From an uncultured Chloroflexia bacterium (lineage in GTDB: Bacteria; Chloroflexota; Limnocylindria; Limnocylindrales; CSP1-4), in contig CAVUJW010000023.1 of NCBI GenBank assembly GCA_963741915.1, positions 310,968 to 374,967 of the forward strand: 64,000 nucleotides of DNA, given 5' to 3'. Under the pieces are notes generated by a model. That model worked only from the letters and a program-made list of their open reading frames with translations, was not told the origin of the DNA and did no database searches. The translations under genes were made by a program, and so were the position numbers. Of the stretch, positions 1 through 64,000 are shown piece after piece; positions within the stretch are counted from its first letter, which is position 1; every line of letters starts with the position of its first letter.

Positions 1-1167
1 GATGCGCAATTCCTGAATCATTCGCTTGACGAGCGTCAGCTCCTTCCCGAAGTTGATCACCCCCAGGCGGGTCAACCGTCTCAGACCGGAGATCGTGGTG
101 TTGATCCGCACGCTCAGCTGGAGGAACAGTCCCTGCGCCTTCCGGTCCTCCGTGACCAGGGCCACGCCATTGCGGATGGCCGCGGCCGGGGAGCGCGGCT
201 TGTACGGCTTGCCGGCGATGCGCATCTCGCCGCTGGACGGGTCCGCGCCGAAGATGGCACGCGCCAGCTCCGTCCGCCCCGATCCCACGATGCCCGCGAA
301 CCCGACGATCTCGCCTGCATGGAGCTGGAACGAGATCTCCCGCAGTAGCTTCGACTGCGAGAGGCTTCTCACCTCGAGCAGGACGTCGCCTTGCTCTACG
401 GTCCGCTTCGGGTACACGTCCTTCAGGTCGCGCCCGATCATGAGCTTGACCAGGTCATCCATCGTCACGTCGGCGACGCGCTGCGTGGAGATGTAGCGCC
501 CATCCTTGAGGATCGTGACCTCGTCGGCCAGCGCGAAGATCTCCCTCAGGCGGTGGGAGATGTAGACGATCCCGATCCCTTGTGCCTGGAGGGAGCGGAC
601 GACCCGGAACAGGTTCTCGAGATCCTTCTCGCCCAGCAGGGCGGACGGCTCGTCCATGACCAGGATGCGGGTCTTCCGGTTGAGGGCCTTGGCGATCTCG
701 ACGAGCTGCTGCTCGGCGACGGACAGCGACGAGATCGGGGCATCGACCGAGAACTGGACCCCAAGCGTGTCGAGGATCTCACGCGTCCGGGCCTTGACCG
801 CCGACCAGTCCACCCTCCCCCCCTTCGTGGGCAGGTGTCCGAGGAAGACGTTCTCGGCGACCGTGAGGTCGCGGGCGAGGTTGAACTCCTGGTAGATCGT
901 CGAGATGCCCAGCGCCTGCGCGTCGTGCGGGCCGCGGATCTCGACGGGTTGTCCCTCGAACAGGATCTGCCCCTCGTCCTTGGCATACGCGCCCGAGAGG
1001 ATCTTGATCAGCGTGGACTTGCCGGCCCCGTTCTCGCCGAGGAGGGCGTGGACCTGGCCCTCCTTGACGGTCAGCTGGACGCCTTCCAGCGCCCGGACGC
1101 CGGGGAACGTCTTCCCGATGCCCCTCATCTCCAGCAGGACGTTGCCGGGGGAGGTGGAACCACTCAT
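1..1167 (-). CDS. sugar (ribose/xylose-type) ABC transporter ATP-binding protein with two NBDs; C-terminal end runs off the window
   Basis: Own translation of the minus strand from ATG 1167-1165: MSGSTSPGNVLLEMRGIGKTFPGVRALEGVQLTVKEGQVHALLGENGAGKSTLIKIL (Walker A). Second NBD seen as GFAGIVGSGRTELARAIFG. Absent from the ORF track because no stop lies inside the window. The + ORF 391..1221 is its antisense shadow. Confidence 0.9.
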   Translation of the reverse strand, partial: MSGSTSPGNVLLEMRGIGKTFPGVRALEGVQLTVKEGQVHALLGENGAGKSTLIKILSGAYAKDEGQILFEGQPVEIRGPHDAQALGISTIYQEFNLARDLTVAENVFLGHLPTKGGRVDWSAVKARTREILDTLGVQFSVDAPISSLSVAEQQLVEIAKALNRKTRILVMDEPSALLGEKDLENLFRVVRSLQAQGIGIVYISHRLREIFALADEVTILKDGRYISTQRVADVTMDDLVKLMIGRDLKDVYPKRTVEQGDVLLEVRSLSQSKLLREISFQLHAGEIVGFAGIVGSGRTELARAIFGADPSSGEMRIAGKPYKPRSPAAAIRNGVALVTEDRKAQGLFLQLSVRINTTISGLRRLTRLGVINFGKELTLVKRMIQELRI

Positions 1168-1188
1168 CGCGACATGCCTCCCGACTCG

Positions 1189-2199
1189 CTACTTGCTGCG
1201 GTGCGACAGCGCGTCGACTGAGACCGCGAGGATCACGAGGACGCCGGTAATGAGGACCTGGTAGTTGGACTCGACCCCCATCAGCTGGAGGCCATTGCGG
1301 AACACGCCGACGATGAGCGCCCCGATGAGCGTGCCGAAGATCAGGCCCCGTCCCCCGAAGAGGCTCGTGCCGCCCAGGACCACGGCCGTAATGGCGGCGA
1401 GGTTGTCCTGCGTCCCCGCGCCTCCGGAGTTGGGGTCGCCAACGCCGGTGCGCGCGACCAGGAGCAGGCCGGCGATGGCATAGAACAGGCCGGCCGTGGC
1501 GTACACGCCCATGAGGACGCGGTTCGTGTTGATGCCGGCGAGTCGCGCGGCCTCCGGGTTGTCACCGACCGCGTACACGGCCCGCCCGGCGGCCGTCGAG
1601 CGGAGCACCCACCACACGATCACGTACAGGATCAGCATCACCACCGAGCCGTAGGTGATGTCGGTGCCAGCGAGCGTGAAGGTGTTCCCCAGGAATGTCT
1701 GGACGTCGGGCAGCCGGTTGATCGTCTCGCTGGTGTAGATGTGGACCAGGGCTGTGGCGATGCTGAATGTGCCCAGCGTCACGATGAACGGTGGCAGCCT
1801 GATGGCGGTGACGAGCCAGCCGTTCAGGAGGCCGAACCCCATGCCGACGAGGAGGCCGACGAAGATCGCGACGACGGGATCCATGCCGGATCGCACGGTT
1901 AGCCCGGTCATCATCACGGTAGACAGGGCCATGATCCAGGAGCACGAAAGGTCGATCCCGGCCGTGAGGATGATCAGCGTCTGACCGATGGCCAGGGTGC
2001 CGACCACCATCACCTGCTGGAGGATCAACGAGAAGTTGGATCCGGAGAGGAACTTGTCGCTCTGGGTGGCGAAGACGACGATCGCCAGCGCGAGTGCGGC
2101 CAGGGGGCCCATGATCGCCGAGCCCCCAAGGATGTTCAGGGCGCCGGATCGACGTCTTGTGACCCGGCTGACGAGTGCGCCCATGGGCCATCCTCCCAA
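1189..2199 (-). CDS. sugar ABC transporter permease (RbsC-like)
   Basis: 336-aa track ORF, polytopic hydrophobic sequence with GQTLIILTAGIDLS. Lies between the ATPase and the binding protein on the same strand. Confidence 0.88.
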   Translation of the reverse strand: MGGWPMGALVSRVTRRRSGALNILGGSAIMGPLAALALAIVVFATQSDKFLSGSNFSLILQQVMVVGTLAIGQTLIILTAGIDLSCSWIMALSTVMMTGLTVRSGMDPVVAIFVGLLVGMGFGLLNGWLVTAIRLPPFIVTLGTFSIATALVHIYTSETINRLPDVQTFLGNTFTLAGTDITYGSVVMLILYVIVWWVLRSTAAGRAVYAVGDNPEAARLAGINTNRVLMGVYATAGLFYAIAGLLLVARTGVGDPNSGGAGTQDNLAAITAVVLGGTSLFGGRGLIFGTLIGALIVGVFRNGLQLMGVESNYQVLITGVLVILAVSVDALSHRSK

Positions 2200-2208
2200 C
2201 GAGAAGGG

Positions 2209-2233
2209 GGCGGCGGGGCCGCGCCCCGCCGCC
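2209..2233 (-). terminator. intercistronic GC-rich stem-loop (11-bp stem, 3-nt loop) between binding-protein and permease genes
   Basis: ggcggcggggc-cgc-gccccgccgcc read directly. No U-tract, so it is more likely an mRNA-stabilising or attenuating hairpin than a full terminator. Confidence 0.45.
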
Positions 2234-2250
2234 AGCCAGTCAGGTCGAGC

Positions 2251-3294
2251 TTACTTGGTGCCCCAGCAGTTGGCAGTGCCGTACGCGGAGTCCTTGCTGT
2301 CCACGCCGGCTTGGGCCTTGTCCGTGATCAGGGTGACACCCGTGTCGGTGTAGCCGCTCGGCTTGGTGCCATTGGCGGCAAAGTCATAGAGCGCCTGAAC
2401 GCCGAGCGATGCCATCTTGAGCGGATACTGCTGCGACGTCGCGGCAATCTGGCCATCCACAACGCCCTGGACGCCCTGGCAGCCGCCGTCCACAGAGACG
2501 ATGGTGGCGGCGTCCTGCTTGCCGGCGGCCTTGATCGCCGTGTAGGCGCCGAACGCGGCGGGCTCGTTGATCGTGTAGACGAGATTGATATTGGGGTTCT
2601 TGGTCAGGCAGTTCTCCATGGCGGTCTGGCCTTCGGTCTGGTCGCCGTGGGTGTCCTGTGAGCAGACGACCGCCGCGTTGGTCGCGAGTTCGGTGGAGTT
2701 CGGGTCGATGCCGCTGACCAGGCCGAAGCCCTGCAGGAAACCGTTGTGGCGCTGGGCGCCCACGGTGATGCCCGGCTGCAGGTCGAGCGTCGCGATGACC
2801 GGGGTCTTGCCGGCCATGTACTCCTTGGCCCATTGGCCGATCAGGAGCCCGGCATTGAAGTTGTTGGTGGCGAACAGCGCGTCGACCGCCGACTGCGGAT
2901 CCGTGGCCGTGTCGAGCGCGATGACGACGACACCCTTGTCGCGGGCCTTCTGGATGCTCGGGACGATGGCCTTGGTGTCGCTCGGAGTGATGAGGATGCC
3001 CTTGGCCCCCGCGTTGACCATGTTCTCGAGGGCCGTGACCTGACCCGCGTTGTCGCCGTCCTTGGCGCCGGCGCCGGTGAGCAGCTTGATGCCGAGCTCA
3101 TCCGCCTTGGCCTGGGCGCCTTCCTTCATCTTGACGAAGAACGGGTTGGTCTCCGTCTTCGTGATGAGGCCGACGATGATCTGGCCTCCGGCAGACGCCT
3201 CGCCGGAAGCGGGCGCCTGGGTCGCGCTCGAGCCGCTACAAGCGGCCAGCATGACTCCGGCGATCAGCAGAGTTGCAATAACTTTGAGAGACAC
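2251..3294 (-). CDS. sugar ABC transporter substrate-binding lipoprotein
   Basis: 347-aa ORF with GTG start. Lipoprotein signal LIAGVMLAACSGS, followed by a periplasmic-binding-protein type I-like sequence (GLITKTETNPFFVKMKEGA). Confidence 0.88.
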   Translation of the reverse strand: MSLKVIATLLIAGVMLAACSGSSATQAPASGEASAGGQIIVGLITKTETNPFFVKMKEGAQAKADELGIKLLTGAGAKDGDNAGQVTALENMVNAGAKGILITPSDTKAIVPSIQKARDKGVVVIALDTATDPQSAVDALFATNNFNAGLLIGQWAKEYMAGKTPVIATLDLQPGITVGAQRHNGFLQGFGLVSGIDPNSTELATNAAVVCSQDTHGDQTEGQTAMENCLTKNPNINLVYTINEPAAFGAYTAIKAAGKQDAATIVSVDGGCQGVQGVVDGQIAATSQQYPLKMASLGVQALYDFAANGTKPSGYTDTGVTLITDKAQAGVDSKDSAYGTANCWGTK

Positions 3295-3321
3295 CGGATT
3301 GCTCCTCCTTCGATCGATGGC

Positions 3322-3337
3322 CTGACAACGTTGTCAG
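3322..3337. promoter_or_regulatory. candidate LacI-family operator, perfect 16-nt palindrome CTGACAACGTTGTCAG
   Basis: Read directly in the divergent intergenic region between the binding-protein gene and the LacI gene. It has the CG-centred TGnAAnCGnTTnCA-type symmetry typical of LacI/GalR operators. Confidence 0.6.
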
Positions 3338-3408
3338 ACTCGAACGATATGCCCGCACCCTCCGATTTGTCAATACCCATCTTGATCTTGCGTGTCAGAG
3401 CGCGTACG

Positions 3409-4491
3409 ATGCCAAGTATGTCAACCACGACAACGTTATCAACAGGCGGCTCCGAGGACCTCGCTCGGCCGACGATGCGGGACGTAGCCGCTCTGGCGCG
3501 CGTCGGACTCAAGACGGTCTCGCGGGTGATCAACGGCGAGCCGGGGGTGTCGCCGGAGCTTCGCGCCCGCGTGCAGCGCGCGATCGACCAGCTCGACTAC
3601 CTACCGAACCTCACCGCTAGCAGCCTTCGCCGCTCGAGCGGGCGAAGCGCGACGATCGGCCTGATCCTCGAGAACGTCGCCAACCCGTTCTCATCCGGCC
3701 TTCACCGTGCGATCGGGGATGTCGCCTGGGCAAGGGGCGTCCAGGTGTTCTCGGGCAGCGTCGACGAGGACGCAATCCGTGAACGGCTGCTGGTATCGAC
3801 GTTCGCCGGTCGGCGCGTCGACGGCCTCGTCGTGGTCCCCGCCAGCCACGATCACAGCTACCTGCTCGGCCACAAGCAGGCCGGAATCGCCATCGTGTTC
3901 GTCGACCGCCCGGCCGAGTTCCTCGACGTGGACGCCATCGTGAGCGACAACCGGGGCGGCTCGGAGGAGGCTGTGCGCCACCTACTCGCCGTGGGCCACC
4001 GCCGGATCGCATACCTCGGTGACCTCGCGACCGTCTATACCGCGCGGGAGCGGCATGCCGGCTACGTCCGGGGGCTCGAGTCCGCCGGCATCGCCGTCGA
4101 CCCGGCCATCGTGCGCCACGACCTCCAGGACAGCGAAGCCGCCGAGGCCGCGGTCGCCGAGCTGCTCGCCTCGCCCGCCCCGCCGACCGCGCTCTTCACA
4201 AGCCAGAACCTCGTCACCATCGGCGCGGTTCGAGCGCTTCGTGCGGCAGGCGCCCAGCACCAGGTCGCGCTGGTCGGCTTCGACGACGTCCTGCTCGCCG
4301 ACATGCTGCAGCCGGCGGTGACGGTGGTCGCCCAGGATCCGCGCGCCATCGGAACGCTCGCCGCGCAGCTCCTGTTCCTCCGTATGGACGGCGACCTCGC
4401 CCCCACTGCGCTCCACGTCGTCCCGACACGCCTAATCGCGCGGGGTAGCGGCGAGATTGCTCCCCCCGTGGCCCGATCGGTGCGCGGATGA
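3409..4491 (+). CDS. LacI family transcriptional regulator
   Basis: In-frame ATG at 3409 inside track ORF 2746..4491. N-terminal HTH TMRDVAALARVGLKTVSRVINGEPGVSPELRARV, followed by a sugar-binding domain. Confidence 0.88.
   Translation: MPSMSTTTTLSTGGSEDLARPTMRDVAALARVGLKTVSRVINGEPGVSPELRARVQRAIDQLDYLPNLTASSLRRSSGRSATIGLILENVANPFSSGLHRAIGDVAWARGVQVFSGSVDEDAIRERLLVSTFAGRRVDGLVVVPASHDHSYLLGHKQAGIAIVFVDRPAEFLDVDAIVSDNRGGSEEAVRHLLAVGHRRIAYLGDLATVYTARERHAGYVRGLESAGIAVDPAIVRHDLQDSEAAEAAVAELLASPAPPTALFTSQNLVTIGAVRALRAAGAQHQVALVGFDDVLLADMLQPAVTVVAQDPRAIGTLAAQLLFLRMDGDLAPTALHVVPTRLIARGSGEIAPPVARSVRG
3428..3441. promoter_or_regulatory. second, imperfect LacI-type operator half-match (CGACAACGTTATCA)
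   Basis: 12 of 14 positions equal the core of the palindrome at 3322-3337. It lies just inside the 5' end of the LacI gene. Confidence 0.35.
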
Positions 4492-4556
4492 TCAGTACCC
4501 CGACCGCCATCCGATGAGGTGGAGCGACGTGCTCGGTCCCGCCGCAGTCGTCGCGA

Positions 4557-5195
4557 ATGCTTGACGAGCTGACGCGGCGGGCGGCCAACCTTGCGGCGAG
4601 CGGCCGAGCCATTCTCGGGATCACCGGTTGTCCGGGCGGCGGTAAGTCGACGCTTGCGGAGCGGCTGGTCGCGCGCCTCGACCCCGACGAGCAATGGGTG
4701 GTGCGGGTCCCGATGGACGGCTTCCATTTCGCGGACGTCGCGCTCGAGCGCCTGGGCCGCCGACAGCGCAAGGGAGCAATCGATACCTTCGACGCGTTCG
4801 GCTATCTCGCGCTCCTCGGGAGGATCCGGGCCGAGCTGGACAACCCTGTCTATGCGCCCGACTTCGAACGGGTCCTCGAGCAACCGATCGCCGCCAGCAT
4901 CGCGATCGATCCCGACGTCCGGCTCGTCGTCACAGAGGGCAACTACCTCCTGTCCGCCGCCTTGCCGTGGCCCAGGATCCGCGAACTGATAGCGGAGGTC
5001 TGGTACGTCGAGCTCGACGACACCGTCCGCAGGAACCGGCTCGTGGCGAGGCACGTGGCGTTCGGGAAGAGCGAGGCCGAGGCCCGTCGTTGGGTGACCG
5101 AGGTCGACGAGCCGAACGCCCGGCAGATCGCGTCGACGCGCCACCTGGCCGACCTGCTCGTCGACATGGCTGCGCTCGAGGACAACGAGCGCTGA
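4557..5195 (+). CDS. P-loop nucleoside/nucleotide kinase family protein (uridine kinase/PRK-like, FrcK-like)
   Basis: 212-aa ORF with Walker A GCPGGGKST and a PRK/uridine-kinase-like layout. Sits beside the sugar transport locus. Confidence 0.7.
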   Translation: MLDELTRRAANLAASGRAILGITGCPGGGKSTLAERLVARLDPDEQWVVRVPMDGFHFADVALERLGRRQRKGAIDTFDAFGYLALLGRIRAELDNPVYAPDFERVLEQPIAASIAIDPDVRLVVTEGNYLLSAALPWPRIRELIAEVWYVELDDTVRRNRLVARHVAFGKSEAEARRWVTEVDEPNARQIASTRHLADLLVDMAALEDNER

Positions 5196-5391
5196 GCTCG
5201 CGACGGGGACGGCGGCGGGCTCGATCGGCAGTCGAGATCTCGTGGTCTCCGACGAGGACTCCCGGCCACTTCCCGCATTCGATCCAAGGAGAGGATGCTG
5301 TGCCCGGTAGCCCGTTCGGATTGGTCGTGCCCCGCACCGCTCGCGCCTCGCTCGCGCGAACACACCGGAGCGCGGGCTACCTCCAGGACCG

Positions 5392-8130
5392 ATGAAGGGC
5401 AGGACGGCTGCGTGTGGTGGGTCACCGCCACCGATAATCCGGTCTGTGCCGTCGTCCGCATCGGCTGACCCCGAATCAAGCGTCCCGATCGTCGGGACGA
5501 AGCTCCAGGCGCCTGCCTCCGTCTCGGGATACCGCGAGCGCCCGCGGATTAGCGCGCTGCTTGATCGGGGGCTCGATGACAGCGCCCGCCTGACGCTCCT
5601 GTCCGCTCCGCCGGGATACGGCAAGACGGTCGCCGCGACCGGCTGGCTCACGTCGCGCGGTCCTGCTTGCGCCTGGCTCTCGCTCGATGCCGCCGACAAC
5701 GATCTCGCCCGATTCGTTCACTACTTCCTGAGGGCGCTTCGGTCGGTCCGGCCGGACGTTGGCGCGGCGACGCTGGGCCTCTTCGGACCAGGGACGAACC
5801 CCAGCCCGGACCTAGTCGGCGCCACGCTCCTCGACGAGATCGCGGCCACTGACGACCCCTTCGTCTTCCTTCTCGACGACTTTCAGGCCGTGACGGCCGA
5901 GCCGATCCACCGCCTCATCCGCTTCCTCATCGAGCACGGGCCGCCGTTCCTCCATCTCGTCCTGCTGACTCGCGAGGACCCGCCGCTACCACTCGCCCGC
6001 TTGCGCGCTCACAGCCGGCTCGTCGAGTTGCGGGCCGGTGACCTGCGCTACACCGGCGAGGAGGCGTCGGCCTACCTCGCCGACGCGGGTCTCGCGCTCG
6101 ATCCGGAGCTCGCGGAGCGCCTCGTCGAGCGCACCGAGGGCTGGATCGCAGGCCTCCAACTGGCAGCAATCTCCCTAGCGAACCGATCGGATGCGGCCTC
6201 GGTCATCGATGCCTTCAGTGGTAGCCAGCGCTTCGTCCTCGACTATCTCGCCGACGAGGTCCTCGGCCGCATCGACGACGACCTGCGTTCGTTCCTCGTC
6301 CGGACCTCGATCGCCGAGCGGTTTGATTCCGGGCTGTGCCGGGCCCTCACCGGCCAAGAGGATGCCGCCGCGCTGCTTGCTCGCGCCGAGCGCGCCAATC
6401 TGTTCGTGATCGCGCTCGATTCCGAGCGGCGCTGGTATCGCTACCACGGTCTGTTCGCCGACTACCTACGCGCCCAACTCACCGAGCGGGAGCAGGCTGA
6501 GCTCCATGAGCGAGCTGCGACGTACCTCGAGGCGCAGGATCTCGGCCAGGAGGCGATCGCCCATGCCCTCGCTGCGGGTTCGATCGATCGGGCGATCCGC
6601 CTCATCGAGCGCGTGGCGCGCAGGACGTTCGAGGCTGGCGAGCTCACGACCCTGCTCGGTTGGCTCGACGCCCTGCCGGCCGAGCGGCTGGCGGCCAGTG
6701 GTGAGCTCGTCTCTCTGCAGGCCTGGGCGCTCCTCTTCGCCGGCCAGCCGGCTGCGGCTAGGGCCTCTGTCGACAGCCGTCACCTGGAGTCGGGAGCGAG
6801 TGGGCCCGCCGAGGGACGGCTGGTCTCCCTCCGGGCGCTCCTTGCGGCGGTCACTGGACCGGACGCCGAGCACCTCGCTCGAGCCGGCCTGGAGTTGCTC
6901 GACGAGGACGACGATTTCTTCAGGGCGCTGACCCTCCAGGCGTTCGGAATGGCCCAGTGGTCCGGCGGCGACCTGGCGGCGGCCGTCGAGACGTGGCGCT
7001 TGACGCTCGAGGCGGCCAGGCGCACCCGTCAGCCGATGGTGGTCTTCCCGGCGGTGACCGCGCTTGCCAATGGCCTCAACCAGACCGGCCGCCGGGCGGA
7101 GGCCGAGGCCCTCTGCCGCACGATCCTCGAGGAGTACCGAGATGCGGCCGGCAGTTCGCGCCCGATCGCGTGGTGGGTCCGGATGCCGCTCGGCCTGCTC
7201 CGCTACGAGGCGAACGATCTCGTCGAGGCGCGACGCGAGCTCGAGCGAGGGTTCGCGGCGGCCGGCACGTTCGGGGGTGGCCTCCTCGTGGCCTGGGCGG
7301 TGGGCTACCTGGCCCTGGTCCGCGAGGCCACCGGCTCGCCGGAGGCAGCACTCGAGGTTGTTCGAGCCGTCACTCGAGCCACCCGCAGTGCCGGCATGGC
7401 CATCCCCGCCCAGACGTATGAGACCGAGGCACGCATCTTCCTGTCGCGGGGGGATGTTGCTGCCGCGGCGCGGTGGGCAGATCAGGCCACGCCCGAGGCG
7501 CCGGCAAATTCGCCATTGCTGGATTCCCTGCGCCTATCACAGGACGTGACGATCGCCCGTGTCCGTCTCGCCCAGGGCAGGCCGGCCGACGCTCGCGGGC
7601 TGCTCAGGCGCGCGAGGGCTACTGCCGAGGCCACGGGCGCCGTGGCGGATCTGATCTCGATCGGGGTCCTGGAGGCTGCCGCCGCCGAGGCGATCGGCCG
7701 GCGGGCGGAAGCGCGGCGGGCGCTGGACGCGACGATCCGGCTCGCGGCCCCGGGCGGGTACGTTCGGCGGTTCGTCGACGATGGGCCCAGGATCGCCCAT
7801 CTTCTGCCGTTCGTGCGAAAGGCCGCGCCGGACTTCGTCGACGTGGTGGCCACGGCGTTCGCGGGACCGCCATCCGGCGCCGGCACGCGCCGCACCCGCG
7901 GACCGTCGCTCTGGCGGGACGAATCGGGTGAGCTTCTCGAGGCGCTCACCACACGCGAACGCGACGTCCTCCGCCTGATGGCCGAGGGTGCCAGCAACGG
8001 CGAGATCGCGGACGGACTGTCCGTGTCCGTCGGCACGGCCCGCTGGCACGTCGGCAACGTCCTGGCCAAGCTCGGGGTGAGGAGCCGCACGCAGGCGCTC
8101 GTGCGCGCCCAGCACCTGGGCCTCGTTTAG
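5392..8130 (+). CDS. LAL-family (MalT-like STAND ATPase + LuxR HTH) transcriptional regulator, copy 1
   Basis: 912-aa ORF. Walker A LLSAPPGYGKT, long helical/TPR-like middle, C-terminal LuxR HTH LTTRERDVLRLMAEGASNGEIADGLSVSVGTARWHVGNVLAKLG. Exact start uncertain. Confidence 0.88.
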   Translation: MKGRTAACGGSPPPIIRSVPSSASADPESSVPIVGTKLQAPASVSGYRERPRISALLDRGLDDSARLTLLSAPPGYGKTVAATGWLTSRGPACAWLSLDAADNDLARFVHYFLRALRSVRPDVGAATLGLFGPGTNPSPDLVGATLLDEIAATDDPFVFLLDDFQAVTAEPIHRLIRFLIEHGPPFLHLVLLTREDPPLPLARLRAHSRLVELRAGDLRYTGEEASAYLADAGLALDPELAERLVERTEGWIAGLQLAAISLANRSDAASVIDAFSGSQRFVLDYLADEVLGRIDDDLRSFLVRTSIAERFDSGLCRALTGQEDAAALLARAERANLFVIALDSERRWYRYHGLFADYLRAQLTEREQAELHERAATYLEAQDLGQEAIAHALAAGSIDRAIRLIERVARRTFEAGELTTLLGWLDALPAERLAASGELVSLQAWALLFAGQPAAARASVDSRHLESGASGPAEGRLVSLRALLAAVTGPDAEHLARAGLELLDEDDDFFRALTLQAFGMAQWSGGDLAAAVETWRLTLEAARRTRQPMVVFPAVTALANGLNQTGRRAEAEALCRTILEEYRDAAGSSRPIAWWVRMPLGLLRYEANDLVEARRELERGFAAAGTFGGGLLVAWAVGYLALVREATGSPEAALEVVRAVTRATRSAGMAIPAQTYETEARIFLSRGDVAAAARWADQATPEAPANSPLLDSLRLSQDVTIARVRLAQGRPADARGLLRRARATAEATGAVADLISIGVLEAAAAEAIGRRAEARRALDATIRLAAPGGYVRRFVDDGPRIAHLLPFVRKAAPDFVDVVATAFAGPPSGAGTRRTRGPSLWRDESGELLEALTTRERDVLRLMAEGASNGEIADGLSVSVGTARWHVGNVLAKLGVRSRTQALVRAQHLGLV

Positions 8131-8248
8131 TCACCCCCTCGCCGGACCCACTCGAGCCGGCGGGCGGTAGAGCCTGCGTTTCTGCAGGCATGGCCTCCCT
8201 GCTCTTCTCCAGGCGCGAACTTGCGGGCCGATGGCCAAGATCGGACTC

Positions 8249-8590
8249 ATGGAGTGCTACGAGATCCAGGTCGTCGGCCACCTCGACATGCGGAGGGTGC
8301 GCGCCCTCGGCTGTGGGGAATTCCGGCGTCTGCCCTCCGGCGATTCCGTCCTGATCTTCGCCGCGCTCGACCAGACAGCGCTCTACGGCCTGTTGGCCCG
8401 GCTCCGCGATGCGGGCCTCGCGCTCGTGTCCGTCCGACGCGTTCAAAACCCAAGCCGGGCTCGGCCGCCCGGACCCTGTATGAAAGGTGATCAACATGAG
8501 TTCGATCGATGTCAACCCGATCCAGCAAGTCCCACGGCCGCCGGCACTGGGCGGGGCGGATCCGCAGGCCAACCGGCTCTCGTCCGCTGA
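8249..8590 (+). CDS. small conserved hypothetical protein (YEI[RQ]V...DQxAL.GLL.RLRD.GL family), copy 1
   Basis: MECYEIQVVGHLDMRRVRALGCGEFRRLPSGDSVLIFAALDQTALYGLLARLRDAGLALVSV aligns with 13657..13905 and 23079..23336. The track start is 8231; I prefer 8249 by homology. The ~45-aa C-terminal tail is non-homologous and overlaps the next gene, so the true stop is uncertain. Confidence 0.6.
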   Translation: MECYEIQVVGHLDMRRVRALGCGEFRRLPSGDSVLIFAALDQTALYGLLARLRDAGLALVSVRRVQNPSRARPPGPCMKGDQHEFDRCQPDPASPTAAGTGRGGSAGQPALVR

Positions 8591-9092
8591 ACGGATCGGC
8601 CTGGTCCTGCACCGCGGCCTGGACAGGTGGCTCACGCCGCTGGGCATCTGGGTCATGCGCCGCTCGAACGGCGCCATCACCGACTCGCGGATCGCTCGCA
8701 TGCTCGGGGCGCGGCGCGAGGTGGACGTCCTCTTGCTCACAACCCGCGGTCGCCGATCAGGGCGCGAGCGCACGGTCGTCCTCCAGTTCTTCCCCGACGG
8801 CGACGCGATGGTCGTCACCGCGGCCAATGACGGCGGGACCGCCCATCCGGGCTGGTACTTCAACCTGCAGGGCGATCCCTCCGCCCGGGTCGAGGTCCGG
8901 GGCCGGACGATCCGAGTCCACGCCGAGGAGCTGCCCGCCGAGGCAGCGGCGGACTGGTGGCAGCGGATCGTCAATCGCGACCCCAACTACGAGCGGTACG
9001 CCCGCGCGACAAGCCGAACGTTCCCCGTCGTCCGACTGGTTCCCACGTCCGAGTGGCTGACCAGCGGCGCCGGGCAAGGCACACAAGCCTGA
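8487..9092 (+). CDS. nitroreductase-family deazaflavin (F420H2)-dependent oxidoreductase (Ddn-like)
   Basis: 201-aa ORF containing LLLTTRGRRSGRERTVVLQFFPDGDAMVVTAANDGGTAHPGWYFNLQGDPSARVEV...FPVVRLVP, characteristic of the split beta-barrel F420H2-dependent quinone reductase family. An alternative ATG lies at 8496. Confidence 0.82.
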   Translation: MINMSSIDVNPIQQVPRPPALGGADPQANRLSSAERIGLVLHRGLDRWLTPLGIWVMRRSNGAITDSRIARMLGARREVDVLLLTTRGRRSGRERTVVLQFFPDGDAMVVTAANDGGTAHPGWYFNLQGDPSARVEVRGRTIRVHAEELPAEAAADWWQRIVNRDPNYERYARATSRTFPVVRLVPTSEWLTSGAGQGTQA

Positions 9093-9105
9093 CAAGGAGA
9101 AGAGC

Positions 9106-9561
9106 GTGCTCTCGCCCTCGGTTCTCAAGATCATCATCGTCGTCGCACTCGCCGCCCACGGCATCGCCCACGCCATCGCTCTCGGTGGGCTTATCGGTCA
9201 AAGCGCTGGTGGCGCCTCGGCCTCCCAGGTCGCCGTTCGGTCGTGGCTGCTGCCGGGGCTCGGGCCCAATGCGGCAGCCGCCGTGGCGATCCCACTCTGG
9301 CTCGTGGCGACCGTCGGCTTCGTGGTGGCCGCGCTGTCGTTCTGGGGCGTCTTCGTCCCGAACGCACCATGGCGGCAGATCGCCGTCGCATCCGCGATCG
9401 CATCGCTCGTCGGCGTCATATTCCTCGCGGGCATCTGGCCAGGCTCGCCAACCGAACCGCGGTCGATGCTGAACTCCGGGATCGCGGTGACGATGAACGT
9501 CGCGGTCCTGCTGACCCTACTGTGGCTGCACTGGCCGGAGCAGGCGGTGTTTGGCAAGTGA
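9106..9561 (+). CDS. 4-TM membrane protein of unknown function (paralogue of 13215..13649)
   Basis: 151-aa hydrophobic ORF. The end ...NVAVLLTLLWLHWPEQAVFGK matches ...NVAVLVALLGLHWPPEAMFGR of the paralogue. Confidence 0.7.
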   Translation: MLSPSVLKIIIVVALAAHGIAHAIALGGLIGQSAGGASASQVAVRSWLLPGLGPNAAAAVAIPLWLVATVGFVVAALSFWGVFVPNAPWRQIAVASAIASLVGVIFLAGIWPGSPTEPRSMLNSGIAVTMNVAVLLTLLWLHWPEQAVFGK

Positions 9562-9679
9562 GGCTTACCGTCGACCGGATCCGGCCGTACACCCGCCCGT
9601 TCCCGGCCCATGGCGAAGGCATGCGTCCGAGTACAAGAGGACGGTGGTTGGGCGGCGGGCGTCCTACGCTACACATGCC

Positions 9680-12415
9680 ATGGCGTCGCCAAGAGAATCA
9701 ACCAAGCCGACCGACGAGCGGCCTTCGGGAGCCGCTCCCCATGGGGGTGCGGCGCTCGGGCCGCTCGTCGCCACGAAGCTCCTGGCTCCGACTTCGGTCA
9801 CCGGCTACCGTGAGCGTTCGCGGCTCAGTGCGATCTTCGATCGGGGACTCGACGACCGGTCCCGCCTGACGCTTCTTTCGGCGCCGCCGGGCTACGGCAA
9901 GACGGTCGCCGTCGCCGGCTGGCTCGGGTCGCGCGGGCTCGCCTGCGCCTGGCTCTCGCTCGATGCCGCCGACAACGATCTCGCCCGCTTCGTTCGCTAC
10001 CTCGCCGCGGCGTTACGAGCGGTCCGGCCAGAGGTGGGCGACGCGACGGAAGGCCTTCTGGAACCTGGTGTCAACCCCGGCATCGACCTGATCGGGGCCA
10101 CACTCCTCGAGGAGATCGCCGCGAGCGACGACCCCTTCGTGCTCGTCCTCGACGACTACCACGTCATCGGCGCCGAGCCGGTCCACCGCCTGGTGCGGTT
10201 TCTCATCGAACGCGGGCCGCCCTTCGCCCGCCTCGTCCTGCTCACCCGCGAGGACCCGCCCCTACCCCTTTCCCGCCTGCGGGCCCACGGTCGCCTCGTC
10301 GAGCTGCGGGCCGACGAGCTGCGCTACACGGAGGCGGAGGCGTCCGGCTATCTCGCCGAGGCGCTGCCGGCTGAGCTCGATCCCGAGCAGATCGCCAGGC
10401 TCCTCGAACGGACCGAGGGCTGGATCGCGGGGATTCAGCTGGCGGCGATCTCGCTGCGCAACCGAGCCGATGCCGGCGCGCTGATCGAGGCCGTTGGCGG
10501 GAGCCAGCGCTTCGTGTTCGACTACCTCGCGGACGAGGTCCTTGGCCGGGTCGACGGGGACCTGCGCTCGTTCCTGGTCAAGACCGCGATCCTGGACCGG
10601 TTCAGCGTCGAGCTGTGCCGCGCGCTGACCGATCGCGAGGATGCCGACGCGCTGCTCGACCAAGCCGAGCGGGCCAACCTGTTCCTCGTCCGGCTCGATT
10701 TCGCGGGGCATTGGTACCGCTATCACCGCCTCTTCGCTGACTACCTCCGGTCGCAGCTCGGCGGGGACGAGCGACGGCAGCTTCATGAGCGCGCCGCAGA
10801 CTGGTTCGAGCATGCCGGTCTCGAGTCCGAGGCGATCGATAGCGCCCTCGCCGCTGGTTCGACCGAGCGCGCGATCCGCCTCGTTGAGCGCGTGGCGCGG
10901 CCGACGTTCGAGGCGGGGGAGCTGGCAACCCTCCTCGGTTGGCTCGAGGCACTCCCGCCCGAGCGGGTCCCGATGAGTTCGGAGCTCACCCCCCTGCACG
11001 CCTGGACGCTGTTCGAAACGGGCCAGGTGGCGGCCGCCATGTCGCTCGCCGAGCGTCATCTCGTCTCGTCCGGCGCGCGCGGGCCGGCCGAGGGACGGCT
11101 GCTCATCCTCCAGGCGCTGATGGCCACGGTCACCGGGCCGGACGCGGAGAACCTGGCCAGCGAGGGGATCGCGCTGGTTGGCGAGGATCCATTGTTCCGC
11201 TCGTTCGGGCTCCTGGCCGCAGGTCTCGCAACGCTCGCTCGCGGGGAGTACATGCCGGCCGTCGAGATCCTGCGGGCCGGCTTCGAGGCGGCGCTCCGTG
11301 CGGGGAACCCGATGGCCGTCCTGCCCGCGGTCAACCCACTCGGCCATGCCCTTGCCGTGGCCGGCCTCCGCGGCGAGGCCGAGACGATCTGCCGCACTGT
11401 CCTCGCGGAGCAAGCCGATGGCCAGGGCAGACCGCGTCCGATCGCCTGGCCGGCCCGCGTGGTGCTGGGCATCGTGCGCTACGAGGCCAACGACCTTGCC
11501 GAATCCCGCCGCGAGCTCGATGCGGGATTTGAGGCGGCCCGTCAGATGGGGGTCGGCCGTCCCGTGCTCGGCTGGGCGATCCCGTACCTCGCGCTCGCTC
11601 GCCTGGCCTGCGGTGAACCTGAGGCTGCGCTCGAGGCGCTCCACACCAGCCAGCGCGACCTTCGGGCGACCGGCATGGCGCTCCCCGGGCTCGCCGGTGA
11701 GATCGAGGCCCGGATCTTTCTGCGGCAGGGCGATGTCGCGGGCGCGGGACGCTGGGCGGACCAGGCCAGGCCGGACGCACCGCCCGGCTCGCCGCTCCTC
11801 GAGCTCCTGCGTCGCTCGATGGACGTGTCGATCGCGAGGGTGCGGCTGGCACAGGACAGACCCCAGGAGGCTCGCGAGCTGCTGGCTCGGACGCGCGTGG
11901 CCCAGGAGACGTCGGGCGCCGTCGCCGACCTGATCTCCATCGGGGTCCTGGAAGCAGCGGTCGCCGAGGCGACCGGTCGCCGGGCGGAGGCAGTGCGAGC
12001 CCTGGGGCAGGCGGTCGAGCTTGCGGCGCCAGGCGGCTACGCTCGACGCTTCGTCGATGACGGGCGGAGCGTCGCCCGCCTCCTGCCCCTCGTCCGAACG
12101 GCTGCGCCCGAGTTCGTCGATGCACTGATCGCCGCCTTCGCCGCGGAGCCGACCGAAGCCGACACACCCCGCCTGCGCGGGCGGGGTGTGTCGCTGTGGC
12201 GGGACGCCGACGGGCGGCTCCTCGAGACGCTCACCGCGCGTGAGCTCGATGTGCTGCGGCTCATGGCAGAGGGCGCGAGCAACGCCGAGATCGCGGCAGG
12301 CCTGACGGTCTCGCTCGGCACCGCGAAATGGCATGTCGGCCACGTCATCGCCAAGCTCGGCGCGACGAGCCGCACCCAGGCCCTGGTGCGCGCCCAGCAG
12401 GTCGGCCTCGTCTAG
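9680..12415 (+). CDS. LAL-family (MalT-like ATPase + LuxR HTH) transcriptional regulator, copy 2
   Basis: Track ORF 9551..12415. I prefer the ATG at 9680, which avoids overlap with 9106..9561. Long identical stretches with copy 1 (RLTLLSAPPGYGKTVA, ACAWLSLDAADNDLARFV, GAVADLISIGVLEAA, RRFVDDG). C-terminal LuxR HTH. Confidence 0.88.
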   Translation: MASPRESTKPTDERPSGAAPHGGAALGPLVATKLLAPTSVTGYRERSRLSAIFDRGLDDRSRLTLLSAPPGYGKTVAVAGWLGSRGLACAWLSLDAADNDLARFVRYLAAALRAVRPEVGDATEGLLEPGVNPGIDLIGATLLEEIAASDDPFVLVLDDYHVIGAEPVHRLVRFLIERGPPFARLVLLTREDPPLPLSRLRAHGRLVELRADELRYTEAEASGYLAEALPAELDPEQIARLLERTEGWIAGIQLAAISLRNRADAGALIEAVGGSQRFVFDYLADEVLGRVDGDLRSFLVKTAILDRFSVELCRALTDREDADALLDQAERANLFLVRLDFAGHWYRYHRLFADYLRSQLGGDERRQLHERAADWFEHAGLESEAIDSALAAGSTERAIRLVERVARPTFEAGELATLLGWLEALPPERVPMSSELTPLHAWTLFETGQVAAAMSLAERHLVSSGARGPAEGRLLILQALMATVTGPDAENLASEGIALVGEDPLFRSFGLLAAGLATLARGEYMPAVEILRAGFEAALRAGNPMAVLPAVNPLGHALAVAGLRGEAETICRTVLAEQADGQGRPRPIAWPARVVLGIVRYEANDLAESRRELDAGFEAARQMGVGRPVLGWAIPYLALARLACGEPEAALEALHTSQRDLRATGMALPGLAGEIEARIFLRQGDVAGAGRWADQARPDAPPGSPLLELLRRSMDVSIARVRLAQDRPQEARELLARTRVAQETSGAVADLISIGVLEAAVAEATGRRAEAVRALGQAVELAAPGGYARRFVDDGRSVARLLPLVRTAAPEFVDALIAAFAAEPTEADTPRLRGRGVSLWRDADGRLLETLTARELDVLRLMAEGASNAEIAAGLTVSLGTAKWHVGHVIAKLGATSRTQALVRAQQVGLV

Positions 12416-12446
12416 ACCTGCGGCGTCCGATCATCCGCGCCTGAGC

Positions 12447-12504
12447 CCCTCCTTTCGGGAGGGAGATCGCGCGACGAAAGACCGGCCTTTCGCGAGGCGC
12501 GATC
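12447..12504 (+). terminator. two adjacent stem-loops downstream of LAL copy 2 (6-bp hairpin, then 8+6-bp extended hairpin)
   Basis: ccctcc-tttcg-ggaggg, then gatcgcgc-ga-cgaaag-accggc-ctttcg-cgag-gcgcgatc, read directly. No U-tract. The function (terminator or regulatory leader) is inferred. Confidence 0.4.
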
Positions 12505-12531
12505 GCGGGCCACGAGCCTGAACATCACGGC

Positions 12532-12750
12532 ATGGACCGCTACGAGATCCGGGTCCCTGGCCACCTCGACCAGCGACGCGTCCGTTCCCTGGGCGGCGCA
12601 GGGCTTCGCCGTCGATCAGGCGGCCTGTGCGGGCTTCTGGCGCGGCTGCGGGACGCGGGTCTCGAGCTCATTGCCGCAGACGCATTCGCGTGTCCATCGC
12701 GCCCGTCAACTGCGACGGAGAGGCGAACGCACGACAGAAGGAGCCGTCCG
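12532..12750 (+). pseudogene. internally deleted copy of the small YEIRV-family gene, read in frame into the next gene
   Basis: MDRYEIRVPGHLDQRRVRSLGGAGLRRRSGGLCGLLARLRDAGLELIA lacks about 13 residues (the ...LLCFAAVDQAAL... block) present in 13657..13905. There is no stop before 12751. Confidence 0.5.
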
Positions 12751-13210
12751 ATGACGCCGATTGAAGACCAGGTCACCAAGCTCGAGACCAGGCCACGTCC
12801 CTACGTGCCCTCGCGGTTCTTCATGAGCCGCGTGGTGAACCCGATCACGCTATTGCTCGGCGGCCCGACGCTCACGGTGCGCGGTCGGCGCACCGGTCGC
12901 CCGGTCAGGACACCTATCCCCACGCTCGAGGTCGAGGGCGCCCGGTATCTCGTCTCCGGTGGCGGCGAGACGCACTGGGTGCGCAACCTGCGGGCGGCCG
13001 GCCAGGGCGAGCTGCGGAGGGGCCGGACGCGCGAGCCCTTCCGGGCGGTCGAGGTTGGCGGTGATGGAACACGACCGGGTGGTGACCGCCTATCGCGAGC
13101 ACATGGGCTGGCGGGCGCGCGAGTTCTTCACCGCCCTTCCGGACCCGGCTGACCACCCCGTGTTCCGAGTCGAGCCGCAGTCAGCGGGCAGTGTCGAGAA
13201 CGAGGAGTAG
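12751..13210 (+). pseudogene. deazaflavin-dependent nitroreductase-family oxidoreductase with one frame break near 13051-13072
   Basis: Strong RBS GAAGGAG 7 nt before ATG 12751. MTPIEDQV...TLTVRGRRTGRPVRTPIPTLEVEGARYLVSGGGETHWVRNLRAAGQGELRRGRTREPFRAVEV continues in the other frame (ORF 12959..13210) as EHDRVVTAYREHMGWRAREFFTALPDPADHPVFRVEP. Span length mod 3 = 1. Confidence 0.65.
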
Positions 13211-13214
13211 AGAC

Positions 13215-13649
13215 ATGTCAGACCAGATGATCAAGCTCATCATTGCCGGCGCCCTCCTCCTCCACGGCCTCGGCCATGGTGGCGCGCTTGGGGCGCTGAT
13301 CTGGATCGGGGCGCGGCCCGGCACCGATAGCGGCGGCTGGCAGGCGGCCCGCTCGTGGCTGGCCGCCGGGCTGCCCGCCGGCACGGCCACGACGGTCGCC
13401 AGCGCCTTCTGGATCGTGTCGCTCATCGGGTTCGTTGCCGCGGCCCTCGGCTTCTGGGGCATCGGTCTCCCGGGCGAGGCCTGGCGCCCGCTGGCGGTCG
13501 TCGCGGCGCTCGTCTCGATGGCGGGCATCGTCCTCTTCTTCGGCACCTGGCCGATGTTCAACACGCTCGCCGCCCTGGCGATGAACGTCGCCGTGCTCGT
13601 CGCCCTGCTCGGCCTGCACTGGCCGCCCGAAGCGATGTTCGGGAGGTAG
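13215..13649 (+). CDS. 4-TM membrane protein, paralogue of 9106..9561
   Basis: ATG 13215 preceded by GAGGAG. MSDQMIKLIIAGALLLHGLGHGG... aligns end-to-end with 9106..9561. Confidence 0.7.
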   Translation: MSDQMIKLIIAGALLLHGLGHGGALGALIWIGARPGTDSGGWQAARSWLAAGLPAGTATTVASAFWIVSLIGFVAAALGFWGIGLPGEAWRPLAVVAALVSMAGIVLFFGTWPMFNTLAALAMNVAVLVALLGLHWPPEAMFGR

Positions 13650-13656
13650 GCCGGCC

Positions 13657-13905
13657 ATGGACCACTACGAGATCCGGGTCGCCGGGCACCTGTCCGGGCG
13701 GAGGGCGCAGGCCCTTGGCTGCGTCGGATTCCGGCTGCTGCCTGGCGGCGAGTCGCTGCTGTGCTTCGCTGCCGTCGACCAGGCGGCGCTGTACGGCCTG
13801 TTGACCCGGCTGCGGGACGCGGGCCTCGAGCTTCTGGGCGCCGAGCGCATCGCCGCGCCGGCCGCCACCGAACCACCAAAGGAGGCTTCCCATGTCATCG
13901 ATTGA
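13657..13905 (+). CDS. small conserved hypothetical protein (YEIRV family), copy 3, intact
   Basis: 82-aa ORF MDHYEIRVAGHLSGRRAQALGCVGFRLLPGGESLLCFAAVDQAALYGLLTRLRDAGLELLGAERI. Confidence 0.7.
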   Translation: MDHYEIRVAGHLSGRRAQALGCVGFRLLPGGESLLCFAAVDQAALYGLLTRLRDAGLELLGAERIAAPAATEPPKEASHVID

Positions 13906-14764
13906 ACCGCGCGCCATCGCACGAGATCTCGGGCTCGCCTACCTGGCCTCGCTCTTCGTCGCACTCGGCATCGGCGTCGCTTCGGGCGCGGGCCTCCTCT
14001 CGGACGCTCACAGCCGGTACGGCGACTCGTCGCTCGTCCTCGTGTCGCGCCGCGCCGACGCCGCCAATCTCATCCTGGTCGTCCCGATCCTGCTCGGCGC
14101 GATGTGGCTCGCCCGGCGTGGCTCGCTCGTCGGCCTGCTCCTCTGGCCGGGCGCCCTGTTCTATGCCTGCTACGCCTATGTCCCGTACCTCGTCGGGGCG
14201 CAGTTCAGCGGGCTGTTCTTCATCGACGTCGCCCTGGTGACGATCAGTGCGTTCACGCTGGTTGGCATCGCGGCCAGCGTCGACGGTCAGGAGGTTCGCG
14301 GGCGCCTGGCCGCGGCGCCGGCGCGCGGGATCGGCGCCGCCCTGGCCGTCATCGCCGTCGCGGCGTATGCCGGATTGGCGGGAGCCGCCATCGTCGCCTT
14401 GGGAGACCCCGCAAGCGAGGCGGCGAGTCGGCCGCTGGCGGTCGCCGACTGGGCGCTCGGCACCCCGGTCCTGCTGGGCGGTGGCGTCCTGCTCTGGTTG
14501 CGCGTGCCGCTCGGCTACATGGCTGCCCCGGGACTGCTCCTGGTGTCTGGGTTGGGGGGCGTGACGTTCGCCGTCGCGGCGGTGATGGACAACCTGCTGA
14601 GCGGCCCGCGGACGGAGCCGGCGGTCGTCGCCGTCCACCTCCTCATCAGCGTCGTCAGCTTCGGGCTCCTTGCCTCCTTCGTTCGGCGGGCGACGAACCG
14701 GCTGCCGCTCGGACGACCCTCCGCGAGCTCGGCGCATCAGGCCGCCACGGGAGTCCGGACATGA
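13892..14764 (+). CDS. polytopic membrane protein, unknown function
   Basis: 290-aa hydrophobic ORF with about 8 predicted TM stretches by eye. Overlaps the previous gene by 14 nt and the next by 4 nt. Confidence 0.65.
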   Translation: MSSIEPRAIARDLGLAYLASLFVALGIGVASGAGLLSDAHSRYGDSSLVLVSRRADAANLILVVPILLGAMWLARRGSLVGLLLWPGALFYACYAYVPYLVGAQFSGLFFIDVALVTISAFTLVGIAASVDGQEVRGRLAAAPARGIGAALAVIAVAAYAGLAGAAIVALGDPASEAASRPLAVADWALGTPVLLGGGVLLWLRVPLGYMAAPGLLLVSGLGGVTFAVAAVMDNLLSGPRTEPAVVAVHLLISVVSFGLLASFVRRATNRLPLGRPSASSAHQAATGVRT

Positions 14765-15453
14765 AGGACCGACTTGGATTCTGGGTGGCGATCCTGACCG
14801 TCCTCGTCACGGCGACGTTCGCGGTGGTCGGGGTCGCGACGCCGGCCCGGAGCGGGCCCTTCTGTGCGACCTGGGGCTGCATCCCGGCTCCTTACACCGA
14901 CGTCGCGCAGTTCATCCCCGGCGACTACCTATGGCTGATCCCGGGCATCGCGCTGGTGCCGATCTTCGTTGTCCTCATGGCCTCGATCCATGGCCGGGGG
15001 CCGGAGGCGACGAGGATCTTCAGCCGCATCGGACTGGCGTTCGCGGTCGCCTACGCGGTCGTCATCGGCGTCGAGTACTTCGCCCAGTTCGCTGTGGTCA
15101 TCCCGAGCCTGCAAGCCGGTGGGACGGAGGGCTTGTCGCTATTCACCCAATACAACCCGCACGGGCTGTTCATCGCCGGCGAGGCGTTCGGCTACCTATC
15201 GATGAGCGCCGCGCTCTTGTTCGCCGCTCCGGTCTTCGCTGGCGGCCGGATCGAGCGCGGAATCCGCTGGTTGTTCGTGGCGGGCTTCGTGCTGGCCGTC
15301 GTGGCGTTCGTCGGCTTCTGGGTCGTGGGCGGTGACCTGGTCGCCTTCGAGGTGAGCGTCCTGTCGATCAACTGGATCGTGCTCATTGCGTCTGGGGTGC
15401 TGTTGAGCATCCTGTTCCGGCGAGTCACCGGGGCTCGCTCGGTTACGAGCTGA
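14761..15453 (+). CDS. polytopic membrane protein, unknown function
   Basis: ATG 14761 (ATGA overlap with the upstream stop) inside track ORF 14104..15453. MKDRLGFWVAILTVLVTATFAVVGV..., hydrophobic throughout. Confidence 0.65.
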   Translation: MKDRLGFWVAILTVLVTATFAVVGVATPARSGPFCATWGCIPAPYTDVAQFIPGDYLWLIPGIALVPIFVVLMASIHGRGPEATRIFSRIGLAFAVAYAVVIGVEYFAQFAVVIPSLQAGGTEGLSLFTQYNPHGLFIAGEAFGYLSMSAALLFAAPVFAGGRIERGIRWLFVAGFVLAVVAFVGFWVVGGDLVAFEVSVLSINWIVLIASGVLLSILFRRVTGARSVTS

Positions 15454-15495
15454 GGCATGTGGCGGCCAAGCCGCGGGGCGCGGAGGTTAGAATCA

Positions 15496-15948
15496 ATGGT
15501 GCATATCGAGGGTGAGATCTTCATTGACCGGTCGGTGGAAGAGGTGTTCGACTTCGTCGCCGACGAGCGCAACGAGCCCCGTTACAACGCGCAGATGCGC
15601 CGTGCGGAGATGGTCTCCGAGGGACCCATCGGCCCGGGCACGCTGTTCCGGGCCGAGGTCGTGAGCGGGGGCCGGGCTGTTGCGATGGTTATCGAGTTCA
15701 CGGAGTACGAGCGGCCACGGAGGCTGGCGTCGACGACGCGCATGTCTTCCATGGATATTCGGTACACCCTGACGTTCGAGCCCGTCTCCGAGGGGACTCG
15801 GATGCGGTGGGTCGGCGACGTGGAGCCGAAGGGCTTCCTCAGGCTCATAGCCCCGCTGGTGGCCTGGATGGGCCGGCGACAGGAATTGAGGATCTGGACC
15901 GGCCTGAAGCGTCTCCTCGAAGGTCAAGAGGCTCCGGCCGCCCAGTAA
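15496..15948 (+). CDS. SRPBCC (polyketide cyclase/START-like) family protein
   Basis: MVHIEGEIFIDRSVEEVFDFVADERNEPRYN... is a typical SRPBCC N-terminus. GGAGG lies 10 nt before ATG 15496. The track ORF starts at 15457. Confidence 0.75.
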   Translation: MVHIEGEIFIDRSVEEVFDFVADERNEPRYNAQMRRAEMVSEGPIGPGTLFRAEVVSGGRAVAMVIEFTEYERPRRLASTTRMSSMDIRYTLTFEPVSEGTRMRWVGDVEPKGFLRLIAPLVAWMGRRQELRIWTGLKRLLEGQEAPAAQ

Positions 15949-16743
15949 TGACCCGGGCGAGATCGATGGATCTCCAAGGGCTCAGCGCGACGCAGATCGT
16001 GATGTGCTCCTGGGTCAGAACACGGCCAACGCGGCCCCTGCTGCGGCGCCGCGACGCCCCTCGGCGTCTAGCGCCCCGGGAGTTTACGCATTGCGGACGG
16101 GGTCAAAGTTGCGGGTCGGAGCGAACCTGCATCCTGTCGGCCATCGGGCCCGGGTCTCCCAATCTGGACCGGCTTATGGGCCTCTGCATCAGGCGCTGTT
16201 CCGGACGGTCGCCTCCCAGATCTCGCAACCTTCGATAGGGATCATCCGGAATCCCGCGTGGGTACACGCATGTGCGACTCCTGTCGGAGGCGCTCGAATC
16301 CCTAGTCGGACGTGCGACCTTTCGCCTCGGCGGACCTCGTCGATCTCCCATCCAGCGCCGGTGCGGAGAACGCGTCATCAATCGCACGTGGAGCCAGGTC
16401 GCGATGGCACGCCGGGGACGAGCAAGCTCCTGACCGATGCCCACTGGCGCCCGTTCGTTGGCGCTCACCGGGCGGGAGCCCATTGAAGCCTTGCGTGGCT
16501 GACCCGCGGCGTCGAGCCGAACGCCGATAGTCGAGCCGATGGTGCCGTCGCCGAGCCGTGAGTCGCAGGTACAGAGCCCCCTGGAGGGGACGAAACTTCG
16601 CGCCCCAGTGGGAGTCCGCGAGTGCCGGGAGCGCCCGAGGCTGAGTGCGCAGCCGGGCCGGGCCGCATACTGACGGCGGAGCACCGCGGGACCACGGGCC
16701 GAGCTCTGCTGGAAGTCCCTAGCAGAAGGAAAGAGAACTAGAA

Positions 16744-17240
16744 GTGGTTCTGATCCTGGTTGTCATCGCACTCGTCGCAATCAACATCCTGGAGAGAGTG
16801 TGGCTGAGGGTGCGCCATAGCAGTCAGGCCCCTCGAACCTTGCGGCCAGCAGCTTCGGCAATCGGCGTCATCGCCGGTGTGATCGGCGTGCAGCACGGGT
16901 ATTACGAAGTCCTCCATCCCGACAAGCCCTTGAACGGGATCCTGTTTGATGCCGTTTCGGGAACGTCGTTCTCGAATCTGCCCACTTCGCGATGGACAGG
17001 TTGGCCGGCCATGACGCTTGTTCCAAACTTCCGCATCACCGGGATCCTCGCCATCCTCGCTTCCCTGGTGGTCATGGCATGGTCGGCTCTGTCATTCAAC
17101 GAAAGAACGGCGGCCTGATCCTGGGTCTGCTTTCGATCTTGATGCTCTTGGTGGGTGGGGGGTTCATTCCACCTCTATTTGGGATCAGCGCCGCAGCGAT
17201 TGGCAGTCGTGGAAGAAGCAAACAAGCGGTGTTGTCGTGA
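16744..17240 (+). pseudogene. membrane protein gene with a frame break near 17080-17100
   Basis: ORF 16744..17118 (...ILAILASLVVMAWS...) continues in ORF 16992..17240 (...VIQRKNGGLILGLLSILMLLVGGGFIPPLFGISAAAIGS). Span mod 3 = 2. The segment looks visibly less GC-rich than its surroundings. Confidence 0.4.
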
Positions 17241-17591
17241 CCAAGTAGCAGTGCCTTCACGGCGCTGCCTTCATTGAGAACCGGTGCCCCGGCTACCAGC
17301 TTCACGCGGTCGCGGGGGCCTGGCGATGCTTGTCCAGCAGTGACCCCGTTGAACCGAGGCGCGCGACCTTCACGATCACCGTACAGGCGAGCCACAGGGC
17401 GGTCTGGAGGCAAAGGTGTCGTCCTAGGTGGCTGGTGTGAAACGCACGTTCTGACCGGCTGACGGGCGGGCACGGGCGCAGCGGGAGGAACGCCCGGTTC
17501 CAGCGCGGGATCCCGGGTCTGGAGATCGCAGGTCCCGGCTCAGCACGACCGACCTGCGGGTAATGGGCGGGAGGCCCGTCGCTCCCTGACG

Positions 17592-18362
17592 TCAGCCGGC
17601 CTTGGCGGCTGCCCAGGTCCCGCCGTTCCCGCTGAGGCCGAGGACCGCGAGCCGTGCGAGGTTGACCGCGGCGGCGAGAAGGGCGAAGTCAGCGGCGACC
17701 TTCGGGGTGCCCCGGACCCGTGCCCGCCGGCCGCCGTGTCTCCGCCGCATGAGGTGGGCGAGCTTGCGCTCGACCTTGGGCCGGGTCGCCCGGTAGTCGG
17801 CCAGCCAGGCGGGATCGCGGCTCGCGGTGCGGCCAGTCGCGAGGTGTGCTTCGTGGGGACCGATCTCGATCGAGCGCCCGCCCGCAGACGTGGTGCACTG
17901 GGCGGACAGTGGGCACATGGCGCAGGCGGACCGGAAGCGAGCCTGCCACTCGCCGCGGCCATGGCGAGTGAGCCGGGCGACCTGGCCCGCCGGGCAGGTG
18001 ACAGACCCGGCGTCGAGATCGATGGCGAAGTCGTCCTTGGTGAAGTGGCCGGGCACGCCGGTCGCGGGCTGGACCTTGAGGCGGCTGACGGCACCAGCCT
18101 CGTCGAGCGCCTCGAGGGTCGGGCCCGTCCCGTACGCCGCGTCGCCGTACACGATCGGCGGAGCGGCTGGTGCGGCCGCCGCCAGCTCGTCGGCGAGCAG
18201 TTCTTGCACGACCGACGCGTCGCCCGCGTTGCCCGCCGTGACCGCGGTCGCGGTGACGAGCTCGGCATCGGGGTCGAGCGCGACGTGGCCCTTGTACCCG
18301 TCGAACCCGCGGGCCTCGGTCTTGTGGCCGTGGCGGGTGTCGGGATCGACCGTGCTGATCAC
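17592..18362 (-). CDS. IS1182-family transposase, C-terminal DDE part
   Basis: ISTVDPDTRHGHKTEARGFDGYKGHVALD...GNAGD...YGDAAYG plus Cys-rich VTCPAGQ...CAMCPLSAQC. The combined span 17592..19162 has length mod 3 = 2. Confidence 0.85.
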   Translation of the reverse strand: MISTVDPDTRHGHKTEARGFDGYKGHVALDPDAELVTATAVTAGNAGDASVVQELLADELAAAAPAAPPIVYGDAAYGTGPTLEALDEAGAVSRLKVQPATGVPGHFTKDDFAIDLDAGSVTCPAGQVARLTRHGRGEWQARFRSACAMCPLSAQCTTSAGGRSIEIGPHEAHLATGRTASRDPAWLADYRATRPKVERKLAHLMRRRHGGRRARVRGTPKVAADFALLAAAVNLARLAVLGLSGNGGTWAAAKAG

Positions 18363-19162
18363 GCGGTCCGGGGCAACCTGCGCGCGATCCGGATCCGGCC
18401 GTCCGGGCCGTCTTCGAGGTCCTGGCCGAGGACCGTGGCGAGCAGGGTCGCGGCCTCGGCGAGCGGGGCGGTGAGCGGCTCGCTCTCGAGCGCTGCGAGC
18501 ACGGCCTCCCCGTCCCGGGCAAGGGCATCGACGAGGGCCGCCCGGGCCGCGGCGTCGTCCCAGTCGGCGGCGGGCTTGCCGCCCGTGCGGTAGTCGTCGT
18601 CACGGCGGAGGACCGCGCGCAGCGCTGGCTCGCGCTCGCCGGCCGCCGCCAGCGTCTGGCGGATCGCGCTGCGCACGAGGGTGACGGTGTCCATGGTCGC
18701 GACCGCGTCGTACAGCGGGGTCGAGTCGAGCACCCGTCGGACCCCCACGAGCCCGGCCGCACGGGCGACCTCGAGCGTGCGCTCGAAGATCCGCTCCGCA
18801 CGGTCCGAGCGGGCGAGGCGTGCCCGCATGTCGACGAGCACCGTGTGGGCGAAGCCCGGGGCATCGAACGGCAGGCCGCCACAGGCGTACTTCCAGCGGG
18901 CATCGAACGTGAACCGCTCGACCGCCTCGCGGTCACTCAGGCCCTCCAGGCGCTGGAGGACCATCACCACCGCGACCACCAGCGGCGGCACCGAGCGCCG
19001 GCCGACATCCGCGAACAGGTCGGCGAACAGCGTGTCGGGGAAGAGCTCGTGGCACTCCCGGTGGAGCAGGGCATGGATCGAGTCCGGGCGCACCAACGGT
19101 TCGACGAACGAGCTCGTGTCGCGGAACAGGTCGGCCTGGCGGGGTGCGGATCCCTGCGACAT
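18359..19162 (-). CDS. IS1182-family transposase, N-terminal part (frame break at about 18359-18385)
   Basis: 267-aa ORF MSQGSAPRQADLFRDTSSFVEPLVRPDSIHALLHREC...FTFDARWKYACGG (InsH/DUF772-like N-terminal domain). In another frame the sequence reads QVAPDRVISTVDPD, joining to the next ORF. Confidence 0.85.
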   Translation of the reverse strand: MSQGSAPRQADLFRDTSSFVEPLVRPDSIHALLHRECHELFPDTLFADLFADVGRRSVPPLVVAVVMVLQRLEGLSDREAVERFTFDARWKYACGGLPFDAPGFAHTVLVDMRARLARSDRAERIFERTLEVARAAGLVGVRRVLDSTPLYDAVATMDTVTLVRSAIRQTLAAAGEREPALRAVLRRDDDYRTGGKPAADWDDAAARAALVDALARDGEAVLAALESEPLTAPLAEAATLLATVLGQDLEDGPDGRIRIARRLPRTA

Positions 19163-19275
19163 TGGGTGTGCTCCTGGCGATCAGCTCGGGCAGCTCCTGC
19201 CGGAAGAATCGTAGCTGCGCCCGTGCCCGCCCGTCAGCCCCTCAGAACGTGCGTTTCACACCAGCCACCTAGGGT

Positions 19276-19587
19276 CTACCCCACCCCGGTCGGTCGACGC
19301 GCCCATCGTCGAGTTGCAGAGCGGCAGAGCACGGCGGTGTTGGCGACGTCGAACGGCGCACCACCTGCGGCGAGCGGGACGACGTGATCGACGGTGAGTT
19401 TGCCCGCGGACCCGGATCCGGTAGACGAGCGGCTGACCCATGGCCTGCTGCCCTCCGTGCTTGCCGGAGACCTACGTGCCGACGAGCTTCGAGCGCTCAG
19501 CACCTCGTCCACGAATGGCCTGAGCGGCAGCGGCGGCGGTGCTCCGATCGCGGTGACAACGATTCGCCGTGTGCGTCGGGGAGACAT
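19276..19587 (-). pseudogene. HNH endonuclease remnant, frame-broken and abutting the IS right end
   Basis: GKLTVDHVVPLAAGGAPFDVANTAVLCRS, then in the neighbouring frame (ORF 19256..19441) CNSTMGAS. Together these give the DH..P..GG..N..C..CN HNH pattern. The ORF ends 3 nt from the IS terminus. Confidence 0.4.
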
Positions 19588-19625
19588 CGGTCTGACCCAT
19601 TACCGAGCAGGGCCACGCTCGGTGG

Positions 19626-20078
19626 TCACCGCCCCGCCTCGCCGCTCACAGTTACACGTCGCGTAACTTTCGTAACTTTCGCCCGTCGGCGCAGGTAGTC
19701 CCCGAACAGCGGCAGTGCGAAGTCGTATGAGCCGCGGGTCGGGCGGTAGACGAGGCCGCGTTCGACCAGCCGCCGGACGAGGAGTTTCAGCCCGAGAGAT
19801 CCGGCAACGTCCGTGCAGACGCGCCAGTGGCACCCGACCATGCTCACGCGCCATCGCTTCGAGGACCCTCTGCTCGGTCGGGCTGGCGCCCTCGAAGCGA
19901 TCCTCAAAGAAGGCGAGGTCCAGTTCATGAAGCAGCCCTGCTTCGACCGCCCAGTAGTCGTCGGGTAACACCTCGGGCGTGGCAACGCTGCGGCAGACGT
20001 ACGCGCCGAAGAACTGGAGGAAATACGCGACCCGGCGGCGCGCGTCAGCTCCGCCACGGCACCGCGTGCGAGACCCAA
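19626..20078 (-). pseudogene. C-terminal remnant of an AAA/Orc1-like ATP-binding protein, frame-broken
   Basis: Frame 1 (ORF 19600..20259) gives FLQFFGAYVCRSVATPEVLPDDYWAVEAGLLHELDLAFFEDRFEGASPTEQRVLEAMAREHGRVPLARL. Frame 2 (19626..20078) gives LKLLVRRLVERGLVYRPTRGSYDFALPLFGDYLRRR. No N-terminal ATPase domain is present. Confidence 0.4.
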
Positions 20079-20956
20079 CTGCGAGCCACAGGGTTCCAGG
20101 TCCCAGATCGAACCGCGCGCCCAAGAATCGGATCGAGCATTCGCGCCGCCGAGTCGAACCCGGCCTCGAGGGCAGCATCGAGGCCGACCGTGCGCGCCAT
20201 CCGGCCGTACGGAACGCGCCAGTCGGCCGGCGGACGGGGCAGGCTCGTCGGCAACTCATGGCTCGCTCTTCGCTCGAAGGTGGTCTCGATGGCCGCCCGG
20301 AGTCTTCCTGCGTCCAACGTGGCTTCGGATGCGATCAGCGCCAGGTCGATGAGGTCCTTGACGCGGGTGCTCCCGACAGAACCAACCCCGTAGACGCGAC
20401 TGTAGGCATGGAGCTTCTCGGCCACGTGGAACTCGATCGGGAGCGCTGGGACCTCGGCCGGCGCGATGTCGGCGAAACCCAGGAGGTCCGGCCCCCGCAG
20501 CCGGTCGAGCTCGACGCCGGTTGGCGGGTCGAAGCCGACATCGAGCAGGAAGTCATCGAACACCCGACCGGCCAGCTCGGCACGGACGTGATACCGCACT
20601 GCGGAACCCTCCACCAGGCGATCGAGGGCGGTCGTGCGTTCGACGGCGAAGTTGAAGAAGTCGCCCAGGTCGACCGCCTGCGCCGCGAGCAACTCGTTCG
20701 TCGCCGAGGCCTCGTCCCCGGTGTTGGCGAGGTCGATGTCCTTCGTCGTTCGGGCTCGGTCGCCGAAGCGGTAGTCGAGCGCCAGGGCGCCCTTCAGGAC
20801 CCAGCCGTCCGGAGCGACCGCGAACATGCGAGCGAGCAATCGATCGAAAGCGACCTCCTTCCGCAGTCGGACCACCGAGCGGCCGGTGTCGCGCGCCTGC
20901 GCGGCGAGGCGTGTCTCGAGCGCGCGACGGAATGCACCTGCCGACGCGTATCTCAT
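20045..20956 (-). CDS. abiEii: nucleotidyltransferase AbiEii/AbiGii toxin family protein (type IV TA), copy 1
   Basis: 303-aa ORF with the DUF1814-type pattern VLKGALALDYRFGDRARTTKDIDL. Overlaps the upstream antitoxin gene by 4 nt. Confidence 0.82.
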   Translation of the reverse strand: MRYASAGAFRRALETRLAAQARDTGRSVVRLRKEVAFDRLLARMFAVAPDGWVLKGALALDYRFGDRARTTKDIDLANTGDEASATNELLAAQAVDLGDFFNFAVERTTALDRLVEGSAVRYHVRAELAGRVFDDFLLDVGFDPPTGVELDRLRGPDLLGFADIAPAEVPALPIEFHVAEKLHAYSRVYGVGSVGSTRVKDLIDLALIASEATLDAGRLRAAIETTFERRASHELPTSLPRPPADWRVPYGRMARTVGLDAALEAGFDSAARMLDPILGRAVRSGTWNPVARSWVSHAVPWRS

Positions 20957-21561
20957 CTGGCGGCTCCAGAGACCGCGGCCTCGACCATGCGCTGGACCCG
21001 ATGACCGCGAGAGCGAGCCGCCCCGCGGAGAAGTGCTGGCGTGGTGAGCCCTCGCCGCAGCGCCTGGCTGACGGCTGCCGAGACCTGGTCGGGCGCCATG
21101 CCCGCTGCCGCCACGTCGGCGATCGTCCGCGCAGGCGCCGTGAGCCGAACGCCGTGGCGGCTGATGACATCGGCCTCGGCCAGCGGGTGCGTCGTGGTAT
21201 GGATCCTCACGCCCGGCTGCGGCACCAGCCGCCGCCGCTCCCGGGGGACCGTCAGGTGGACCCCGTCGGCGATCACATCGGACAGGCCGAGGAGCTCGAG
21301 GGCCGACTCATGGGAGACGACGGCGTCGGGCGCCTGGCGCAGCCAGGCGGCGACGATCTCCTCGTCCGGCGCCGAGGGATAGTCACGCAGGCGGTACAGG
21401 CCGCGGGTCACGCGCAGGAAGCGGCCCGTCTTCGTGTGGTGGGTGAGCAGTACCGAGCTGAAGCCGTGGCGGAGCGCCTGGGCAGCCGTGAAGTAGCCGG
21501 CCTGCGCGCTGGCCGTCTCGAACAGCGCCTCGTGGTCGGGCTGGGTGGCGAGTCTTGTCGT
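20953..21561 (-). CDS. abiEi: AbiEi antitoxin family protein, copy 1; N-terminal start ambiguous (frame break or non-canonical start)
   Basis: Track ORF 20953..21411 starts at a GTG, but the frame stays open to 21561. The extension encodes QPDHEALFETASAQAGYFTAAQALRHGFSSVLLTHHTKTGRFLRVTRGLYRL, the expected wHTH domain. The only nearby start (GTG 21565, VNDKTRHPA) is in another frame. Confidence 0.7.
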   Translation of the reverse strand, partial: TTRLATQPDHEALFETASAQAGYFTAAQALRHGFSSVLLTHHTKTGRFLRVTRGLYRLRDYPSAPDEEIVAAWLRQAPDAVVSHESALELLGLSDVIADGVHLTVPRERRRLVPQPGVRIHTTTHPLAEADVISRHGVRLTAPARTIADVAAAGMAPDQVSAAVSQALRRGLTTPALLRGAARSRGHRVQRMVEAAVSGAAR

Positions 21562-21566
21562 TCACA

Positions 21567-21585
21567 TCCTAGATGATACTTAGGA
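21567..21585. promoter_or_regulatory. short inverted repeat TCCTA-N9-TAGGA just upstream of abiEi copy 1
   Basis: Read directly in an AT-richer patch between the abiEi start region and the tRNA-like repeat. Operator function is inferred from known AbiEi autoregulation. Confidence 0.25.
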
Positions 21586-21598
21586 AGTCAACGACAAG

Positions 21599-21613
21599 AA
21601 GTGGCTCCGGCGG
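21599..21613. repeat. 15-nt direct repeat AAGTGGCTCCGGCGG identical to the 3' end of tRNA-Asn plus 3 flanking nt (att-like site)
   Basis: Exact match to 31158-31172. Both copies lie about 35 nt upstream of an abiEi start on the minus strand. Confidence 0.6.
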
Positions 21614-22100
21614 GCGGGAGCCGGCCGTGTACTGAATCCCCAAGGGACCGCGGCGAGCGATATCCCGCTCCCCCACCCCGGTCGCTCGCGTGAATGGCTT
21701 GCAGCGGCCCTGGTCGAGTGCGCCCGGTGCCACCAAGTGGTGGAACGACGGTCGCCGGTCCAGCGACACTGCCGGGAATGTCGCGCCACGCTGAAGGGAT
21801 CCAGGAGCCGTGAGGCCGTGACGCGTGCAAGGCGTCCGGGGCATCCTGCGCGCCCGCTACGTGACCCGAGCTGACGCGCGAGCACTGAGGTCGGAGGTTC
21901 GAGAGGAGTCACACCTCCAGAACCGACCTTAATGTCCCGGTCTCCTTGCCGCTTAAGATTGCGCTGACGAGGGTGGAGCGGTGGATCGACGGCGCGATCA
22001 CGTGACCGGGACCCGGTCTGGGAGGTTCACCTTCGCCAGCTGGCCAGTCGGGTTCAGCGAGCTGTTCGATCCCCGAGGAGGCTGGCGATCGCGGCCGCAC

Positions 22101-23082
22101 CTATGCGACGACGACAACGACGTTCCCCAACTTCTGGCCGGTTTCGGCGTACCGGTGAGCCTCGACCATCTGCTCGAGCGGGAAGCGCCGGTCGATGACC
22201 GGGCGCAGCCTTCCCGCTTCGACCAGGCCCCGCAGGTAGGCCAGGTCCTCGCTCGTTGCCCCGATGCCCGCGAACGACGACCCGCTTCTTGCTCCCCCTC
22301 GCCGCCCACCTGGCGCGAACGATCTGCAGGAAGCCCGGATTGGCCATGAGTAGGCATCCGTTCTCGGTCAGCAACCTCACCATGCGACCAGACGGTGTGT
22401 TGCGGACCACGTCGAAGATGACGTCGTAGGTCTCAGGGCTTTCGGTGAAGTCCTCCTGGGCGTAGTCGATGACGCGATCGGCACCGATCGTGCGCAGCAT
22501 CTCCAGCTTCGGCGCGCTGTCCACCGCGGTCACGTGCGCCCCGAGGACCTTGGCGAGCTGGACCGCGAACGTGCCGAAGCTGCCTCCCGCTCCGTTGACC
22601 AGGACCCTCTGTCCGCTCCGGACGTCCGCCTTCCGCAGGAACTGCAAAGCCTCGCCTCCCCCGTAGGGTACGGCCGCAGCCTCCTCGTAGCTCAGGTTCG
22701 CCGGCATCGTCGCGATCGCCCCGGTCTGGGGGTTCTCGCGCAGGCAGATGTACTCCGCGTAGGCTCCCAGGCCGATGCCCGTCGCCGCGAAGACCCTGTC
22801 GCCCTTCCTGAACGACCCGACATCCTTGCCTACCGACTCGATGTCACCGGCAAGCTCCTGCCCGAGCACAGGTCGTCTTGGTCTGCGGATGCCGAACGCC
22901 AGCCGCATGGGCACCCAGATCCAGGGGGCGAAGTCGAATCTCCGCAGCTCGCAATCGGCCGCGCTGACCGTCGTGGCGCGGATTCGAACCAGCACCTCGT
23001 CGTCCTTCGGAACGGGCTTCGGCACGTCCCTGAGTTGAAGAACATCCGGCGGTCCGTAGTCCGTGCACACTATTGCTCTCAT
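22101..23082 (-). pseudogene. zinc-type/MDR NAD(P)H:quinone oxidoreductase with one frame break near 22275-22290
   Basis: MRAIVCTDYGPPDVLQLRDVPKPVPKDDEVLVRI...VLVNGAGGSFGTFAVQLAK. After ...[10 protein letters not shown] the conserved end [59 protein letters not shown] is in another frame (own translation, stop at 22101-22103). Span mod 3 = 1. Confidence 0.75.
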
Positions 23083-23336
23083 GGGTCTCCGGTTCGACTT
23101 GACATCTGACCTGACCGGCCTGTCCCGAGCGTCGGGCGGCCGGGTTCGACGGGACTGACCGAGACCAGGGGCATTCCCAAGTCACGCACTCTCTTGAGTA
23201 ACCCGTGCAGCGCGGCCTGGTCGATGATCGGCCCGGTGATGAGCGTGTCATCGCCGTCGAGCGTGATCGTCAGGCCATCGAACCAGTCCGCCCATCGAGC
23301 GTCGACCTGGCCCGTGATCCGGATCTGATAGGCCAT
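23079..23336 (-). CDS. small conserved hypothetical protein (YEIRV family), copy 4
   Basis: MAYQIRITGQVDARWADWFDGLTITLDGDDTLITGPIIDQAALHGLLKRVRDLGMPLVSVSPVE. The track ORF extends to 23405; I chose the start at 23336 by homology. The stop overlaps the oxidoreductase start by 4 nt. Confidence 0.7.
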   Translation of the reverse strand: MAYQIRITGQVDARWADWFDGLTITLDGDDTLITGPIIDQAALHGLLKRVRDLGMPLVSVSPVEPGRPTLGTGRSGQMSSRTGDP

Positions 23337-23406
23337 CTGTTGGCCTGGTTCGGCGTGTGGGTCGAGTTCCTGGGGCATCGCTCCGTGTCCGTTGCGGCTA
23401 AGCATC

Positions 23407-23489
23407 GCCAGCCCCGATCGGTGGTCTGCACGGGCAGCTTGTCCTCACGGCGGTGTGCGTGTCATACCTCCCAGAAGCTCTTCGGCGGC
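23407..23489 (-). promoter_or_regulatory. conserved ~80-nt upstream element, copy B (candidate promoter plus leader)
   Basis: Minus-strand reading: GGGAGGTATGACACGCACACCGCCGTGAGGACAAGCTGCCCGTGCAGACCACCGATCGGGGCTGGC. It shares GGAGGTATGACAC and a 40-nt block (34/40 by manual alignment) with copy A. Confidence 0.5.
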
Positions 23490-23572
23490 TGCCGAGGTCG
23501 ACGACCGCCCGGTCTCCGCGCTGGACGGAATGGTGGACCGGGGCGGCGACCAAGGGTCGCCGCCCCGGCGCG

Positions 23573-24319
23573 CTACGCGGTGACGGTGGCCTGACCCAGG
23601 GCCGCGATGGACGAGCGATCGGTCGGGTCAGGAGAGTTCACCCCCGTCACGACCGGATGACTGAATCCCTTGGCGAGGAGCCAGATCGGGAGGATCAGCT
23701 CGAAGAGGCCGCCAGGGAGCATGGCGAGCATCCCTGTGCCCTGTTGCACGTCGGTCACCCCGAACATGTCCAGGGCGGCTCCCGCGAGCAGCACGGGATA
23801 GCCGACGAGCCCAAGGACTGCAAGCGGGCGCGGGACCAGCTTCGATCGATACAGCAAGACGGCGAAGACAATTCCGGACGCGCCCGTGAAGAGATAGAGC
23901 AGCACAACGGTCACGTCGCGGAGTGCCCTGAGCAGTGAACCCAGCGATTGCGAAGCGGACGCATCGACCGTGCCGTCGCGCGCTCCGTTGCCGAGCGCGA
24001 GCACGATGAGCGGAGCCGCCATGTAGAGGAGCACCACTCCGAGTTCGGCGACTCGCAGGCCGACATATCCAAGGGCCAGCGGCTCACTGGTGTGTCTCAG
24101 GAGCGGAAACATGAGGACTGCGATACCCACGACCGCGAGGCCGTCGACGAATGCGAGGAGCGCGCCGGCGGCCAGCGCGCTGGCGTCGCCGGACGCACCG
24201 ATCAGGTAGTTCGGGCGATCCAGAACCCCCTTGATGAGCGTATCGGCCGCGCTGAACGAAACGGTGGCAGCCAGGAACAGCAGACCAACGATGGCTGCGG
24301 TCCTTCTCGAAGATGTCAT
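23573..24319 (-). CDS. DUF4386-like polytopic membrane protein
   Basis: 248-aa ORF MTSSRRTAAIVGLLFLAATVSFSAADTLIKGVL..., hydrophobic. The family assignment is from memory of DUF4386-type sequences. Confidence 0.6.
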   Translation of the reverse strand: MTSSRRTAAIVGLLFLAATVSFSAADTLIKGVLDRPNYLIGASGDASALAAGALLAFVDGLAVVGIAVLMFPLLRHTSEPLALGYVGLRVAELGVVLLYMAAPLIVLALGNGARDGTVDASASQSLGSLLRALRDVTVVLLYLFTGASGIVFAVLLYRSKLVPRPLAVLGLVGYPVLLAGAALDMFGVTDVQQGTGMLAMLPGGLFELILPIWLLAKGFSHPVVTGVNSPDPTDRSSIAALGQATVTA

Positions 24320-24373
24320 ACCTGTTCTCCTTGGTGTGTTTCGCTCACACCTGGCTCAGGCCGGCCGGTCCTT

Positions 24374-24455
24374 GGCAGCCCCGGTCGCTGGTCTGCACAG
24401 GCAGCGTGTCCCCTCGACGGGATGAGTGTCATACCTCCAAGGAGCGATTTCGGAG
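24374..24455 (-). promoter_or_regulatory. conserved ~80-nt upstream element, copy A (candidate promoter plus leader)
   Basis: Minus-strand reading: TTGGAGGTATGACACTCATCCCGTCGAGGGGACACGCTGCCTGTGCAGACCAGCGACCGGGGCTGCC. TGACAC and CA[AC]GCT are separated by 17 nt in both copies, which fits a possible -35/-10 pair. Confidence 0.5.
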
Positions 24456-24540
24456 GACTATTCGCGGGCGTCCTGGAGGGCGGAGAGGGTCGACCGGCGA
24501 ACCGTCAGGCCGGTCGGCCTCCCGGCCGAAGGTGCCCAGC

Positions 24541-27297
24541 TCAGGCGCCTGGGCCGCGGCTCGGGGGCAGGAGTCCCAGCACTCGTCCCGTGGCGGCGGC
24601 CTGCGTGCGGCTGCTCACTCCGAGCTTGGCGTAGATGTTGCGGGCGTGCGACTTCACCGTATGCAGGGAGACGTACAGCCTGGCTGCGACCTGCTGATTG
24701 GTCAGCCCAGCGGCGATGAGGTCGAGAACCTCGAGCTCGCGCGAGCTGAGGGGTTCTGCCAGACCGATCGCGGCGGCAACCGCCCTCGAGGGGGCAGCCT
24801 GCTCCCGTCCAGATGCGGGGAACGCCGCCAGCAGGTGTCGAACGTAGTCTGGATGGACTCCTTGGGACAGCGCCTCGTAGAGCAGGCGAGCCATCGGCGC
24901 ACCCTCGTCGACGAAGATGCGGATGAAGCCGCCCGGCTCGGACAGCGCCAGTGCTTCGACTAGCAACTCCACGGCCCTGCCGTTGTCGCCATGGGCATTG
25001 AAGGCAACGGCCAGCAGGACGAGGGCCATCAGCTCCTGGTCCGCCCAGGCCTTCTCCGCCATCTGCCGGCGATATGGCTCCAGCACCGCCAGCGCTCGGG
25101 AGGGATCTTCCTGGGCGAGGTGCACCCTGGCCTGACTGAGGGGAAGATTGTGCGCCCCGACCACGTGCGCGGCCGCCGCCACGTCGCCCAGGCGAAGGAA
25201 CGCCAGGACTTGTGCGGCGGCGACCTCGGGGACCTGGAGCACGAAGCCATGCTGGCGCGTGGCCCGATCGGCCTCCGCCAGGATGGCGGCTGCGCCGGCG
25301 GCATCTCCCCGGGCAAGTGCCAGGCGGGCGAGCAGCACCTCGCACGCGACGGGTCGGTCGGTGTCCGCTATCTGCTGTGCCAGCTGGAAACTCTGCTCCC
25401 CGTGCTGCCGGGCAGCGTCGATGTCGTTCCACTGGTAGTGCACACGGGCCAGGCCCAGGTGGGCTTCGCAGACGAAGGGAATCGGCAGACCGGCCGCCAG
25501 CTCCACGGCGTGCCGATAGGCCACGGCCGCCAGGCCGAGCTGATTGTCTAGTTCCTCGATGTAGCCCAGCCCGATCGACCCCAGGATCTCGTAGATCGTG
25601 TTCCCCGATGCCGCGCTGATCACTGTCACTTCCGTAAGGGCTTGCCGCGCCCCGGAGCGGTCGCCCAGGAGCACATAGGCGTGGCCCAGATTGAGGGCAG
25701 CTGCGGTGCGGAACGGGAGGTTGTCCGGGTCCAGGTATTCCAGGGCAAGGCGCGACTGGGCGATGATCGTTCCGACCTGGTGCGGGCTCCACACCAGAAA
25801 GGCCCGCACGGAGGCGATCCGTCCCACCAAGTCCCGGGTCCGGTCGTCCGTCCCGGCGTCCTGCAGCGCTCGTTCGGCGGCATGGAGCTTCGGCTCGATG
25901 CCGGTGTTCTGGCCCGAGCTGAGCAACACCTGGGCATAGGTCACCCAAAGCGACGGCCTGGCATCCAACAGCGTGGTTGGGAGCGACTCCAGCCAGCGAA
26001 GGATGGGGACCAGCGCGCCACGAAAGTACAGCGGCATCCCGTTGCCCTCGATGAGGCGCTCGGCCCGCTCGACGTCATGGCCAGCCGCAGCATGCTGGAA
26101 GGCCTCGATCTCGAGGCCGTTGGCCTCATACCACTCGCTGGCGCGGAGGTGGTCCTCATCCACGGCCCGGGACGAGACCGCGCTCTGCTGGCGCCGCTGC
26201 CGCAGCAGATCGGCGAACAGATGGTGGTAGCGATACCAGCGCCGCTCGGTATCGAGGGGGACGATGAACAGGTTTGCCCGATCGAGATATTCGAGGGTCT
26301 CCTGACCGGAGGCCGAGGCGGCGAGCAGCACGGCATCGCACAGTGGGCCGCAGAGCCGATCGAGGATCGAGGTGCGCAGCAGGAAGGCCTGCACGGAGTC
26401 AGGCTGCCGTTGGAGGACTTCCTCGACCAGATAGTCGAGCACGAAGTGGTGGCTACCGGCGAACGATGCAATGAAGCCCGCGACATCGGGCCGGCCCTGC
26501 AGGGAGATCGCGGCAAGCTGCAGACCGGCGATCCAGCCTTCCGTCCTGGCGTCGAGCGCGGCGACCTCCTCCGTGGAGAGGTCGAGGTTCATGACCTCGT
26601 GGAGAAAGCCGGCCGCCTCGGACGGGGTGAAGCGCAGATCGGCGGCGCGCAGCTCGGTCAGCTGGCCTCGGGCGCGCAGTCGGGCCAGGGGCAGCGCGGG
26701 ATCCTCACGGGTGGCGATGACCAGGTGCGTCTGGGGCGGCAGGTGCTCGACCAGGAAGGCCAACGCTTCGTCGACCGGCTTGGCGTCGAGGACGTGGTAG
26801 TCGTCGAGAACGAGCACGACATCGCTCGGGATGGTGGCGATGTCGTTGAGCAGGGCCGTCAGCGTCGCTTCGGTCGGTGGCGGGGCCTGCGGCGATTGAA
26901 GCACGGTCAATACCCCTTCGCCGATCCCGGGCGCAACCGTCTGCAGAGCCGCGATCAGATAGGTCAGAAAGCGGCTGGGGTCGCTGTCGCCTTCATCGAG
27001 CGACAACCATGCTCCCGCTCGCCCGCAGCCCGCGACCCATTCGCCGATCAGGGTGGTCTTGCCAAAGCCGGCAGGAGCGGAGACCAGGGTCAGCTTGTTG
27101 CCGGCGGCGAGGCTTTCGTTCAGCCGCTCGACCAGTCGCGGACGGACGACGACTCTTCGCCGCGAAGGTGGGATGTAGAGCTTGGTGGCCAGGATCTGCG
27201 CGGGCACCGATCCACTATAGAGACGGGAGTGACCGGCTCGAGCACGGGCGAGGGAGCCAGAACCGATCTTGCGTAAGGGTGTCCGGAAACGGGACAT
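24541..27297 (-). CDS. LAL-family (MalT-like ATPase + LuxR HTH) transcriptional regulator, copy 3 (divergent)
   Basis: 918-aa ORF. ILATKLYIPPSRRRVVVRPRLVERL, Walker A LVSAPAGFGKTT, C-terminal LSSRELEVLDLIAAGLTNQQVAARLYVSLHTVKSHARNIYAKLG. Confidence 0.88.
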   Translation of the reverse strand: MSRFRTPLRKIGSGSLARARAGHSRLYSGSVPAQILATKLYIPPSRRRVVVRPRLVERLNESLAAGNKLTLVSAPAGFGKTTLIGEWVAGCGRAGAWLSLDEGDSDPSRFLTYLIAALQTVAPGIGEGVLTVLQSPQAPPPTEATLTALLNDIATIPSDVVLVLDDYHVLDAKPVDEALAFLVEHLPPQTHLVIATREDPALPLARLRARGQLTELRAADLRFTPSEAAGFLHEVMNLDLSTEEVAALDARTEGWIAGLQLAAISLQGRPDVAGFIASFAGSHHFVLDYLVEEVLQRQPDSVQAFLLRTSILDRLCGPLCDAVLLAASASGQETLEYLDRANLFIVPLDTERRWYRYHHLFADLLRQRRQQSAVSSRAVDEDHLRASEWYEANGLEIEAFQHAAAGHDVERAERLIEGNGMPLYFRGALVPILRWLESLPTTLLDARPSLWVTYAQVLLSSGQNTGIEPKLHAAERALQDAGTDDRTRDLVGRIASVRAFLVWSPHQVGTIIAQSRLALEYLDPDNLPFRTAAALNLGHAYVLLGDRSGARQALTEVTVISAASGNTIYEILGSIGLGYIEELDNQLGLAAVAYRHAVELAAGLPIPFVCEAHLGLARVHYQWNDIDAARQHGEQSFQLAQQIADTDRPVACEVLLARLALARGDAAGAAAILAEADRATRQHGFVLQVPEVAAAQVLAFLRLGDVAAAAHVVGAHNLPLSQARVHLAQEDPSRALAVLEPYRRQMAEKAWADQELMALVLLAVAFNAHGDNGRAVELLVEALALSEPGGFIRIFVDEGAPMARLLYEALSQGVHPDYVRHLLAAFPASGREQAAPSRAVAAAIGLAEPLSSRELEVLDLIAAGLTNQQVAARLYVSLHTVKSHARNIYAKLGVSSRTQAAATGRVLGLLPPSRGPGA

Positions 27298-27364
27298 TCA
27301 GGCACGAGATCGTCGAGCGACGCCGCCCGTTCTGACTCAAGCGACTGGTTGGATCAGAACCAGA

Positions 27365-29684
27365 TCACGCTCGTGTCGGTCGGCGGCGGCCTTTGGTAGC
27401 GGGCGACGCCGACGTAGCGCTCGCCGCAGCCTCAAACGCCTGTTCCTCGAAGTCGGATAGGTCGAACGTGAACGCCTTCCGATACTGAGCCCAGGCGATC
27501 TCTGGTTCTCCGGCACTCCCCAGGCGACAAGCGACGGCAAACGTCGGGTCCCCCTCCCCCGGGTCGTACAGCATCAAGGCTTCGCTGGCGTTCATCCGTC
27601 GCCGTAGGCCGAGTAAGAGAACCCGACCCGCGACCAACGACACAGGACCGGTGGTCGGCGCCTCCGATGCGAGCTCGCCCAGTTTCACGTCCACGAACGC
27701 CAGCTCAGGGATCGAGAGATCGAGGCAGACACCGGTCGCCTCCCGCCAGCCTGGCGGACGCGTGGCCGCGAGGCGGCTGACGAAGGTGCGGATGGAATCT
27801 GGAAGGAACTTCCTCGGTGGCTCTCGCTCCGGCCCGCGTCCAGCGAGGCCATCGTAGTAGGCATCGAAGTCGGTGCTCGCGTTGCCGATGATCATCCGGC
27901 CTCCTCCCTGGAGACCGGTGAACCGCTCGCCGAACAGGTACGAGCCCCACAGGTCGATCTCGTCGCTAACCGTGATGCGGTCACCCAGTGGCAGCCGGTT
28001 CCTCCACACGAGGTAGTGGAGGAACACGGCCGCGTTCTCGCAGGTCTCGGCGATGACGCGGAGGTCGTTGATGAAGACCGACCACGGGTACTCGCCGGCC
28101 GCGAAGAGTCCGAGTGCCCTGAGGCGAGGGAGCTGCTGGGCGAAGCCCGCCAGCTCGTGGAGGGTCGGGTTGACGATGATCACCTCGCGGACCCGACCCG
28201 ACGGGATCCGAAGGACCTCGGTGCCATGCTCGTCGGTGAACACCGTGTCGCCTGCGCGGAGGAGGTAGTCCCGAGCACGCGATCCTTGGCGCCACGCGTC
28301 CTCGACGGCGTTCTGAATATCCCGAAGCAGGCGCGTCGGGTCGCCGCGCTGGCCCTGGACGCTGATCTTGCTGCCCTTGCCTTCGACGACCAGGGGCGGT
28401 CCGGTCGAACAGGACCAGACCATCGAGCTCTGTGCCCTCGTAGTGGAGGTTGGCGTGAGTTTCGGCCCCGGGAAGGAGCCGGCCCAGATACCCAACGGCC
28501 AGGCGATCGAGGGTCTTTGCGCGCTGCTTCGAGAAGCCCCGACTGCTGGCGAGCAAGCGAGACTCCAGGAGGGCATCCACGTCTCGGCTCAGGGCTCCCG
28601 GGAGGGCGAGCAGGTATTGGCCCTGGTACTCCAGGAACGGCCGGTCTCGCAGGGGGTTCTCGTCAAAGAGCCCGCTGTACGACGCCGCGTCAAGCGATCC
28701 GACAGTCACCGAGAGCTCATTCAGGATCGCTTCGACGTGGCCGACATCCAAAGACTCGTCGTGCCCACAGATCAGATCCGCGGTAACCGTCACCGACTCG
28801 CGGATCCCCTTCTCGTGAGTGGCGATCACTGCCATCGTCGCCCGGCCCATCGCCTCACGACGTTCGAGTTCCGACAACGCCTCCCACCCCGCCGTCTCGG
28901 CATTTGCCGCGTCCGCACCGGCTTCCCCGAGGGCATTCCTTCGCTGCGTGTACAGCTCCGTCACCGCTTGCCCAACCCGGATGACATCGCCGATCGTGAA
29001 GCCGAGGTTCTTGGTCAGCCAGGCATCCTGGCTTCCGTACAGCTCCCGGGCGAGATCCTCTCCGTGGCCCGCGAATGAGGAGCCCCGGATCGACATCCAG
29101 CGCATCGCACTGTTGAAGCGAAGCGAGGCCAGCTCGTAGTCCCCTTGCGGCCGCATCGTGAGGTTGAACAGGGTGTTGACCAACTGGGCATGGTCGATCT
29201 CGTCGAGAATCGCTTGGACGGTTTCGGCGGTCGGACGGTTCGGTGATACGACGGGCTGCGTGGCCAATAGACCGGCCACGAGTTCAAACCTCGTCTCCAG
29301 GCCCTCGTGCGTTGGCTCGTAGTACTCGCCCCAAGGAACAAACAGGTTTAGGTCCTGGACGATGGCCAGGATGTAGAACGGGTCGCCAGCGGTCAGGAGG
29401 CCGCGCAACTTTGCGATCCGGGCAGCCAGTTCGACGCCGAATTCCTCGTGAGCGGCAGGCGTGAGGTGCGCGAGCTCCTCATGCTCGTCGTCGGTCAAGA
29501 CCGATGTCGTCCACAAGACGCTGCCCTGACGTTCGTCCCGCACCGCGCGTGAGAGGAGTTGGGAGAACCTGTCGTCGCGCTGCGCGAGTGCCTGACTCAT
29601 CCGGTCGTGGGCCGCCTCGATGCCCACGATCGGTGCTGGGCGACCGGGCTCAGCTCGGCGGCCCCTACCTTGCGATCGCTTCAT
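27365..29684 (-). CDS. large (~773 aa) hypothetical protein with a NERD/PD-(D/E)xK-like nuclease core; one frame break near 28395-28405
   Basis: ATG 29684 lies 7 nt after the abiEii stop. ORF 27981..30002 (...HANLHYEGTELDGLVLFDRT) joins ORF 27365..28576 (PLVVEGKGSKISVQGQRGD...). Span mod 3 = 1. The flanking domains are not recognisable to me. Confidence 0.6.
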
Positions 29685-29691
29685 CTGCGAC

Positions 29692-30579
29692 CTACCGCCA
29701 TTCCTGTGCCGCAGGATTCCATGTCCGGCCTGCGACGCCGAAGTAGATCGGCTCGAGGAAGGAGCGCAGGGACGACGCGGCCGCGGCTGGCGTTGGCTCA
29801 GCCAAATCGAGCTCGGCCCGCCACACCCTGTACGGCCGAGTCCACGAGTCAGGCGGCGTATCGATGACGGGTGGCCAGGAGTGAGTCGCGCGGCGCTCGA
29901 ACGTCGCGATGCACGCGATCGCGAGCGCGTCGGAACGGAACGTGAAGTGGCGGACGAACCAGACAAGATCGACGAGGTCACGAGCCCGGGTGTTCTCGAC
30001 ATCCCGCGGCAGGGTCAAGGCGTGGAGTTTCTCGGCAAAGTGTTGGTTGACGGGATAGACGGGGAACCGCGACCGTTGGAAGCCGAGCCGCTCGACGACT
30101 GGGTCGGATAGGTAGGACTCGATTTCGCCGACGACGACTTCCGCGGCACTGACATCAACCTTGAAGCGGACGATCTCTGTGCCCGCGAGGCGTGCGACGA
30201 GCACGAACCTTAGGCCGCCGCCAGGTGGACCTTCCAGCGGTGCCGCGGATGTCGCGACCTGATAGCCGAAGTCGTCGCCGAGATCAACCGCGAATCCGGA
30301 TGCGAGGAGCTCGGGCGCCGTCTCGATGGCAGCATCGATCTTGAGGTCGAGGTCTTCGGTAAACCGGGCGTCGTCAGGTCGTCGCAGCTGGTTCGCATAG
30401 CCGCCCTTTACGACCCACTGTCCGGGGGCGGCCTCGAGCAGCCGGACGAGGAGGCGGTCGATCGCGACCACGAGGTGGATGCGGCGAGGGACGACGCCCG
30501 TCTCACGGGCCGCGTTCGACATGCGGACGATGAGGCTGGCCCGACGTCCAGCCGGCGTCGCGCCCCTCGTCTTGGTCAT
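29692..30579 (-). CDS. abiEii: nucleotidyltransferase AbiEii/AbiGii toxin family protein (type IV TA), copy 2
   Basis: 295-aa ORF with VVKGGYANQLRRPDDARFTEDLDLKI (DUF1814 pattern). 4-nt overlap with abiEi. Confidence 0.82.
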   Translation of the reverse strand: MTKTRGATPAGRRASLIVRMSNAARETGVVPRRIHLVVAIDRLLVRLLEAAPGQWVVKGGYANQLRRPDDARFTEDLDLKIDAAIETAPELLASGFAVDLGDDFGYQVATSAAPLEGPPGGGLRFVLVARLAGTEIVRFKVDVSAAEVVVGEIESYLSDPVVERLGFQRSRFPVYPVNQHFAEKLHALTLPRDVENTRARDLVDLVWFVRHFTFRSDALAIACIATFERRATHSWPPVIDTPPDSWTRPYRVWRAELDLAEPTPAAAASSLRSFLEPIYFGVAGRTWNPAAQEWR

Positions 30580-31124
30580 AGGCCGGCGCCCGCGAACGGC
30601 GCCCGGCGCCGCAGCTCGGCCAAGTCGGCGGGCGTCAGCATCGCCCGCTCTCGGGCATCGCGGGCGGCCGAGACCAGCTGATCGGGATCAGCGCCTTCGC
30701 GGACGGCATCCAGCAGGGCTCGACGCGCAGTGCTGACCCATAGGCCGTCCCGGAGCGTCCGGTCGGTCATCGCACCGTGCCGTGAACGGTGGAGCGTGAC
30801 GCCTGGACGCGATCTCAGTCGCGACGTCTCCGGGATGGTGAAGTGGATCGTCGACGGGATGATGTCCGTCAGACCCAGCAGGGTCAGCGCGGTGTCGTGG
30901 CTGAACGTACCGAATGGGGCGACGGCCTGCAGTGCGTAGAGCTCGTCGGACGGGTCGGGTGGCCAATGCGGCAGGCGATACAGGCCATGACCGATCCGCT
31001 GGGCGCTGCCCTGCTGGGCGCGCCAGGTCAGCGCTCGGCGGCTGATCCCGTGCTCAGCCGCATGCTCGGTCGTGAAGTAGCCGTGTTGAGCAGCCGCCGT
31101 CGCGAGGAGATCTTCCCATGACAT
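30576..31124 (-). CDS. abiEi: AbiEi antitoxin family protein, copy 2
   Basis: 182-aa ORF MSWEDLLATAAAQHGYFTTEHAAEHGISRRALTWRAQQGSAQRIGHGLYRL (wHTH), followed by a C-terminal domain. Confidence 0.8.
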   Translation of the reverse strand: MSWEDLLATAAAQHGYFTTEHAAEHGISRRALTWRAQQGSAQRIGHGLYRLPHWPPDPSDELYALQAVAPFGTFSHDTALTLLGLTDIIPSTIHFTIPETSRLRSRPGVTLHRSRHGAMTDRTLRDGLWVSTARRALLDAVREGADPDQLVSAARDARERAMLTPADLAELRRRAPFAGAGL

Positions 31125-31132
31125 GCGCCAAT

Positions 31133-31149
31133 GTTACGTAATCCGTAAC
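31133..31149. promoter_or_regulatory. inverted repeat GTTACG-TAATC-CGTAAC between tRNA-Asn and abiEi copy 2
   Basis: Perfect 6-bp arms read directly, in the 36-nt gap between the tRNA 3' end and the abiEi start. Operator role is inferred. Confidence 0.3.
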
Positions 31150-31157
31150 AATAGGGC

Positions 31158-31172
31158 AAGTGGCTCCGGCGG
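31158..31172. repeat. 15-nt direct repeat AAGTGGCTCCGGCGG (tRNA-Asn 3' end copy)
   Basis: Exact match to 21599-21613. Confidence 0.6.
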
Positions 31173-31237
31173 TAGGATTCGAACCTACGACCAAGTGATT
31201 AACAGTCACCCGCTCTACCACTGAGCTACGCCGGAGC
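31161..31237 (-). tRNA. tRNA-Asn: tRNA-Asn (anticodon GTT), CCA encoded
   Basis: Reverse complement reads GCTCCGGCGTAGCTCAGTGGTAGAGCGGGTGACTGTTAATCACTTGGTCGTAGGTTCGAATCCTACCGCCGGAGCCA. It has a 7-bp acceptor stem GCTCCGG/CCGGAGC, anticodon loop CT-GTT-AA and T-loop GGTTCGAATCC. Confidence 0.93.
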
Positions 31238-31330
31238 GAGGGCGCCGGGGGCGACGCGGCCCGCCTGCGCCGGGCGCCATCGCGGCGCCGCGGCAGAGGA
31301 TAGCAGGCTGGCCCGCTAGACTGCCGGGCC

Positions 31331-32170
31331 ATGACCCTGATCAGTCCCGAGGCCCTGCTCGCCCGCTTGGGCGATCCGCGGCTGCGGCTCGCCGACGTGC
31401 GCTGGTGGCTGACCGACCCGGGCAGGGGCCGGCGCGACTACGAGGCGGGCCACCTGCCCGGTGCCGTGTTCGTCGACGCCGACACCGACCTCGTCGGACC
31501 GGCGGGACCTGGCCGCCACCCGCTCCCCTCCCCGATCGCGTTCGCTGCCCGGATGGCCGAGCTCGGCTTCGGCGACGACACCACGATCGTGGCGTATGAC
31601 GACGCCGGGGGAACGATCGCCGCCCGCCTGTGGTGGATGCTCGACGATCTCGGCCATCGGGATGTCCATGTCCTGGACGGCGGGATCCAGGCATGGACGG
31701 CGCTCGACGGGCCGCTCTCGCGCGACGTGCCCGCGGTAACCGCGGCGACCCTCAACCTGCGCGACGCCTGGTCGCGGACGATCGATCGCGACGAGCTCGT
31801 CGCGCGCCTGGGTCGGGTCACCCTGATCGATGCCCGGGCCGGCGAGCGATACCGCGGCGAGACCGAGCCGGTCGACCCGGTCGCGGGCCACATCCCGACC
31901 GCGATCAGCCTGCCGACGGCGGGCAACCTCGGGCCGGATGGCCGGTTCCTGCCCCCGGAGGCGCTGCGGGCGAGGTTCGGGACGCTGGACGGCGAGGTCG
32001 TGACATCCTGCGGCAGCGGGGTGAACGCGTGCCACCACGCGCTCGCGATGCGGGTGGCCGGGCTGCCCGATCCCATCCTCTACCCGGGCTCGTACAGCGA
32101 CTGGTCGCGCGCCGGGCTCCCGGTGGCCACGGGCGACACGCCCGGGTCGATGCCTTCAGGCGACCGCTAG
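31331..32170 (+). CDS. thiosulfate/3-mercaptopyruvate sulfurtransferase (two-domain rhodanese, SseA-like)
   Basis: 279-aa ORF with tandem rhodanese domains, active-site loop SCGSGVNAC, and GHLPGAV/GHIPTAI motifs. Confidence 0.85.
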   Translation: MTLISPEALLARLGDPRLRLADVRWWLTDPGRGRRDYEAGHLPGAVFVDADTDLVGPAGPGRHPLPSPIAFAARMAELGFGDDTTIVAYDDAGGTIAARLWWMLDDLGHRDVHVLDGGIQAWTALDGPLSRDVPAVTAATLNLRDAWSRTIDRDELVARLGRVTLIDARAGERYRGETEPVDPVAGHIPTAISLPTAGNLGPDGRFLPPEALRARFGTLDGEVVTSCGSGVNACHHALAMRVAGLPDPILYPGSYSDWSRAGLPVATGDTPGSMPSGDR

Positions 32171-32188
32171 ACCGGGTTTGCCGTACCG

Positions 32189-32515
32189 CTAGACCTGGTT
32201 CGCCGTCCCGCGCGAGGCGATCGATCGGAGGGCGGCCGCCTGGAGCAGCGCGACCACGATCGACGTCGCGAAGCCGATCGCGAGGTCACCGAGCAGCGCG
32301 ACCCGGAACCCGAACAGGCCGATTTCGGGACCGATCGAGATCCCCAGCCGGTGGCCGACTAGGTAGAACGCCCCGAACGCGGCCATGACCGGCAGCACGT
32401 AGGCGACCGGATGGCGTGGACCTCCGGCACGGGCCGCGACCCGGACCGTGAGAATGCCGATCACGAGCGAGCACAGGCTGAACAGGGTGACGAGCGCGTA
32501 GGCCTGCGGCGGCAT
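32189..32515 (-). CDS. small membrane protein, unknown function
   Basis: 108-aa hydrophobic ORF with 3-4 TM stretches by eye. Confidence 0.5.
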   Translation of the reverse strand: MPPQAYALVTLFSLCSLVIGILTVRVAARAGGPRHPVAYVLPVMAAFGAFYLVGHRLGISIGPEIGLFGFRVALLGDLAIGFATSIVVALLQAAALRSIASRGTANQV

Positions 32516-32527
32516 GGATCGACGGTA

Positions 32528-33403
32528 TCAGCCGCCCATCGCCTCCGCAGAGCCGGCGCCGACCACCGCGTCGTCCAGCGGATGGTACGGGCGGCCCTGG
32601 ATCGCCAGCTGATCGGCCAGCGTGCGGTAGTGCGCCTCGAAGGCAGCTCGGCGGTCCTCGGGGACGTCCGTCCGCCAGCGGCCGGCGTGGGTGCCATCCG
32701 CGGTCATCCGGCTGTCGAAGAAAGCGTGCATCACGGGATCGTCCTCGACGCCCAGGAACTCGATGATGCGCGCGTACTGCCGCTCGCGATCGCGGATGAT
32801 GAGGTCCTCCATCTGGACCACCAGCACCCGGTCGGGGGGCAGCGCGTCGCAGGCGGCGAAGCCGCGCTCCAGCTTGCGACCCCACCAGTCCAGCGCGGCG
32901 TCGAGGTCATCGGGGCCCCACGGCATCGGGACCACCGAGCACGCGGCGTCGCGGCCGTCGCGCACGCTGTGGATGAGCCGCATGTCGGGGAACATCCGGT
33001 ACAGGCCGCGCGCCGCGAGCACGTTCGCGGGGGTCATCTCGATCCAGGCGCCGGCGCCGGCCGCCTCGGCGATCGGGTCGAGCAGCCGGTGGGTGAAGGC
33101 GCGGCCGGCCGCCCACGGATCGGCGCGCAGGCCGTCACACAGCTCGGGCAGCGCCGCCTCGACCGCGGACCGGTCAAGGATCGCCTGCAGACCCTTCGAG
33201 CCCCGGTGGAACCACTCGCCCAGGACGCGCTGAGCGAACGCGTCGTAGCTGGTCCGGCCCTCGGCGAGATCGCACAGGCCGCCCTTGACCGCGACGAACT
33301 TGACCTCCGTCCGGATCCGCCGGAATGCCGGGTGACGATCGATGAGGGCGGCCGTGACCGTGGTCCCGCTGCGGCCGGTGCCGCCCATGAACACGGGCTG
33401 CAT
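32528..33403 (-). CDS. sulfotransferase family protein
   Basis: ATG 33403 lies inside track ORF 32528..35392. MQPVFMGGTGRSGTTVTAALI carries the PAPS 5'-phosphosulfate-binding loop (RSGTT). A later SVRDGRD region is also present. 291 aa. Confidence 0.75.
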   Translation of the reverse strand: MQPVFMGGTGRSGTTVTAALIDRHPAFRRIRTEVKFVAVKGGLCDLAEGRTSYDAFAQRVLGEWFHRGSKGLQAILDRSAVEAALPELCDGLRADPWAAGRAFTHRLLDPIAEAAGAGAWIEMTPANVLAARGLYRMFPDMRLIHSVRDGRDAACSVVPMPWGPDDLDAALDWWGRKLERGFAACDALPPDRVLVVQMEDLIIRDRERQYARIIEFLGVEDDPVMHAFFDSRMTADGTHAGRWRTDVPEDRRAAFEAHYRTLADQLAIQGRPYHPLDDAVVGAGSAEAMGG

Positions 33404-33408
33404 CGCCG

Positions 33409-35161
<1,753 letters not shown>

Positions 35162-35211
35162 GTCCGCGGGTCCTCCGATTCGATCGGGCTGGTTGAGGTG
35201 GCGTCGGGTGG

Positions 35212-37242
35212 TCAGCCCGCCGGGACGGCCGAACGGGCGAGGAGTCGGGTCTGGTCGCGCCTGCGGTCGAGCGAGCGGCGCTGCTCGTTGAGCAGCCGTC
35301 GTTCGAGGGACAGGCGGTCGATGAGCTCGCGGTTCCCATCGCGCTCGGCCTCGGACATCGCGTCGCGGTTGAAGCCGCTCCGATCCTGCCACTCGGCGTC
35401 GTCGATCTCGAGCACCAGCCGCTCCATCTCGTACGCCAGCGCCCGATCGTCGAGATCCCGGGGATTGGGGCCCGGCCGTGAGACCAGGGCCTGACCGAGC
35501 GCCCGGCTCTCCTCGTCGAGCGTGTCGAAGATCGCCGACAGCGAGAACGGCGGCCGGACGCCGTGCTCGTCACGGCCCCGGGCGACGACCACGGCGCGGT
35601 ACAGCTCACGCGCGACCTGCGACGGCAGGCGGTCCGGACCCAGGCCGTCGAGGACCGTGTCGTGGGCCTCGGGCACGAGCAGGACGAGGCGGAGCAGCTC
35701 CTGCTCGGTGCGCGACACGCCGCGCAGGATCTCGGTCACGGGCAGCGCGTCGGGCGCGCTGGTGACGGCCTGCGCGCTGAACCGCTCGCGGCCGTCCCGG
35801 CCGTCGCCCCCGCCCCCGTCGGCCTCCCGGGTCCGGCGGCGGTGCATCGCCTCCAGCAACGTCCGCTCCTCCACGCCGCTCGCCTGGCGCACCCGGGCGA
35901 GGTACGCGTCGCGCATCACCGGGTTGGGCAGGTTGCGGATGATCGGCAGGACCGCGTCCACGAACCGGGCCTGGCCGCCGGGGGTGCGCAGGTCGTGCGC
36001 GCGCGCATGGACGTCGATCAGGTGGTCGACGATGGGCCGCGCCGTGCGGACCTCCTCGCGCCAGCGGTCAGGCTCGTCACGGAGCACCTCGTCGGGGTCC
36101 CTGCCTTCGGGCAGGCCGACGACCCGGACATCGTCCAGCTCGACGCCGGTGTCGTCGCGGGCCAGCTGGCGGATCACCTCCTCGAGGGCCGTGGCGCCGA
36201 ACGTGCCCGCCTTGGCCCCGGCCGGGTCGACGTCGTAGGCGAGGGCGATCCGCTTGGCATAGCGCGTGATCAGCGCGACCTGGTGCGGGGTGAGCGCGGT
36301 GCCCAGGCTCGCGACCACGTTGTCGAAGCCCGCCTGGTGCGCCATCAGCGCGTCGGTGTAGCCCTCGACGATCACCGCCTGCCCCGTCTTGCGGATCGCG
36401 GACTTGGCGCGGTCGATGAGGTACAGCGTCCGGCTCTTGTCGAACAGTGGGGTCGCCGGGGAGTTGAGGTACTTCGGCCCGTGGTCCCGGTCGTCGCCGG
36501 CGGGTCCCTCCATGCCCAGGATCCGGCCACCCAGGCCGACCGGGTGGCCGTTGGCATCGCGAATCGGGAAGATGACCCGCTCGCGGAACCGGTCGTACAC
36601 CCCGCCGCCTCGCTGGCGCGGGCTCGCCAGCCCGACCTCCACCAGCTCGCCGGGCGTCACCTGGCGCTTCGCCGCCAGCTGCCGGGTCATCTGGTCCCAG
36701 CCGCCGGGCGCCCAGCCCAGCTGGTGCTTCTCGATCGTGTCGTCCGTGAAGCCCCGGCCGCGCAGGTACGCCAGCGCCGGCTCGCCCGCCTTGGAGTGGA
36801 GCAGGACGGCGTGGTAGAAGGCGATGGATGCCTCCAGGACCTCGCGCAGCCGCGCGTTGCGTGCGTCCTCGCGCTTCGTCCGCTCGTCGATCTCGACCCC
36901 GGCCCGACCCGCGAGCGCGCGCAGCGCCTCGGGGAAGGACAGCCCGTCGCGCTCCATCAGGAACGTGAAGATGTCGCCGTGCTTGCCGCACCCGAAGCAG
37001 TGCCAGGTGTCGCGCGCCGGCGTGACGACGAAACTCGGGGTCTTCTCGCCGTGGAACGGGCACAGGCCCTTGAGGGTCGTGCCGGCCTTCTTCAGCTGGA
37101 CCGTCTCCCCCACCACGTCCGCGACGGGCAGCCGGCCCTTGATCTCGGCGACGACACCGACGGCCAAGCGGTGCTCCAGTCCGTGCTCCCGCCCTGGCGG
37201 CCCCCGGGACGCGGCCGGCGGATATGACTGCGGACCTGTCAA
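35212..37242 (-). CDS. dnaG: DNA primase DnaG
   Basis: 676-aa ORF. Zinc finger CPFHGEKTPSFVVTPARDTWHCFGCG and TOPRIM VIVEGYTDAL. The start may instead be TTG at about 37167 (GGAG 6 nt upstream). Confidence 0.9.
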   Translation of the reverse strand: MTGPQSYPPAASRGPPGREHGLEHRLAVGVVAEIKGRLPVADVVGETVQLKKAGTTLKGLCPFHGEKTPSFVVTPARDTWHCFGCGKHGDIFTFLMERDGLSFPEALRALAGRAGVEIDERTKREDARNARLREVLEASIAFYHAVLLHSKAGEPALAYLRGRGFTDDTIEKHQLGWAPGGWDQMTRQLAAKRQVTPGELVEVGLASPRQRGGGVYDRFRERVIFPIRDANGHPVGLGGRILGMEGPAGDDRDHGPKYLNSPATPLFDKSRTLYLIDRAKSAIRKTGQAVIVEGYTDALMAHQAGFDNVVASLGTALTPHQVALITRYAKRIALAYDVDPAGAKAGTFGATALEEVIRQLARDDTGVELDDVRVVGLPEGRDPDEVLRDEPDRWREEVRTARPIVDHLIDVHARAHDLRTPGGQARFVDAVLPIIRNLPNPVMRDAYLARVRQASGVEERTLLEAMHRRRTREADGGGGDGRDGRERFSAQAVTSAPDALPVTEILRGVSRTEQELLRLVLLVPEAHDTVLDGLGPDRLPSQVARELYRAVVVARGRDEHGVRPPFSLSAIFDTLDEESRALGQALVSRPGPNPRDLDDRALAYEMERLVLEIDDAEWQDRSGFNRDAMSEAERDGNRELIDRLSLERRLLNEQRRSLDRRRDQTRLLARSAVPAG

Positions 37243-37310
37243 GTCTTGACAGGTCGCCGGTTGCCGAGGTTACCCCCCGTCAGGGGGCTTGACAAGCGGT
37301 TCGTGTCAAG
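37233..37310. promoter_or_regulatory. two palindromes built on TTGACA/TGTCAA half-sites in the dnaG upstream/divergent region
   Basis: GACCTGTCAAG-T-CTTGACAGGTC (37233-37255, perfect 11-bp arms) and CTTGACA-N9-TGTCAAG (37288-37310), with a CCCCC-GTCA-GGGGG hairpin between them. Confidence 0.45.
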
Positions 37311-37357
37311 TGCCCCACCCCGGCCATGCATTGAGCCGGGCGGGGTATCGTCCGCGC

Positions 37358-37717
37358 ATGACCTGGCGGCAGCTCGGCGTTCGTGCACGCCTGTGGCGGG
37401 TGGGCCACGCCACGTGGTCCGTAGCGCAGCTGGCCTGCCTGGGCTACATCTGGGCGTGCGCGCTGACCCGCCGCCGCGACCGGCGCCTATGGGCGGCCAT
37501 CGCGTTCCTGCTGGCCGAGGGCGCCGGGCTGGTCATCGGGCGCGGCAACTGCCCGATGGGCGGGATCCAGGAGCAGTGGGGCGACCCGGTCCCCTTCTTC
37601 GAGCTCGTGCTGCCGCCCAGAGCCGCCAAGGCGGCGGTCCCGGCGCTCGCCGTCGTGAGCGTCGCGGGGATCGCGGCGGTCGTGCTTCGGCGCCCCGGTC
37701 TCGTCCGCCACGCCTGA
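37358..37717 (+). CDS. small membrane protein, unknown function
   Basis: ATG 37358 inside track ORF 37289..37717. MTWRQLGVRARLWRVGHATWSVAQLACLGYIWACAL..., 3-4 TM stretches. Confidence 0.5.
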   Translation: MTWRQLGVRARLWRVGHATWSVAQLACLGYIWACALTRRRDRRLWAAIAFLLAEGAGLVIGRGNCPMGGIQEQWGDPVPFFELVLPPRAAKAAVPALAVVSVAGIAAVVLRRPGLVRHA

Positions 37718-37768
37718 CCACGCCAGGCGTGCCGGCAGGGGCATCCGGGTCCCTCGCCGGCGCTGGTC

Positions 37769-38062
37769 TCAGCGCCCCGTGAATCGCTCGAGGAAGGTGC
37801 GGTCGCTCCCCGGCGGGAGCAGCTGGGCGGCATCGACCTCGGCCTCGTAGCCGGCGGCTTCGACCGCCGCCGCGAGCACCGCGTTCGACACGCGCCCGGG
37901 GTCGCGACGAACGGTTGCCGTCTCGTGACGGAGGTCGACGCTCACCCTGGCGACGCCGTCGAGCCGCTCCACCGCCCGCACGATCCGGTTGACGCACGAG
38001 CCGCAGGTCATGCCCCGGACGGGAAACCGGACGATCTCGCCCGTCGGGGCCGCGCCGGTCAC
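37769..38062 (-). CDS. heavy-metal-associated (HMA) domain protein, CopZ-like
   Basis: GTG 38062 (GTGA overlap with the upstream stop). VRFPVRGMTCGSCVNRIVRAVERLDGV carries the MxCxxC motif. It is embedded in the spurious 441-aa track ORF 37769..39094. Confidence 0.75.
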   Translation of the reverse strand: MTGAAPTGEIVRFPVRGMTCGSCVNRIVRAVERLDGVARVSVDLRHETATVRRDPGRVSNAVLAAAVEAAGYEAEVDAAQLLPPGSDRTFLERFTGR

Positions 38063-38913
38063 ATCGACACCATCAGGCCGAAGCTCATCACGATCACCGC
38101 GAGCGCGATGCCGGCCTTGATCCACGGCGAGTTGGCCCGGTTCCAGCGGCCGATCTGGCCCAGCACCCGCCGGTTGCTGACCGCGAGCAGCAGGGCGAGC
38201 AGGGGCACGATGAACGCGATGTTGTACAGCGCGAGGAGGGCGAAGCCGGTCGCCCCGCCACCGGATGCGTGGAGCACTGCCGTGATCTGGAGGTACATCG
38301 CGCCCGAGCACGGGACCGTGCAGATGCCGACGAGGACCCCCGCGATCAGCATCCCGGCCAGGCCACCGCGCTCCATCGCCCGCTGCATCCGCCCGTGCGT
38401 GCCGCCGGGCGCCATCATCGACGGCCCGACGCCCGGCAGGAACACGTCCTTGAGCATCCACAGCGCCATGACCAGCGCGAGGATCGAGGCGAAGCGGGCA
38501 ACCAGGTGGTCGCGGCCCATCCAGCCCAGGAAGCTGAGCAGCCCCAGGCCGATGATGAAGTAGGTCACGAACACCGCCCCGACGTACAGCGACCCCGCGC
38601 CCAGCAGCCGGCGCCGCGCATCGAGCGTGGGGGCCCCGGTCGCTGTCAGCGCGTTGACCAGGGTCAGGGTGTAGGTGGCGAACAGGACGAGCAGCGCGAA
38701 CGCGCACGGGTTGAACCCGTCGGCGACGCCCGCCGCGAGGACCGCCGGAATGGTGAGCCCGCCGAACGCCGCGGCGTCGAACGGCACGGCCAGGACCCAG
38801 GCCGAGGCGACGATCCCGACCGAGGCCAGCAGCGCGGCCAGCATGACGGCGGGCAGCGGCCAGCCGAGGACGAGCGTGTGGGCCGCTAGGCGGCCCTCCG
38901 GCGCGGTGGTCAT
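38059..38913 (-). CDS. cytochrome c biogenesis CcdA/DsbD-like transmembrane thiol-disulfide electron transfer protein
   Basis: 284-aa polytopic ORF with DGFNPCAFALL and ICTVPCSGAMY (conserved Cys in TM segments). Confidence 0.75.
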   Translation of the reverse strand: MTTAPEGRLAAHTLVLGWPLPAVMLAALLASVGIVASAWVLAVPFDAAAFGGLTIPAVLAAGVADGFNPCAFALLVLFATYTLTLVNALTATGAPTLDARRRLLGAGSLYVGAVFVTYFIIGLGLLSFLGWMGRDHLVARFASILALVMALWMLKDVFLPGVGPSMMAPGGTHGRMQRAMERGGLAGMLIAGVLVGICTVPCSGAMYLQITAVLHASGGGATGFALLALYNIAFIVPLLALLLAVSNRRVLGQIGRWNRANSPWIKAGIALAVIVMSFGLMVSM

Positions 38914-39476
38914 CCGACTGTCGGCGAGGTGACGGAGGCCGATGCCGGCTCGACGACGATCCGGCCGTGCATCGTCGGGCTGTCCTTGCCGCCGCAGCAG
39001 GTGTCGCAGTAGACGTCGTACGTGCCGGGCCTGTTGGGCACGGTCCAGGTGACCGTCCGGCTGCTCTCGGCGGGCAGCGTCTCGTACAAATCAAGATCGG
39101 GCGCGATCATCGTGTGCACCCCGCCCTGGAGATGCATCGAGGCGTCCTGCGTCCACCAGTTGAGGGTCACCGTCGCGCCCGCCGTGACGTGGATGTCCGA
39201 GGGGGTGAAGCCCGCCATCGAGCTCTGGACGTCGATGACGCCCGACCCCGCCCCATCGTTCGGGCGGTCGAGGAAGTCGCCGAAGGCGAGGAAGCCGCCG
39301 ATGCCGAGCACCGCCACCACGATCCCGCCGAAGGCGACCTTGCGCAGGCGCTCCTTCCGCGCCGAGTGGGCCCGCTCCAGCTCGCGCGCCCGACGTCGCT
39401 CGGCCGCGGTCTCGCGGGCCAGCTCGCGCTCCCGCTCACGCTGCGCGCGCTGGGCGATGGACTCCTGGTTGCTCAT
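38910..39476 (-). CDS. membrane-anchored cupredoxin-fold domain protein
   Basis: ATG 39476 preceded by GGGAGG. Charged N-terminus, one TM segment, then IHVTAGATVTLNW...GTYDVYCDTCCGGKDSPTMHGRIVV (Cys/His/Met cluster at the C-terminus). Confidence 0.65.
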   Translation of the reverse strand: MSNQESIAQRAQRERERELARETAAERRRARELERAHSARKERLRKVAFGGIVVAVLGIGGFLAFGDFLDRPNDGAGSGVIDVQSSMAGFTPSDIHVTAGATVTLNWWTQDASMHLQGGVHTMIAPDLDLYETLPAESSRTVTWTVPNRPGTYDVYCDTCCGGKDSPTMHGRIVVEPASASVTSPTVG

Positions 39477-39871
39477 TGCGGCCTCCCTGCCCGGGGACGG
39501 ATGGTCGATGGCGTGTTGGGTGCGGCGCTCGCGGCCGCATGTCCGGCGATCGGCGGCCGGGGGGACGCGCCCGGCTCCGGTCAACTCGAGGGTGGACGCG
39601 GTGGGCCCGGAGGCCAATGCAGGAATGCCCAAGCCTTGGTCAAGACTTGATCAAGACGGGCCTCCGCTCGATCCCCCTCGAAGGGCGGCGGCGTCGGACC
39701 GGGATGCCAGGCGATCCGCCGGCTTGACGGAGTCTTGAGCAAGCCCTGACGACCGCTTCATCGACCCAGCGGCGGGCGGCTCGATGATGGCCCTGCCCGC
39801 AGCGACCGGTGTGCGGCCCGGTCGGGCGACGGGGGACGCACGCATTGGCCGCTCAACAGGAGCTCGATGCC

Positions 39872-40468
39872 ATGGCGGTGACCAGCGCAAGGTTGAGGCG
39901 CACGGAGAGAGCGCCCGGCCGGCTGCAGACCGTCGTCGTCATCGCCGTGACGATGGTCCTGATCGGCGGCCTCTCGTGGGTCGTCACCGACGGCTTCGAC
40001 GATGGCGTCACCGGCATCTCGGTCGACGGCAACCTGGCGGTCGACCCACCGACGGTCGGCCAGCCCCCGGCGGCCTTCGCGGGCCCCGGCTATGACGGGA
40101 CGCCGATCTCGCTCGCCGACTTTGCCGGCAGACCGCTGTGGCTCAACTTCGGGGCCTCATGGTGCCAGGACTGCCGCACGGAGGCCGCGGATCTCGAGGC
40201 CGTCTACCAGGCGCACGAGGACCAGGGCCTGGCGGTGCTCGGCGTGTTCATCAACGATCCGCCGGGCGACATCGCCGCCTACGTCGGGCGAGCCGGCCTC
40301 ACCTTCCCCATCGTGGCCGACCAGAGCACCCGGATCGCCGGAACCTACCGGATCGTCGGCATTCCGACGCACATCTTCATCGGCCGGGACGGGCGCATCC
40401 GGGAGATCCGGATCGGGGCCCTCTCGAGGGCCGAGATGGAGAAGTCGGTCGAGGCCCTGCTGCGCTGA
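39872..40468 (+). CDS. TlpA/ResA-family thiol-disulfide oxidoreductase (thioredoxin fold), membrane anchored
   Basis: ATG 39872 preceded by AGGAG. One TM segment, then LWLNFGASWCQDCRTEAADLEAVY (WCxxC active site). Confidence 0.8.
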   Translation: MAVTSARLRRTERAPGRLQTVVVIAVTMVLIGGLSWVVTDGFDDGVTGISVDGNLAVDPPTVGQPPAAFAGPGYDGTPISLADFAGRPLWLNFGASWCQDCRTEAADLEAVYQAHEDQGLAVLGVFINDPPGDIAAYVGRAGLTFPIVADQSTRIAGTYRIVGIPTHIFIGRDGRIREIRIGALSRAEMEKSVEALLR

Positions 40469-40564
40469 GGCCGCCGTGGACCGCCGGCCCACCGCCGACG
40501 GTCGGCCCCCCGCAGGGCGGCGAGGTCGCCGGCGCTGGCGCCGGCCGCCAGCCCACGTACCCGT

Positions 40565-41182
40565 TCAGCCGCCCAACAGCTGCCGCCGCAGCGACGTGGC
40601 GAGCCAGGCCTCGAACGCCGCCGGCGACCAGCCGTGGCTGCCGACCAGCACGGCATACACGTCGGGCAGGCTCAGGGCATCGAGGATCGCGCTCGCGTGC
40701 GCGGCGTCGACTCCGGGCGCCAGCCGACCCTCGAGGACGGCGGCCAAGCCGGCCAGGCCGCCGCGACGGCGTGCGAACACACCCTCGGTCTCGCGGCGAA
40801 GCACGGGATCGGTCGAGCCGGCCTGGCGGTCCACCATCACGAGGTCGCTGCCCGCTTCCCAGCGGACCCGGATCGAGCGTGCGAACAGGTCGAGCGCCGT
40901 GCCGGCGTCGGGCGCCGACGCCGCCTGCTGGTACAGCCCCTCGGCCTCGGGCTGATGGACGATCGCGTCGCGCAGCTCGCGCAGGATGCCGGCCTTGGAG
41001 CGGTAGACGGCGTAGACGGTCTGGACCGCGACCCCCGCCTCGTCCGCGATCGCCTGGAGCGTGGTCGCCCCGTAGCCCTCACGAACGAACAGCTGGCGGG
41101 CCGCCTCGGCGATCCGTCGCCGGGTGACCGCGGCCCGCTCGGCCCGCAGCGTGGGCTTCGACCGGTTGACATCTGGCGCCAT
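40565..41182 (-). CDS. TetR/AcrR family transcriptional regulator
   Basis: 205-aa ORF with HTH ARQLFVREGYGATTLQAIADEAGVAVQTVYAVYRSK. Confidence 0.85.
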   Translation of the reverse strand: MAPDVNRSKPTLRAERAAVTRRRIAEAARQLFVREGYGATTLQAIADEAGVAVQTVYAVYRSKAGILRELRDAIVHQPEAEGLYQQAASAPDAGTALDLFARSIRVRWEAGSDLVMVDRQAGSTDPVLRRETEGVFARRRGGLAGLAAVLEGRLAPGVDAAHASAILDALSLPDVYAVLVGSHGWSPAAFEAWLATSLRRQLLGG

Positions 41183-41183
41183 G

Positions 41184-41227
41184 TCGATATAGTACTGCTC
41201 TACTCAAATAGAGTGTGGCTCTATCGA
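41184..41227. promoter_or_regulatory. AT-richer divergent promoter region with inverted repeat TCGATA...TATCGA and internal CTCTA-N6-TAGAG (candidate TetR operator)
   Basis: Read directly. It fills most of the 61-nt gap between the tetR and monooxygenase genes. Confidence 0.4.
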
Positions 41228-41243
41228 ACGAGGATGGCCCGGG

Positions 41244-42344
41244 ATGGACCTCGAACGGCACGACGTGATCGTGGTGGGTGGCGGGCAGGCCGGCCTCGCC
41301 GCCTCGCACCACCTGGCCCGGCGCGACGTCGAGCACGTGGTGCTCGAAGCGGGCCCGCGGGCCGGCGACGCCTGGCGCGCCCGGTGGGACTCGCTGCGCC
41401 TGTTCACGCCGGCGATGATCGACGGGCTGCCCGGCACCCCGTTCCCGGGCGACCCGGGCGCGCTGCCGACCAGGGATCAGATGGCCGACTACCTGGACGC
41501 CTACGCCACGAGCGAGCGGCTGCCGGTCCGGTTCGGCGTCCGGGTGGACCGGCTGGCTCGCGAGGGCGACGGCTTCCGGCTCTCGGCCGGCGGTCGGACG
41601 TTCACGGCTCCCGAGGTCGTCGTCGCGACGGGCTTCCTGTCCGTGCCCCACGTGCCCTCGTTCGCGGCAGACCTCGACCCGGCGATTGAGCAGCTCCACT
41701 CGGGCACGTACCGGAACCCGTCGTCGCTGCCGGGCGACCGGGTGCTGCTCGTGGGTGCCGGCAACTCCGGCGTCGAGATCGGGCTCGAGCTCGGCAGGGC
41801 GGGCCGGCGGACCGTGCTTGCCGGCCACAGCAGCTTCCTGCCGCGGATCGCCCAGGTCCGCGACGGGCGCGTGTTCTTCGCGTTCGCCCGCCGCGCGCTC
41901 ACCCTCGACACGCCGATCGGCCGGCGGATGCACGCGAGAATCGGCGAGCACGGGGCGGCGCCCGTCGTCCGCGTCCGTCCCGCCGACCTGGCGCGTGCCG
42001 GGGTGGAGCGCGTCGCCCGGGTCGCGGGGGTCCGCGATGGCCGGCCGGTCCTCGCCGACGGCCGCGTCGTCGACGTCGACACGGTCGTCTGGTGCACCGG
42101 GTTCCGCCCCGCGTTCGACTGGATCCGGCTGCCCGTGATCGCCGCATCGGGCCTGCCGCGCCACGTCCGGGGCAGCGTGCCCGACGCGCCCGGCCTGTCG
42201 TTCGTGGGCCTGCCGTTCCAGACCGGCTTCCTGTCCCCGCTGGTGGGCGGCGTGGGGGCCGACGCGGACGAGGTCGTGGGGGCGGTCGCCCGGCGCCTGG
42301 GAGCGGTGGATCGAGGCGCGGGACGGCCGGCACGAGCCGCCTGA
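41244..42344 (+). CDS. NAD(P)/FAD-dependent oxidoreductase, flavin-containing monooxygenase-like
   Basis: 366-aa ORF with dinucleotide motifs VVGGGQAGL and LVGAGNSGVEIG. Confidence 0.8.
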   Translation: MDLERHDVIVVGGGQAGLAASHHLARRDVEHVVLEAGPRAGDAWRARWDSLRLFTPAMIDGLPGTPFPGDPGALPTRDQMADYLDAYATSERLPVRFGVRVDRLAREGDGFRLSAGGRTFTAPEVVVATGFLSVPHVPSFAADLDPAIEQLHSGTYRNPSSLPGDRVLLVGAGNSGVEIGLELGRAGRRTVLAGHSSFLPRIAQVRDGRVFFAFARRALTLDTPIGRRMHARIGEHGAAPVVRVRPADLARAGVERVARVAGVRDGRPVLADGRVVDVDTVVWCTGFRPAFDWIRLPVIAASGLPRHVRGSVPDAPGLSFVGLPFQTGFLSPLVGGVGADADEVVGAVARRLGAVDRGAGRPARAA

Positions 42345-42352
42345 CCCGAGCC

Positions 42353-43009
42353 TCAACCAACGAGCGTGATCGTCCCCGCCATCCCGGCCTCGTAGTGGCC
42401 GTCGGCGTGGCAGGCGAACGCGTACGGGCCGCTGCCGTCGAAGGTGTAGGTGACCGACTTCGTCTGCATCATCCCGATGTCGGCGACCTCGGGCGTCCCC
42501 TCCTCGTCCGCGGCAACCGCATCCGCCGGCCCGACCATGAACTCGTGGACCAGCGGCCCCATGGTCGTGACCACGAACATGACGGTCTCGCCGCGCTGCA
42601 CGACGATCGTCGACGGCGTGAACCGGTAGCCGGGCCCGGCGATCACGCTGATCGCGCGCGGCGAGTCCGTCGTGCCGGGGACGAAGCCCTGGTCGCCGGG
42701 CTGGAGGCCGGCGTCAACGCCACCGGGGCCGTAACCGCCCATCATGCCGCCGTTGCCATAGCCGTAGCCGTAGCCGCCCATCATGCCGGGGCCATATCCG
42801 GGGGTCCCATTGCCCGCACGCATCATCGAGCCCGGACCGTTCCAACCGCCACCGACCAGGGTCGCGGTCAGCGCGGCGGTCGCCACCACGAGGGCGGCCA
42901 CGCCGACCAGGAGCAGCACCCAGCCGGGCACGCCGGTCCGCGCCGCGGGGGTCGGTGCCGGAGTGACCGGCGGGTTCGTCGTCTCGATCATCGTGATCTC
43001 CTGCGACAT
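42353..43009 (-). CDS. membrane-anchored cupredoxin (type-1 copper-like) protein with a Gly/Met/Tyr-rich linker
   Basis: 218-aa ORF. One TM segment, GMMGGYGYGYGNGGMMGGYGPGG, then FTPSTIVVQRGETVMFVV...HEF...FACHADGHYEAGMAGTITL (His, Cys, His, Met ligand pattern). Confidence 0.7.
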   Translation of the reverse strand: MSQEITMIETTNPPVTPAPTPAARTGVPGWVLLLVGVAALVVATAALTATLVGGGWNGPGSMMRAGNGTPGYGPGMMGGYGYGYGNGGMMGGYGPGGVDAGLQPGDQGFVPGTTDSPRAISVIAGPGYRFTPSTIVVQRGETVMFVVTTMGPLVHEFMVGPADAVAADEEGTPEVADIGMMQTKSVTYTFDGSGPYAFACHADGHYEAGMAGTITLVG

Positions 43010-43012
43010 GAC

Positions 43013-43219
43013 TTACGGCTCCAACAGGCGCCGCGCCTGTTCGAACTCTTCGGGGCTGATCTCCCCCCGCGCGAGCCGCGCCCTCAGGATCTCGAGCGGC
43101 TCGTCGCGGAGGGAGGGGGACGGCTGGCGCACGAGCAGGACGACCACGAACAAGATCACGAGCGCCCAGGCGGCCATCCAGAGCCAGCCGTCGAGCCCCA
43201 TCGTCCATCCGTCCATCAC
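43013..43219 (-). CDS. SHOCT-domain membrane protein
   Basis: 68-aa ORF with one TM segment followed by LEILRARLARGEISPEEFEQARRLL. Confidence 0.7.
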   Translation of the reverse strand: MMDGWTMGLDGWLWMAAWALVILFVVVLLVRQPSPSLRDEPLEILRARLARGEISPEEFEQARRLLEP

Positions 43220-43342
43220 GGTCGCGGTCTCCTGACGGAGCCGGGTCCAGCCCGGCCTCGAAACGATCGTGCGGGCGGGAGGTCAGGCGCGCATCGAGTG
43301 GTCCGCAAGGAACCCTCAAGATTCCGTCAAGGCAGCCGGCGC

Positions 43343-44449
43343 TCAGGCACGCGCCGGCGAGCCGGCCGGTAGCTCAACGAGGAACGTCGCTCCCCGCCCG
43401 GGTCCCGCGCTCTCCGCCCACACCCGGCCACCCATCGCGTCGGCGAGCGCCCGGACGATCGCGAGCCCGATGCCGCTGCCGCCGGCAGCCCGGCTGCGCG
43501 CAGGATCGACGCGGTAGAAGCGTTCGAACACCGCCTCGAGCTGATCGGCCGCGAGCCCCGGACCGTGGTCGGTGACCGTCGCGCGGACACGGCCCGCCAA
43601 GACCGACGTCGATACCTGGACGGGAGAGCCGTCCGGCGCATGGCGGATGGCGTTGGACAGGAAGTTCGAGATGATCTGCGCGACCCGGTCGCGGTCGGCC
43701 ATGGCGATCGCAGGCCGGGCGCTGACATCGAGCCGGATCGCGCGATCGGCCGCCTGGGGCGCGAAGCGCTCGACCACCTCGGCGGCAACCTCGGCGAGGT
43801 CGACCGGGGCGCTCCGCAGCGGCAGCTGGCGGGCTTCCGCCCGCCACAGCTCGGACAGGTCGGTCACGAGACGCGTGAGACGTCCGGTCTCGGTGCGCAG
43901 CAGGCGCCAGGTCGCGGGAGCCGGCTCGATGACGCCATCCTCGAGGCCCTCGAGGTAGCCGTCGAGCGTCGTGAGCGGCGTTCTCAGCTCGTGCGCGACG
44001 TCGCCCACCAGCTGCAGCCTCCGGCGCTCGGTGGCCTCGAGCGAGCCCGCCATCTCGTTGAATGTCTGGGCCAGGTCCCCGAGCTCGCCGGGCTCGTCGA
44101 TCGGCACGCGTTCCGCGTAGTGCCCGCGGGCGATGCGCCGCGCCGCCGTCGCGAGGGTGGTCATCGGTCGCGCGAGCCTGGCCGCAACGGCCAGGCTCAC
44201 GACGGTTGCCGTGATGACCGCGATCACGGTCGCCGCCAGCAGTGCCTGGCGCATCGCGTCCTCGAACGCGACCTGGGTCGCATCGGCCATCATCTGGCCC
44301 ATCGGGTCGCCGGGCAGGTGGCCCATCGCCTGGGCGAAGTAGCCGGGCCCGACCAGGAGCACGGCGACGCCGACCGTGCCGAGGGCCGCGGCCGCGACGA
44401 CGAGGAAGGCGGCCAGCAGCCGGGCGCGCAGCGAGCGGGGCAGCATCAC
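43343..44449 (-). CDS. sensor histidine kinase (HAMP-HisKA-HATPase)
   Basis: 368-aa ORF with two TM segments, H-box VAHELRTPLTTL, and G-boxes at the C-terminus. Confidence 0.88.
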   Translation of the reverse strand: MMLPRSLRARLLAAFLVVAAAALGTVGVAVLLVGPGYFAQAMGHLPGDPMGQMMADATQVAFEDAMRQALLAATVIAVITATVVSLAVAARLARPMTTLATAARRIARGHYAERVPIDEPGELGDLAQTFNEMAGSLEATERRRLQLVGDVAHELRTPLTTLDGYLEGLEDGVIEPAPATWRLLRTETGRLTRLVTDLSELWRAEARQLPLRSAPVDLAEVAAEVVERFAPQAADRAIRLDVSARPAIAMADRDRVAQIISNFLSNAIRHAPDGSPVQVSTSVLAGRVRATVTDHGPGLAADQLEAVFERFYRVDPARSRAAGGSGIGLAIVRALADAMGGRVWAESAGPGRGATFLVELPAGSPARA

Positions 44450-45165
44450 CCGGACTCCCGGAGGCGGTAGCCGACCCCGCGCACCGTCTCGACGAACCGG
44501 GGCCGTGCCGGATCGTCGTGGAGCTTGCGTCGAAGGTTGGCGATGTGGACGTCGACGAGGTGATCGTCGGCGATGAACTCGGGGCCCCAGACGCGGTCCA
44601 GGAGCGATTGGCGGCCGACCACCACGCCGGGGTCGCGCGCGAGCGCGGCGAGCAGGTTGAACTCGAGCGCGGTGAGCTCGATCGCCTGGCCGTCGACGTG
44701 GACCGAACGGCGGGCCTCGTCGAGCTCGAGGCCGGGCGGACCCCCGGGTGCCCGGTCGCCCCCCGGGACGGGTCCGCGCGACCGGCGCAGCAGGACCTTG
44801 ATCCGGGCAACCAGCTCGCGCGGCGAGAACGGCTTGACCAGGTAGTCGTCGGCCCCGACGGTGAGGCCCATGATCCGGTCGATCTCCTCGCCGCGGGCGG
44901 TGAGCATCAGCACGTAGGCATCCGAGAAGGCCCGCAGCCGGCGGCAGACCTCCACGCCATCGAGCCCGGGCAGCATCACATCCAGGATGACGACGTCGGG
45001 CTCGGTGGTGCGGACCACCTCGAGCGCCCGCAGCCCGTCCCCTTCCGAGCTCACCTGCCAGCCCTCGCGGACGAGGTAGCCGGTGACGAGCTCGACGATC
45101 GGGGGCTCGTCGTCCACGATCAGGATGCGCGGCGTCCCTTCGCTCACCGCCTCAGTCTGACGCAA
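44446..45165 (-). CDS. OmpR-family response regulator
   Basis: 239-aa ORF with receiver domain RILIVDDEPPIV...VILDVMLPGLDG and winged-helix C-terminus VRGVGYRL. 4-nt overlap with the kinase. Confidence 0.9.
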   Translation of the reverse strand: MRQTEAVSEGTPRILIVDDEPPIVELVTGYLVREGWQVSSEGDGLRALEVVRTTEPDVVILDVMLPGLDGVEVCRRLRAFSDAYVLMLTARGEEIDRIMGLTVGADDYLVKPFSPRELVARIKVLLRRSRGPVPGGDRAPGGPPGLELDEARRSVHVDGQAIELTALEFNLLAALARDPGVVVGRQSLLDRVWGPEFIADDHLVDVHIANLRRKLHDDPARPRFVETVRGVGYRLRESG

Positions 45166-45356
45166 CCGCCCCGATCGAGCGCGGGTCGCTCTCGATGCGC
45201 AACCAGGCGCCGGCGAAGGCGGGATCGGCGGCTGCGGCGGTGCTCACGCCGGCCGCCGGCTGGTCGCCCGCGTCTCGATCAGCTGGTCCGTCACCTCGCG
45301 GATTCCGAGGGCCCGGTCCGGTCTGCGCTGACATCGTGACCAATGGCCCGTTGATA

Positions 45357-45393
45357 CCTCAGCCTGCACTGATATGTTCAGTCCGCGCTGAGG
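45357..45393. promoter_or_regulatory. nested inverted repeats upstream of acr3 (CCTCAGC...GCTGAGG enclosing ACTGA-TATGT-TCAGT); candidate ArsR operator
   Basis: Read directly, 60-95 nt upstream of ATG 45454 in a locally AT-richer patch. Confidence 0.4.
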
Positions 45394-45453
45394 CCTCGCC
45401 CGGCGTTCTCGAACCGGAGGTCGCATGTCGTCCCGACTCGCCAGGAGCACCCG

Positions 45454-46527
45454 ATGAAGACGCTGCTTGTCCGCCTCGAGGATTTCCGGCTGCTGCCGAT
45501 CTTCGTGGTCGTCAGCATGGCCGTGGGGATCCTGGTCGGCAACGTGCTGTCGATCTCCGACTTCGCCCTCACGCCGCCGATCGACGCGATCAAGTCGATC
45601 CTGGGCGGGACGTTCGAACCGACGGTGCCGGCGCTCATCAGCCTGGGCGTGCCCATCGGGCTGTTCGCGATGATGTACCCGGCGATGACCAACGTCCGGC
45701 TGGGCGAGGTGGGCGCCGCCTTCCGCTCGCCCCGCCAGCTCGGCGTCGTGCTCGCCTTCAACTATTTGGTCGCGCCGTTCGTCATGCTGGGGCTCGCGAA
45801 CCTGTTCGTGACCGACCCCGAGCTGCACACCGGTCTCGTCCTCTACGGCCTCGCCCCGTGCATCGCGATGGTCATCATCTTCACGTTCCTGGCCCAGGGC
45901 AACACGCCGATGGCACTCGTGTTCGTGGCGCTCAACTCGGTCGCGCAGATGCTCCTCATCCCCGTCTACGCCCGGCTGCTGATCGGGAACGTCAGCTTCG
46001 ACGTGTGGGTCGTGGCCGAGAGCGTGGTGCTCTACCTGGGCCTGCCCCTGGTGCTCGGGGTCGCCACGCGCATCGCGGTCGTGCGACGGCGCGGCGAGGC
46101 CGGCATGGACGCCCTCAAGCCGGCGCTCAACGGCGTCTCGATCCTGGGGCTGCTGTTCACGCTGATCGTGATGTTCGCGCTCAAGGGCGACCTCATCCTC
46201 GAGCGCCCCGGGGTGGTGGTCGAGATGGCGATCCCGATGACCCTGTTCTTCATGGCCATGTTCTTCGCGGTGCTGCTGATCGGCTGGCGGCTTGGCTTCA
46301 CCTACCGGGACGCCGTCGCGGTGGCGTTCAACGCCACCGGCCGCGACTTCGAGATCGCGATCGCCATCGCGATCACCGCCTTCTCCCCCACCGTCGCGCT
46401 GGCGACCGTGGTCGGACCGCTGATCGAGGTCCCGGTGATGCTGTTCCTGGTGTGGTCCGCGATGCGGCTCGCCACCCGCCTGTTCGGGGTGCGGGCCCTG
46501 CCGCTGGCCGACGGAGCGGCCGCATGA
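45454..46527 (+). CDS. acr3: ACR3-family arsenite efflux permease
   Basis: 357-aa polytopic ORF with LVLYGLAPCIAMV and AVAFNATGRDFEIAIAIAITAF, typical of ACR3. Confidence 0.85.
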   Translation: MKTLLVRLEDFRLLPIFVVVSMAVGILVGNVLSISDFALTPPIDAIKSILGGTFEPTVPALISLGVPIGLFAMMYPAMTNVRLGEVGAAFRSPRQLGVVLAFNYLVAPFVMLGLANLFVTDPELHTGLVLYGLAPCIAMVIIFTFLAQGNTPMALVFVALNSVAQMLLIPVYARLLIGNVSFDVWVVAESVVLYLGLPLVLGVATRIAVVRRRGEAGMDALKPALNGVSILGLLFTLIVMFALKGDLILERPGVVVEMAIPMTLFFMAMFFAVLLIGWRLGFTYRDAVAVAFNATGRDFEIAIAIAITAFSPTVALATVVGPLIEVPVMLFLVWSAMRLATRLFGVRALPLADGAAA

Positions 46528-46853
46528 CGGTCGAGCTGCCGGTCATCGGCCAGCCGAGGCTCGACCTCGCTGCCCCCGACGTGGCCGAGGCGGTCGCTGT
46601 CGCCGCCCTCCTCGCCGACCCGATCCGGGCCGGGATCCTGCGCATGCTGGCCGACGGGCCGCACTGCGTATGCGAGCTCGCGGCGACCCTCGGGGCGCGC
46701 GAGAACAACGTGAGCAACCACCTGGCGAGGCTGCGCGAGGCGGGGCTGGTCGTGGCCAGTCGGCACGCGGCGAACGCCCGCTTCCTGTACTACGAGCGTG
46801 ACGACGCCGCGGTGGTCGCCGCACGGGCCAGGATCACCGAGGTGCTCGGGTGA
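46524..46853 (+). CDS. arsR: ArsR/SmtB family metalloregulator
   Basis: ATG 46524 (ATGA overlap) in the tail of track ORF 45195..46853. LADPIRAGILRMLADGPHCVCELAATLGARENNVSNHLARLREAGLV with a CVC metal site. Confidence 0.85.
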   Translation: MTVELPVIGQPRLDLAAPDVAEAVAVAALLADPIRAGILRMLADGPHCVCELAATLGARENNVSNHLARLREAGLVVASRHAANARFLYYERDDAAVVAARARITEVLG

Positions 46854-47893
46854 CGACGGTCGCGCTCGGCGGCGCCCGACGCCAGCTCCCACTGCCGCTC
46901 GTGGTTGCCCTGGGGGCCATCGCGTGGCTGGTTGCCTGGATCGTCAACCTGCCGGCCGCCAACTGGCTCGCCTTCGACGCTCTGGGCCTCGAGCCCGGAT
47001 CGCACCTGGGCGAGGCCGTGGCGTTCTTCCTGCTCGACGTGCCGAAGGTGCTGCTGCTCCTGACCGGGATCGTCACCCTGGTCTCGTTCCTGCGCTCGTT
47101 CGTGTCGCCGGACCGGGTGCGCCGAACCCTCGCTGGCCGCGGCGTCCTGCCTGGCACCGTCGCCGCGGCCTCGTTCGGGGTCGTCACGCCCTTCTGCTCG
47201 TGCTCTGCCGTGCCCCTGTTCATCGGGTTCGTCGAGGCCGGTGTCCCGCTGGGCGTCACGTTCGCGTTCCTGGTCGCCTCGCCGATGGTCAACGAGGTCG
47301 CGCTGGTGCTGCTGTGGGGCCTGTTCGGACCCGGGATCGCGATCGCCTACATGGCGGCCGGGCTCACGGTCGCCGTGCTCGCGGGGCTCGTCATCGGACG
47401 CCTCGGCCTCGAGCGCTACGTCGAGGAGTACGTGTGGCAGATCCACGCCGGCGCCGCGATCGGCATCCGACCCACCCTCGCGGATCGGCTGCGAGACGCG
47501 TGGCGGGCGACCGTCGACATCCTGCGCCGGGTCTGGCCGTACGTGGTCGCCGGCATCGCGGTCGGGGCGCTGATCCACGGCTTCGTGCCCACGGACCTCG
47601 TGGTGACGCTGGGCGGGCGCGACAACCCGCTGGCCGTGCCGGCACTGATCGGCCTGGGCGTGCCCCTCTACAGCAACGCCGCGGGCACGATCCCGGTGGT
47701 CGAGGCGCTGCTGGGCAAGGGGCTGCCGATCGGGTCGGCGCTCGCGTTCATGATGGCCGTCACCGCCCTCTCGTTCCCCGAGCTCGTGATCCTGCGCCGG
47801 GTCATGAAGCCCCGCCTCATCGCCGTGTTCGTCATCGTGGTCGCCGCCGGGATCCTGGCGGTCGGCTACGGGTTCAACCTGCTGTACGCTTGA
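46850..47893 (+). CDS. permease of the ArsP/DUF318 family
   Basis: 347-aa polytopic ORF with VVTPFCSCSAVPLFIGF (paired Cys motif of this family). 4-nt overlap with arsR. Confidence 0.75.
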   Translation: MTTVALGGARRQLPLPLVVALGAIAWLVAWIVNLPAANWLAFDALGLEPGSHLGEAVAFFLLDVPKVLLLLTGIVTLVSFLRSFVSPDRVRRTLAGRGVLPGTVAAASFGVVTPFCSCSAVPLFIGFVEAGVPLGVTFAFLVASPMVNEVALVLLWGLFGPGIAIAYMAAGLTVAVLAGLVIGRLGLERYVEEYVWQIHAGAAIGIRPTLADRLRDAWRATVDILRRVWPYVVAGIAVGALIHGFVPTDLVVTLGGRDNPLAVPALIGLGVPLYSNAAGTIPVVEALLGKGLPIGSALAFMMAVTALSFPELVILRRVMKPRLIAVFVIVVAAGILAVGYGFNLLYA

Positions 47894-47904
47894 AGGAGCC
47901 CCAC

Positions 47905-48144
47905 ATGTCGCGCCTGATCGAGGTCCTGGGTCACGGATGCCAGAAATGCCGGTACGTCGAGGCGCTGGTGCGCGAGGTGGCCGCGGAGCGTGGCCTCGAC
48001 GCCGACATCCGCCACGTCACGGACGACGCGGAGATCGCCTCGCGCGGCGTGCTCTCGACGCCCGGCCTCGCGATCGACGGGACGGTCGTGATGGCCGGCC
48101 GGATCCCCACCCGGGAGCAGGTAGCGGCCTGGCTGGGCGCGTAG
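47905..48144 (+). CDS. small thioredoxin-fold protein (redox-active disulfide protein 2-like)
   Basis: 79 aa, MSRLIEVLGHGCQKCRYVEALV (CxxC), ...STPGLAIDGTVV. AAGGAG lies upstream. Confidence 0.75.
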   Translation: MSRLIEVLGHGCQKCRYVEALVREVAAERGLDADIRHVTDDAEIASRGVLSTPGLAIDGTVVMAGRIPTREQVAAWLGA

Positions 48145-48164
48145 GGACCGCGGAGGATCACCGG

Positions 48165-48656
48165 ATGCTGTCGCTGCGAACGACCAGCGAGGAGCACCAC
48201 GCGCGGATGCTCCCCCACGTCGACCGCCTGCTCGACCTCGCGGACATGGTCGGCCACGTCGAGTGCGCCGCGATCCACGAGACGTTCGAGCAGGAGTACG
48301 CGTTCATCGTCGGCCAGCTCGTGCCCCACATGCAGGCGATCGAGCAGACGCTCTACGACCGCGTCGAGGCCCTGCTCGAGGGCCGCCATTCGCTGGCGCC
48401 GATGCGCGCCGAGCACCGGTCGATGGAGCGCCTGATCGAGGAGCTGGGCCGCTACCGGCGGCACGTGGAGGGCTGCAGCTGGAGCGCGGTCGAGGGCATG
48501 GCGCTGCGCCGCGCGCTCTACCGCCTGCACTCGATCCTCAAGGTCCACCTGGCCGAGGAGGAGCTCTACCTGGGCGTCCTGGACCAGAGCCTGACCGACG
48601 ACGAGCGGGACCTGCTCGCGCGCGGGATCGACCACGCGACCGCCGAGCCGCTCTGA
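48165..48656 (+). CDS. hemerythrin domain protein, copy 1
   Basis: ATG 48165 preceded by GGAGGA. EEHHARMLPHVDRL...HMQAIEQTLY...MRAEHRSMERLI...LKVHLAEEELYL shows His/Glu ligand spacing of hemerythrin-like domains. Confidence 0.7.
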   Translation: MLSLRTTSEEHHARMLPHVDRLLDLADMVGHVECAAIHETFEQEYAFIVGQLVPHMQAIEQTLYDRVEALLEGRHSLAPMRAEHRSMERLIEELGRYRRHVEGCSWSAVEGMALRRALYRLHSILKVHLAEEELYLGVLDQSLTDDERDLLARGIDHATAEPL

Positions 48657-48667
48657 CCCGGCGCCGA

Positions 48668-49303
48668 TCAGCCCGACGCGACCCGTCGCTTCCGGCGGCC
48701 CGCGGTCCACTCCAGGTACCGCGCGTCGAACTCAGCGATCAGCCGGGCGCGCTCCTTCATGACCGCGGCCCACTCGTCGAGCGCCGCGAACCCGGCCGGC
48801 GTCAGCTCGTAGTCGCGGCGTGCCGGACCCGTGCCGGTCGTCCACGATGAGCGGACCTGGCCGGCCTGCTCGAGGTCCCGCAGGGTGCGGTAGACCTGCC
48901 CCACGTCGACCGCACCGTAGGTGATGCCCAGCTGGGCCAGCTCGCCGACGATCGCGTAGCCGTGGCCCGTCCCCGAGGCGAGGAACGCCAGCACGAACGG
49001 CTCCATCCAGCGGTGGGCCCCGATCGGCGACCAGCCGCGGTGGACCGGGATCCCGGCCGGGTCGCGGTCCGAGGCGATCGCGGTCGAGTCGGCGGTCTCC
49101 GGCGTGGCCGGCCCGTCGGCCGCGACCGGATCGCCGGCTGCCGCAGGATCGCCGGCTGCCGCAGGATCGCCGGTGCGACCCGGCTCCTCGGGGGCTCGAG
49201 GCGGCACGTCCATGGCTGGGTCGAGGATAGGGGCTCCCCGGCTCGCCCGCCGCACCATCCGCCTGGTGGTCCGTCCCGTCGGCCCGGCCGTGGACCGTGC
49301 CAC
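48668..49303 (-). CDS. PadR-family transcriptional regulator with a long low-complexity N-terminal extension
   Basis: 211-aa ORF. PadR core FVLAFLASGTGHGYAIVGELAQLGITYGAVDVGQVYRTLRDLEQAGQVRSSW. N-terminus contains GDPAAAGDPAAAGDP. The true start is uncertain. Confidence 0.75.
   Translation of the reverse strand: MARSTAGPTGRTTRRMVRRASRGAPILDPAMDVPPRAPEEPGRTGDPAAAGDPAAAGDPVAADGPATPETADSTAIASDRDPAGIPVHRGWSPIGAHRWMEPFVLAFLASGTGHGYAIVGELAQLGITYGAVDVGQVYRTLRDLEQAGQVRSSWTTGTGPARRDYELTPAGFAALDEWAAVMKERARLIAEFDARYLEWTAGRRKRRVASG
49128..49176. repeat. in-frame 18-nt tandem repeat (2.7 copies of ggatcgccggctgccgca) in the PadR N-terminal extension
   Basis: Read directly. It encodes the GDPAAA repeats on the minus strand. 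Confidence 0.8.
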
Positions 49304-49306
49304 GGG

Positions 49307-49801
49307 TCAGGCCGTCGGCGCGAGCGGGTGGTCCATGGCGGCGGCCAGCAGGTCGGCGACCTCGCTGGTGACCCCGCGATCCACCAGGCGCAGGTACGCC
49401 TCCTCCTCGGCGAGATGGGTCTTGAGCAGTGCGTACAGCCCGAACATGACCCGACGCAGCGCGAGCGCCCGGCCCAGGGTCAGGTTGCCCGCCTGCAGCT
49501 CGCCGGCCAGCTTCGCATACTCGGCGACCTGCCGTCGCACCTCGTCGTGCTCGCGGCGCATGGGCGCCATCGAGTGGCGGTTCTGGAACATCCGCTCCAG
49601 CTCCGGGTAGAGGTTCCGCTCGGAGGCGTCGACGTGCGGCAGGAGCGACCCGGTCAGGAACCCGGACAGCTCCGCGAGCTCCGGACGGACGTCCTCGGCC
49701 TTCGCCGTCAGGAGGCGATCGGCCAGGTCCGGCATCCGGTCGACGTGGTGCTTGATCCGCTCGTGATGCTCGTGCGTCACCTGCGGCAGGGTCTGGGTCA
49801 T
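49307..49801 (-). CDS. hemerythrin domain protein, copy 2
   Basis: 164 aa in the tail of track ORF 49307..50887. THEHHERIKHHVDRM...LPHVDASERNLYPEL...MRREHDEVRRQV...LKTHLAEEEAYL. ATGA overlap with the upstream gene. Confidence 0.7.
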   Translation of the reverse strand: MTQTLPQVTHEHHERIKHHVDRMPDLADRLLTAKAEDVRPELAELSGFLTGSLLPHVDASERNLYPELERMFQNRHSMAPMRREHDEVRRQVAEYAKLAGELQAGNLTLGRALALRRVMFGLYALLKTHLAEEEAYLRLVDRGVTSEVADLLAAAMDHPLAPTA

Positions 49802-50973
49802 GGCGTGGCCTCCTTGGCCAGGGCGACGAAGAACAGCGCCACGGGCCGGTATACAGCATGGGCGAGCTTCATGAACGGCGCGAGCAGGACGAGCTCCATC
49901 GCCACCGCGACGTGGAGCAGGAACACCCAGTAGCCCCAGGCCGGCGCCGACGGCAGGTACAGCGCGAGCTCGATCACGAACCCGGTCACCCCGGTCACCC
50001 ACAGCAGTCCCAGCAGCATCCAGTCGGCGGTGGTCGACGAGCGGACCGACCGGTTGGCGGCGCGGTAGCGCTGGACGATGAGCATCGTCACGCCGTACAC
50101 GAGGAGGAAGCCGGCAACGGTGCCCAGCAGCCGAACGGGGTACCACACGGGCACGGGCGTGCCGGTCGCCTTGATCCCCAGCAGCGCGAGGCCGTAGTCC
50201 AGCCCGGTCGCCGCCAGCAGGCCGAGGAAGCCCCACACGGTGACCGCGTGGAGCAGCCAGCGACGCCGGAACCAGGGCAGCGCGGCGTCGTCCACGTCGC
50301 AGTCGGCGCGGAACCGGACCTGGCCCAGCGACTCGTGGGCAATGGCCGACCAAGCCGCCCGGGCGGAGCGGCCCAGGGCGGCACGACCGCCGAACACGCT
50401 TCCCCAGCCGACGCCCTCGCGCCGGCCGATCGCGCGGGCCATCGTGGCGATCCCCGCCAGCCCGGCGAGCACCACCACCAGCATCACGACGATGCCCAGG
50501 GTGTGGATCAGGTCCTCGGGGATGAACTCGAAGATCGCCAGCGACTGGCCGCTCTGGGGGCCGTGGGCCGCGTACATGAACAGGGCGAACAAGGCGGCGA
50601 TGACCACGGCCAGCACGGTCGCCAGGATGGGCTGCGTGTACATCGTCCAGGCGACGCGCGTCCGGTCGTAGCTCGCGATCGCATAGCGGCGGGTGGCGGC
50701 CATGAACTGCGACGGATCCGCCTGGGTGGGACAGGTCTCGGCGCACTCGCCGCACTGGTAGCAGGCCCACAGCTCCTTGCTCGACAGCAGGGCATCCTTC
50801 ATGCCCAGCTGCGCATAGCGGATGATCCGGCGTGGGAAGGTGGCGTCGGTCTCGGACAGCGGGCAGCTCGCGGTGCACGTGCCGCACGAGAAGCAGGCGC
50901 TCACGTCGGTGGCGCCGAAGCGCTGGATGTCGGGGTACAGGCCGAGGTCGAGCGGCGTGGTGGCGGCGGCCAT
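49798..50973 (-). CDS. QmoC-like protein: N-terminal 2x[4Fe-4S] ferredoxin domain fused to a NarI/HdrE-type membrane (heme b) domain
   Basis: ATG 50973 preceded by GGGAGGA. CFSCGTCTASCP and CYQCGECAETCP, followed by 5-6 TM segments with conserved His (WLLHAVTVWGF, FLLHVAVAMELV, KLAHAVYRP). Confidence 0.8.
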   Translation of the reverse strand: MAAATTPLDLGLYPDIQRFGATDVSACFSCGTCTASCPLSETDATFPRRIIRYAQLGMKDALLSSKELWACYQCGECAETCPTQADPSQFMAATRRYAIASYDRTRVAWTMYTQPILATVLAVVIAALFALFMYAAHGPQSGQSLAIFEFIPEDLIHTLGIVVMLVVVLAGLAGIATMARAIGRREGVGWGSVFGGRAALGRSARAAWSAIAHESLGQVRFRADCDVDDAALPWFRRRWLLHAVTVWGFLGLLAATGLDYGLALLGIKATGTPVPVWYPVRLLGTVAGFLLVYGVTMLIVQRYRAANRSVRSSTTADWMLLGLLWVTGVTGFVIELALYLPSAPAWGYWVFLLHVAVAMELVLLAPFMKLAHAVYRPVALFFVALAKEATP

Positions 50974-51218
50974 CAGGAGGTCCTCCCGGTGGGCTGGTAC
51001 TGGAAGTAGCCGTCGGTCTCGCTGCCCTTGACCTCGGCCAGCCAGCCGTAGCGGCGCATGCCCATCACCCAGAACACGACCTCGTGGGTGGGTGCCTCGA
51101 TGGCCCGGGCGATCTCGGGGACCGTCAGCGGGCCGTCCCACAGCGCGGCCAGGATCCGGGCGCGCATGACGGGCTCCTCGCGGATCACCTCGCGCACGTC
51201 GCGGTTGAGGGTGGGCAT
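50973..51218 (-). CDS. 81-aa winged-helix-like protein embedded in the redox operon
   Basis: MPTLNRDVREVIREEPVMRARILAALWDGPLTVPEIARAIEAPTHEVVFWVMGMRRYGWLAEVKG. Both ends overlap neighbouring genes by 1 nt (TGATG). Confidence 0.6.
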   Translation of the reverse strand: MPTLNRDVREVIREEPVMRARILAALWDGPLTVPEIARAIEAPTHEVVFWVMGMRRYGWLAEVKGSETDGYFQYQPTGRTS

Positions 51219-52981
51219 CAGGCGGGTACCTCCACCAGGCTGTCGATCATCGCGCTGACCTGGGCGTCGGTGTAGCCCAGCAGGTCGATCGCGTTCTCCG
51301 GGCACATCGGCACGCAGCCGCCGCATCCCTTGCAGCCGGTCGGGCTGATCACGGCGAAGTGGCGGTCGCCCGCCTCGGCCATCGAGATCGCGTCGTACGG
51401 GCAGGCCGTGAGGCAGTCGCCGCAGGCCGTGCAGGCAACGGGATCGACGGTCGCGACCAGCGGGTCCAGCTCGGTGAAGCCCTTCTTGAGCACCGCGCCG
51501 CTCTGGGTGACCGCGGCCAGCCCGGATGCCACGCTCTCGGCGGAGGTCTTGGGGCCCTGGCAGGCGCCCGCGATCAGCACGCCGTCCACGACGGTCTCGA
51601 CCGGGCGGAGCTTGGGATGGATCTCGTTGAAGAAGCCGTCGCTGCCGGCCGGCAGCTTGAGCACGCCGACCAGCTCCTCGTTCGCGCGCGGGACCATGCC
51701 CGTCACCAGCACCACGAGGTCGACCGGGATGGCGAGCTCGGTGCGCTCGGTGAGCAGGTCGGTCACGGTGACCGTCAGCCGCCCGTCCGGCGCCTGCGCG
51801 ACCGCCGGCGGCGCGTCGTTGTCGAACTTGAGGAACACAGAGCCCGTCTTGCGCGCCTCGGTGTACAGGGGCTCGAACTTGCCGTACGTGCGCATGTCGC
51901 GGTACAGGTGGAACTGGCGGATCGATGGGTCCAGCCCGGCCACGTCCACCGCCGTCTGGACGGTCGCGGCGCAGCAGAAGCGCGAGCAGTAGGCGTTGGC
52001 GCAGCCGTTGGTATTCCGGCTGCCGACGCAGTAGACATAGGCCACGCTGCGCACCGCGCGGCCCTTCCAGGCGAGCCCACCGCTGGACGCGTCGACGAGC
52101 GACTTGAACTCGGGCAGGGTGACCACGCCGTCGATCCCGTAGCCGAGCTCGCCGGCATCGGGCTGGTAGCTGTCGAAGCCGGTGGCGGCGACGATCGTCC
52201 CGACCGCGACCTCGATCGACGCGGCCCCCGGGCCTCCCACCCGAACGCTGACCTGGTAGTTGCCGAAGCTGCCGGCCTTGGCCACGACCTCGGCCCCGGT
52301 GAGGACCGTGATCGACGGTCGCCTGCGGACCTCGGCGACCAGCGTCTCGATGAGCTGCCGGCCCTCACGTCCGTGGGGGTACATCCGGCCGAGCTGGCGG
52401 ACCCAGCCGCCCAGCTCGAGCTCCCGCTCGACGATCGTGACCTGCAGCCCGATGTCGGCGAGGCCGATCGCGGCGCGCAGCCCCGTGGTCCCGCCGCCGA
52501 TCACGAGGGTGTGGGGCAGGGTGTCGACGACCATCGGGTCGAGGGGGGTCGTGAGCCGGGTGCGGGCGATCCCCGCCCGGACCAGCGCGGTCGCCTTGTC
52601 CGTCGCGGCGGCCTCGTCGTCGGTGTGCACCCACGAGCACTGCTCGCGGATGTTGACCTGCGTGTACTCGTACGGGTTGAGGCCCGCGCGGGCGGCGACG
52701 CCGCGGAACGTGTAGGTGTGGAGCTTGGGCGAGCAGGACGCGACCACCAGGCCGTCGAGCTGCTGGGCCTCGATGTCCGCGACCATATCCTGCTGGGTGG
52801 CGTCCGAGCAGGCGAACATCGCGGTCCTGGCGACGACGACGTCGCCGGCATCCTCGATGTCCGCGACGACCTTCTCGACATCGACGTAGTCGCTGATGTT
52901 GCCGCCGCAGTGGCACACGTAGACCCCGATGCGGCGGCCGGCCGCCTGGTCGGGAGTCTTCGGGTCGATCGACTCGTTCAT
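51218..52981 (-). CDS. HdrA-like FAD/FeS flavoprotein (heterodisulfide reductase subunit A family / QmoB-like)
   Basis: ATG 52981 inside track ORF 51218..53566. VYVCHCGGNISDYVD, LVIGGGTTGLRAAIGLADIG, CSRFCCAATV, C-terminal CTACGDCLTACP and CKGCGGCVPMCP. 587 aa. Confidence 0.85.
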   Translation of the reverse strand: MNESIDPKTPDQAAGRRIGVYVCHCGGNISDYVDVEKVVADIEDAGDVVVARTAMFACSDATQQDMVADIEAQQLDGLVVASCSPKLHTYTFRGVAARAGLNPYEYTQVNIREQCSWVHTDDEAAATDKATALVRAGIARTRLTTPLDPMVVDTLPHTLVIGGGTTGLRAAIGLADIGLQVTIVERELELGGWVRQLGRMYPHGREGRQLIETLVAEVRRRPSITVLTGAEVVAKAGSFGNYQVSVRVGGPGAASIEVAVGTIVAATGFDSYQPDAGELGYGIDGVVTLPEFKSLVDASSGGLAWKGRAVRSVAYVYCVGSRNTNGCANAYCSRFCCAATVQTAVDVAGLDPSIRQFHLYRDMRTYGKFEPLYTEARKTGSVFLKFDNDAPPAVAQAPDGRLTVTVTDLLTERTELAIPVDLVVLVTGMVPRANEELVGVLKLPAGSDGFFNEIHPKLRPVETVVDGVLIAGACQGPKTSAESVASGLAAVTQSGAVLKKGFTELDPLVATVDPVACTACGDCLTACPYDAISMAEAGDRHFAVISPTGCKGCGGCVPMCPENAIDLLGYTDAQVSAMIDSLVEVPA

Positions 52982-55746
52982 GCCGGCACCATCACGATCG
53001 CCTGCTCGGCCGCGGGCTTCGTGCGCTCGAGGTGGGCGGCCACCTGGGCGACCGCCGCACCGGCGTGAAGGATCGAGTCCGCAATGTCCTTGGCACCCGA
53101 CGCCGCCCCGGCCACGAACACCCCGGGGATGCTCGTGGCGCCCGGGTTGAGATCCTCCTCGGGCTCGGCCACGTAGCTCCATTCGTCGAGCGAGAGCTCG
53201 CCCACCTCGAACAGCTGCTCGGCATCGTGGTTGGGCTGGACGCCCACCGCCAGCACGACCAGGTCGTACTCGGCCTCCACGATCCCGCCGCCGTTCTCGA
53301 TGTCCTCGTACCGGAGCACGAGATCCCCGGTGGGTGTCTCGCTGACGTCGGCGACGCGGCCCTTCACGTAGGTGGCGCCCATCGCCTTCGCCTGCTCGTA
53401 AAACTCGTCGTAGCGCTTGCCCGGCGCCCGGATGTCCATGTAGTGGACCGTGATGTCGGCGAGCGGCAGGGCGCCCATCAGCAGCTGGTTCTGCTTGATC
53501 GAGTACATGCAGCAGAACCGGGAGCACAGCGGGTTGCCGACGGTCTCGTCGCGCGACCCGGTGCACAGGATGTAGGCGATCCGCTCGGGGACCTTGCCGT
53601 CGCCCGGCCGGAGGATCGTGTTGAACGGCCGGGTGGGGGCCAGCAGCCGGTCCATCTGCATCCCGGTGATGACGTTCTTGAACCGGCCGAAGCCGTACTC
53701 GGGTTTAGCGTCGGCGGGGAACAGCTTGAAGCCCGTCGACACGACCACGGCGCCAACCTCCGCCTCGAGGTGCTGGTCGCGCGCGTGGAGGTCGATGCAG
53801 CCGTCGACGGGGCACGCGGCGACGCACTCGTTGCATTCGGAGCACACGGCGCAGTCGATGCACCGGCCGGCCGCGGCGAGGGCCTCGGCCTCGCTGAGCG
53901 GGGCTTCCACCTCCGAGAAGTCGACCGGGGTTGCCAGCAGCACGGTCGCACCCGGTGTCGGCGGCCGCGACGCGTACCCGCGCTGGCGCGCGAGGACCTG
54001 CGCCTTGTCCACGACCGGGAGCCGGTCGTCGAAGCCGTCCATGGTGCCGCCCGTCAGCCAGCGGTCGATCATGTGCGCGGCCCGCCGGCCCTCGCCCACG
54101 GCGCGCGTGATGTCGGTCGGGCCGTTGACCACGTCGCCCGCCGCGAAGATGAACGGAACCTCCGTCTGGCAGGTCGTGGGGTCGGCGCGCAGCGTGCCCC
54201 GGGGGTTCGTCGCGAGCCCGCCGTTGAACGCGCCGGTGTCGGCCACCATGCCGATCGCGCTGACCACGATGTCGCACGGGAGGACGAGCTCGCTGCCCGG
54301 GATCGGCTCCGGTCGTCGCCGGCCGGAGGCATCCGGAGCCCCCAGCTCCATCAACGTGCAGCGCAGGCCGCTGACGGCGCCCCGCTCGTCGCCCACGACC
54401 TCGGTCGGGGCGACCAGGAGGCTGAACTCGACGCCCTCGCGCTGTGCGTCGTCGGCCTCGACGTGGTGGGCCGGCATCTCGCCCCGGCCGCGGCGGTAGG
54501 CCACGGTCACCGACGAGGCGCCCAGCCGGCGCGCGGTCCGCGCGACGTCCATCGCCACGTTGCCGCCGCCCACGACCACCACGCGCCGGCCGGCGACGTC
54601 CAGCGGCTCGTCGAGCTTGACCTTGCGCAGGAAGTCGGTTCCGCCCAGCACGCCCAGCCGGTCCTCGCCCGGGACGCCCAGGTTCATCGAGCGGTTGGTC
54701 CCGGTCGCGACCAGCACGGCGTCGAAGCCGTCGGCCTTGAGCGCGGCGAGGTCCCGGACCGGGCTGTTGGTCGCGATCTCCACGCCCAGGGCCCGGACGT
54801 TGTCGATGTCGCGGTCCACGACCGCCTCCGGGAGGCGGTACGACGGGATGGCCAGCCGGAGATAGCCGCCGGGCTCGGGGGCCGCCTCGAAGATCTTCAC
54901 GAGGTAGCCCTTGCGGGCGAGCTGCCAGGCCGAGGTCAGGCCGGCCGGGCCGGACCCGACGATCGCGATCCGGCGCCCGTTCGCCGGGGCGACCTCGATG
55001 CCAGTGCCATCGCCGTGCTCGTCGTGCACGTCCGAGACGAACCGCTTGAGCCGCCGGATGGGCAGCGTCCCCTCCAGCGAGCCCCGGGTGCACTCGCCCT
55101 CGCAGGGGGCGTAGCAGGCGCGTCCCAGCGTGCCCACCAGGGGCGTGGCGTCGAGCACCAGGCGGTACGCCTTCTCGTACTCGCCGCTCCGGATGAGCGA
55201 GACGTAGCCGTGGGCCTGGATCCCGGCCGGGCAGGCGAACGAGCAGGGCGAGCTGCCGGCGCGGTCGATGACCGCCTTCTTGGGCACCGCCTGGGGGAAC
55301 GCGATGTGGGCGGCCCGCCGGGCGACCAGGTCCGCGTTGAACTGGTCGGGCACCGCCACCGTGCACGCGGTCTCGCACTTCTGGCAGCCGGTGCAGGCGT
55401 CGATGTCGACGAAGCGGGCCTTGCGGGTGACCGACGCATGGAACCGTCCGTCCGCGGACCTGCGGATCCCGTCGACCTCGCTGTAGGTGAGAGCGGTGAT
55501 GTTGGGGTGGTGGATCGTCGCCGCCATCTTGGGCGTCGAGATGCAGCTGGCGCAGTCGAGCGTCGGGAACACCTTCGACAGCAGGATCATCTTGCCGCCG
55601 ACGCTGGCCTCCCGTTCGACCAGCAGGACCCGGTAGCCCATGTCGCCCAGCTTGAGGGCGGACTCCATGCCGCCGATCCCGCTGCCCACGACCAGGACGT
55701 CGTAGTCCACCTTGCTCGCGGCGGGCACCGTGCACGCTTCGGTCAT
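52978..55746 (-). CDS. HdrA-like flavoprotein with an inserted GltD/NfnB-like NAD(P)H-binding module (HdrL-like), 922 aa
   Basis: ATG 55746 preceded by GAGG. The HdrA N-part is DVLVVGSGIGGMESALKLGDMG...FPTLDCASCISTPKM. The insert is CPAGIQAHGYV...ACYAPCEGEC...IAIVGSGPAGLTSAWQLARKG...VVVVGGGNVAMDVAR...IFAAGDVV. This is followed by CIDCAVCSECNECVAACP and the HdrA C-part CSRFCCMYSIK...VFVAGAASG. Confidence 0.85.
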   Translation of the reverse strand: MTEACTVPAASKVDYDVLVVGSGIGGMESALKLGDMGYRVLLVEREASVGGKMILLSKVFPTLDCASCISTPKMAATIHHPNITALTYSEVDGIRRSADGRFHASVTRKARFVDIDACTGCQKCETACTVAVPDQFNADLVARRAAHIAFPQAVPKKAVIDRAGSSPCSFACPAGIQAHGYVSLIRSGEYEKAYRLVLDATPLVGTLGRACYAPCEGECTRGSLEGTLPIRRLKRFVSDVHDEHGDGTGIEVAPANGRRIAIVGSGPAGLTSAWQLARKGYLVKIFEAAPEPGGYLRLAIPSYRLPEAVVDRDIDNVRALGVEIATNSPVRDLAALKADGFDAVLVATGTNRSMNLGVPGEDRLGVLGGTDFLRKVKLDEPLDVAGRRVVVVGGGNVAMDVARTARRLGASSVTVAYRRGRGEMPAHHVEADDAQREGVEFSLLVAPTEVVGDERGAVSGLRCTLMELGAPDASGRRRPEPIPGSELVLPCDIVVSAIGMVADTGAFNGGLATNPRGTLRADPTTCQTEVPFIFAAGDVVNGPTDITRAVGEGRRAAHMIDRWLTGGTMDGFDDRLPVVDKAQVLARQRGYASRPPTPGATVLLATPVDFSEVEAPLSEAEALAAAGRCIDCAVCSECNECVAACPVDGCIDLHARDQHLEAEVGAVVVSTGFKLFPADAKPEYGFGRFKNVITGMQMDRLLAPTRPFNTILRPGDGKVPERIAYILCTGSRDETVGNPLCSRFCCMYSIKQNQLLMGALPLADITVHYMDIRAPGKRYDEFYEQAKAMGATYVKGRVADVSETPTGDLVLRYEDIENGGGIVEAEYDLVVLAVGVQPNHDAEQLFEVGELSLDEWSYVAEPEEDLNPGATSIPGVFVAGAASGAKDIADSILHAGAAVAQVAAHLERTKPAAEQAIVMVPA

Positions 55747-55751
55747 CTCGG

Positions 55752-56192
55752 TCACCTCGCGGACGCCGGGCCGAGCGCGGCCAGGGCGCTCGAGAACTGG
55801 GTCACGTGCTTGGTGAACGGCTCGGAGCAGACGGAGCAGATGGCGGCCATCCGCACCCGGCCGTCCAGGCCGCGCTGCTTGAGCCGCTGCTGGGCGTCCG
55901 CGACGACCTTCGCCGAGCGCTTGCCGCAATCGGGCAGGTAGGCGCACTCGTCACCGTCCGAGGCCACGAACACCCCGTCGAACCCGGACTCGAGCGCGCG
56001 CACGATCCACGACGGCCGGATGCCGCTGGTGCACGGCAGGCCGATGACCCGCACGCCCGGCGAGTAGTGCATGTGGGCGCTGCCGGCCAGGTCGATGCCC
56101 GGGTCGGAGATGTTGTTCGTGGAGAACACGAGGATCCGCGGGACGAACGTGTCGCCCGGGGCCCGCGGCTCGGTGGCGGCGGGGGCAGACAT
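55752..56192 (-). CDS. MvhD/FlpD-like protein (methyl-viologen-reducing hydrogenase delta subunit family)
   Basis: 146-aa ORF. ILVFSTNNISDPGIDLAG...VIGLPCTSGIRPSWIVRALESGFDGVFVASDGDECAYLPDC fits the family pattern. Confidence 0.8.
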   Translation of the reverse strand: MSAPAATEPRAPGDTFVPRILVFSTNNISDPGIDLAGSAHMHYSPGVRVIGLPCTSGIRPSWIVRALESGFDGVFVASDGDECAYLPDCGKRSAKVVADAQQRLKQRGLDGRVRMAAICSVCSEPFTKHVTQFSSALAALGPASAR

Positions 56193-56252
56193 CGGCAGAC
56201 AGCTCCTGGCCGGCCCGCGGGGCGCCGGGCGCCCCGCGATGGCCGATCGTGA

Positions 56253-56513
56253 CTACTTGCGGCGGATGACGAACACGCGGTCGTAGCCGTCGGCGGCGAG
56301 CGACCCGAGGAACTCGTGGCCGACCTTGCCCGACCAGGCGCCGATGTCGGACTTGGTGACCGGGTCGGTCGACCAGATCTCGATCAGCGAGCCGATGGAC
56401 ACGGTGCCCATCGCCTTCTTGGCCTCGAGCAGCGGCCCCGGGCAGGCGGCGCCGCGGGCGTCGATCACCTTGTCGGGGGTCAGGGTCTGGAGCTGTTCCA
56501 GGGTGGCGGTCAT
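56253..56513 (-). CDS. TusA-family sulfurtransferase (SirA-like)
   Basis: 86 aa in the tail of track ORF 56253..56918. KVIDARGAACPGPLLEAKKAM carries the conserved Cys-Pro-x-Pro motif. Confidence 0.85.
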   Translation of the reverse strand: MTATLEQLQTLTPDKVIDARGAACPGPLLEAKKAMGTVSIGSLIEIWSTDPVTKSDIGAWSGKVGHEFLGSLAADGYDRVFVIRRK

Positions 56514-56527
56514 GGGATCGGTTCCTC

Positions 56528-56896
56528 CTAGTACACGAGGCTGTTGGTGGCCGAGGTGATCTCGGCGATGAAGCGGCCGGCGGCCACGATCTCCGCGCCC
56601 GGGACCAGGTCGTCCAGCGTGATCGAGCGGCTCTTGCAGCACGGCCCGCACACGAGCAGCTGACCGCCCATCTCGCGCACGTCGGCGAGCAGCTTGGCCA
56701 GCGGCGGGAACTCGGGCGCCTGGACCGTCTCGGCGACACCCGCCTTGACCAGGTCCACGCCCGGGCCCTGGAAGCCCATGACCACCTCCACGTCCGAGGC
56801 CAGGGCTGCCGCCGCCATCACGAACGGGATGGACGCGTGCTCCGGAAACTCCGGACCGTGCATCACCATGAACACGAGCTTCTCGGTATCCGCCAT
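56528..56896 (-). CDS. DsrE/DsrF-family sulfur relay protein
   Basis: 122-aa ORF. KLVFMVMHGPEFPEHASIPFVMA...LLVCGPCCKSRSI with conserved Cys. Confidence 0.8.
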   Translation of the reverse strand: MADTEKLVFMVMHGPEFPEHASIPFVMAAAALASDVEVVMGFQGPGVDLVKAGVAETVQAPEFPPLAKLLADVREMGGQLLVCGPCCKSRSITLDDLVPGAEIVAAGRFIAEITSATNSLVY

Positions 56897-56941
56897 GCAT
56901 GGCTCCTTGCGGGCCCAATGGGGCCCGGCGCTGAGAGGACG

Positions 56942-57349
56942 TCAGATGAACAGGACCTGGCCGTCTTCGGCGGCCATGAGGAAGGTCGCGATCCCGCCGG
57001 ACGCGTCGACCAGCGGGTCCATCGCGGTGATGTCGATGCCCAGCACGTCGAGCGACCCGGAGCAGGCGAGGATCGAGAGCTCACCCAGCTCCTTGGCCAT
57101 CCGGAACGTGTCCAGCCAGGGGATCGCCGCGGTGCCCTTGACCGGCCTGCTGGCGCCGGGCGCGGCGGCCTCGTAGGCCAGGCCATGGTCGACCTCGACC
57201 CGATCCGCCCGGAACGCGTCGAGCGCCCAGTACTGGAGCAGGATGTTGACCGGCCGGCCCATCGCGGCCGCGCCGGCCGCGAGCGTGGCCGCCGCGTGGA
57301 GCTTGTCGGCCGTGCCGGAGAACAGGACGATGGACAGGCTGTCGCTCAT
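56942..57349 (-). CDS. DsrE/DsrF/DsrH-like family protein
   Basis: MSDSLSIVLFSGTADKLHAAATLAAGAAAMGRPVNILLQYWALD...ILACSGSLDVLGI. The track ORF starts at 57376; 57349 avoids overlap with the upstream regulator. Confidence 0.7.
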   Translation of the reverse strand: MSDSLSIVLFSGTADKLHAAATLAAGAAAMGRPVNILLQYWALDAFRADRVEVDHGLAYEAAAPGASRPVKGTAAIPWLDTFRMAKELGELSILACSGSLDVLGIDITAMDPLVDASGGIATFLMAAEDGQVLFI

Positions 57350-57356
57350 GGGTGGG

Positions 57357-57842
57357 TCACCTTGTCGGGTTGGCATGCACGGCCGGCCCGCGATGGCGCG
57401 GCGCGGGACGAGGGATGGTGGTCCGTTCGGCGGCCGCGAGGCTGCCCAGCGCCGACAGGCGGCGCACGATGACGTTGCGCATCATGTCGCACGCGGCGAG
57501 GATCTCGGGATCGGCCAGCCGGTATCGGACCACGCGCCCGTCGCGGCCGGCCTCCACGAGCCCCACCGACCGCATGGCCGCCAGGTGCTGGGACACGGCC
57601 GCCTGGCCGAGGTCGAGCTCGCGGGCGAGCTCGGTGACCCCCAGGGTGTGCGCGCCCAGCAGGTGGATGATCCGCAGCCGGTGGGGGCTGGCCAGGGCGC
57701 GGATCAGCGCGATCTGGATCAGGTCGATCTCGTTGACGGGGTCGAACACCCGTGGCTCCTGTGCGGCGTTGCCGGCGACCTCCCGGTCGGTCGCCCACGG
57801 CGACCGGAGCATGGATGCGCGGCTTGTCTGTTCGTCATACAT
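57357..57842 (-). CDS. ArsR/SmtB-family transcriptional regulator
   Basis: LIQIALIRALASPHRLRIIHLLGAHTLGVTELARELDLGQAAVSQHLAAMRSVGLVEAGRDGRVVRYRL. The start is ATG 57842 or 57812. The track ORF 57357..57980 is longer. Confidence 0.75.
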   Translation of the reverse strand: MYDEQTSRASMLRSPWATDREVAGNAAQEPRVFDPVNEIDLIQIALIRALASPHRLRIIHLLGAHTLGVTELARELDLGQAAVSQHLAAMRSVGLVEAGRDGRVVRYRLADPEILAACDMMRNVIVRRLSALGSLAAAERTTIPRPAPRHRGPAVHANPTR

Positions 57843-57852
57843 ATATATATGT
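57839..57852. promoter_or_regulatory. 14-nt alternating-AT perfect palindrome ACATATATATATGT at the 5' end of the ArsR-type gene
   Basis: Read directly and highly atypical for this GC-rich DNA. It could be a -10/unwinding element or an operator. It overlaps the candidate start codon 57842. Confidence 0.4.
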
Positions 57853-58034
57853 CGATGACATGTATTCGCCCTGAGCCACTTGTCATGGATTGAGCGGGAC
57901 GGGCACGGACCGGGCGCTGCCGAACGACCCGTCGGGCGGGGACCGCTCCGCCGCCGGGCCGCGCGGGAGCTGACCGTCAACCGGCGACGCCCGGCGCCCG
58001 GGCCTCGTGCCGCGGGGGCTCAGGCCGCCAGGGT

Positions 58035-59153
58035 TCAGGCGGCGGGCAGCTCGATCTCGAACCGCGCGCCGGCGCCCGGCTCGTTGGCCGCGCGCACGCT
58101 GCCACCGTGGGCCTCGACGACGCCGCGGACGATCGCCAGGCCCAGCCCGGACGTCCCGGTGGACCGGTCGCGCGCCGGGTCCGCCTGGTAGAACCGCTCG
58201 AACACATGGGACAGGTCATCCGCCGCGATCCCCGCGCCCGAGTCCGTCACCGCGATCACCGTGCGGCCGGGCCCGGCAGCGGCCGCAGCCAGCCGGATCC
58301 AGCCTCCTGCGGGCGCATGCCGTAGGGCGTTGTCGCCCAGTGCCGCAAGGACCTGCCGCAGCCGATCCGGGTCGGCCGAGACCGTCACTCCCGGGGCCTC
58401 GGTCCACTCGACCCGGATCCCGGAGGCGGCCGCCTGGGCGTCCAGGTCGCGGGCCAGCGCGGCCAGCACCGGGGTCATCGGCAGCACCTGGCGCCGCAGC
58501 GGCAGGACGCCGGCATCGGCAAGGCTGACCGTCCGCAGGTCGTCCACGATCCGGCCCAGCAGGCGGGCCTGGTCGCGGATCGTGTCGAGGTGGCGGTCGT
58601 CGTGGTCGTAGACGCCGTCGAGCACCGCGGAGGTGGTGGCGTCGATCACCGCGAGCGGGGTCCGCAGCTCATGGGCGGCGTCCTGGAAGAACCGGCGCCG
58701 GGCCACCTCCGTGGCCTGGAGGTCCGCGGCCATCGCGTCGAACGAGCGCGCGAGCGACCCGATCTCGTCGCTCCGGCCCTCCAGCCCGGACCGGGCAGCG
58801 AGCTCGCCGCGGGCAACCGCGGCCGCGGCGTCCTCGAGCCGGCCCAGCGGGCGCGTCATCCGGCTCGCGATCGCCAGGCCGACCAGGCTGGCCAGGCCGG
58901 CTGCGACCACCGCGACCACCATGATCGTGACCGTCGTCTCCTGCTGGATCTGCGCCGCGTGCAGGCCGGCACCCGGACCGGGTCCCGGTCCCTGGCCCGG
59001 TCCGCGGCCGGCGCCCGTCCCCGTGCCCGTGCCGTCGGCCTCGAACGCCGCGAAGCCCCGGCCGACGATCGCCGGGGCGGTGAGGGCAACCGCGGCGGCG
59101 GTCAGCACCGCGACCAGCGCGAACGCGACGGCGAGGCGAACCCTGAGGCTCAC
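58035..59153 (-). CDS. sensor histidine kinase (HAMP-HisKA-HATPase)
   Basis: 372-aa ORF. H-box AAHELRTPLAVI and ATPase motifs GLGLAIVRGVVEAHGG. Confidence 0.88.
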   Translation of the reverse strand: MSLRVRLAVAFALVAVLTAAAVALTAPAIVGRGFAAFEADGTGTGTGAGRGPGQGPGPGPGAGLHAAQIQQETTVTIMVVAVVAAGLASLVGLAIASRMTRPLGRLEDAAAAVARGELAARSGLEGRSDEIGSLARSFDAMAADLQATEVARRRFFQDAAHELRTPLAVIDATTSAVLDGVYDHDDRHLDTIRDQARLLGRIVDDLRTVSLADAGVLPLRRQVLPMTPVLAALARDLDAQAAASGIRVEWTEAPGVTVSADPDRLRQVLAALGDNALRHAPAGGWIRLAAAAAGPGRTVIAVTDSGAGIAADDLSHVFERFYQADPARDRSTGTSGLGLAIVRGVVEAHGGSVRAANEPGAGARFEIELPAA

Positions 59154-59860
59154 GGTCGGGCGCCGCGGTAGCCGATCCCTCGGACCGTCTCGATGTACGG
59201 CCGGCCGTCCGGCCGGTCGCCGAGCTTGCGGCGCAGGTTCTTGACGTGCGAGTCGATGGTCCGGTCGAACGCCTCGAACGCCTCGCCGAACACGGCCGCG
59301 CCCAGCTGCTCGCGGGTGAGCGCCACGCCCGGATGGGCCGCCAGCGTTGCCAGCAGGTCGAGCTCGGCCCGGGTGAGCGGGACCACGGCGGCACCGCGGC
59401 GAACCTCGCGGGCGGCGCGATCGATCTGGAGATCGAGGTACGAGGTGATCGCGCTCGCGTCGGTCGCGCTCGCGTCGGTCGCCCCCGGCGTGGCGCCGGC
59501 GGCGCGACGCAGGACCGCACCCACCCGGGCAACGAGCTCGCGCGGCTCGAACGGCTTGGTCACGTAGTCGTCGGCCCCGATCTCGAGACCGGCCACGCGG
59601 TCGATGACCTCGTCTCGCGCGGTGAGCATGATCACGGCCGCGGGACTGCCGTCGGCGCGCAGCTCGCGCAGCACGTCGAACCCCGAGCGCCGCGGGAGCA
59701 TCACGTCCAGCACCACCAGGTCGGGCGGGTCCGCGCGGGCGAGCGCGAGCGCCGTCTCCCCGTCGAGCGCGGTCACGACCGCGTGCCCGTCGCGCACGAG
59801 GTAGGCGCGAACGACGTCGACGATGTGCGGCTCGTCGTCGACGACCAGGATGCGGGCCAT
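59150..59860 (-). CDS. OmpR-family response regulator
   Basis: ATG 59860 inside track ORF 59150..60046. MARILVVDDEPHIVDVV...VVLDVMLPRRSG...TVRGIGYR. Confidence 0.9.
   Translation of the reverse strand: MARILVVDDEPHIVDVVRAYLVRDGHAVVTALDGETALALARADPPDLVVLDVMLPRRSGFDVLRELRADGSPAAVIMLTARDEVIDRVAGLEIGADDYVTKPFEPRELVARVGAVLRRAAGATPGATDASATDASAITSYLDLQIDRAAREVRRGAAVVPLTRAELDLLATLAAHPGVALTREQLGAAVFGEAFEAFDRTIDSHVKNLRRKLGDRPDGRPYIETVRGIGYRGARP
59451..59480. repeat. in-frame 15-nt tandem duplication (gcgctcgcgtcggtc x2) in the response-regulator interdomain linker
   Basis: Read directly. It encodes ATDAS-ATDAS. Confidence 0.8.
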
Positions 59861-59921
59861 GGGATGAGCATAGGGAGACGGCCGGGCCGGCGAACAGGTC
59901 CGGTCGTCCCCCGATCGATCC

Positions 59922-60428
59922 CTAGGAGCTCGTGCCCGCGGGGCCGCTGCCGTCGCACACGCCGTTGCCGCTGCCACGACCGGCCCTGGGCCCTGCGCCG
60001 TTGCCCCTGGGCGCTGCGGCGCCCGGGCCTGCTCCGACGGCCGCACCGCGCATGCCGCCCACGGTGGCCTGGTTGACCATCGCCTTGGCCCGCACTGCCA
60101 GCTGCGCCTTGAGCTCGGCGGCCTGGGCCGCGGTCAGCGCCCCGTTGGCGACCCGGGCGTCGATGCGCGCGGTCCACTGCGCGACCAGCGCGTCGGTCAG
60201 CCGCTGGGGATCGACGTTCTTGCGCTCCGCGATCTGGGCGAGCGTCAGGCCCTCCTGGCGCATCGCCACGATCTCGCCCTGGCTCAGGCCCAGGATCGTG
60301 GTCAGCGTGGTCTGGGCCTGCACCTGGTCGCGGGCCTGCGTGCGCGGCCCCGCGGCCGACACCGTCGCGGCGAGCGCGAGGATCGCGAGCGCCGCGACGG
60401 CGAGCGGGATGGCGAGTCGTTTCATCAT
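59922..60428 (-). CDS. secreted helical protein, unknown function
   Basis: MMKRLAIPLAVAALAILALAATVSAAG is a signal peptide. The body is helix-prone and Ala/Gln-rich with a Gly-rich tail. It lies immediately upstream of the response regulator on the same strand. Confidence 0.55.
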   Translation of the reverse strand: MMKRLAIPLAVAALAILALAATVSAAGPRTQARDQVQAQTTLTTILGLSQGEIVAMRQEGLTLAQIAERKNVDPQRLTDALVAQWTARIDARVANGALTAAQAAELKAQLAVRAKAMVNQATVGGMRGAAVGAGPGAAAPRGNGAGPRAGRGSGNGVCDGSGPAGTSS

Positions 60429-60593
60429 CTGCCTCCGAGAGCGTATCGAGGCCGGTCTCGCCGGCGACACCGGTCCGGGTGCCGTCATCGATCGTCGGGG
60501 GCGCGGATGGACTGGCGATGGAGCGGGCATGGAGGGCGCGCGGAGGATCGGTCTCGCACCGGCGGCGACGAGCCAGGCGATCCGAACCGCCGC

Positions 60594-61106
60594 TCAGACG
60601 GCGCAGGCGGCGCCATCCCGGCGCTGCCGGAAACGCCAGGCCGTGGTCGCCGCGAGCAGCGCCAGGGCAACGGCACCGACCAGCGGCTGGAGCGGCGCCC
60701 AGATCGACAGCGCCCCGCTGGTCCCGAGCAGCACCAGGGCCACCTTGTTGCACACCGGGCACCCGATCGCGAGGAACGCGCCGAGGCCCGCGACCGTGCC
60801 CAGGCGGCCCGTCCGACGGTCATCGGCGGCGGCACCGGACTGCCGAACGATGCCCAGCGGCGCGGGGGTGACCGAGTGCGGCAGGCGCCGGGGCGCCGAA
60901 TAGGTCGCGCCGATCAGCCCCGCGAGCGGGGCGGAGGCGAGCCAGATCGCGATCGCGAACGGCTCCGGCGGGATCTGCCGGCCGAACACGGGGTTGGGGA
61001 TGATCGCCGCCACCAGCCCGAGCCCGATCAGGGTCAGCATCGCCCACGCAAGCGCCCAGCCGGCGAACCGCCGGTCGAGCGCGAGCGCCTCGAGGCAGCC
61101 CGTCAC
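60594..61106 (-). CDS. membrane protein with an intramembrane CPVC motif
   Basis: GTG 61106 (GTGA overlap with the rhodanese stop), in frame with track ORF 60594..61718. ...GAFLAIGCPVCNKVALVLLGTSGAL...; about 170 aa with 4-5 TM segments. Confidence 0.6.
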   Translation of the reverse strand: MTGCLEALALDRRFAGWALAWAMLTLIGLGLVAAIIPNPVFGRQIPPEPFAIAIWLASAPLAGLIGATYSAPRRLPHSVTPAPLGIVRQSGAAADDRRTGRLGTVAGLGAFLAIGCPVCNKVALVLLGTSGALSIWAPLQPLVGAVALALLAATTAWRFRQRRDGAACAV

Positions 61107-61669
61107 GAGCGTGGCAGCTGGACGATCTCGCGGCCGCTGGCGGCCCAGGCCTCCATCCCGCCGTCGAGGTTCTCGATGTGGGTGTAGCCCAGATCGAGCA
61201 GCGTCTGGGACGCGATGGCGCTCTCGTTCCCCGACCGGCAGTAGACCACGATCGGGGCGGCACGATCGGCCGGGAGCTCGCCGGCGCGCGCGGCGAGATC
61301 CGTGTACGGGATGTACAGGTCGGTGCCCCGGATCTCCCCGATGTACGGGGTCTTGACGTCGAGCAGCGTGAAGTCCTTGTGCTTGAGCTTGCTCGCCAGG
61401 GTGTCCGAGGTGATGTTGGTCCAGCTGCCGCCGTTGGCCCGGACGAGGGTGCCTTCGGAGCTCCCGGACGACCCGCCCAGGACCGCGATCCCCACCGCCA
61501 CGGCAACGACCGCGACCACGACGAGGCCGACGATCCACGCCCACGTCCCGCGCGCGCTGCCCGCGGAGCCGCGAGCCCCGCCGGCTGGCCGCCGGTTGGC
61601 CGCCCGCGAGCCGCGTGCCTGGGTTCGCGACCCCGCACCCGGTCTGGTCCCTGGCTTGGTGCCTGCCAT
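61103..61669 (-). CDS. membrane-anchored single-domain rhodanese
   Basis: 188 aa in the tail of track ORF 61103..62194. One TM segment (WAWIVGLVVVAVVAVAVGIAVL), then FTLLDVKTP...IVVYCRSGNESAIASQTLLDLGY (active-site loop CRSGNES). Confidence 0.8.
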   Translation of the reverse strand: MAGTKPGTRPGAGSRTQARGSRAANRRPAGGARGSAGSARGTWAWIVGLVVVAVVAVAVGIAVLGGSSGSSEGTLVRANGGSWTNITSDTLASKLKHKDFTLLDVKTPYIGEIRGTDLYIPYTDLAARAGELPADRAAPIVVYCRSGNESAIASQTLLDLGYTHIENLDGGMEAWAASGREIVQLPRS

Positions 61670-62054
61670 CGTCCCGTCCTTCGTACCCGGATCTCGCGGG
61701 GCCGGCGGCCCCGCCCAAGACAGCCTGAGCGCCCGATCGATCGGCCCATCCGGCCGTCGACCGGGGGCCACGCTAGCGTTAGTTGCGTAATTGCGCAAGT
61801 ACCGAAGCTCCCCTCCTTCCCGTGTCGGGCCGGGGCGGGTCCGGGGGGGTCCGGGTGGGTGCCGGGACCTTCGGATGACCGCCGCCCGGACCAACCGTTG
61901 GTGTCGTCCGGGAGCGTCACCGTCGACCATGCCGGGTACCGGGGATGCCGTCATGGGGCGGGGGGACCGCGGCCGCGGTCCGAACGTCCGCATGCCGCGG
62001 GCCGAATGTCCGGACTCGGACCGTCGTCGCGCGAGAGCTGGGAGCTTGGGACAC

Positions 62055-62540
62055 GTGGACACCAACGGGATCGCCGCACCCGACGGCTGGCAGGACGCCC
62101 TGACCGGCATCGACGGCCCCGCCCTGTGGGAGCGCGTGGTGGTGGCCGAGGTTGCCAGGTCGCTTCGGTACCAGCGGCCGCTCACGGTCGTCATCGTCGA
62201 GCTGGACGGCGTGGACCGGCTCGCCGCCGAATGGGGATCCGACGTCGGGCGGCATGCGCTTCACGATGCCGCGCAGTGCCTGCGCCGCATGTCCCGCACC
62301 AGTGATCATTGCGCCCGGATCGGCCCGACGAGGTTCGGGGTGGTGCTGACCGAGACCGACGAGATCGCGGCCATCAACTTCGTGGAGCGGATCCGTGAGA
62401 CGGCTCCGCGCCTCCTGCCCCGTTCCGGCGCGGGCCTGCGGCTGAGCTTCGGCTGGGCCAGCCCGCGGCTCGGCGAGGCGCCCGAGTCGCTGGTGCTGCG
62501 CGCCGAACAGCGACTCCGCGCGGAGCTCGCCCACCGCTAG
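62055..62540 (+). CDS. GGDEF-domain protein with a degenerate active-site motif
   Basis: DALTGIDGPALWERVV...PLTVVIVELDGVDRL...ARIGPTRFGVVL (RIGPTRF in place of RxGGDEF). The start is uncertain (GTG 62055 or ATG 61992). Confidence 0.6.
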   Translation: MDTNGIAAPDGWQDALTGIDGPALWERVVVAEVARSLRYQRPLTVVIVELDGVDRLAAEWGSDVGRHALHDAAQCLRRMSRTSDHCARIGPTRFGVVLTETDEIAAINFVERIRETAPRLLPRSGAGLRLSFGWASPRLGEAPESLVLRAEQRLRAELAHR

Positions 62541-62558
62541 CGCCGCGGCGCAGCCCGG

Positions 62559-63950
62559 TCAATGGGCCGCGATCCGCTCCGCCAGGCTGCGGCCGCTGGG
62601 CGGACGGCCGGTGCGGGCCGTCTGCTCATCGAGCCGTCCGATCGCCCACTGCGCGTAGCGGACGCCGATCCAGCGGAACGGCTCGACCTCCCAGTCGCGT
62701 GACCGATGGTTGACCAGCGGCAGCTCGGTCAGCGGGCTGGACGTGCCGGTGATCAGGTCGGTGAGCGTCCGTCCGGCGAGGTTCGCGGTCGACACCCCGT
62801 GCCCGATGTAGCCGCGCGCGGTGGCGATCCCGGTCGCGGGATCGAACGCCATCGTCGGATGCCAGTCGCGCGGCATCCCGAGCGGTCCGCCCCAGGCGTG
62901 GCTGAACCGGATCCCGGCCAGTGACGGGAACCAGTCGCGAACGAAGGCGCGCAGCCGCTGATGGGTCGGGTCGTGGTGGTCGTATTCCGGGCGGATCGGC
63001 GACCCGAAGCGATACGGTGCCCCTCGCCCGCCGAACAGGATCCGGCCATCCTCGGTCCGCGACAGGTAGTCGATCGACAGCCGCGTGGATGCCACGACCT
63101 GCCGGTTGCTCCAGCCGATCCCGGCCCACTGCCCGTCGCTGAGGGGCTCGGTGAGGACGATCAGCGACCACAGCGGCACGAGCTGCCGGTGGAGCGGCGC
63201 CAGCTCGCTCAGGTACGCCTCCCCCGCCAGGACCACGACCGGGGCCCGAACGTCGCCGCGGGCCGTGACGAGCGTCGCGCGGCCGCTCGCGTCGCGCGCC
63301 CGGAAGCCCGTCACGGCCGTGCCCTCCACGATCCGGACGCCCGCCCGTTCGGCGGCCCGGGCCAGCCCGCGCACCAGCCGTCCCGGGTGGACGACCGCGG
63401 CGTCGTCGCTCACCAGCCCGCGGACCGCGCCCGCGATCCGGATCCGCTCCGCGACCCCCGCCGCGTCGACGAGCCGGTACCGGTCGCCGAAGCCGAACCG
63501 CGCGTACTCCTCGAACGAGGCCTCGAGCGCGGGCACCCCGTGTGACCCGCGCGCGACGATCACCTCACCGCCCTTGTGGAACCCGGCGTCGATGCCGGCC
63601 TCGACGCACGCGCGGCCGACCTCGTCCACCGCGTCGTAGGTGGCCTGCTGGGTGCGGCGCGCGGCGTCCTCGCCGTGGAGCGCGGCGAGGCGGCTCATGG
63701 AGATGTTGAGGTCCGGGGCGCACCACCCGCCGTTGCGGCCCGAGGCGCCGAACCCGGCGATCTCGCGCTCCACGATCACGATCCGCAGGGACGGGTCGCG
63801 CCGCGCCAGGTACCAGGCCGTCCACAGGCCGGTCAGCCCGGCACCCAGGATCGCGACGTCGGCCTCGGTCGAGCCGTCCAGCGGGGGCCGGGGGCCGAGA
63901 TCGTCCCGGGCAGTCTCGAGCCAGTAGGACACGGCAGCGTGATCGGTCAC
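62559..63950 (-). CDS. FAD-dependent oxidoreductase (DAO family, gamma-glutamylputrescine oxidase-like)
   Basis: 463-aa ORF. ADVAILGAGLTGLWTAWYLARR and FGASGRNGGW. Confidence 0.82.
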   Translation of the reverse strand: MTDHAAVSYWLETARDDLGPRPPLDGSTEADVAILGAGLTGLWTAWYLARRDPSLRIVIVEREIAGFGASGRNGGWCAPDLNISMSRLAALHGEDAARRTQQATYDAVDEVGRACVEAGIDAGFHKGGEVIVARGSHGVPALEASFEEYARFGFGDRYRLVDAAGVAERIRIAGAVRGLVSDDAAVVHPGRLVRGLARAAERAGVRIVEGTAVTGFRARDASGRATLVTARGDVRAPVVVLAGEAYLSELAPLHRQLVPLWSLIVLTEPLSDGQWAGIGWSNRQVVASTRLSIDYLSRTEDGRILFGGRGAPYRFGSPIRPEYDHHDPTHQRLRAFVRDWFPSLAGIRFSHAWGGPLGMPRDWHPTMAFDPATGIATARGYIGHGVSTANLAGRTLTDLITGTSSPLTELPLVNHRSRDWEVEPFRWIGVRYAQWAIGRLDEQTARTGRPPSGRSLAERIAAH

Positions 63951-64000
63951 GGCGCGATGGTAGCGAGGCGGCCGCCGCGTATCCTGTCGGGCGTGGCATC

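Follow-up and report, generated by a model that had tools for sequence, protein, structure and literature searches.

Within a 64-kb stretch of DNA, hereafter called the window, we identified an operon predicted to encode an iron-sulfur flavoprotein complex of HdrA type, anchored in the membrane, along with a dedicated group of sulfur carriers. The linkage of the sulfur-relay genes to the Hdr/Qmo-like genes is not a matter of chance, as the same core recurs in 17 loci anchored on the fusion protein, and loci anchored independently on the 81-aa protein carry the same linkage. We tentatively propose, with a confidence just short of an even chance, that sulfane sulfur bound to the carrier TusA is the third partner of a bifurcating NADPH/menaquinone complex, whose low-potential arm would yield sulfide. 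The operon is strongly conserved and widespread among bacteria of soils and sediments, and may constitute a path for sulfur and electrons that has so far escaped notice.

All 11 genes of the operon, from arsR to padR, were found on the minus strand with the content, order and positions that an earlier note on this DNA had given (Table 1). Its account of the junctions was matched exactly: four overlap, by 4 nt (HdrL/HdrA and QmoC/hemerythrin) or 1 nt (HdrA/wHTH and wHTH/QmoC), and the others are separated by 3-60 nt. Third-position GC is 0.91-0.99 in each gene, and the operon is a single tightly packed unit. Domains were called with Pfam and NCBIfam profiles, which matched every family announced (TusA, DsrE, FlpD, HdrA, GltD-type and NarI-type); Pfam also confirmed the two rhodaneses noted elsewhere in the window, at 31331 and 61103.

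Table 1. Operon genes and neighbouring features in the window (gene coordinates include the stop codon).
Feature	Position	Strand	Evidence
ArsR/SmtB-family regulator	57357-57842, likelier start 57812	-	Pfam HTH_5 4e-11
DsrE2B-like sulfurtransferase, 135 aa (DsrE-family a)	56942-57349	-	Pfam DrsE_2 6e-11
DsrE3-like sulfurtransferase, 122 aa (DsrE-family b)	56528-56896	-	Pfam DsrE 8e-17; motif CGPCC
TusA sulfur carrier, 86 aa	56253-56513	-	Pfam TusA 1e-16; ACPGP; good RBS
MvhD/FlpD-like iron-sulfur protein, 146 aa	55752-56192	-	Pfam FlpD 6e-26
HdrL (HdrA-GltD fusion), 922 aa	52978-55746	-	NF040770 454 bits; PRK12771 475 bits
HdrA-like flavoprotein, 587 aa	51218-52981	-	HdrA model 470 bits
Winged-helix protein (wHTH), 81 aa	50973-51218	-	stand-alone homologues, AF2 model, Foldseek
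QmoC-like membrane subunit, 391 aa	49798-50973	-	NF038018 208 bits; Pfam Fer4_8 and Nitrate_red_gam
Hemerythrin-domain protein, 164 aa	49307-49801	-	Pfam hemerythrin 6e-12
PadR-family regulator	48668-49303 (start 49303 or 49258)	-	Pfam PadR 3e-13
Second hemerythrin	48165-48656	opposite to PadR gene	Pfam hemerythrin 1e-10
Rhodanese with N-terminal anchor-like segment	61103-61669	-	Pfam rhodanese 1e-10
170-aa membrane protein, paired with rhodanese	60594-61106	-	
AT-rich palindromic element, candidate operator/promoter region	57832-57889	.	overlapping inverted repeats

The conservation of the operon was surveyed with 17 loci anchored on the HdrA-GltD fusion and, as an independent set, with another 80 for which the 81-aa protein served as anchor. 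The fusion-anchored loci belong to Chloroflexota, Actinomycetota, Acidobacteriota, Zixibacteria, Aminicenantes, Ignavibacteriales, Bacteroidales, Deferrimicrobium and one Thermoplasmata archaeon. As far as the contigs allow, all 17 share the core TusA-MvhD-HdrL-HdrA-wHTH-(QmoC or HdrC+HdrB). TusA, MvhD and HdrL were found in 18/18 wHTH-anchored metagenome contigs reaching far enough upstream, and the wHTH-anchored loci contained DsrE in 12 of 13 cases and a full-length QmoC in 42 of 45. TusA, the DsrE2B-like and the DsrE3-like proteins are encoded with the complex in all lineages examined. The sulfur-relay and Hdr sets, whose separation in relatives would have spoken against the earlier note, thus stay linked in about nine phyla and in an archaeon, against a varying gene order around the core. 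Outside the core, only PadR (5 loci) and rhodanese (4 loci) recur in more than 3 of the 17 loci.

The two DsrE-family proteins differ in their cysteines. The DsrE2B-like protein has a single one, in LACSGS, and its top PDB match is 2QS7 (4.5e-18), assigned to DsrE2B (SSO1126) in PMC4175335. The DsrE3-like protein has an active-site cysteine and a second one three residues on (CGPCC here, CxPC in relatives), with a weak PDB match to the DsrE3A 3MC3 (2e-4); the CxPC motif is kept in loci L001, L004, L008, L009, L017 and L071. In L009 and L017 the CxPC DsrE gene follows hdrB and overlaps its end, and in L005 and L007 dsrE lies between mvhD and hdrL, that is, inside the structural genes. TusA (cysteine in ACPGP) has 1PAV as top PDB match (1.6e-16). 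In almost every one of the 17 clade loci its gene immediately precedes the mvhD-like gene, touching or overlapping it in L009, L010 and L013; in L011, arsR is placed between the two. The rhodanese/170-aa membrane-protein pair, a likely sulfur input, immediately precedes arsR in L002 and L003 and is split from arsR by a 3-gene insert here. In L006 and L078, too, rhodanese-containing proteins are encoded close to the cluster.

HdrL consists of the thioredoxin-reductase-like FAD domain of HdrA, in whose inserted-ferredoxin domain a GltD/NfnB-type module (FAD, NADPH, 2x[4Fe-4S]; Pfam Pyr_redox_2 and Fer4_20) is inserted; the N-terminal and C-terminal HdrA domains are missing. The NAD(P)H-binding module that the earlier note saw fused into one HdrA is thereby borne out by Pfam and NCBIfam. 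In an alignment of 10 sequences sharing 38-80% identity with the window protein, neither the cysteine ligands nor K751, which corresponds to K409 of HdrA, vary. An Asp occupies the position of E356. The FAD site of HdrL retains the residues proposed as needed for bifurcation. The NAD(P)H Rossmann motif, read from the sequence, is GGGNVA followed by AYRRGRGEMPA, a GXGXXA and YRR signature that we take to be like the NADPH sites of GltD and NfnB. Together with this assumed likeness, the GXGXXA rule cited in PMC12054007 suggests NADPH as the nucleotide.

The 587-aa HdrA has N-terminal [4Fe-4S], FAD and C-terminal 2x[4Fe-4S] ferredoxin domains. It aligns to residues 5-234 and 317-646 of M. wolfeii HdrA (5ODC; 1.8e-108), so that only the inserted ferredoxin domain is missing. 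In contrast to M. wolfeii HdrA, Q replaces K409 and K replaces E356, and the FPTxDCxxC cysteine pair is absent from it and from every relative seen. Both HdrA-like proteins score best against methanogen HdrA models of NCBIfam. By domain content they are complementary halves of what in methanogen HdrA is a homodimer: HdrL provides the inserted ferredoxin domain, with an NADPH-type GltD module built in, and the 587-aa HdrA the N-terminal cluster domain and the C-terminal ferredoxin domain, which are in methanogens the docking sides of MvhD and HdrC, respectively. The alignment of the MvhD-like protein lacks the N-terminal CNWC of canonical MvhD and displays five invariant cysteines (PCT/S, D/E-C, DC and the C-terminal ICSVC). 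Only the MvhD-like proteins of this clade have lost CNWC and gained three other invariant cysteines, and this pattern co-occurs with TusA. We count it, as a probable sulfur-specific feature of the clade, in favour of a sulfur substrate.

The QmoC-like subunit combines an HdrC-like 2x[4Fe-4S] domain (two CxxCxxCxxxCP motifs) with a NarI/HdrE-type di-heme b membrane domain. Four transmembrane-helix histidines are conserved across relatives, which fits the expected two hemes b. The 81-aa protein between HdrA and QmoC contains no cysteines, and its start and stop each overlap the neighbouring gene by 1 nt. It has stand-alone homologues of roughly 80 aa in 2,702 clusters (90% identity). Among the 80 loci anchored on it, two of which are short contigs stopping before qmoC, its gene lies between hdrA and qmoC/hdrC wherever those were detected. 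Its AF2 model (pLDDT 89) retrieved only generic ArsR/SmtB/MarR-type wHTH folds with Foldseek; it is probably a subunit or adaptor and possibly a regulator. A hemerythrin gene follows qmoC in 32/35 metagenome loci reaching far enough downstream, and was detected only where the locus has the full-length QmoC form. This hemerythrin weakly matches di-iron proteins of Fe-S repair (23 bits, far under cutoff). The hemerythrin-PadR-hemerythrin trio is kept in L001-L004 and in many metagenome loci.

In sister lineages (Gaiellales, Thermoleophilia, Zixibacteria, Acidobacteriota, the Thermoplasmata archaeon and others), HdrC and an HdrB-like protein with one CCG domain take the place of QmoC. From a rough NJ tree of HdrL, this form looks ancestral and the QmoC form derived. 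With the HdrB-like proteins of the relatives as a profile, no CCG-domain protein was detected in the whole 64-kb window, even at E <= 10. The lack of HdrBC claimed by the earlier note holds for this lineage only. Similarly, no Apr, Sat or Dsr family was found among the window genes scanned, as the note had also claimed, and no AprAB, Sat or DsrAB family is recurrent in the related loci.

The ArsR-type regulator scores above cutoff with NCBIfam HTH_metalloreg (77 bits) and only below threshold with BigR, TsoR and CmtR. It was found in 11/13 metagenome loci reaching far enough upstream. Its single cysteine, kept in most relatives, lies in helix alpha5 (ILAACDMM); the alpha2 cysteine found in SqrR and BigR, which are known to sense persulfide, is missing. 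Its start at 57812 is likelier because 57842 falls within the AT-rich palindrome, which we infer to be a candidate operator and promoter region. Similar palindromes of TGTCA...TGACA type precede the cluster in L002 (7768-7789) and also in L001 (8320-8355), a locus in which no arsR gene is adjacent.

Taken together, the subunits suggest a three-port flavin-based complex, bifurcating or confurcating. NADP(H) would enter at the GltD module. The second port would be menaquinone via QmoC, replaced in sister lineages by a thiol/disulfide couple at HdrC and the one-CCG HdrB. The third would be the unusual MvhD-like protein, to which TusA would bring sulfur, as persulfide or thiosulfonate, after loading by the rhodanese and DsrE proteins. 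With NADPH (about -320 mV) as donor, the HdrL flavin would bifurcate: one electron would run downhill to menaquinone (about -74 mV), and the second, at low potential, would reach the sulfur on its carrier by way of the 587-aa HdrA and the MvhD-like protein, so that sulfide is set free. Such a reaction would be near equilibrium and may reverse. In the presence of reactive sulfur species, the ArsR-type repressor probably frees the operon. Bifurcation, the direction of electron flow and the choice of NADPH are all deduced from sequence. Against this model, the QmoC form has no recognised site for sulfur chemistry, TusA has no redox cofactor and its binding to the complex is putative; the absence of the alpha2 cysteine in ArsR and its sub-threshold BigR score weigh in the same direction. 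So does the DsrE (CxPC) beside HdrB in the HdrCB form, which points to sulfur chemistry at the very port that QmoC replaced here. The earlier note had proposed a quinone- and NAD(P)H-linked complex acting on sulfane sulfur: its NAD(P)H module, its QmoC-like subunit and its sulfur-gene linkage stand, and the sulfur substrate and the bifurcation or confurcation are kept here as proposals.

The same complex might work oxidatively, electrons from sulfide or sulfane sulfur (about -200 to -270 mV) entering at the TusA/MvhD-like port and bifurcating to menaquinone and, uphill, to NADP+. We consider this unlikely. The mean menaquinone/NADP+ potential (about -197 mV) would by established thermodynamics fit sulfane/sulfide couples, the QmoC form occurs in lineages that likely respire (Chloroflexota, Actinomycetes), and sulfur-oxidising sHdr systems are accompanied by ArsR-type regulators and DsrE3/TusA. 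Reduced sulfur would thereby supply aerobic soil bacteria with electrons for respiration as well as NADPH, and reverse electron transport would not be needed. However, there is no site to oxidise sulfur past the disulfide/persulfide level, no lipoate-binding protein was found among the scanned neighbours and no HdrB in the window, and the GXGXXA and YRR signature would rather resemble NADPH-using reductive enzymes. Many carriers of the HdrCB form come, moreover, from lineages generally held to be anaerobic. In an aerobic Chloroflexi isolate, expression of a TusA/DsrE/Hdr cluster rose 45-fold in persistence (PMC6776052), which would favour oxidation, but that cluster is of the sHdr-Etf-LbpA type, different from the one described here.

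It is quite unlikely that the enzyme has nothing to do with sulfur and is an NADPH:menaquinone oxidoreductase that, in the manner of FixABCX or Nfn, bifurcates to a low-potential carrier such as ferredoxin, with TusA, DsrE and ArsR in regulation or upkeep, such as Fe-S sulfur supply. No sulfur-reactive site is recognised in the QmoC form (neither a CCG domain nor siroheme or molybdopterin), related HdrL-MvhD sets (36-43% identity) exist without TusA, Fe-S assembly genes (NifU, NUBPL/Mrp-type, NifX-like) adjoin the cluster in L006, L009 and L014, and the weak hemerythrin matches would agree. Yet TusA is present in each clade locus, as contigs allow, and often translationally coupled to mvhD; dsrE lies within the structural genes or overlaps hdrB in the four loci cited above, and the cysteine pattern of the MvhD-like protein goes with TusA.

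Oxidation of TusA-bound sulfane sulfur to sulfite by an sHdr-type system is very improbable. The accessory module is shared (ArsR-type, DsrE2B-like, DsrE3-like, TusA, nearby rhodanese), but HdrB1/B2, HdrC1/C2 and CCG domains are absent from the window and lipoate-binding proteins from the scanned neighbours. HdrA is of the long methanogen type with a GltD fusion, unlike the short sHdrA of roughly 350 aa: the HdrA-like proteins match sHdrA 6TJR at 3e-27 to 7e-40 and methanogen HdrA at 1e-96 to 1e-108. Still more remote is a canonical QmoABC serving APS reductase in sulfate reduction or sulfite oxidation. Two HdrA-like proteins and a QmoC-like subunit with qmoC as top NCBIfam match are present, but that score is under the 300-bit cutoff, MvhD is a separate protein, one HdrA bears the GltD module, both match methanogen HdrA models best, and aprBA/sat are not linked in the 17 loci, as the few families recurring outside the core indicate. 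Finally, two unrelated operons merely lying side by side, to which the 60-nt and 45-nt gaps in the sulfur-relay part and a consensus scan giving no promoter or terminator information might hint, are hardly conceivable given the adjacency kept across phyla while the flanking genes vary.

A full-text literature search found no paper describing this subunit combination, in agreement with the earlier note, which knew of no characterised complex of this kind; the individual modules are already known. HdrA+GltD is known as HdrL (PMC2702500) and has also been named 'type III HdrA', for which a GltD module within the inserted ferredoxin domain is the arrangement described (PMC12054007). Qmo-like sets have been noted as 'type II Qmo' where Apr and Dsr are missing, and, in an analogy that favours the proposed complex, QmoABC and QmoAB-HdrCB are regarded as exchangeable units that couple electrons to a sulfur enzyme distinct from them (PMC10504309). 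DsrE2B-DsrE3-TusA forms a module next to sHdr (PMC4175335), and, as a further analogy, in sHdr systems sulfur is transferred from DsrE3 to TusA and on to the Hdr-like complex (PMC11094781, PMC4175335).

The eleven minus-strand genes of the operon were recovered with the coordinates and junctions that the earlier note had given. Their GC3 ranges from 0.91 to 0.99 per gene, and a gene caller based on third-position GC chooses identical frames. Four overlaps were found: 4 nt between hdrL (encoding the 922-aa HdrA with a GltD insert, hereafter HdrL or the fusion protein) and the gene of the 587-aa HdrA, 1 nt between the latter and the gene of the 81-aa winged-helix protein (wHTH), 1 nt between the wHTH gene and qmoC, and 4 nt between qmoC and the hemerythrin gene. 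The remaining gaps are of 3 to 60 nt. Pfam and NCBIfam agreed with the assignments as ArsR (HTH_5), DrsE_2, DsrE, TusA, FlpD/MvhD, hemerythrin and PadR; neither the DsrE2B-like protein nor the wHTH matched an NCBIfam family. As proposed from the sequence, HdrA halves flank a GltD/NfnB-type module in HdrL (Fer4_20 and Pyr_redox_2; PRK12771, 475 bits), and the 587-aa HdrA scores 470 bits against the HdrA2 model. The QmoC-like protein has the HdrC-like and di-heme b architecture, but its score against the curated qmoC model is 208 bits for a cutoff of 300. Both rhodaneses noticed elsewhere in the window were found again with Pfam. For arsR, a start at 57812 is more likely than one at 57842, because the latter falls within an AT-rich palindrome. 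A promoter and terminator scan of 48.0-58.6 kb returned nothing and is uninformative at about 72% GC. The sole Rfam match in the window is a tRNA-Asn.

A profile of the fusion protein was searched against one genome per GTDB species, yielding 80 loci whose ORFs were searched with the window proteins. Group A was defined as the 17 loci whose fusion protein is at least 50% identical to that of the window, including three (L001-L003) from contig look-ups. It forms a clade on a neighbour-joining (NJ) tree of HdrL. In every Group A locus the genes for TusA, the MvhD-like protein and HdrL open the cluster, tusA standing immediately before mvhD in most; HdrA, the 81-aa protein and QmoC or HdrC follow where the contig permits. 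On three long contigs (fusion protein 80-86% identical) the full order DsrE-DsrE-TusA-MvhD-HdrL-HdrA-81aa-QmoC-hemerythrin-PadR-hemerythrin was observed. The Group A hosts are Chloroflexia, Actinomycetota (including Gaiellales and Thermoleophilia), Acidobacteriota, Zixibacteria, Aminicenantes, Ignavibacteriales, Bacteroidales, Deferrimicrobium and one Thermoplasmata archaeon. All-against-all clustering of the Group A ORFs returned as recurring families the core, the two DsrE types (9 and 8 loci), ArsR, PadR (5 loci) and a rhodanese (4 loci); PadR and rhodanese apart, no non-core family occurs in more than 3 of the 17 loci. The fused or split hdrA-wHTH-qmoC genes of two long-read assemblies (L002 and L003), compared with the window and L001, look like frameshift assembly errors and not true variants. 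The Group B loci (fusion identity 36-43%) come from Desulfobacterota, Anaerolineae, Dehalococcoidia, peat Acidobacteria and others. Most consist of an HdrL of roughly 1,500 aa with MvhD and HdrC/D- or QmoC-like neighbours; TusA, DsrE and wHTH are absent. They represent the classical HdrL, described from Desulfobacterium autotrophicum (PMC2702500). In five Desulfobacterales loci (L049, L053, L056, L059 and L069) a single in-frame stop lies about 150-180 nt into hdrL, near the FPTLDCxxC pair, consistent with selenocysteine as reported for the D. autotrophicum protein.

As an independent test, metagenomes were scanned with the 81-aa protein as anchor, giving 80 loci. The protein lies between hdrA and qmoC or hdrC wherever both were detected; two short contigs stop before qmoC. 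TusA, MvhD and HdrL are present in all 18 contigs that extend 5.6 kb upstream. Among loci reaching far enough, DsrE was found in 12 of 13 and ArsR in 11 of 13. Full-length QmoC was found in 42 of 45 loci and an HdrB-like protein in 2, and hemerythrin in 32 of 35. The linkage of the sulfur-relay genes to the Hdr-like genes is conserved.

Homologues of the fusion protein number in the thousands. The best 120 in a collection of 5.8 billion proteins are 79-100% identical to it, and those of the 120 that bear a name are assigned to MAGs of 'Chloroflexota bacterium' or 'Candidatus Limnocylindrales', which makes a Limnocylindria-like Chloroflexota genome the probable source of the window. The locus is chromosomal, as indicated by the DnaG primase gene at 35-37 kb of the window. 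GC content is even across the operon, giving no compositional sign of recent horizontal transfer. The gene pair encoding a rhodanese and a 170-aa membrane protein, separated from arsR in the window by a three-gene insert, immediately adjoins arsR in L002 and L003. Two functional links were tried and rejected: the ACR3-ArsR-ArsP-thioredoxin genes of a possible arsenic link occur only in the closest relatives (L002, L003 and L117) and not clade-wide, and for a selenium link the YedF and YgfK-type similarities are weak. Two copper proteins and a heavy-metal-associated-like protein suggest a copper-handling neighbourhood. Their positions are given in the following table, together with an island-like stretch of the window and further genes found at L006, L014 and L078.

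Positions of features in the window and in related loci of other genomes (L numbers; annotated with the window proteins)
Sequence	Positions (nt unless stated)	Strand	Feature
Window	about 5900-31235		Island-like stretch ending at tRNA-Asn, with three large MalT/LuxR-type regulators
Window	17592-19162		DDE transposase in the island-like stretch, split into two ORFs
Window	20045-20875		AbiEii toxin gene in the island-like stretch
Window	21.4-24.5 kb; 27.2-31.1 kb		Low coding density and GC in the island-like stretch
Window	31161-31235		tRNA-Asn
Window	37769-38062		Small heavy-metal-associated-like protein
Window	38910-39632; 42353-43009		Two cupredoxin/plastocyanin-like copper proteins
Window	45454-48656	plus	Arsenic-type cluster: ACR3/SBF transporter, ArsR, ArsP_1 permease, Thioredoxin_3; then a second hemerythrin gene convergent on padR
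Window	50973-51218	minus	81-aa protein (wHTH)
Window	52978-55746	minus	HdrL
Window	55752-56192	minus	MvhD-like protein
Window	57832-57889		AT-rich palindrome 5' of arsR, candidate operator
Window	58035-60488		Three-gene insert between arsR and the rhodanese pair: 188-aa secreted protein, response regulator, histidine kinase
L001	8320-8355		Counterpart of the palindrome
L002	7768-7789		Counterpart of the palindrome
L002	12769-16014		hdrA-wHTH-qmoC genes fused or split
L003	14562-16013		hdrA-wHTH-qmoC genes fused or split
L006	15008-16310		HdrC and HdrB-like protein
L006	16786-23528		NifU; NUBPL/Mrp-type NTPase with NifX-like domain; CoA-disulfide-reductase-like protein with rhodanese domain
L008	14693-15945		HdrC and HdrB-like protein
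L009	5944-7307		HdrC and HdrB-like protein
L014	748-3624		SQR/NDH-2-like flavoprotein and thioredoxin (Pfam-confirmed); next ORF thioredoxin reductase-like by sequence
L017	14760-16473		HdrC and HdrB-like protein
L071	14686-15965		HdrC and HdrB-like protein
L078	3873-6774		Beside the cluster: CysM-like PLP enzyme, JAB domain, ThiS-ThiF-rhodanese fusion
L078	about 14700-15981		HdrC and HdrB-like protein

The 587-aa HdrA aligns to residues 5-234 and 317-646 of M. wolfeii HdrA (5ODC). The N-terminal cluster domain, the FAD domain and a C-terminal ferredoxin domain with two clusters are all retained; the inserted ferredoxin domain and the FPTxDCxxC cysteine pair are missing. At the positions of K409 and E356 (M. 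wolfeii numbering), FAD-site residues of HdrA associated with bifurcation (PMC12054007), it has Gln and Lys. HdrL is its complement, with neither the N-terminal nor the C-terminal HdrA domain: residues 16-129 and 629-911 match HdrA, and residues 154-655 match PRK12771/GltD/NfnB. The FAD domain of HdrL carries the cysteine pair C65/C68, K751 and an Asp at the E356 position. K751 is invariant in an alignment of 10 sequences (38-80% identity to the window protein), and on sequence grounds K751 and the Asp appear necessary, although not sufficient, for bifurcation. The inserted ferredoxin domain of HdrL is split by the GltD module, which has two clusters, FAD and a nucleotide site. The nucleotide motif reads GGGNVA and is followed by YRR, which, by comparison with GltD and NfnB, we take to be an NADPH-type signature. 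Combined with the GXGXXA rule for NADPH versus NADH quoted in PMC12054007, this points to NADPH rather than NADH as the nucleotide. For type III HdrA, NAD(P)H has been proposed to take over the ferredoxin site (PMC12054007). QmoC presents two CxxCxxCxxxCP motifs, a Nitrate_red_gam domain and four transmembrane-helix histidines; the histidines are kept in all relatives, Group B included, and would fit two hemes b.

In the MvhD-like protein, the N-terminal CNWC of canonical MvhD is absent from all 16 Group A sequences, which have instead five invariant cysteines, those of a C-terminal ICSVC among them. CNWC is kept in the Group B MvhD that accompanies the TusA-free HdrL. The Group A protein can probably still bind a cluster, using other ligands and leaving one cysteine spare. 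The 81-aa protein contains no cysteine and is a minimal winged helix, predicted by AF2 with pLDDT 89 from an alignment (53 from the single sequence). Foldseek and a PDB profile search retrieved only generic wHTH regulators (ArsR/MarR-like), so its fold does not reveal its role, and no similarity to known Hdr subunits, for example the sHdr 'hyp' protein, emerged. Its translational coupling inside a run of structural genes, in bacteria as in the archaeon, argues for a subunit or adaptor, with a role as regulator still conceivable.

The earlier statement that HdrBC is lacking holds for the window, where an hmmsearch with an HdrB-like/CCG profile found nothing at E <= 10, but not for sister lineages. 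In L006, L008, L009, L017, L071, L078 and several metagenome loci, the 81-aa protein is followed by an HdrC-like di-cluster protein of roughly 100 aa and then by a protein of 322-343 aa that has a single CCG domain by Pfam and shows the pattern HDSC...CCGG...CPxC (hereafter the HdrCB form). A DsrE3-like gene (CxPC) overlaps the end of the hdrB-like gene in L009 and L017. In the NJ tree built from HdrL, QmoC-type loci from Chloroflexota and Actinomycetes make one subclade with the HdrCB-type Gaiellales and Thermoleophilia at its base, and L014, the only other QmoC-type locus, stands on a separate branch. From this rough distance tree, HdrCB appears, tentatively, to have been replaced by QmoC at least twice. 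The same alternation is known in the Qmo of sulfate reducers, between QmoABC and QmoAB-HdrCB (PMC10504309), which points to an exchangeable module for electron coupling at this position, serving either the quinone pool or a thiol/disulfide couple.

Of the two DsrE proteins encoded upstream of the redox core, the first has a match in 2QS7 (4.5e-18) and the second a weak one in 3MC3; these structures are DsrE2B and DsrE3A, respectively (PMC4175335). In Metallosphaera cuprina, dsrE3A-dsrE2B-tusA adjoins sHdr genes and DsrE3A transfers thiosulfonate to TusA (PMC4175335). Bacterial DsrE3B and DsrE3C hand sulfane sulfur to TusA, which co-purifies with sHdr proteins (PMC11094781). With these structure matches and precedents, the accessory module of the window is the known one, set on a different redox core. 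The CxPC motif of the DsrE3-like protein reads CGPC in the window, the four residues of the thioredoxin motif, and could form an internal disulfide. The ArsR protein has only the alpha5 cysteine, without the alpha2 cysteine of SqrR and BigR, and scores 41 bits against the BigR model (cutoff 155). A role as persulfide sensor is plausible but draws no support from this comparison, since the SqrR/BigR/sHdrR sensors are marked by alpha2 and alpha5 cysteines together, which a di- or polysulfide bridge joins. The palindrome 5' of arsR has counterparts in L001 and L002; in L001 a TGTCA-N18-TGACA repeat lies upstream of the cluster though no arsR adjoins.

Starting from the observed subunit set, cofactor-binding motifs, conservation and QmoC/HdrCB alternation, we propose a three-port model. 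HdrL and the 587-aa HdrA would form a heterodimer mimicking one 'lane' of the methanogen HdrA dimer. NADP(H) would react at the GltD module, menaquinone would be reached via the C-terminal ferredoxin domain and QmoC, and the MvhD-like protein would form the third port at the N-terminal domain of the 587-aa HdrA. TusA-bound sulfur is tentatively placed at this third port because TusA alone among the constant partners would otherwise have no port, because several lineages show translational coupling of tusA to the mvhD-like gene, and because TusA co-occurs with the altered MvhD-like cysteine pattern, in which three new invariant cysteines accompany the loss of CNWC. A weakness of the model is that no sulfur-reactive site was recognised in the QmoC form. 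The CxPC DsrE encoded beside HdrB in the HdrCB form hints that the port displaced by QmoC may be the seat of the sulfur chemistry. On balance, we give this general model slightly less than even credence. The fuller reading is possible but doubtful: an unrecognised flavin-based bifurcating class with TusA sulfane sulfur, NADP(H) and quinone (ancestrally a one-CCG HdrB disulfide) as partners, the MvhD-like protein as sulfur-reactive site and the 81-aa protein as structural adaptor.

The potentials of NADP+ (-320 mV) and menaquinone (-74 mV) have a mean of about -197 mV, near the sulfane/sulfide couples, so the reaction could run in either direction. In the reductive direction, NADPH would by bifurcation reduce menaquinone and, at low potential, a carrier-bound persulfide or thiosulfonate, with release of sulfide. 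We chose this direction for the NADPH-type signature of HdrL, with lower confidence than we have in the general model. The same complex working oxidatively, which the potentials would equally permit, is rather unlikely given that signature. A step less probable is an NADPH:quinone/ferredoxin bifurcase independent of sulfur, in which TusA and DsrE would be supporting proteins; the Fe-S assembly genes near L006, L009 and L014 speak for it, and are to be weighed with the constancy of TusA and the coupling of its gene to that of the MvhD-like protein.

HdrA-based complexes are the textbook example of flavin-based electron bifurcation and, to our knowledge, few of them besides the methanogen enzymes have a defined function. 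The clade is a tractable case, as it offers a fixed gene set, quinone-coupled and disulfide-coupled natural variants, and an operon that also encodes a likely protein substrate. Should TusA-bound sulfur be the true partner, the cluster would join the sulfur-carrier network to NADPH and respiration. As far as we know, Limnocylindria-like Chloroflexota, Gaiellales, Thermoleophilia and Acidobacteriota are seldom regarded as sulfur cyclers, and thousands of homologues come from relatives of these lineages in soil, wetland and sediment metagenomes. If the bifurcating-class reading is true, sulfur cycling and NADPH/quinone balancing that are not accounted for would be widespread in oxic and micro-oxic soils, a breadth underlain by the thousands of near-identical copies in such metagenomes of Chloroflexota and Actinomycetota. 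Once its function were defined, the 'type II Qmo' and HdrL sets of organisms without Apr or Dsr would make sense as well.

Among known systems, the sHdr systems (PMC11094781, PMC4175335, PMC6776052) share with the window the DsrE2B-like (2QS7-type) and DsrE3-like (3MC3-type) proteins, TusA, a nearby rhodanese and ArsR; the accessory set of TusA, DsrE3/DsrE2 and an ArsR-type regulator is thus complete. The core differs: it has no HdrB1/B2/C1/C2, LbpA/lipoate genes or EtfAB/EMO, its long HdrA is paired with HdrL, and QmoC provides the quinone link. No CCG domain was detected in the window at E <= 10 and the one HdrC-like domain is fused in QmoC; LbpA and lipoate assembly genes are absent from the operon and the Pfam-scanned neighbours (38-64 kb). 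The TusA/DsrE/Hdr cluster of T. roseum is of the sHdr-Etf-LbpA type (PMC6776052). With the accessory set as its main argument, sulfur oxidation of the sHdr type is very improbable here.

QmoABC, the quinone-interacting membrane oxidoreductase found in sulfate reducers and in certain sulfur oxidisers (PMC10504309), has in common with the window two HdrA-derived flavoproteins and an HdrC-HdrE fusion membrane subunit, and in both systems the QmoC form alternates with a soluble HdrC+HdrB form. In QmoABC an MvhD-like domain forms the C-terminus of QmoB. In the window, however, the MvhD-like protein is separate with another cysteine pattern, one HdrA has a GltD/NADPH module, and TusA, DsrE and the 81-aa wHTH are constant companions across the clade. 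The two HdrA-like proteins find their best models in methanogen HdrA/HdrA2. No aprBA or sat was seen among the window genes covered by a general Pfam scan, and by ORF clustering neither is a family recurring in more than 3 of the 17 loci. A canonical Qmo-Apr system, in spite of the shared subunit plan, is more improbable still, and chance adjacency of the relay and Hdr-like genes, given their conserved linkage, is hardly credible. Type II Qmo sets are present in organisms without Apr or Dsr; their function is unknown and Neukirchen et al. urge experiments (PMC10504309).

The HdrL-MvhD of D. autotrophicum (PMC2702500) has, as in the window, a GltD insertion at the inserted ferredoxin domain and a neighbouring mvhD gene. 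HdrL is also termed 'type III HdrA', with a predicted link from NAD(P)H to the HdrA flavin (PMC12054007). The window agrees with this type in that a GltD-type module breaks up the FAD domain where the inserted ferredoxin domain lies (PMC12054007), and in the FlpD-domain gene immediately upstream, of non-canonical cysteine pattern. HdrL also retains the FAD-site residues of bifurcating HdrA, with Asp in place of E356. The fetched relatives of the D. autotrophicum type are different in their low identity (36-43%), their usual length of about 1,500 aa, selenocysteine in some, and the lack of TusA, DsrE and wHTH; their MvhD keeps CNWC, which that of the window does not. The window HdrL has GXGXXA (NADPH-type) where GXGXXG is reported for archaeal type III proteins. 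Relative to methanogen MvhADG-HdrABC (5ODC), the HdrA fold, the cofactor cysteines and the N- and C-terminal domains are kept (E about 1e-97 to 1e-108), as is the K409 equivalent in HdrL. The window has neither a hydrogenase nor an HdrB whose two CCG domains form the disulfide-reducing site, the HdrB-like protein of the relatives has a single detected CCG domain, and two complementary HdrA-like proteins take the place of the HdrA homodimer.

The best functional analogue of the HdrCB form is FlxABCD-HdrABC of Desulfovibrio, an NADH-dependent Hdr acting on DsrC (cited in PMC10504309 and PMC6776052). It combines pyridine-nucleotide input, an MvhD-like FlxD, HdrA, HdrC, HdrB and, as proposed substrate, a small sulfur carrier; the system described here differs in the NAD(P)H module fused into HdrA, in TusA/DsrE instead of DsrC and, for the window form, in QmoC. 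We found no description of the TusA-MvhD-like-HdrL-HdrA-wHTH-QmoC/HdrCB set in the searchable full-text literature. The locus falls outside canonical Qmo, sHdr and methanogen Hdr and within HdrL/type III HdrA. It would work most like Qmo and FlxABCD-HdrABC, and is built from an HdrL/type III HdrA and the sHdr accessory module.
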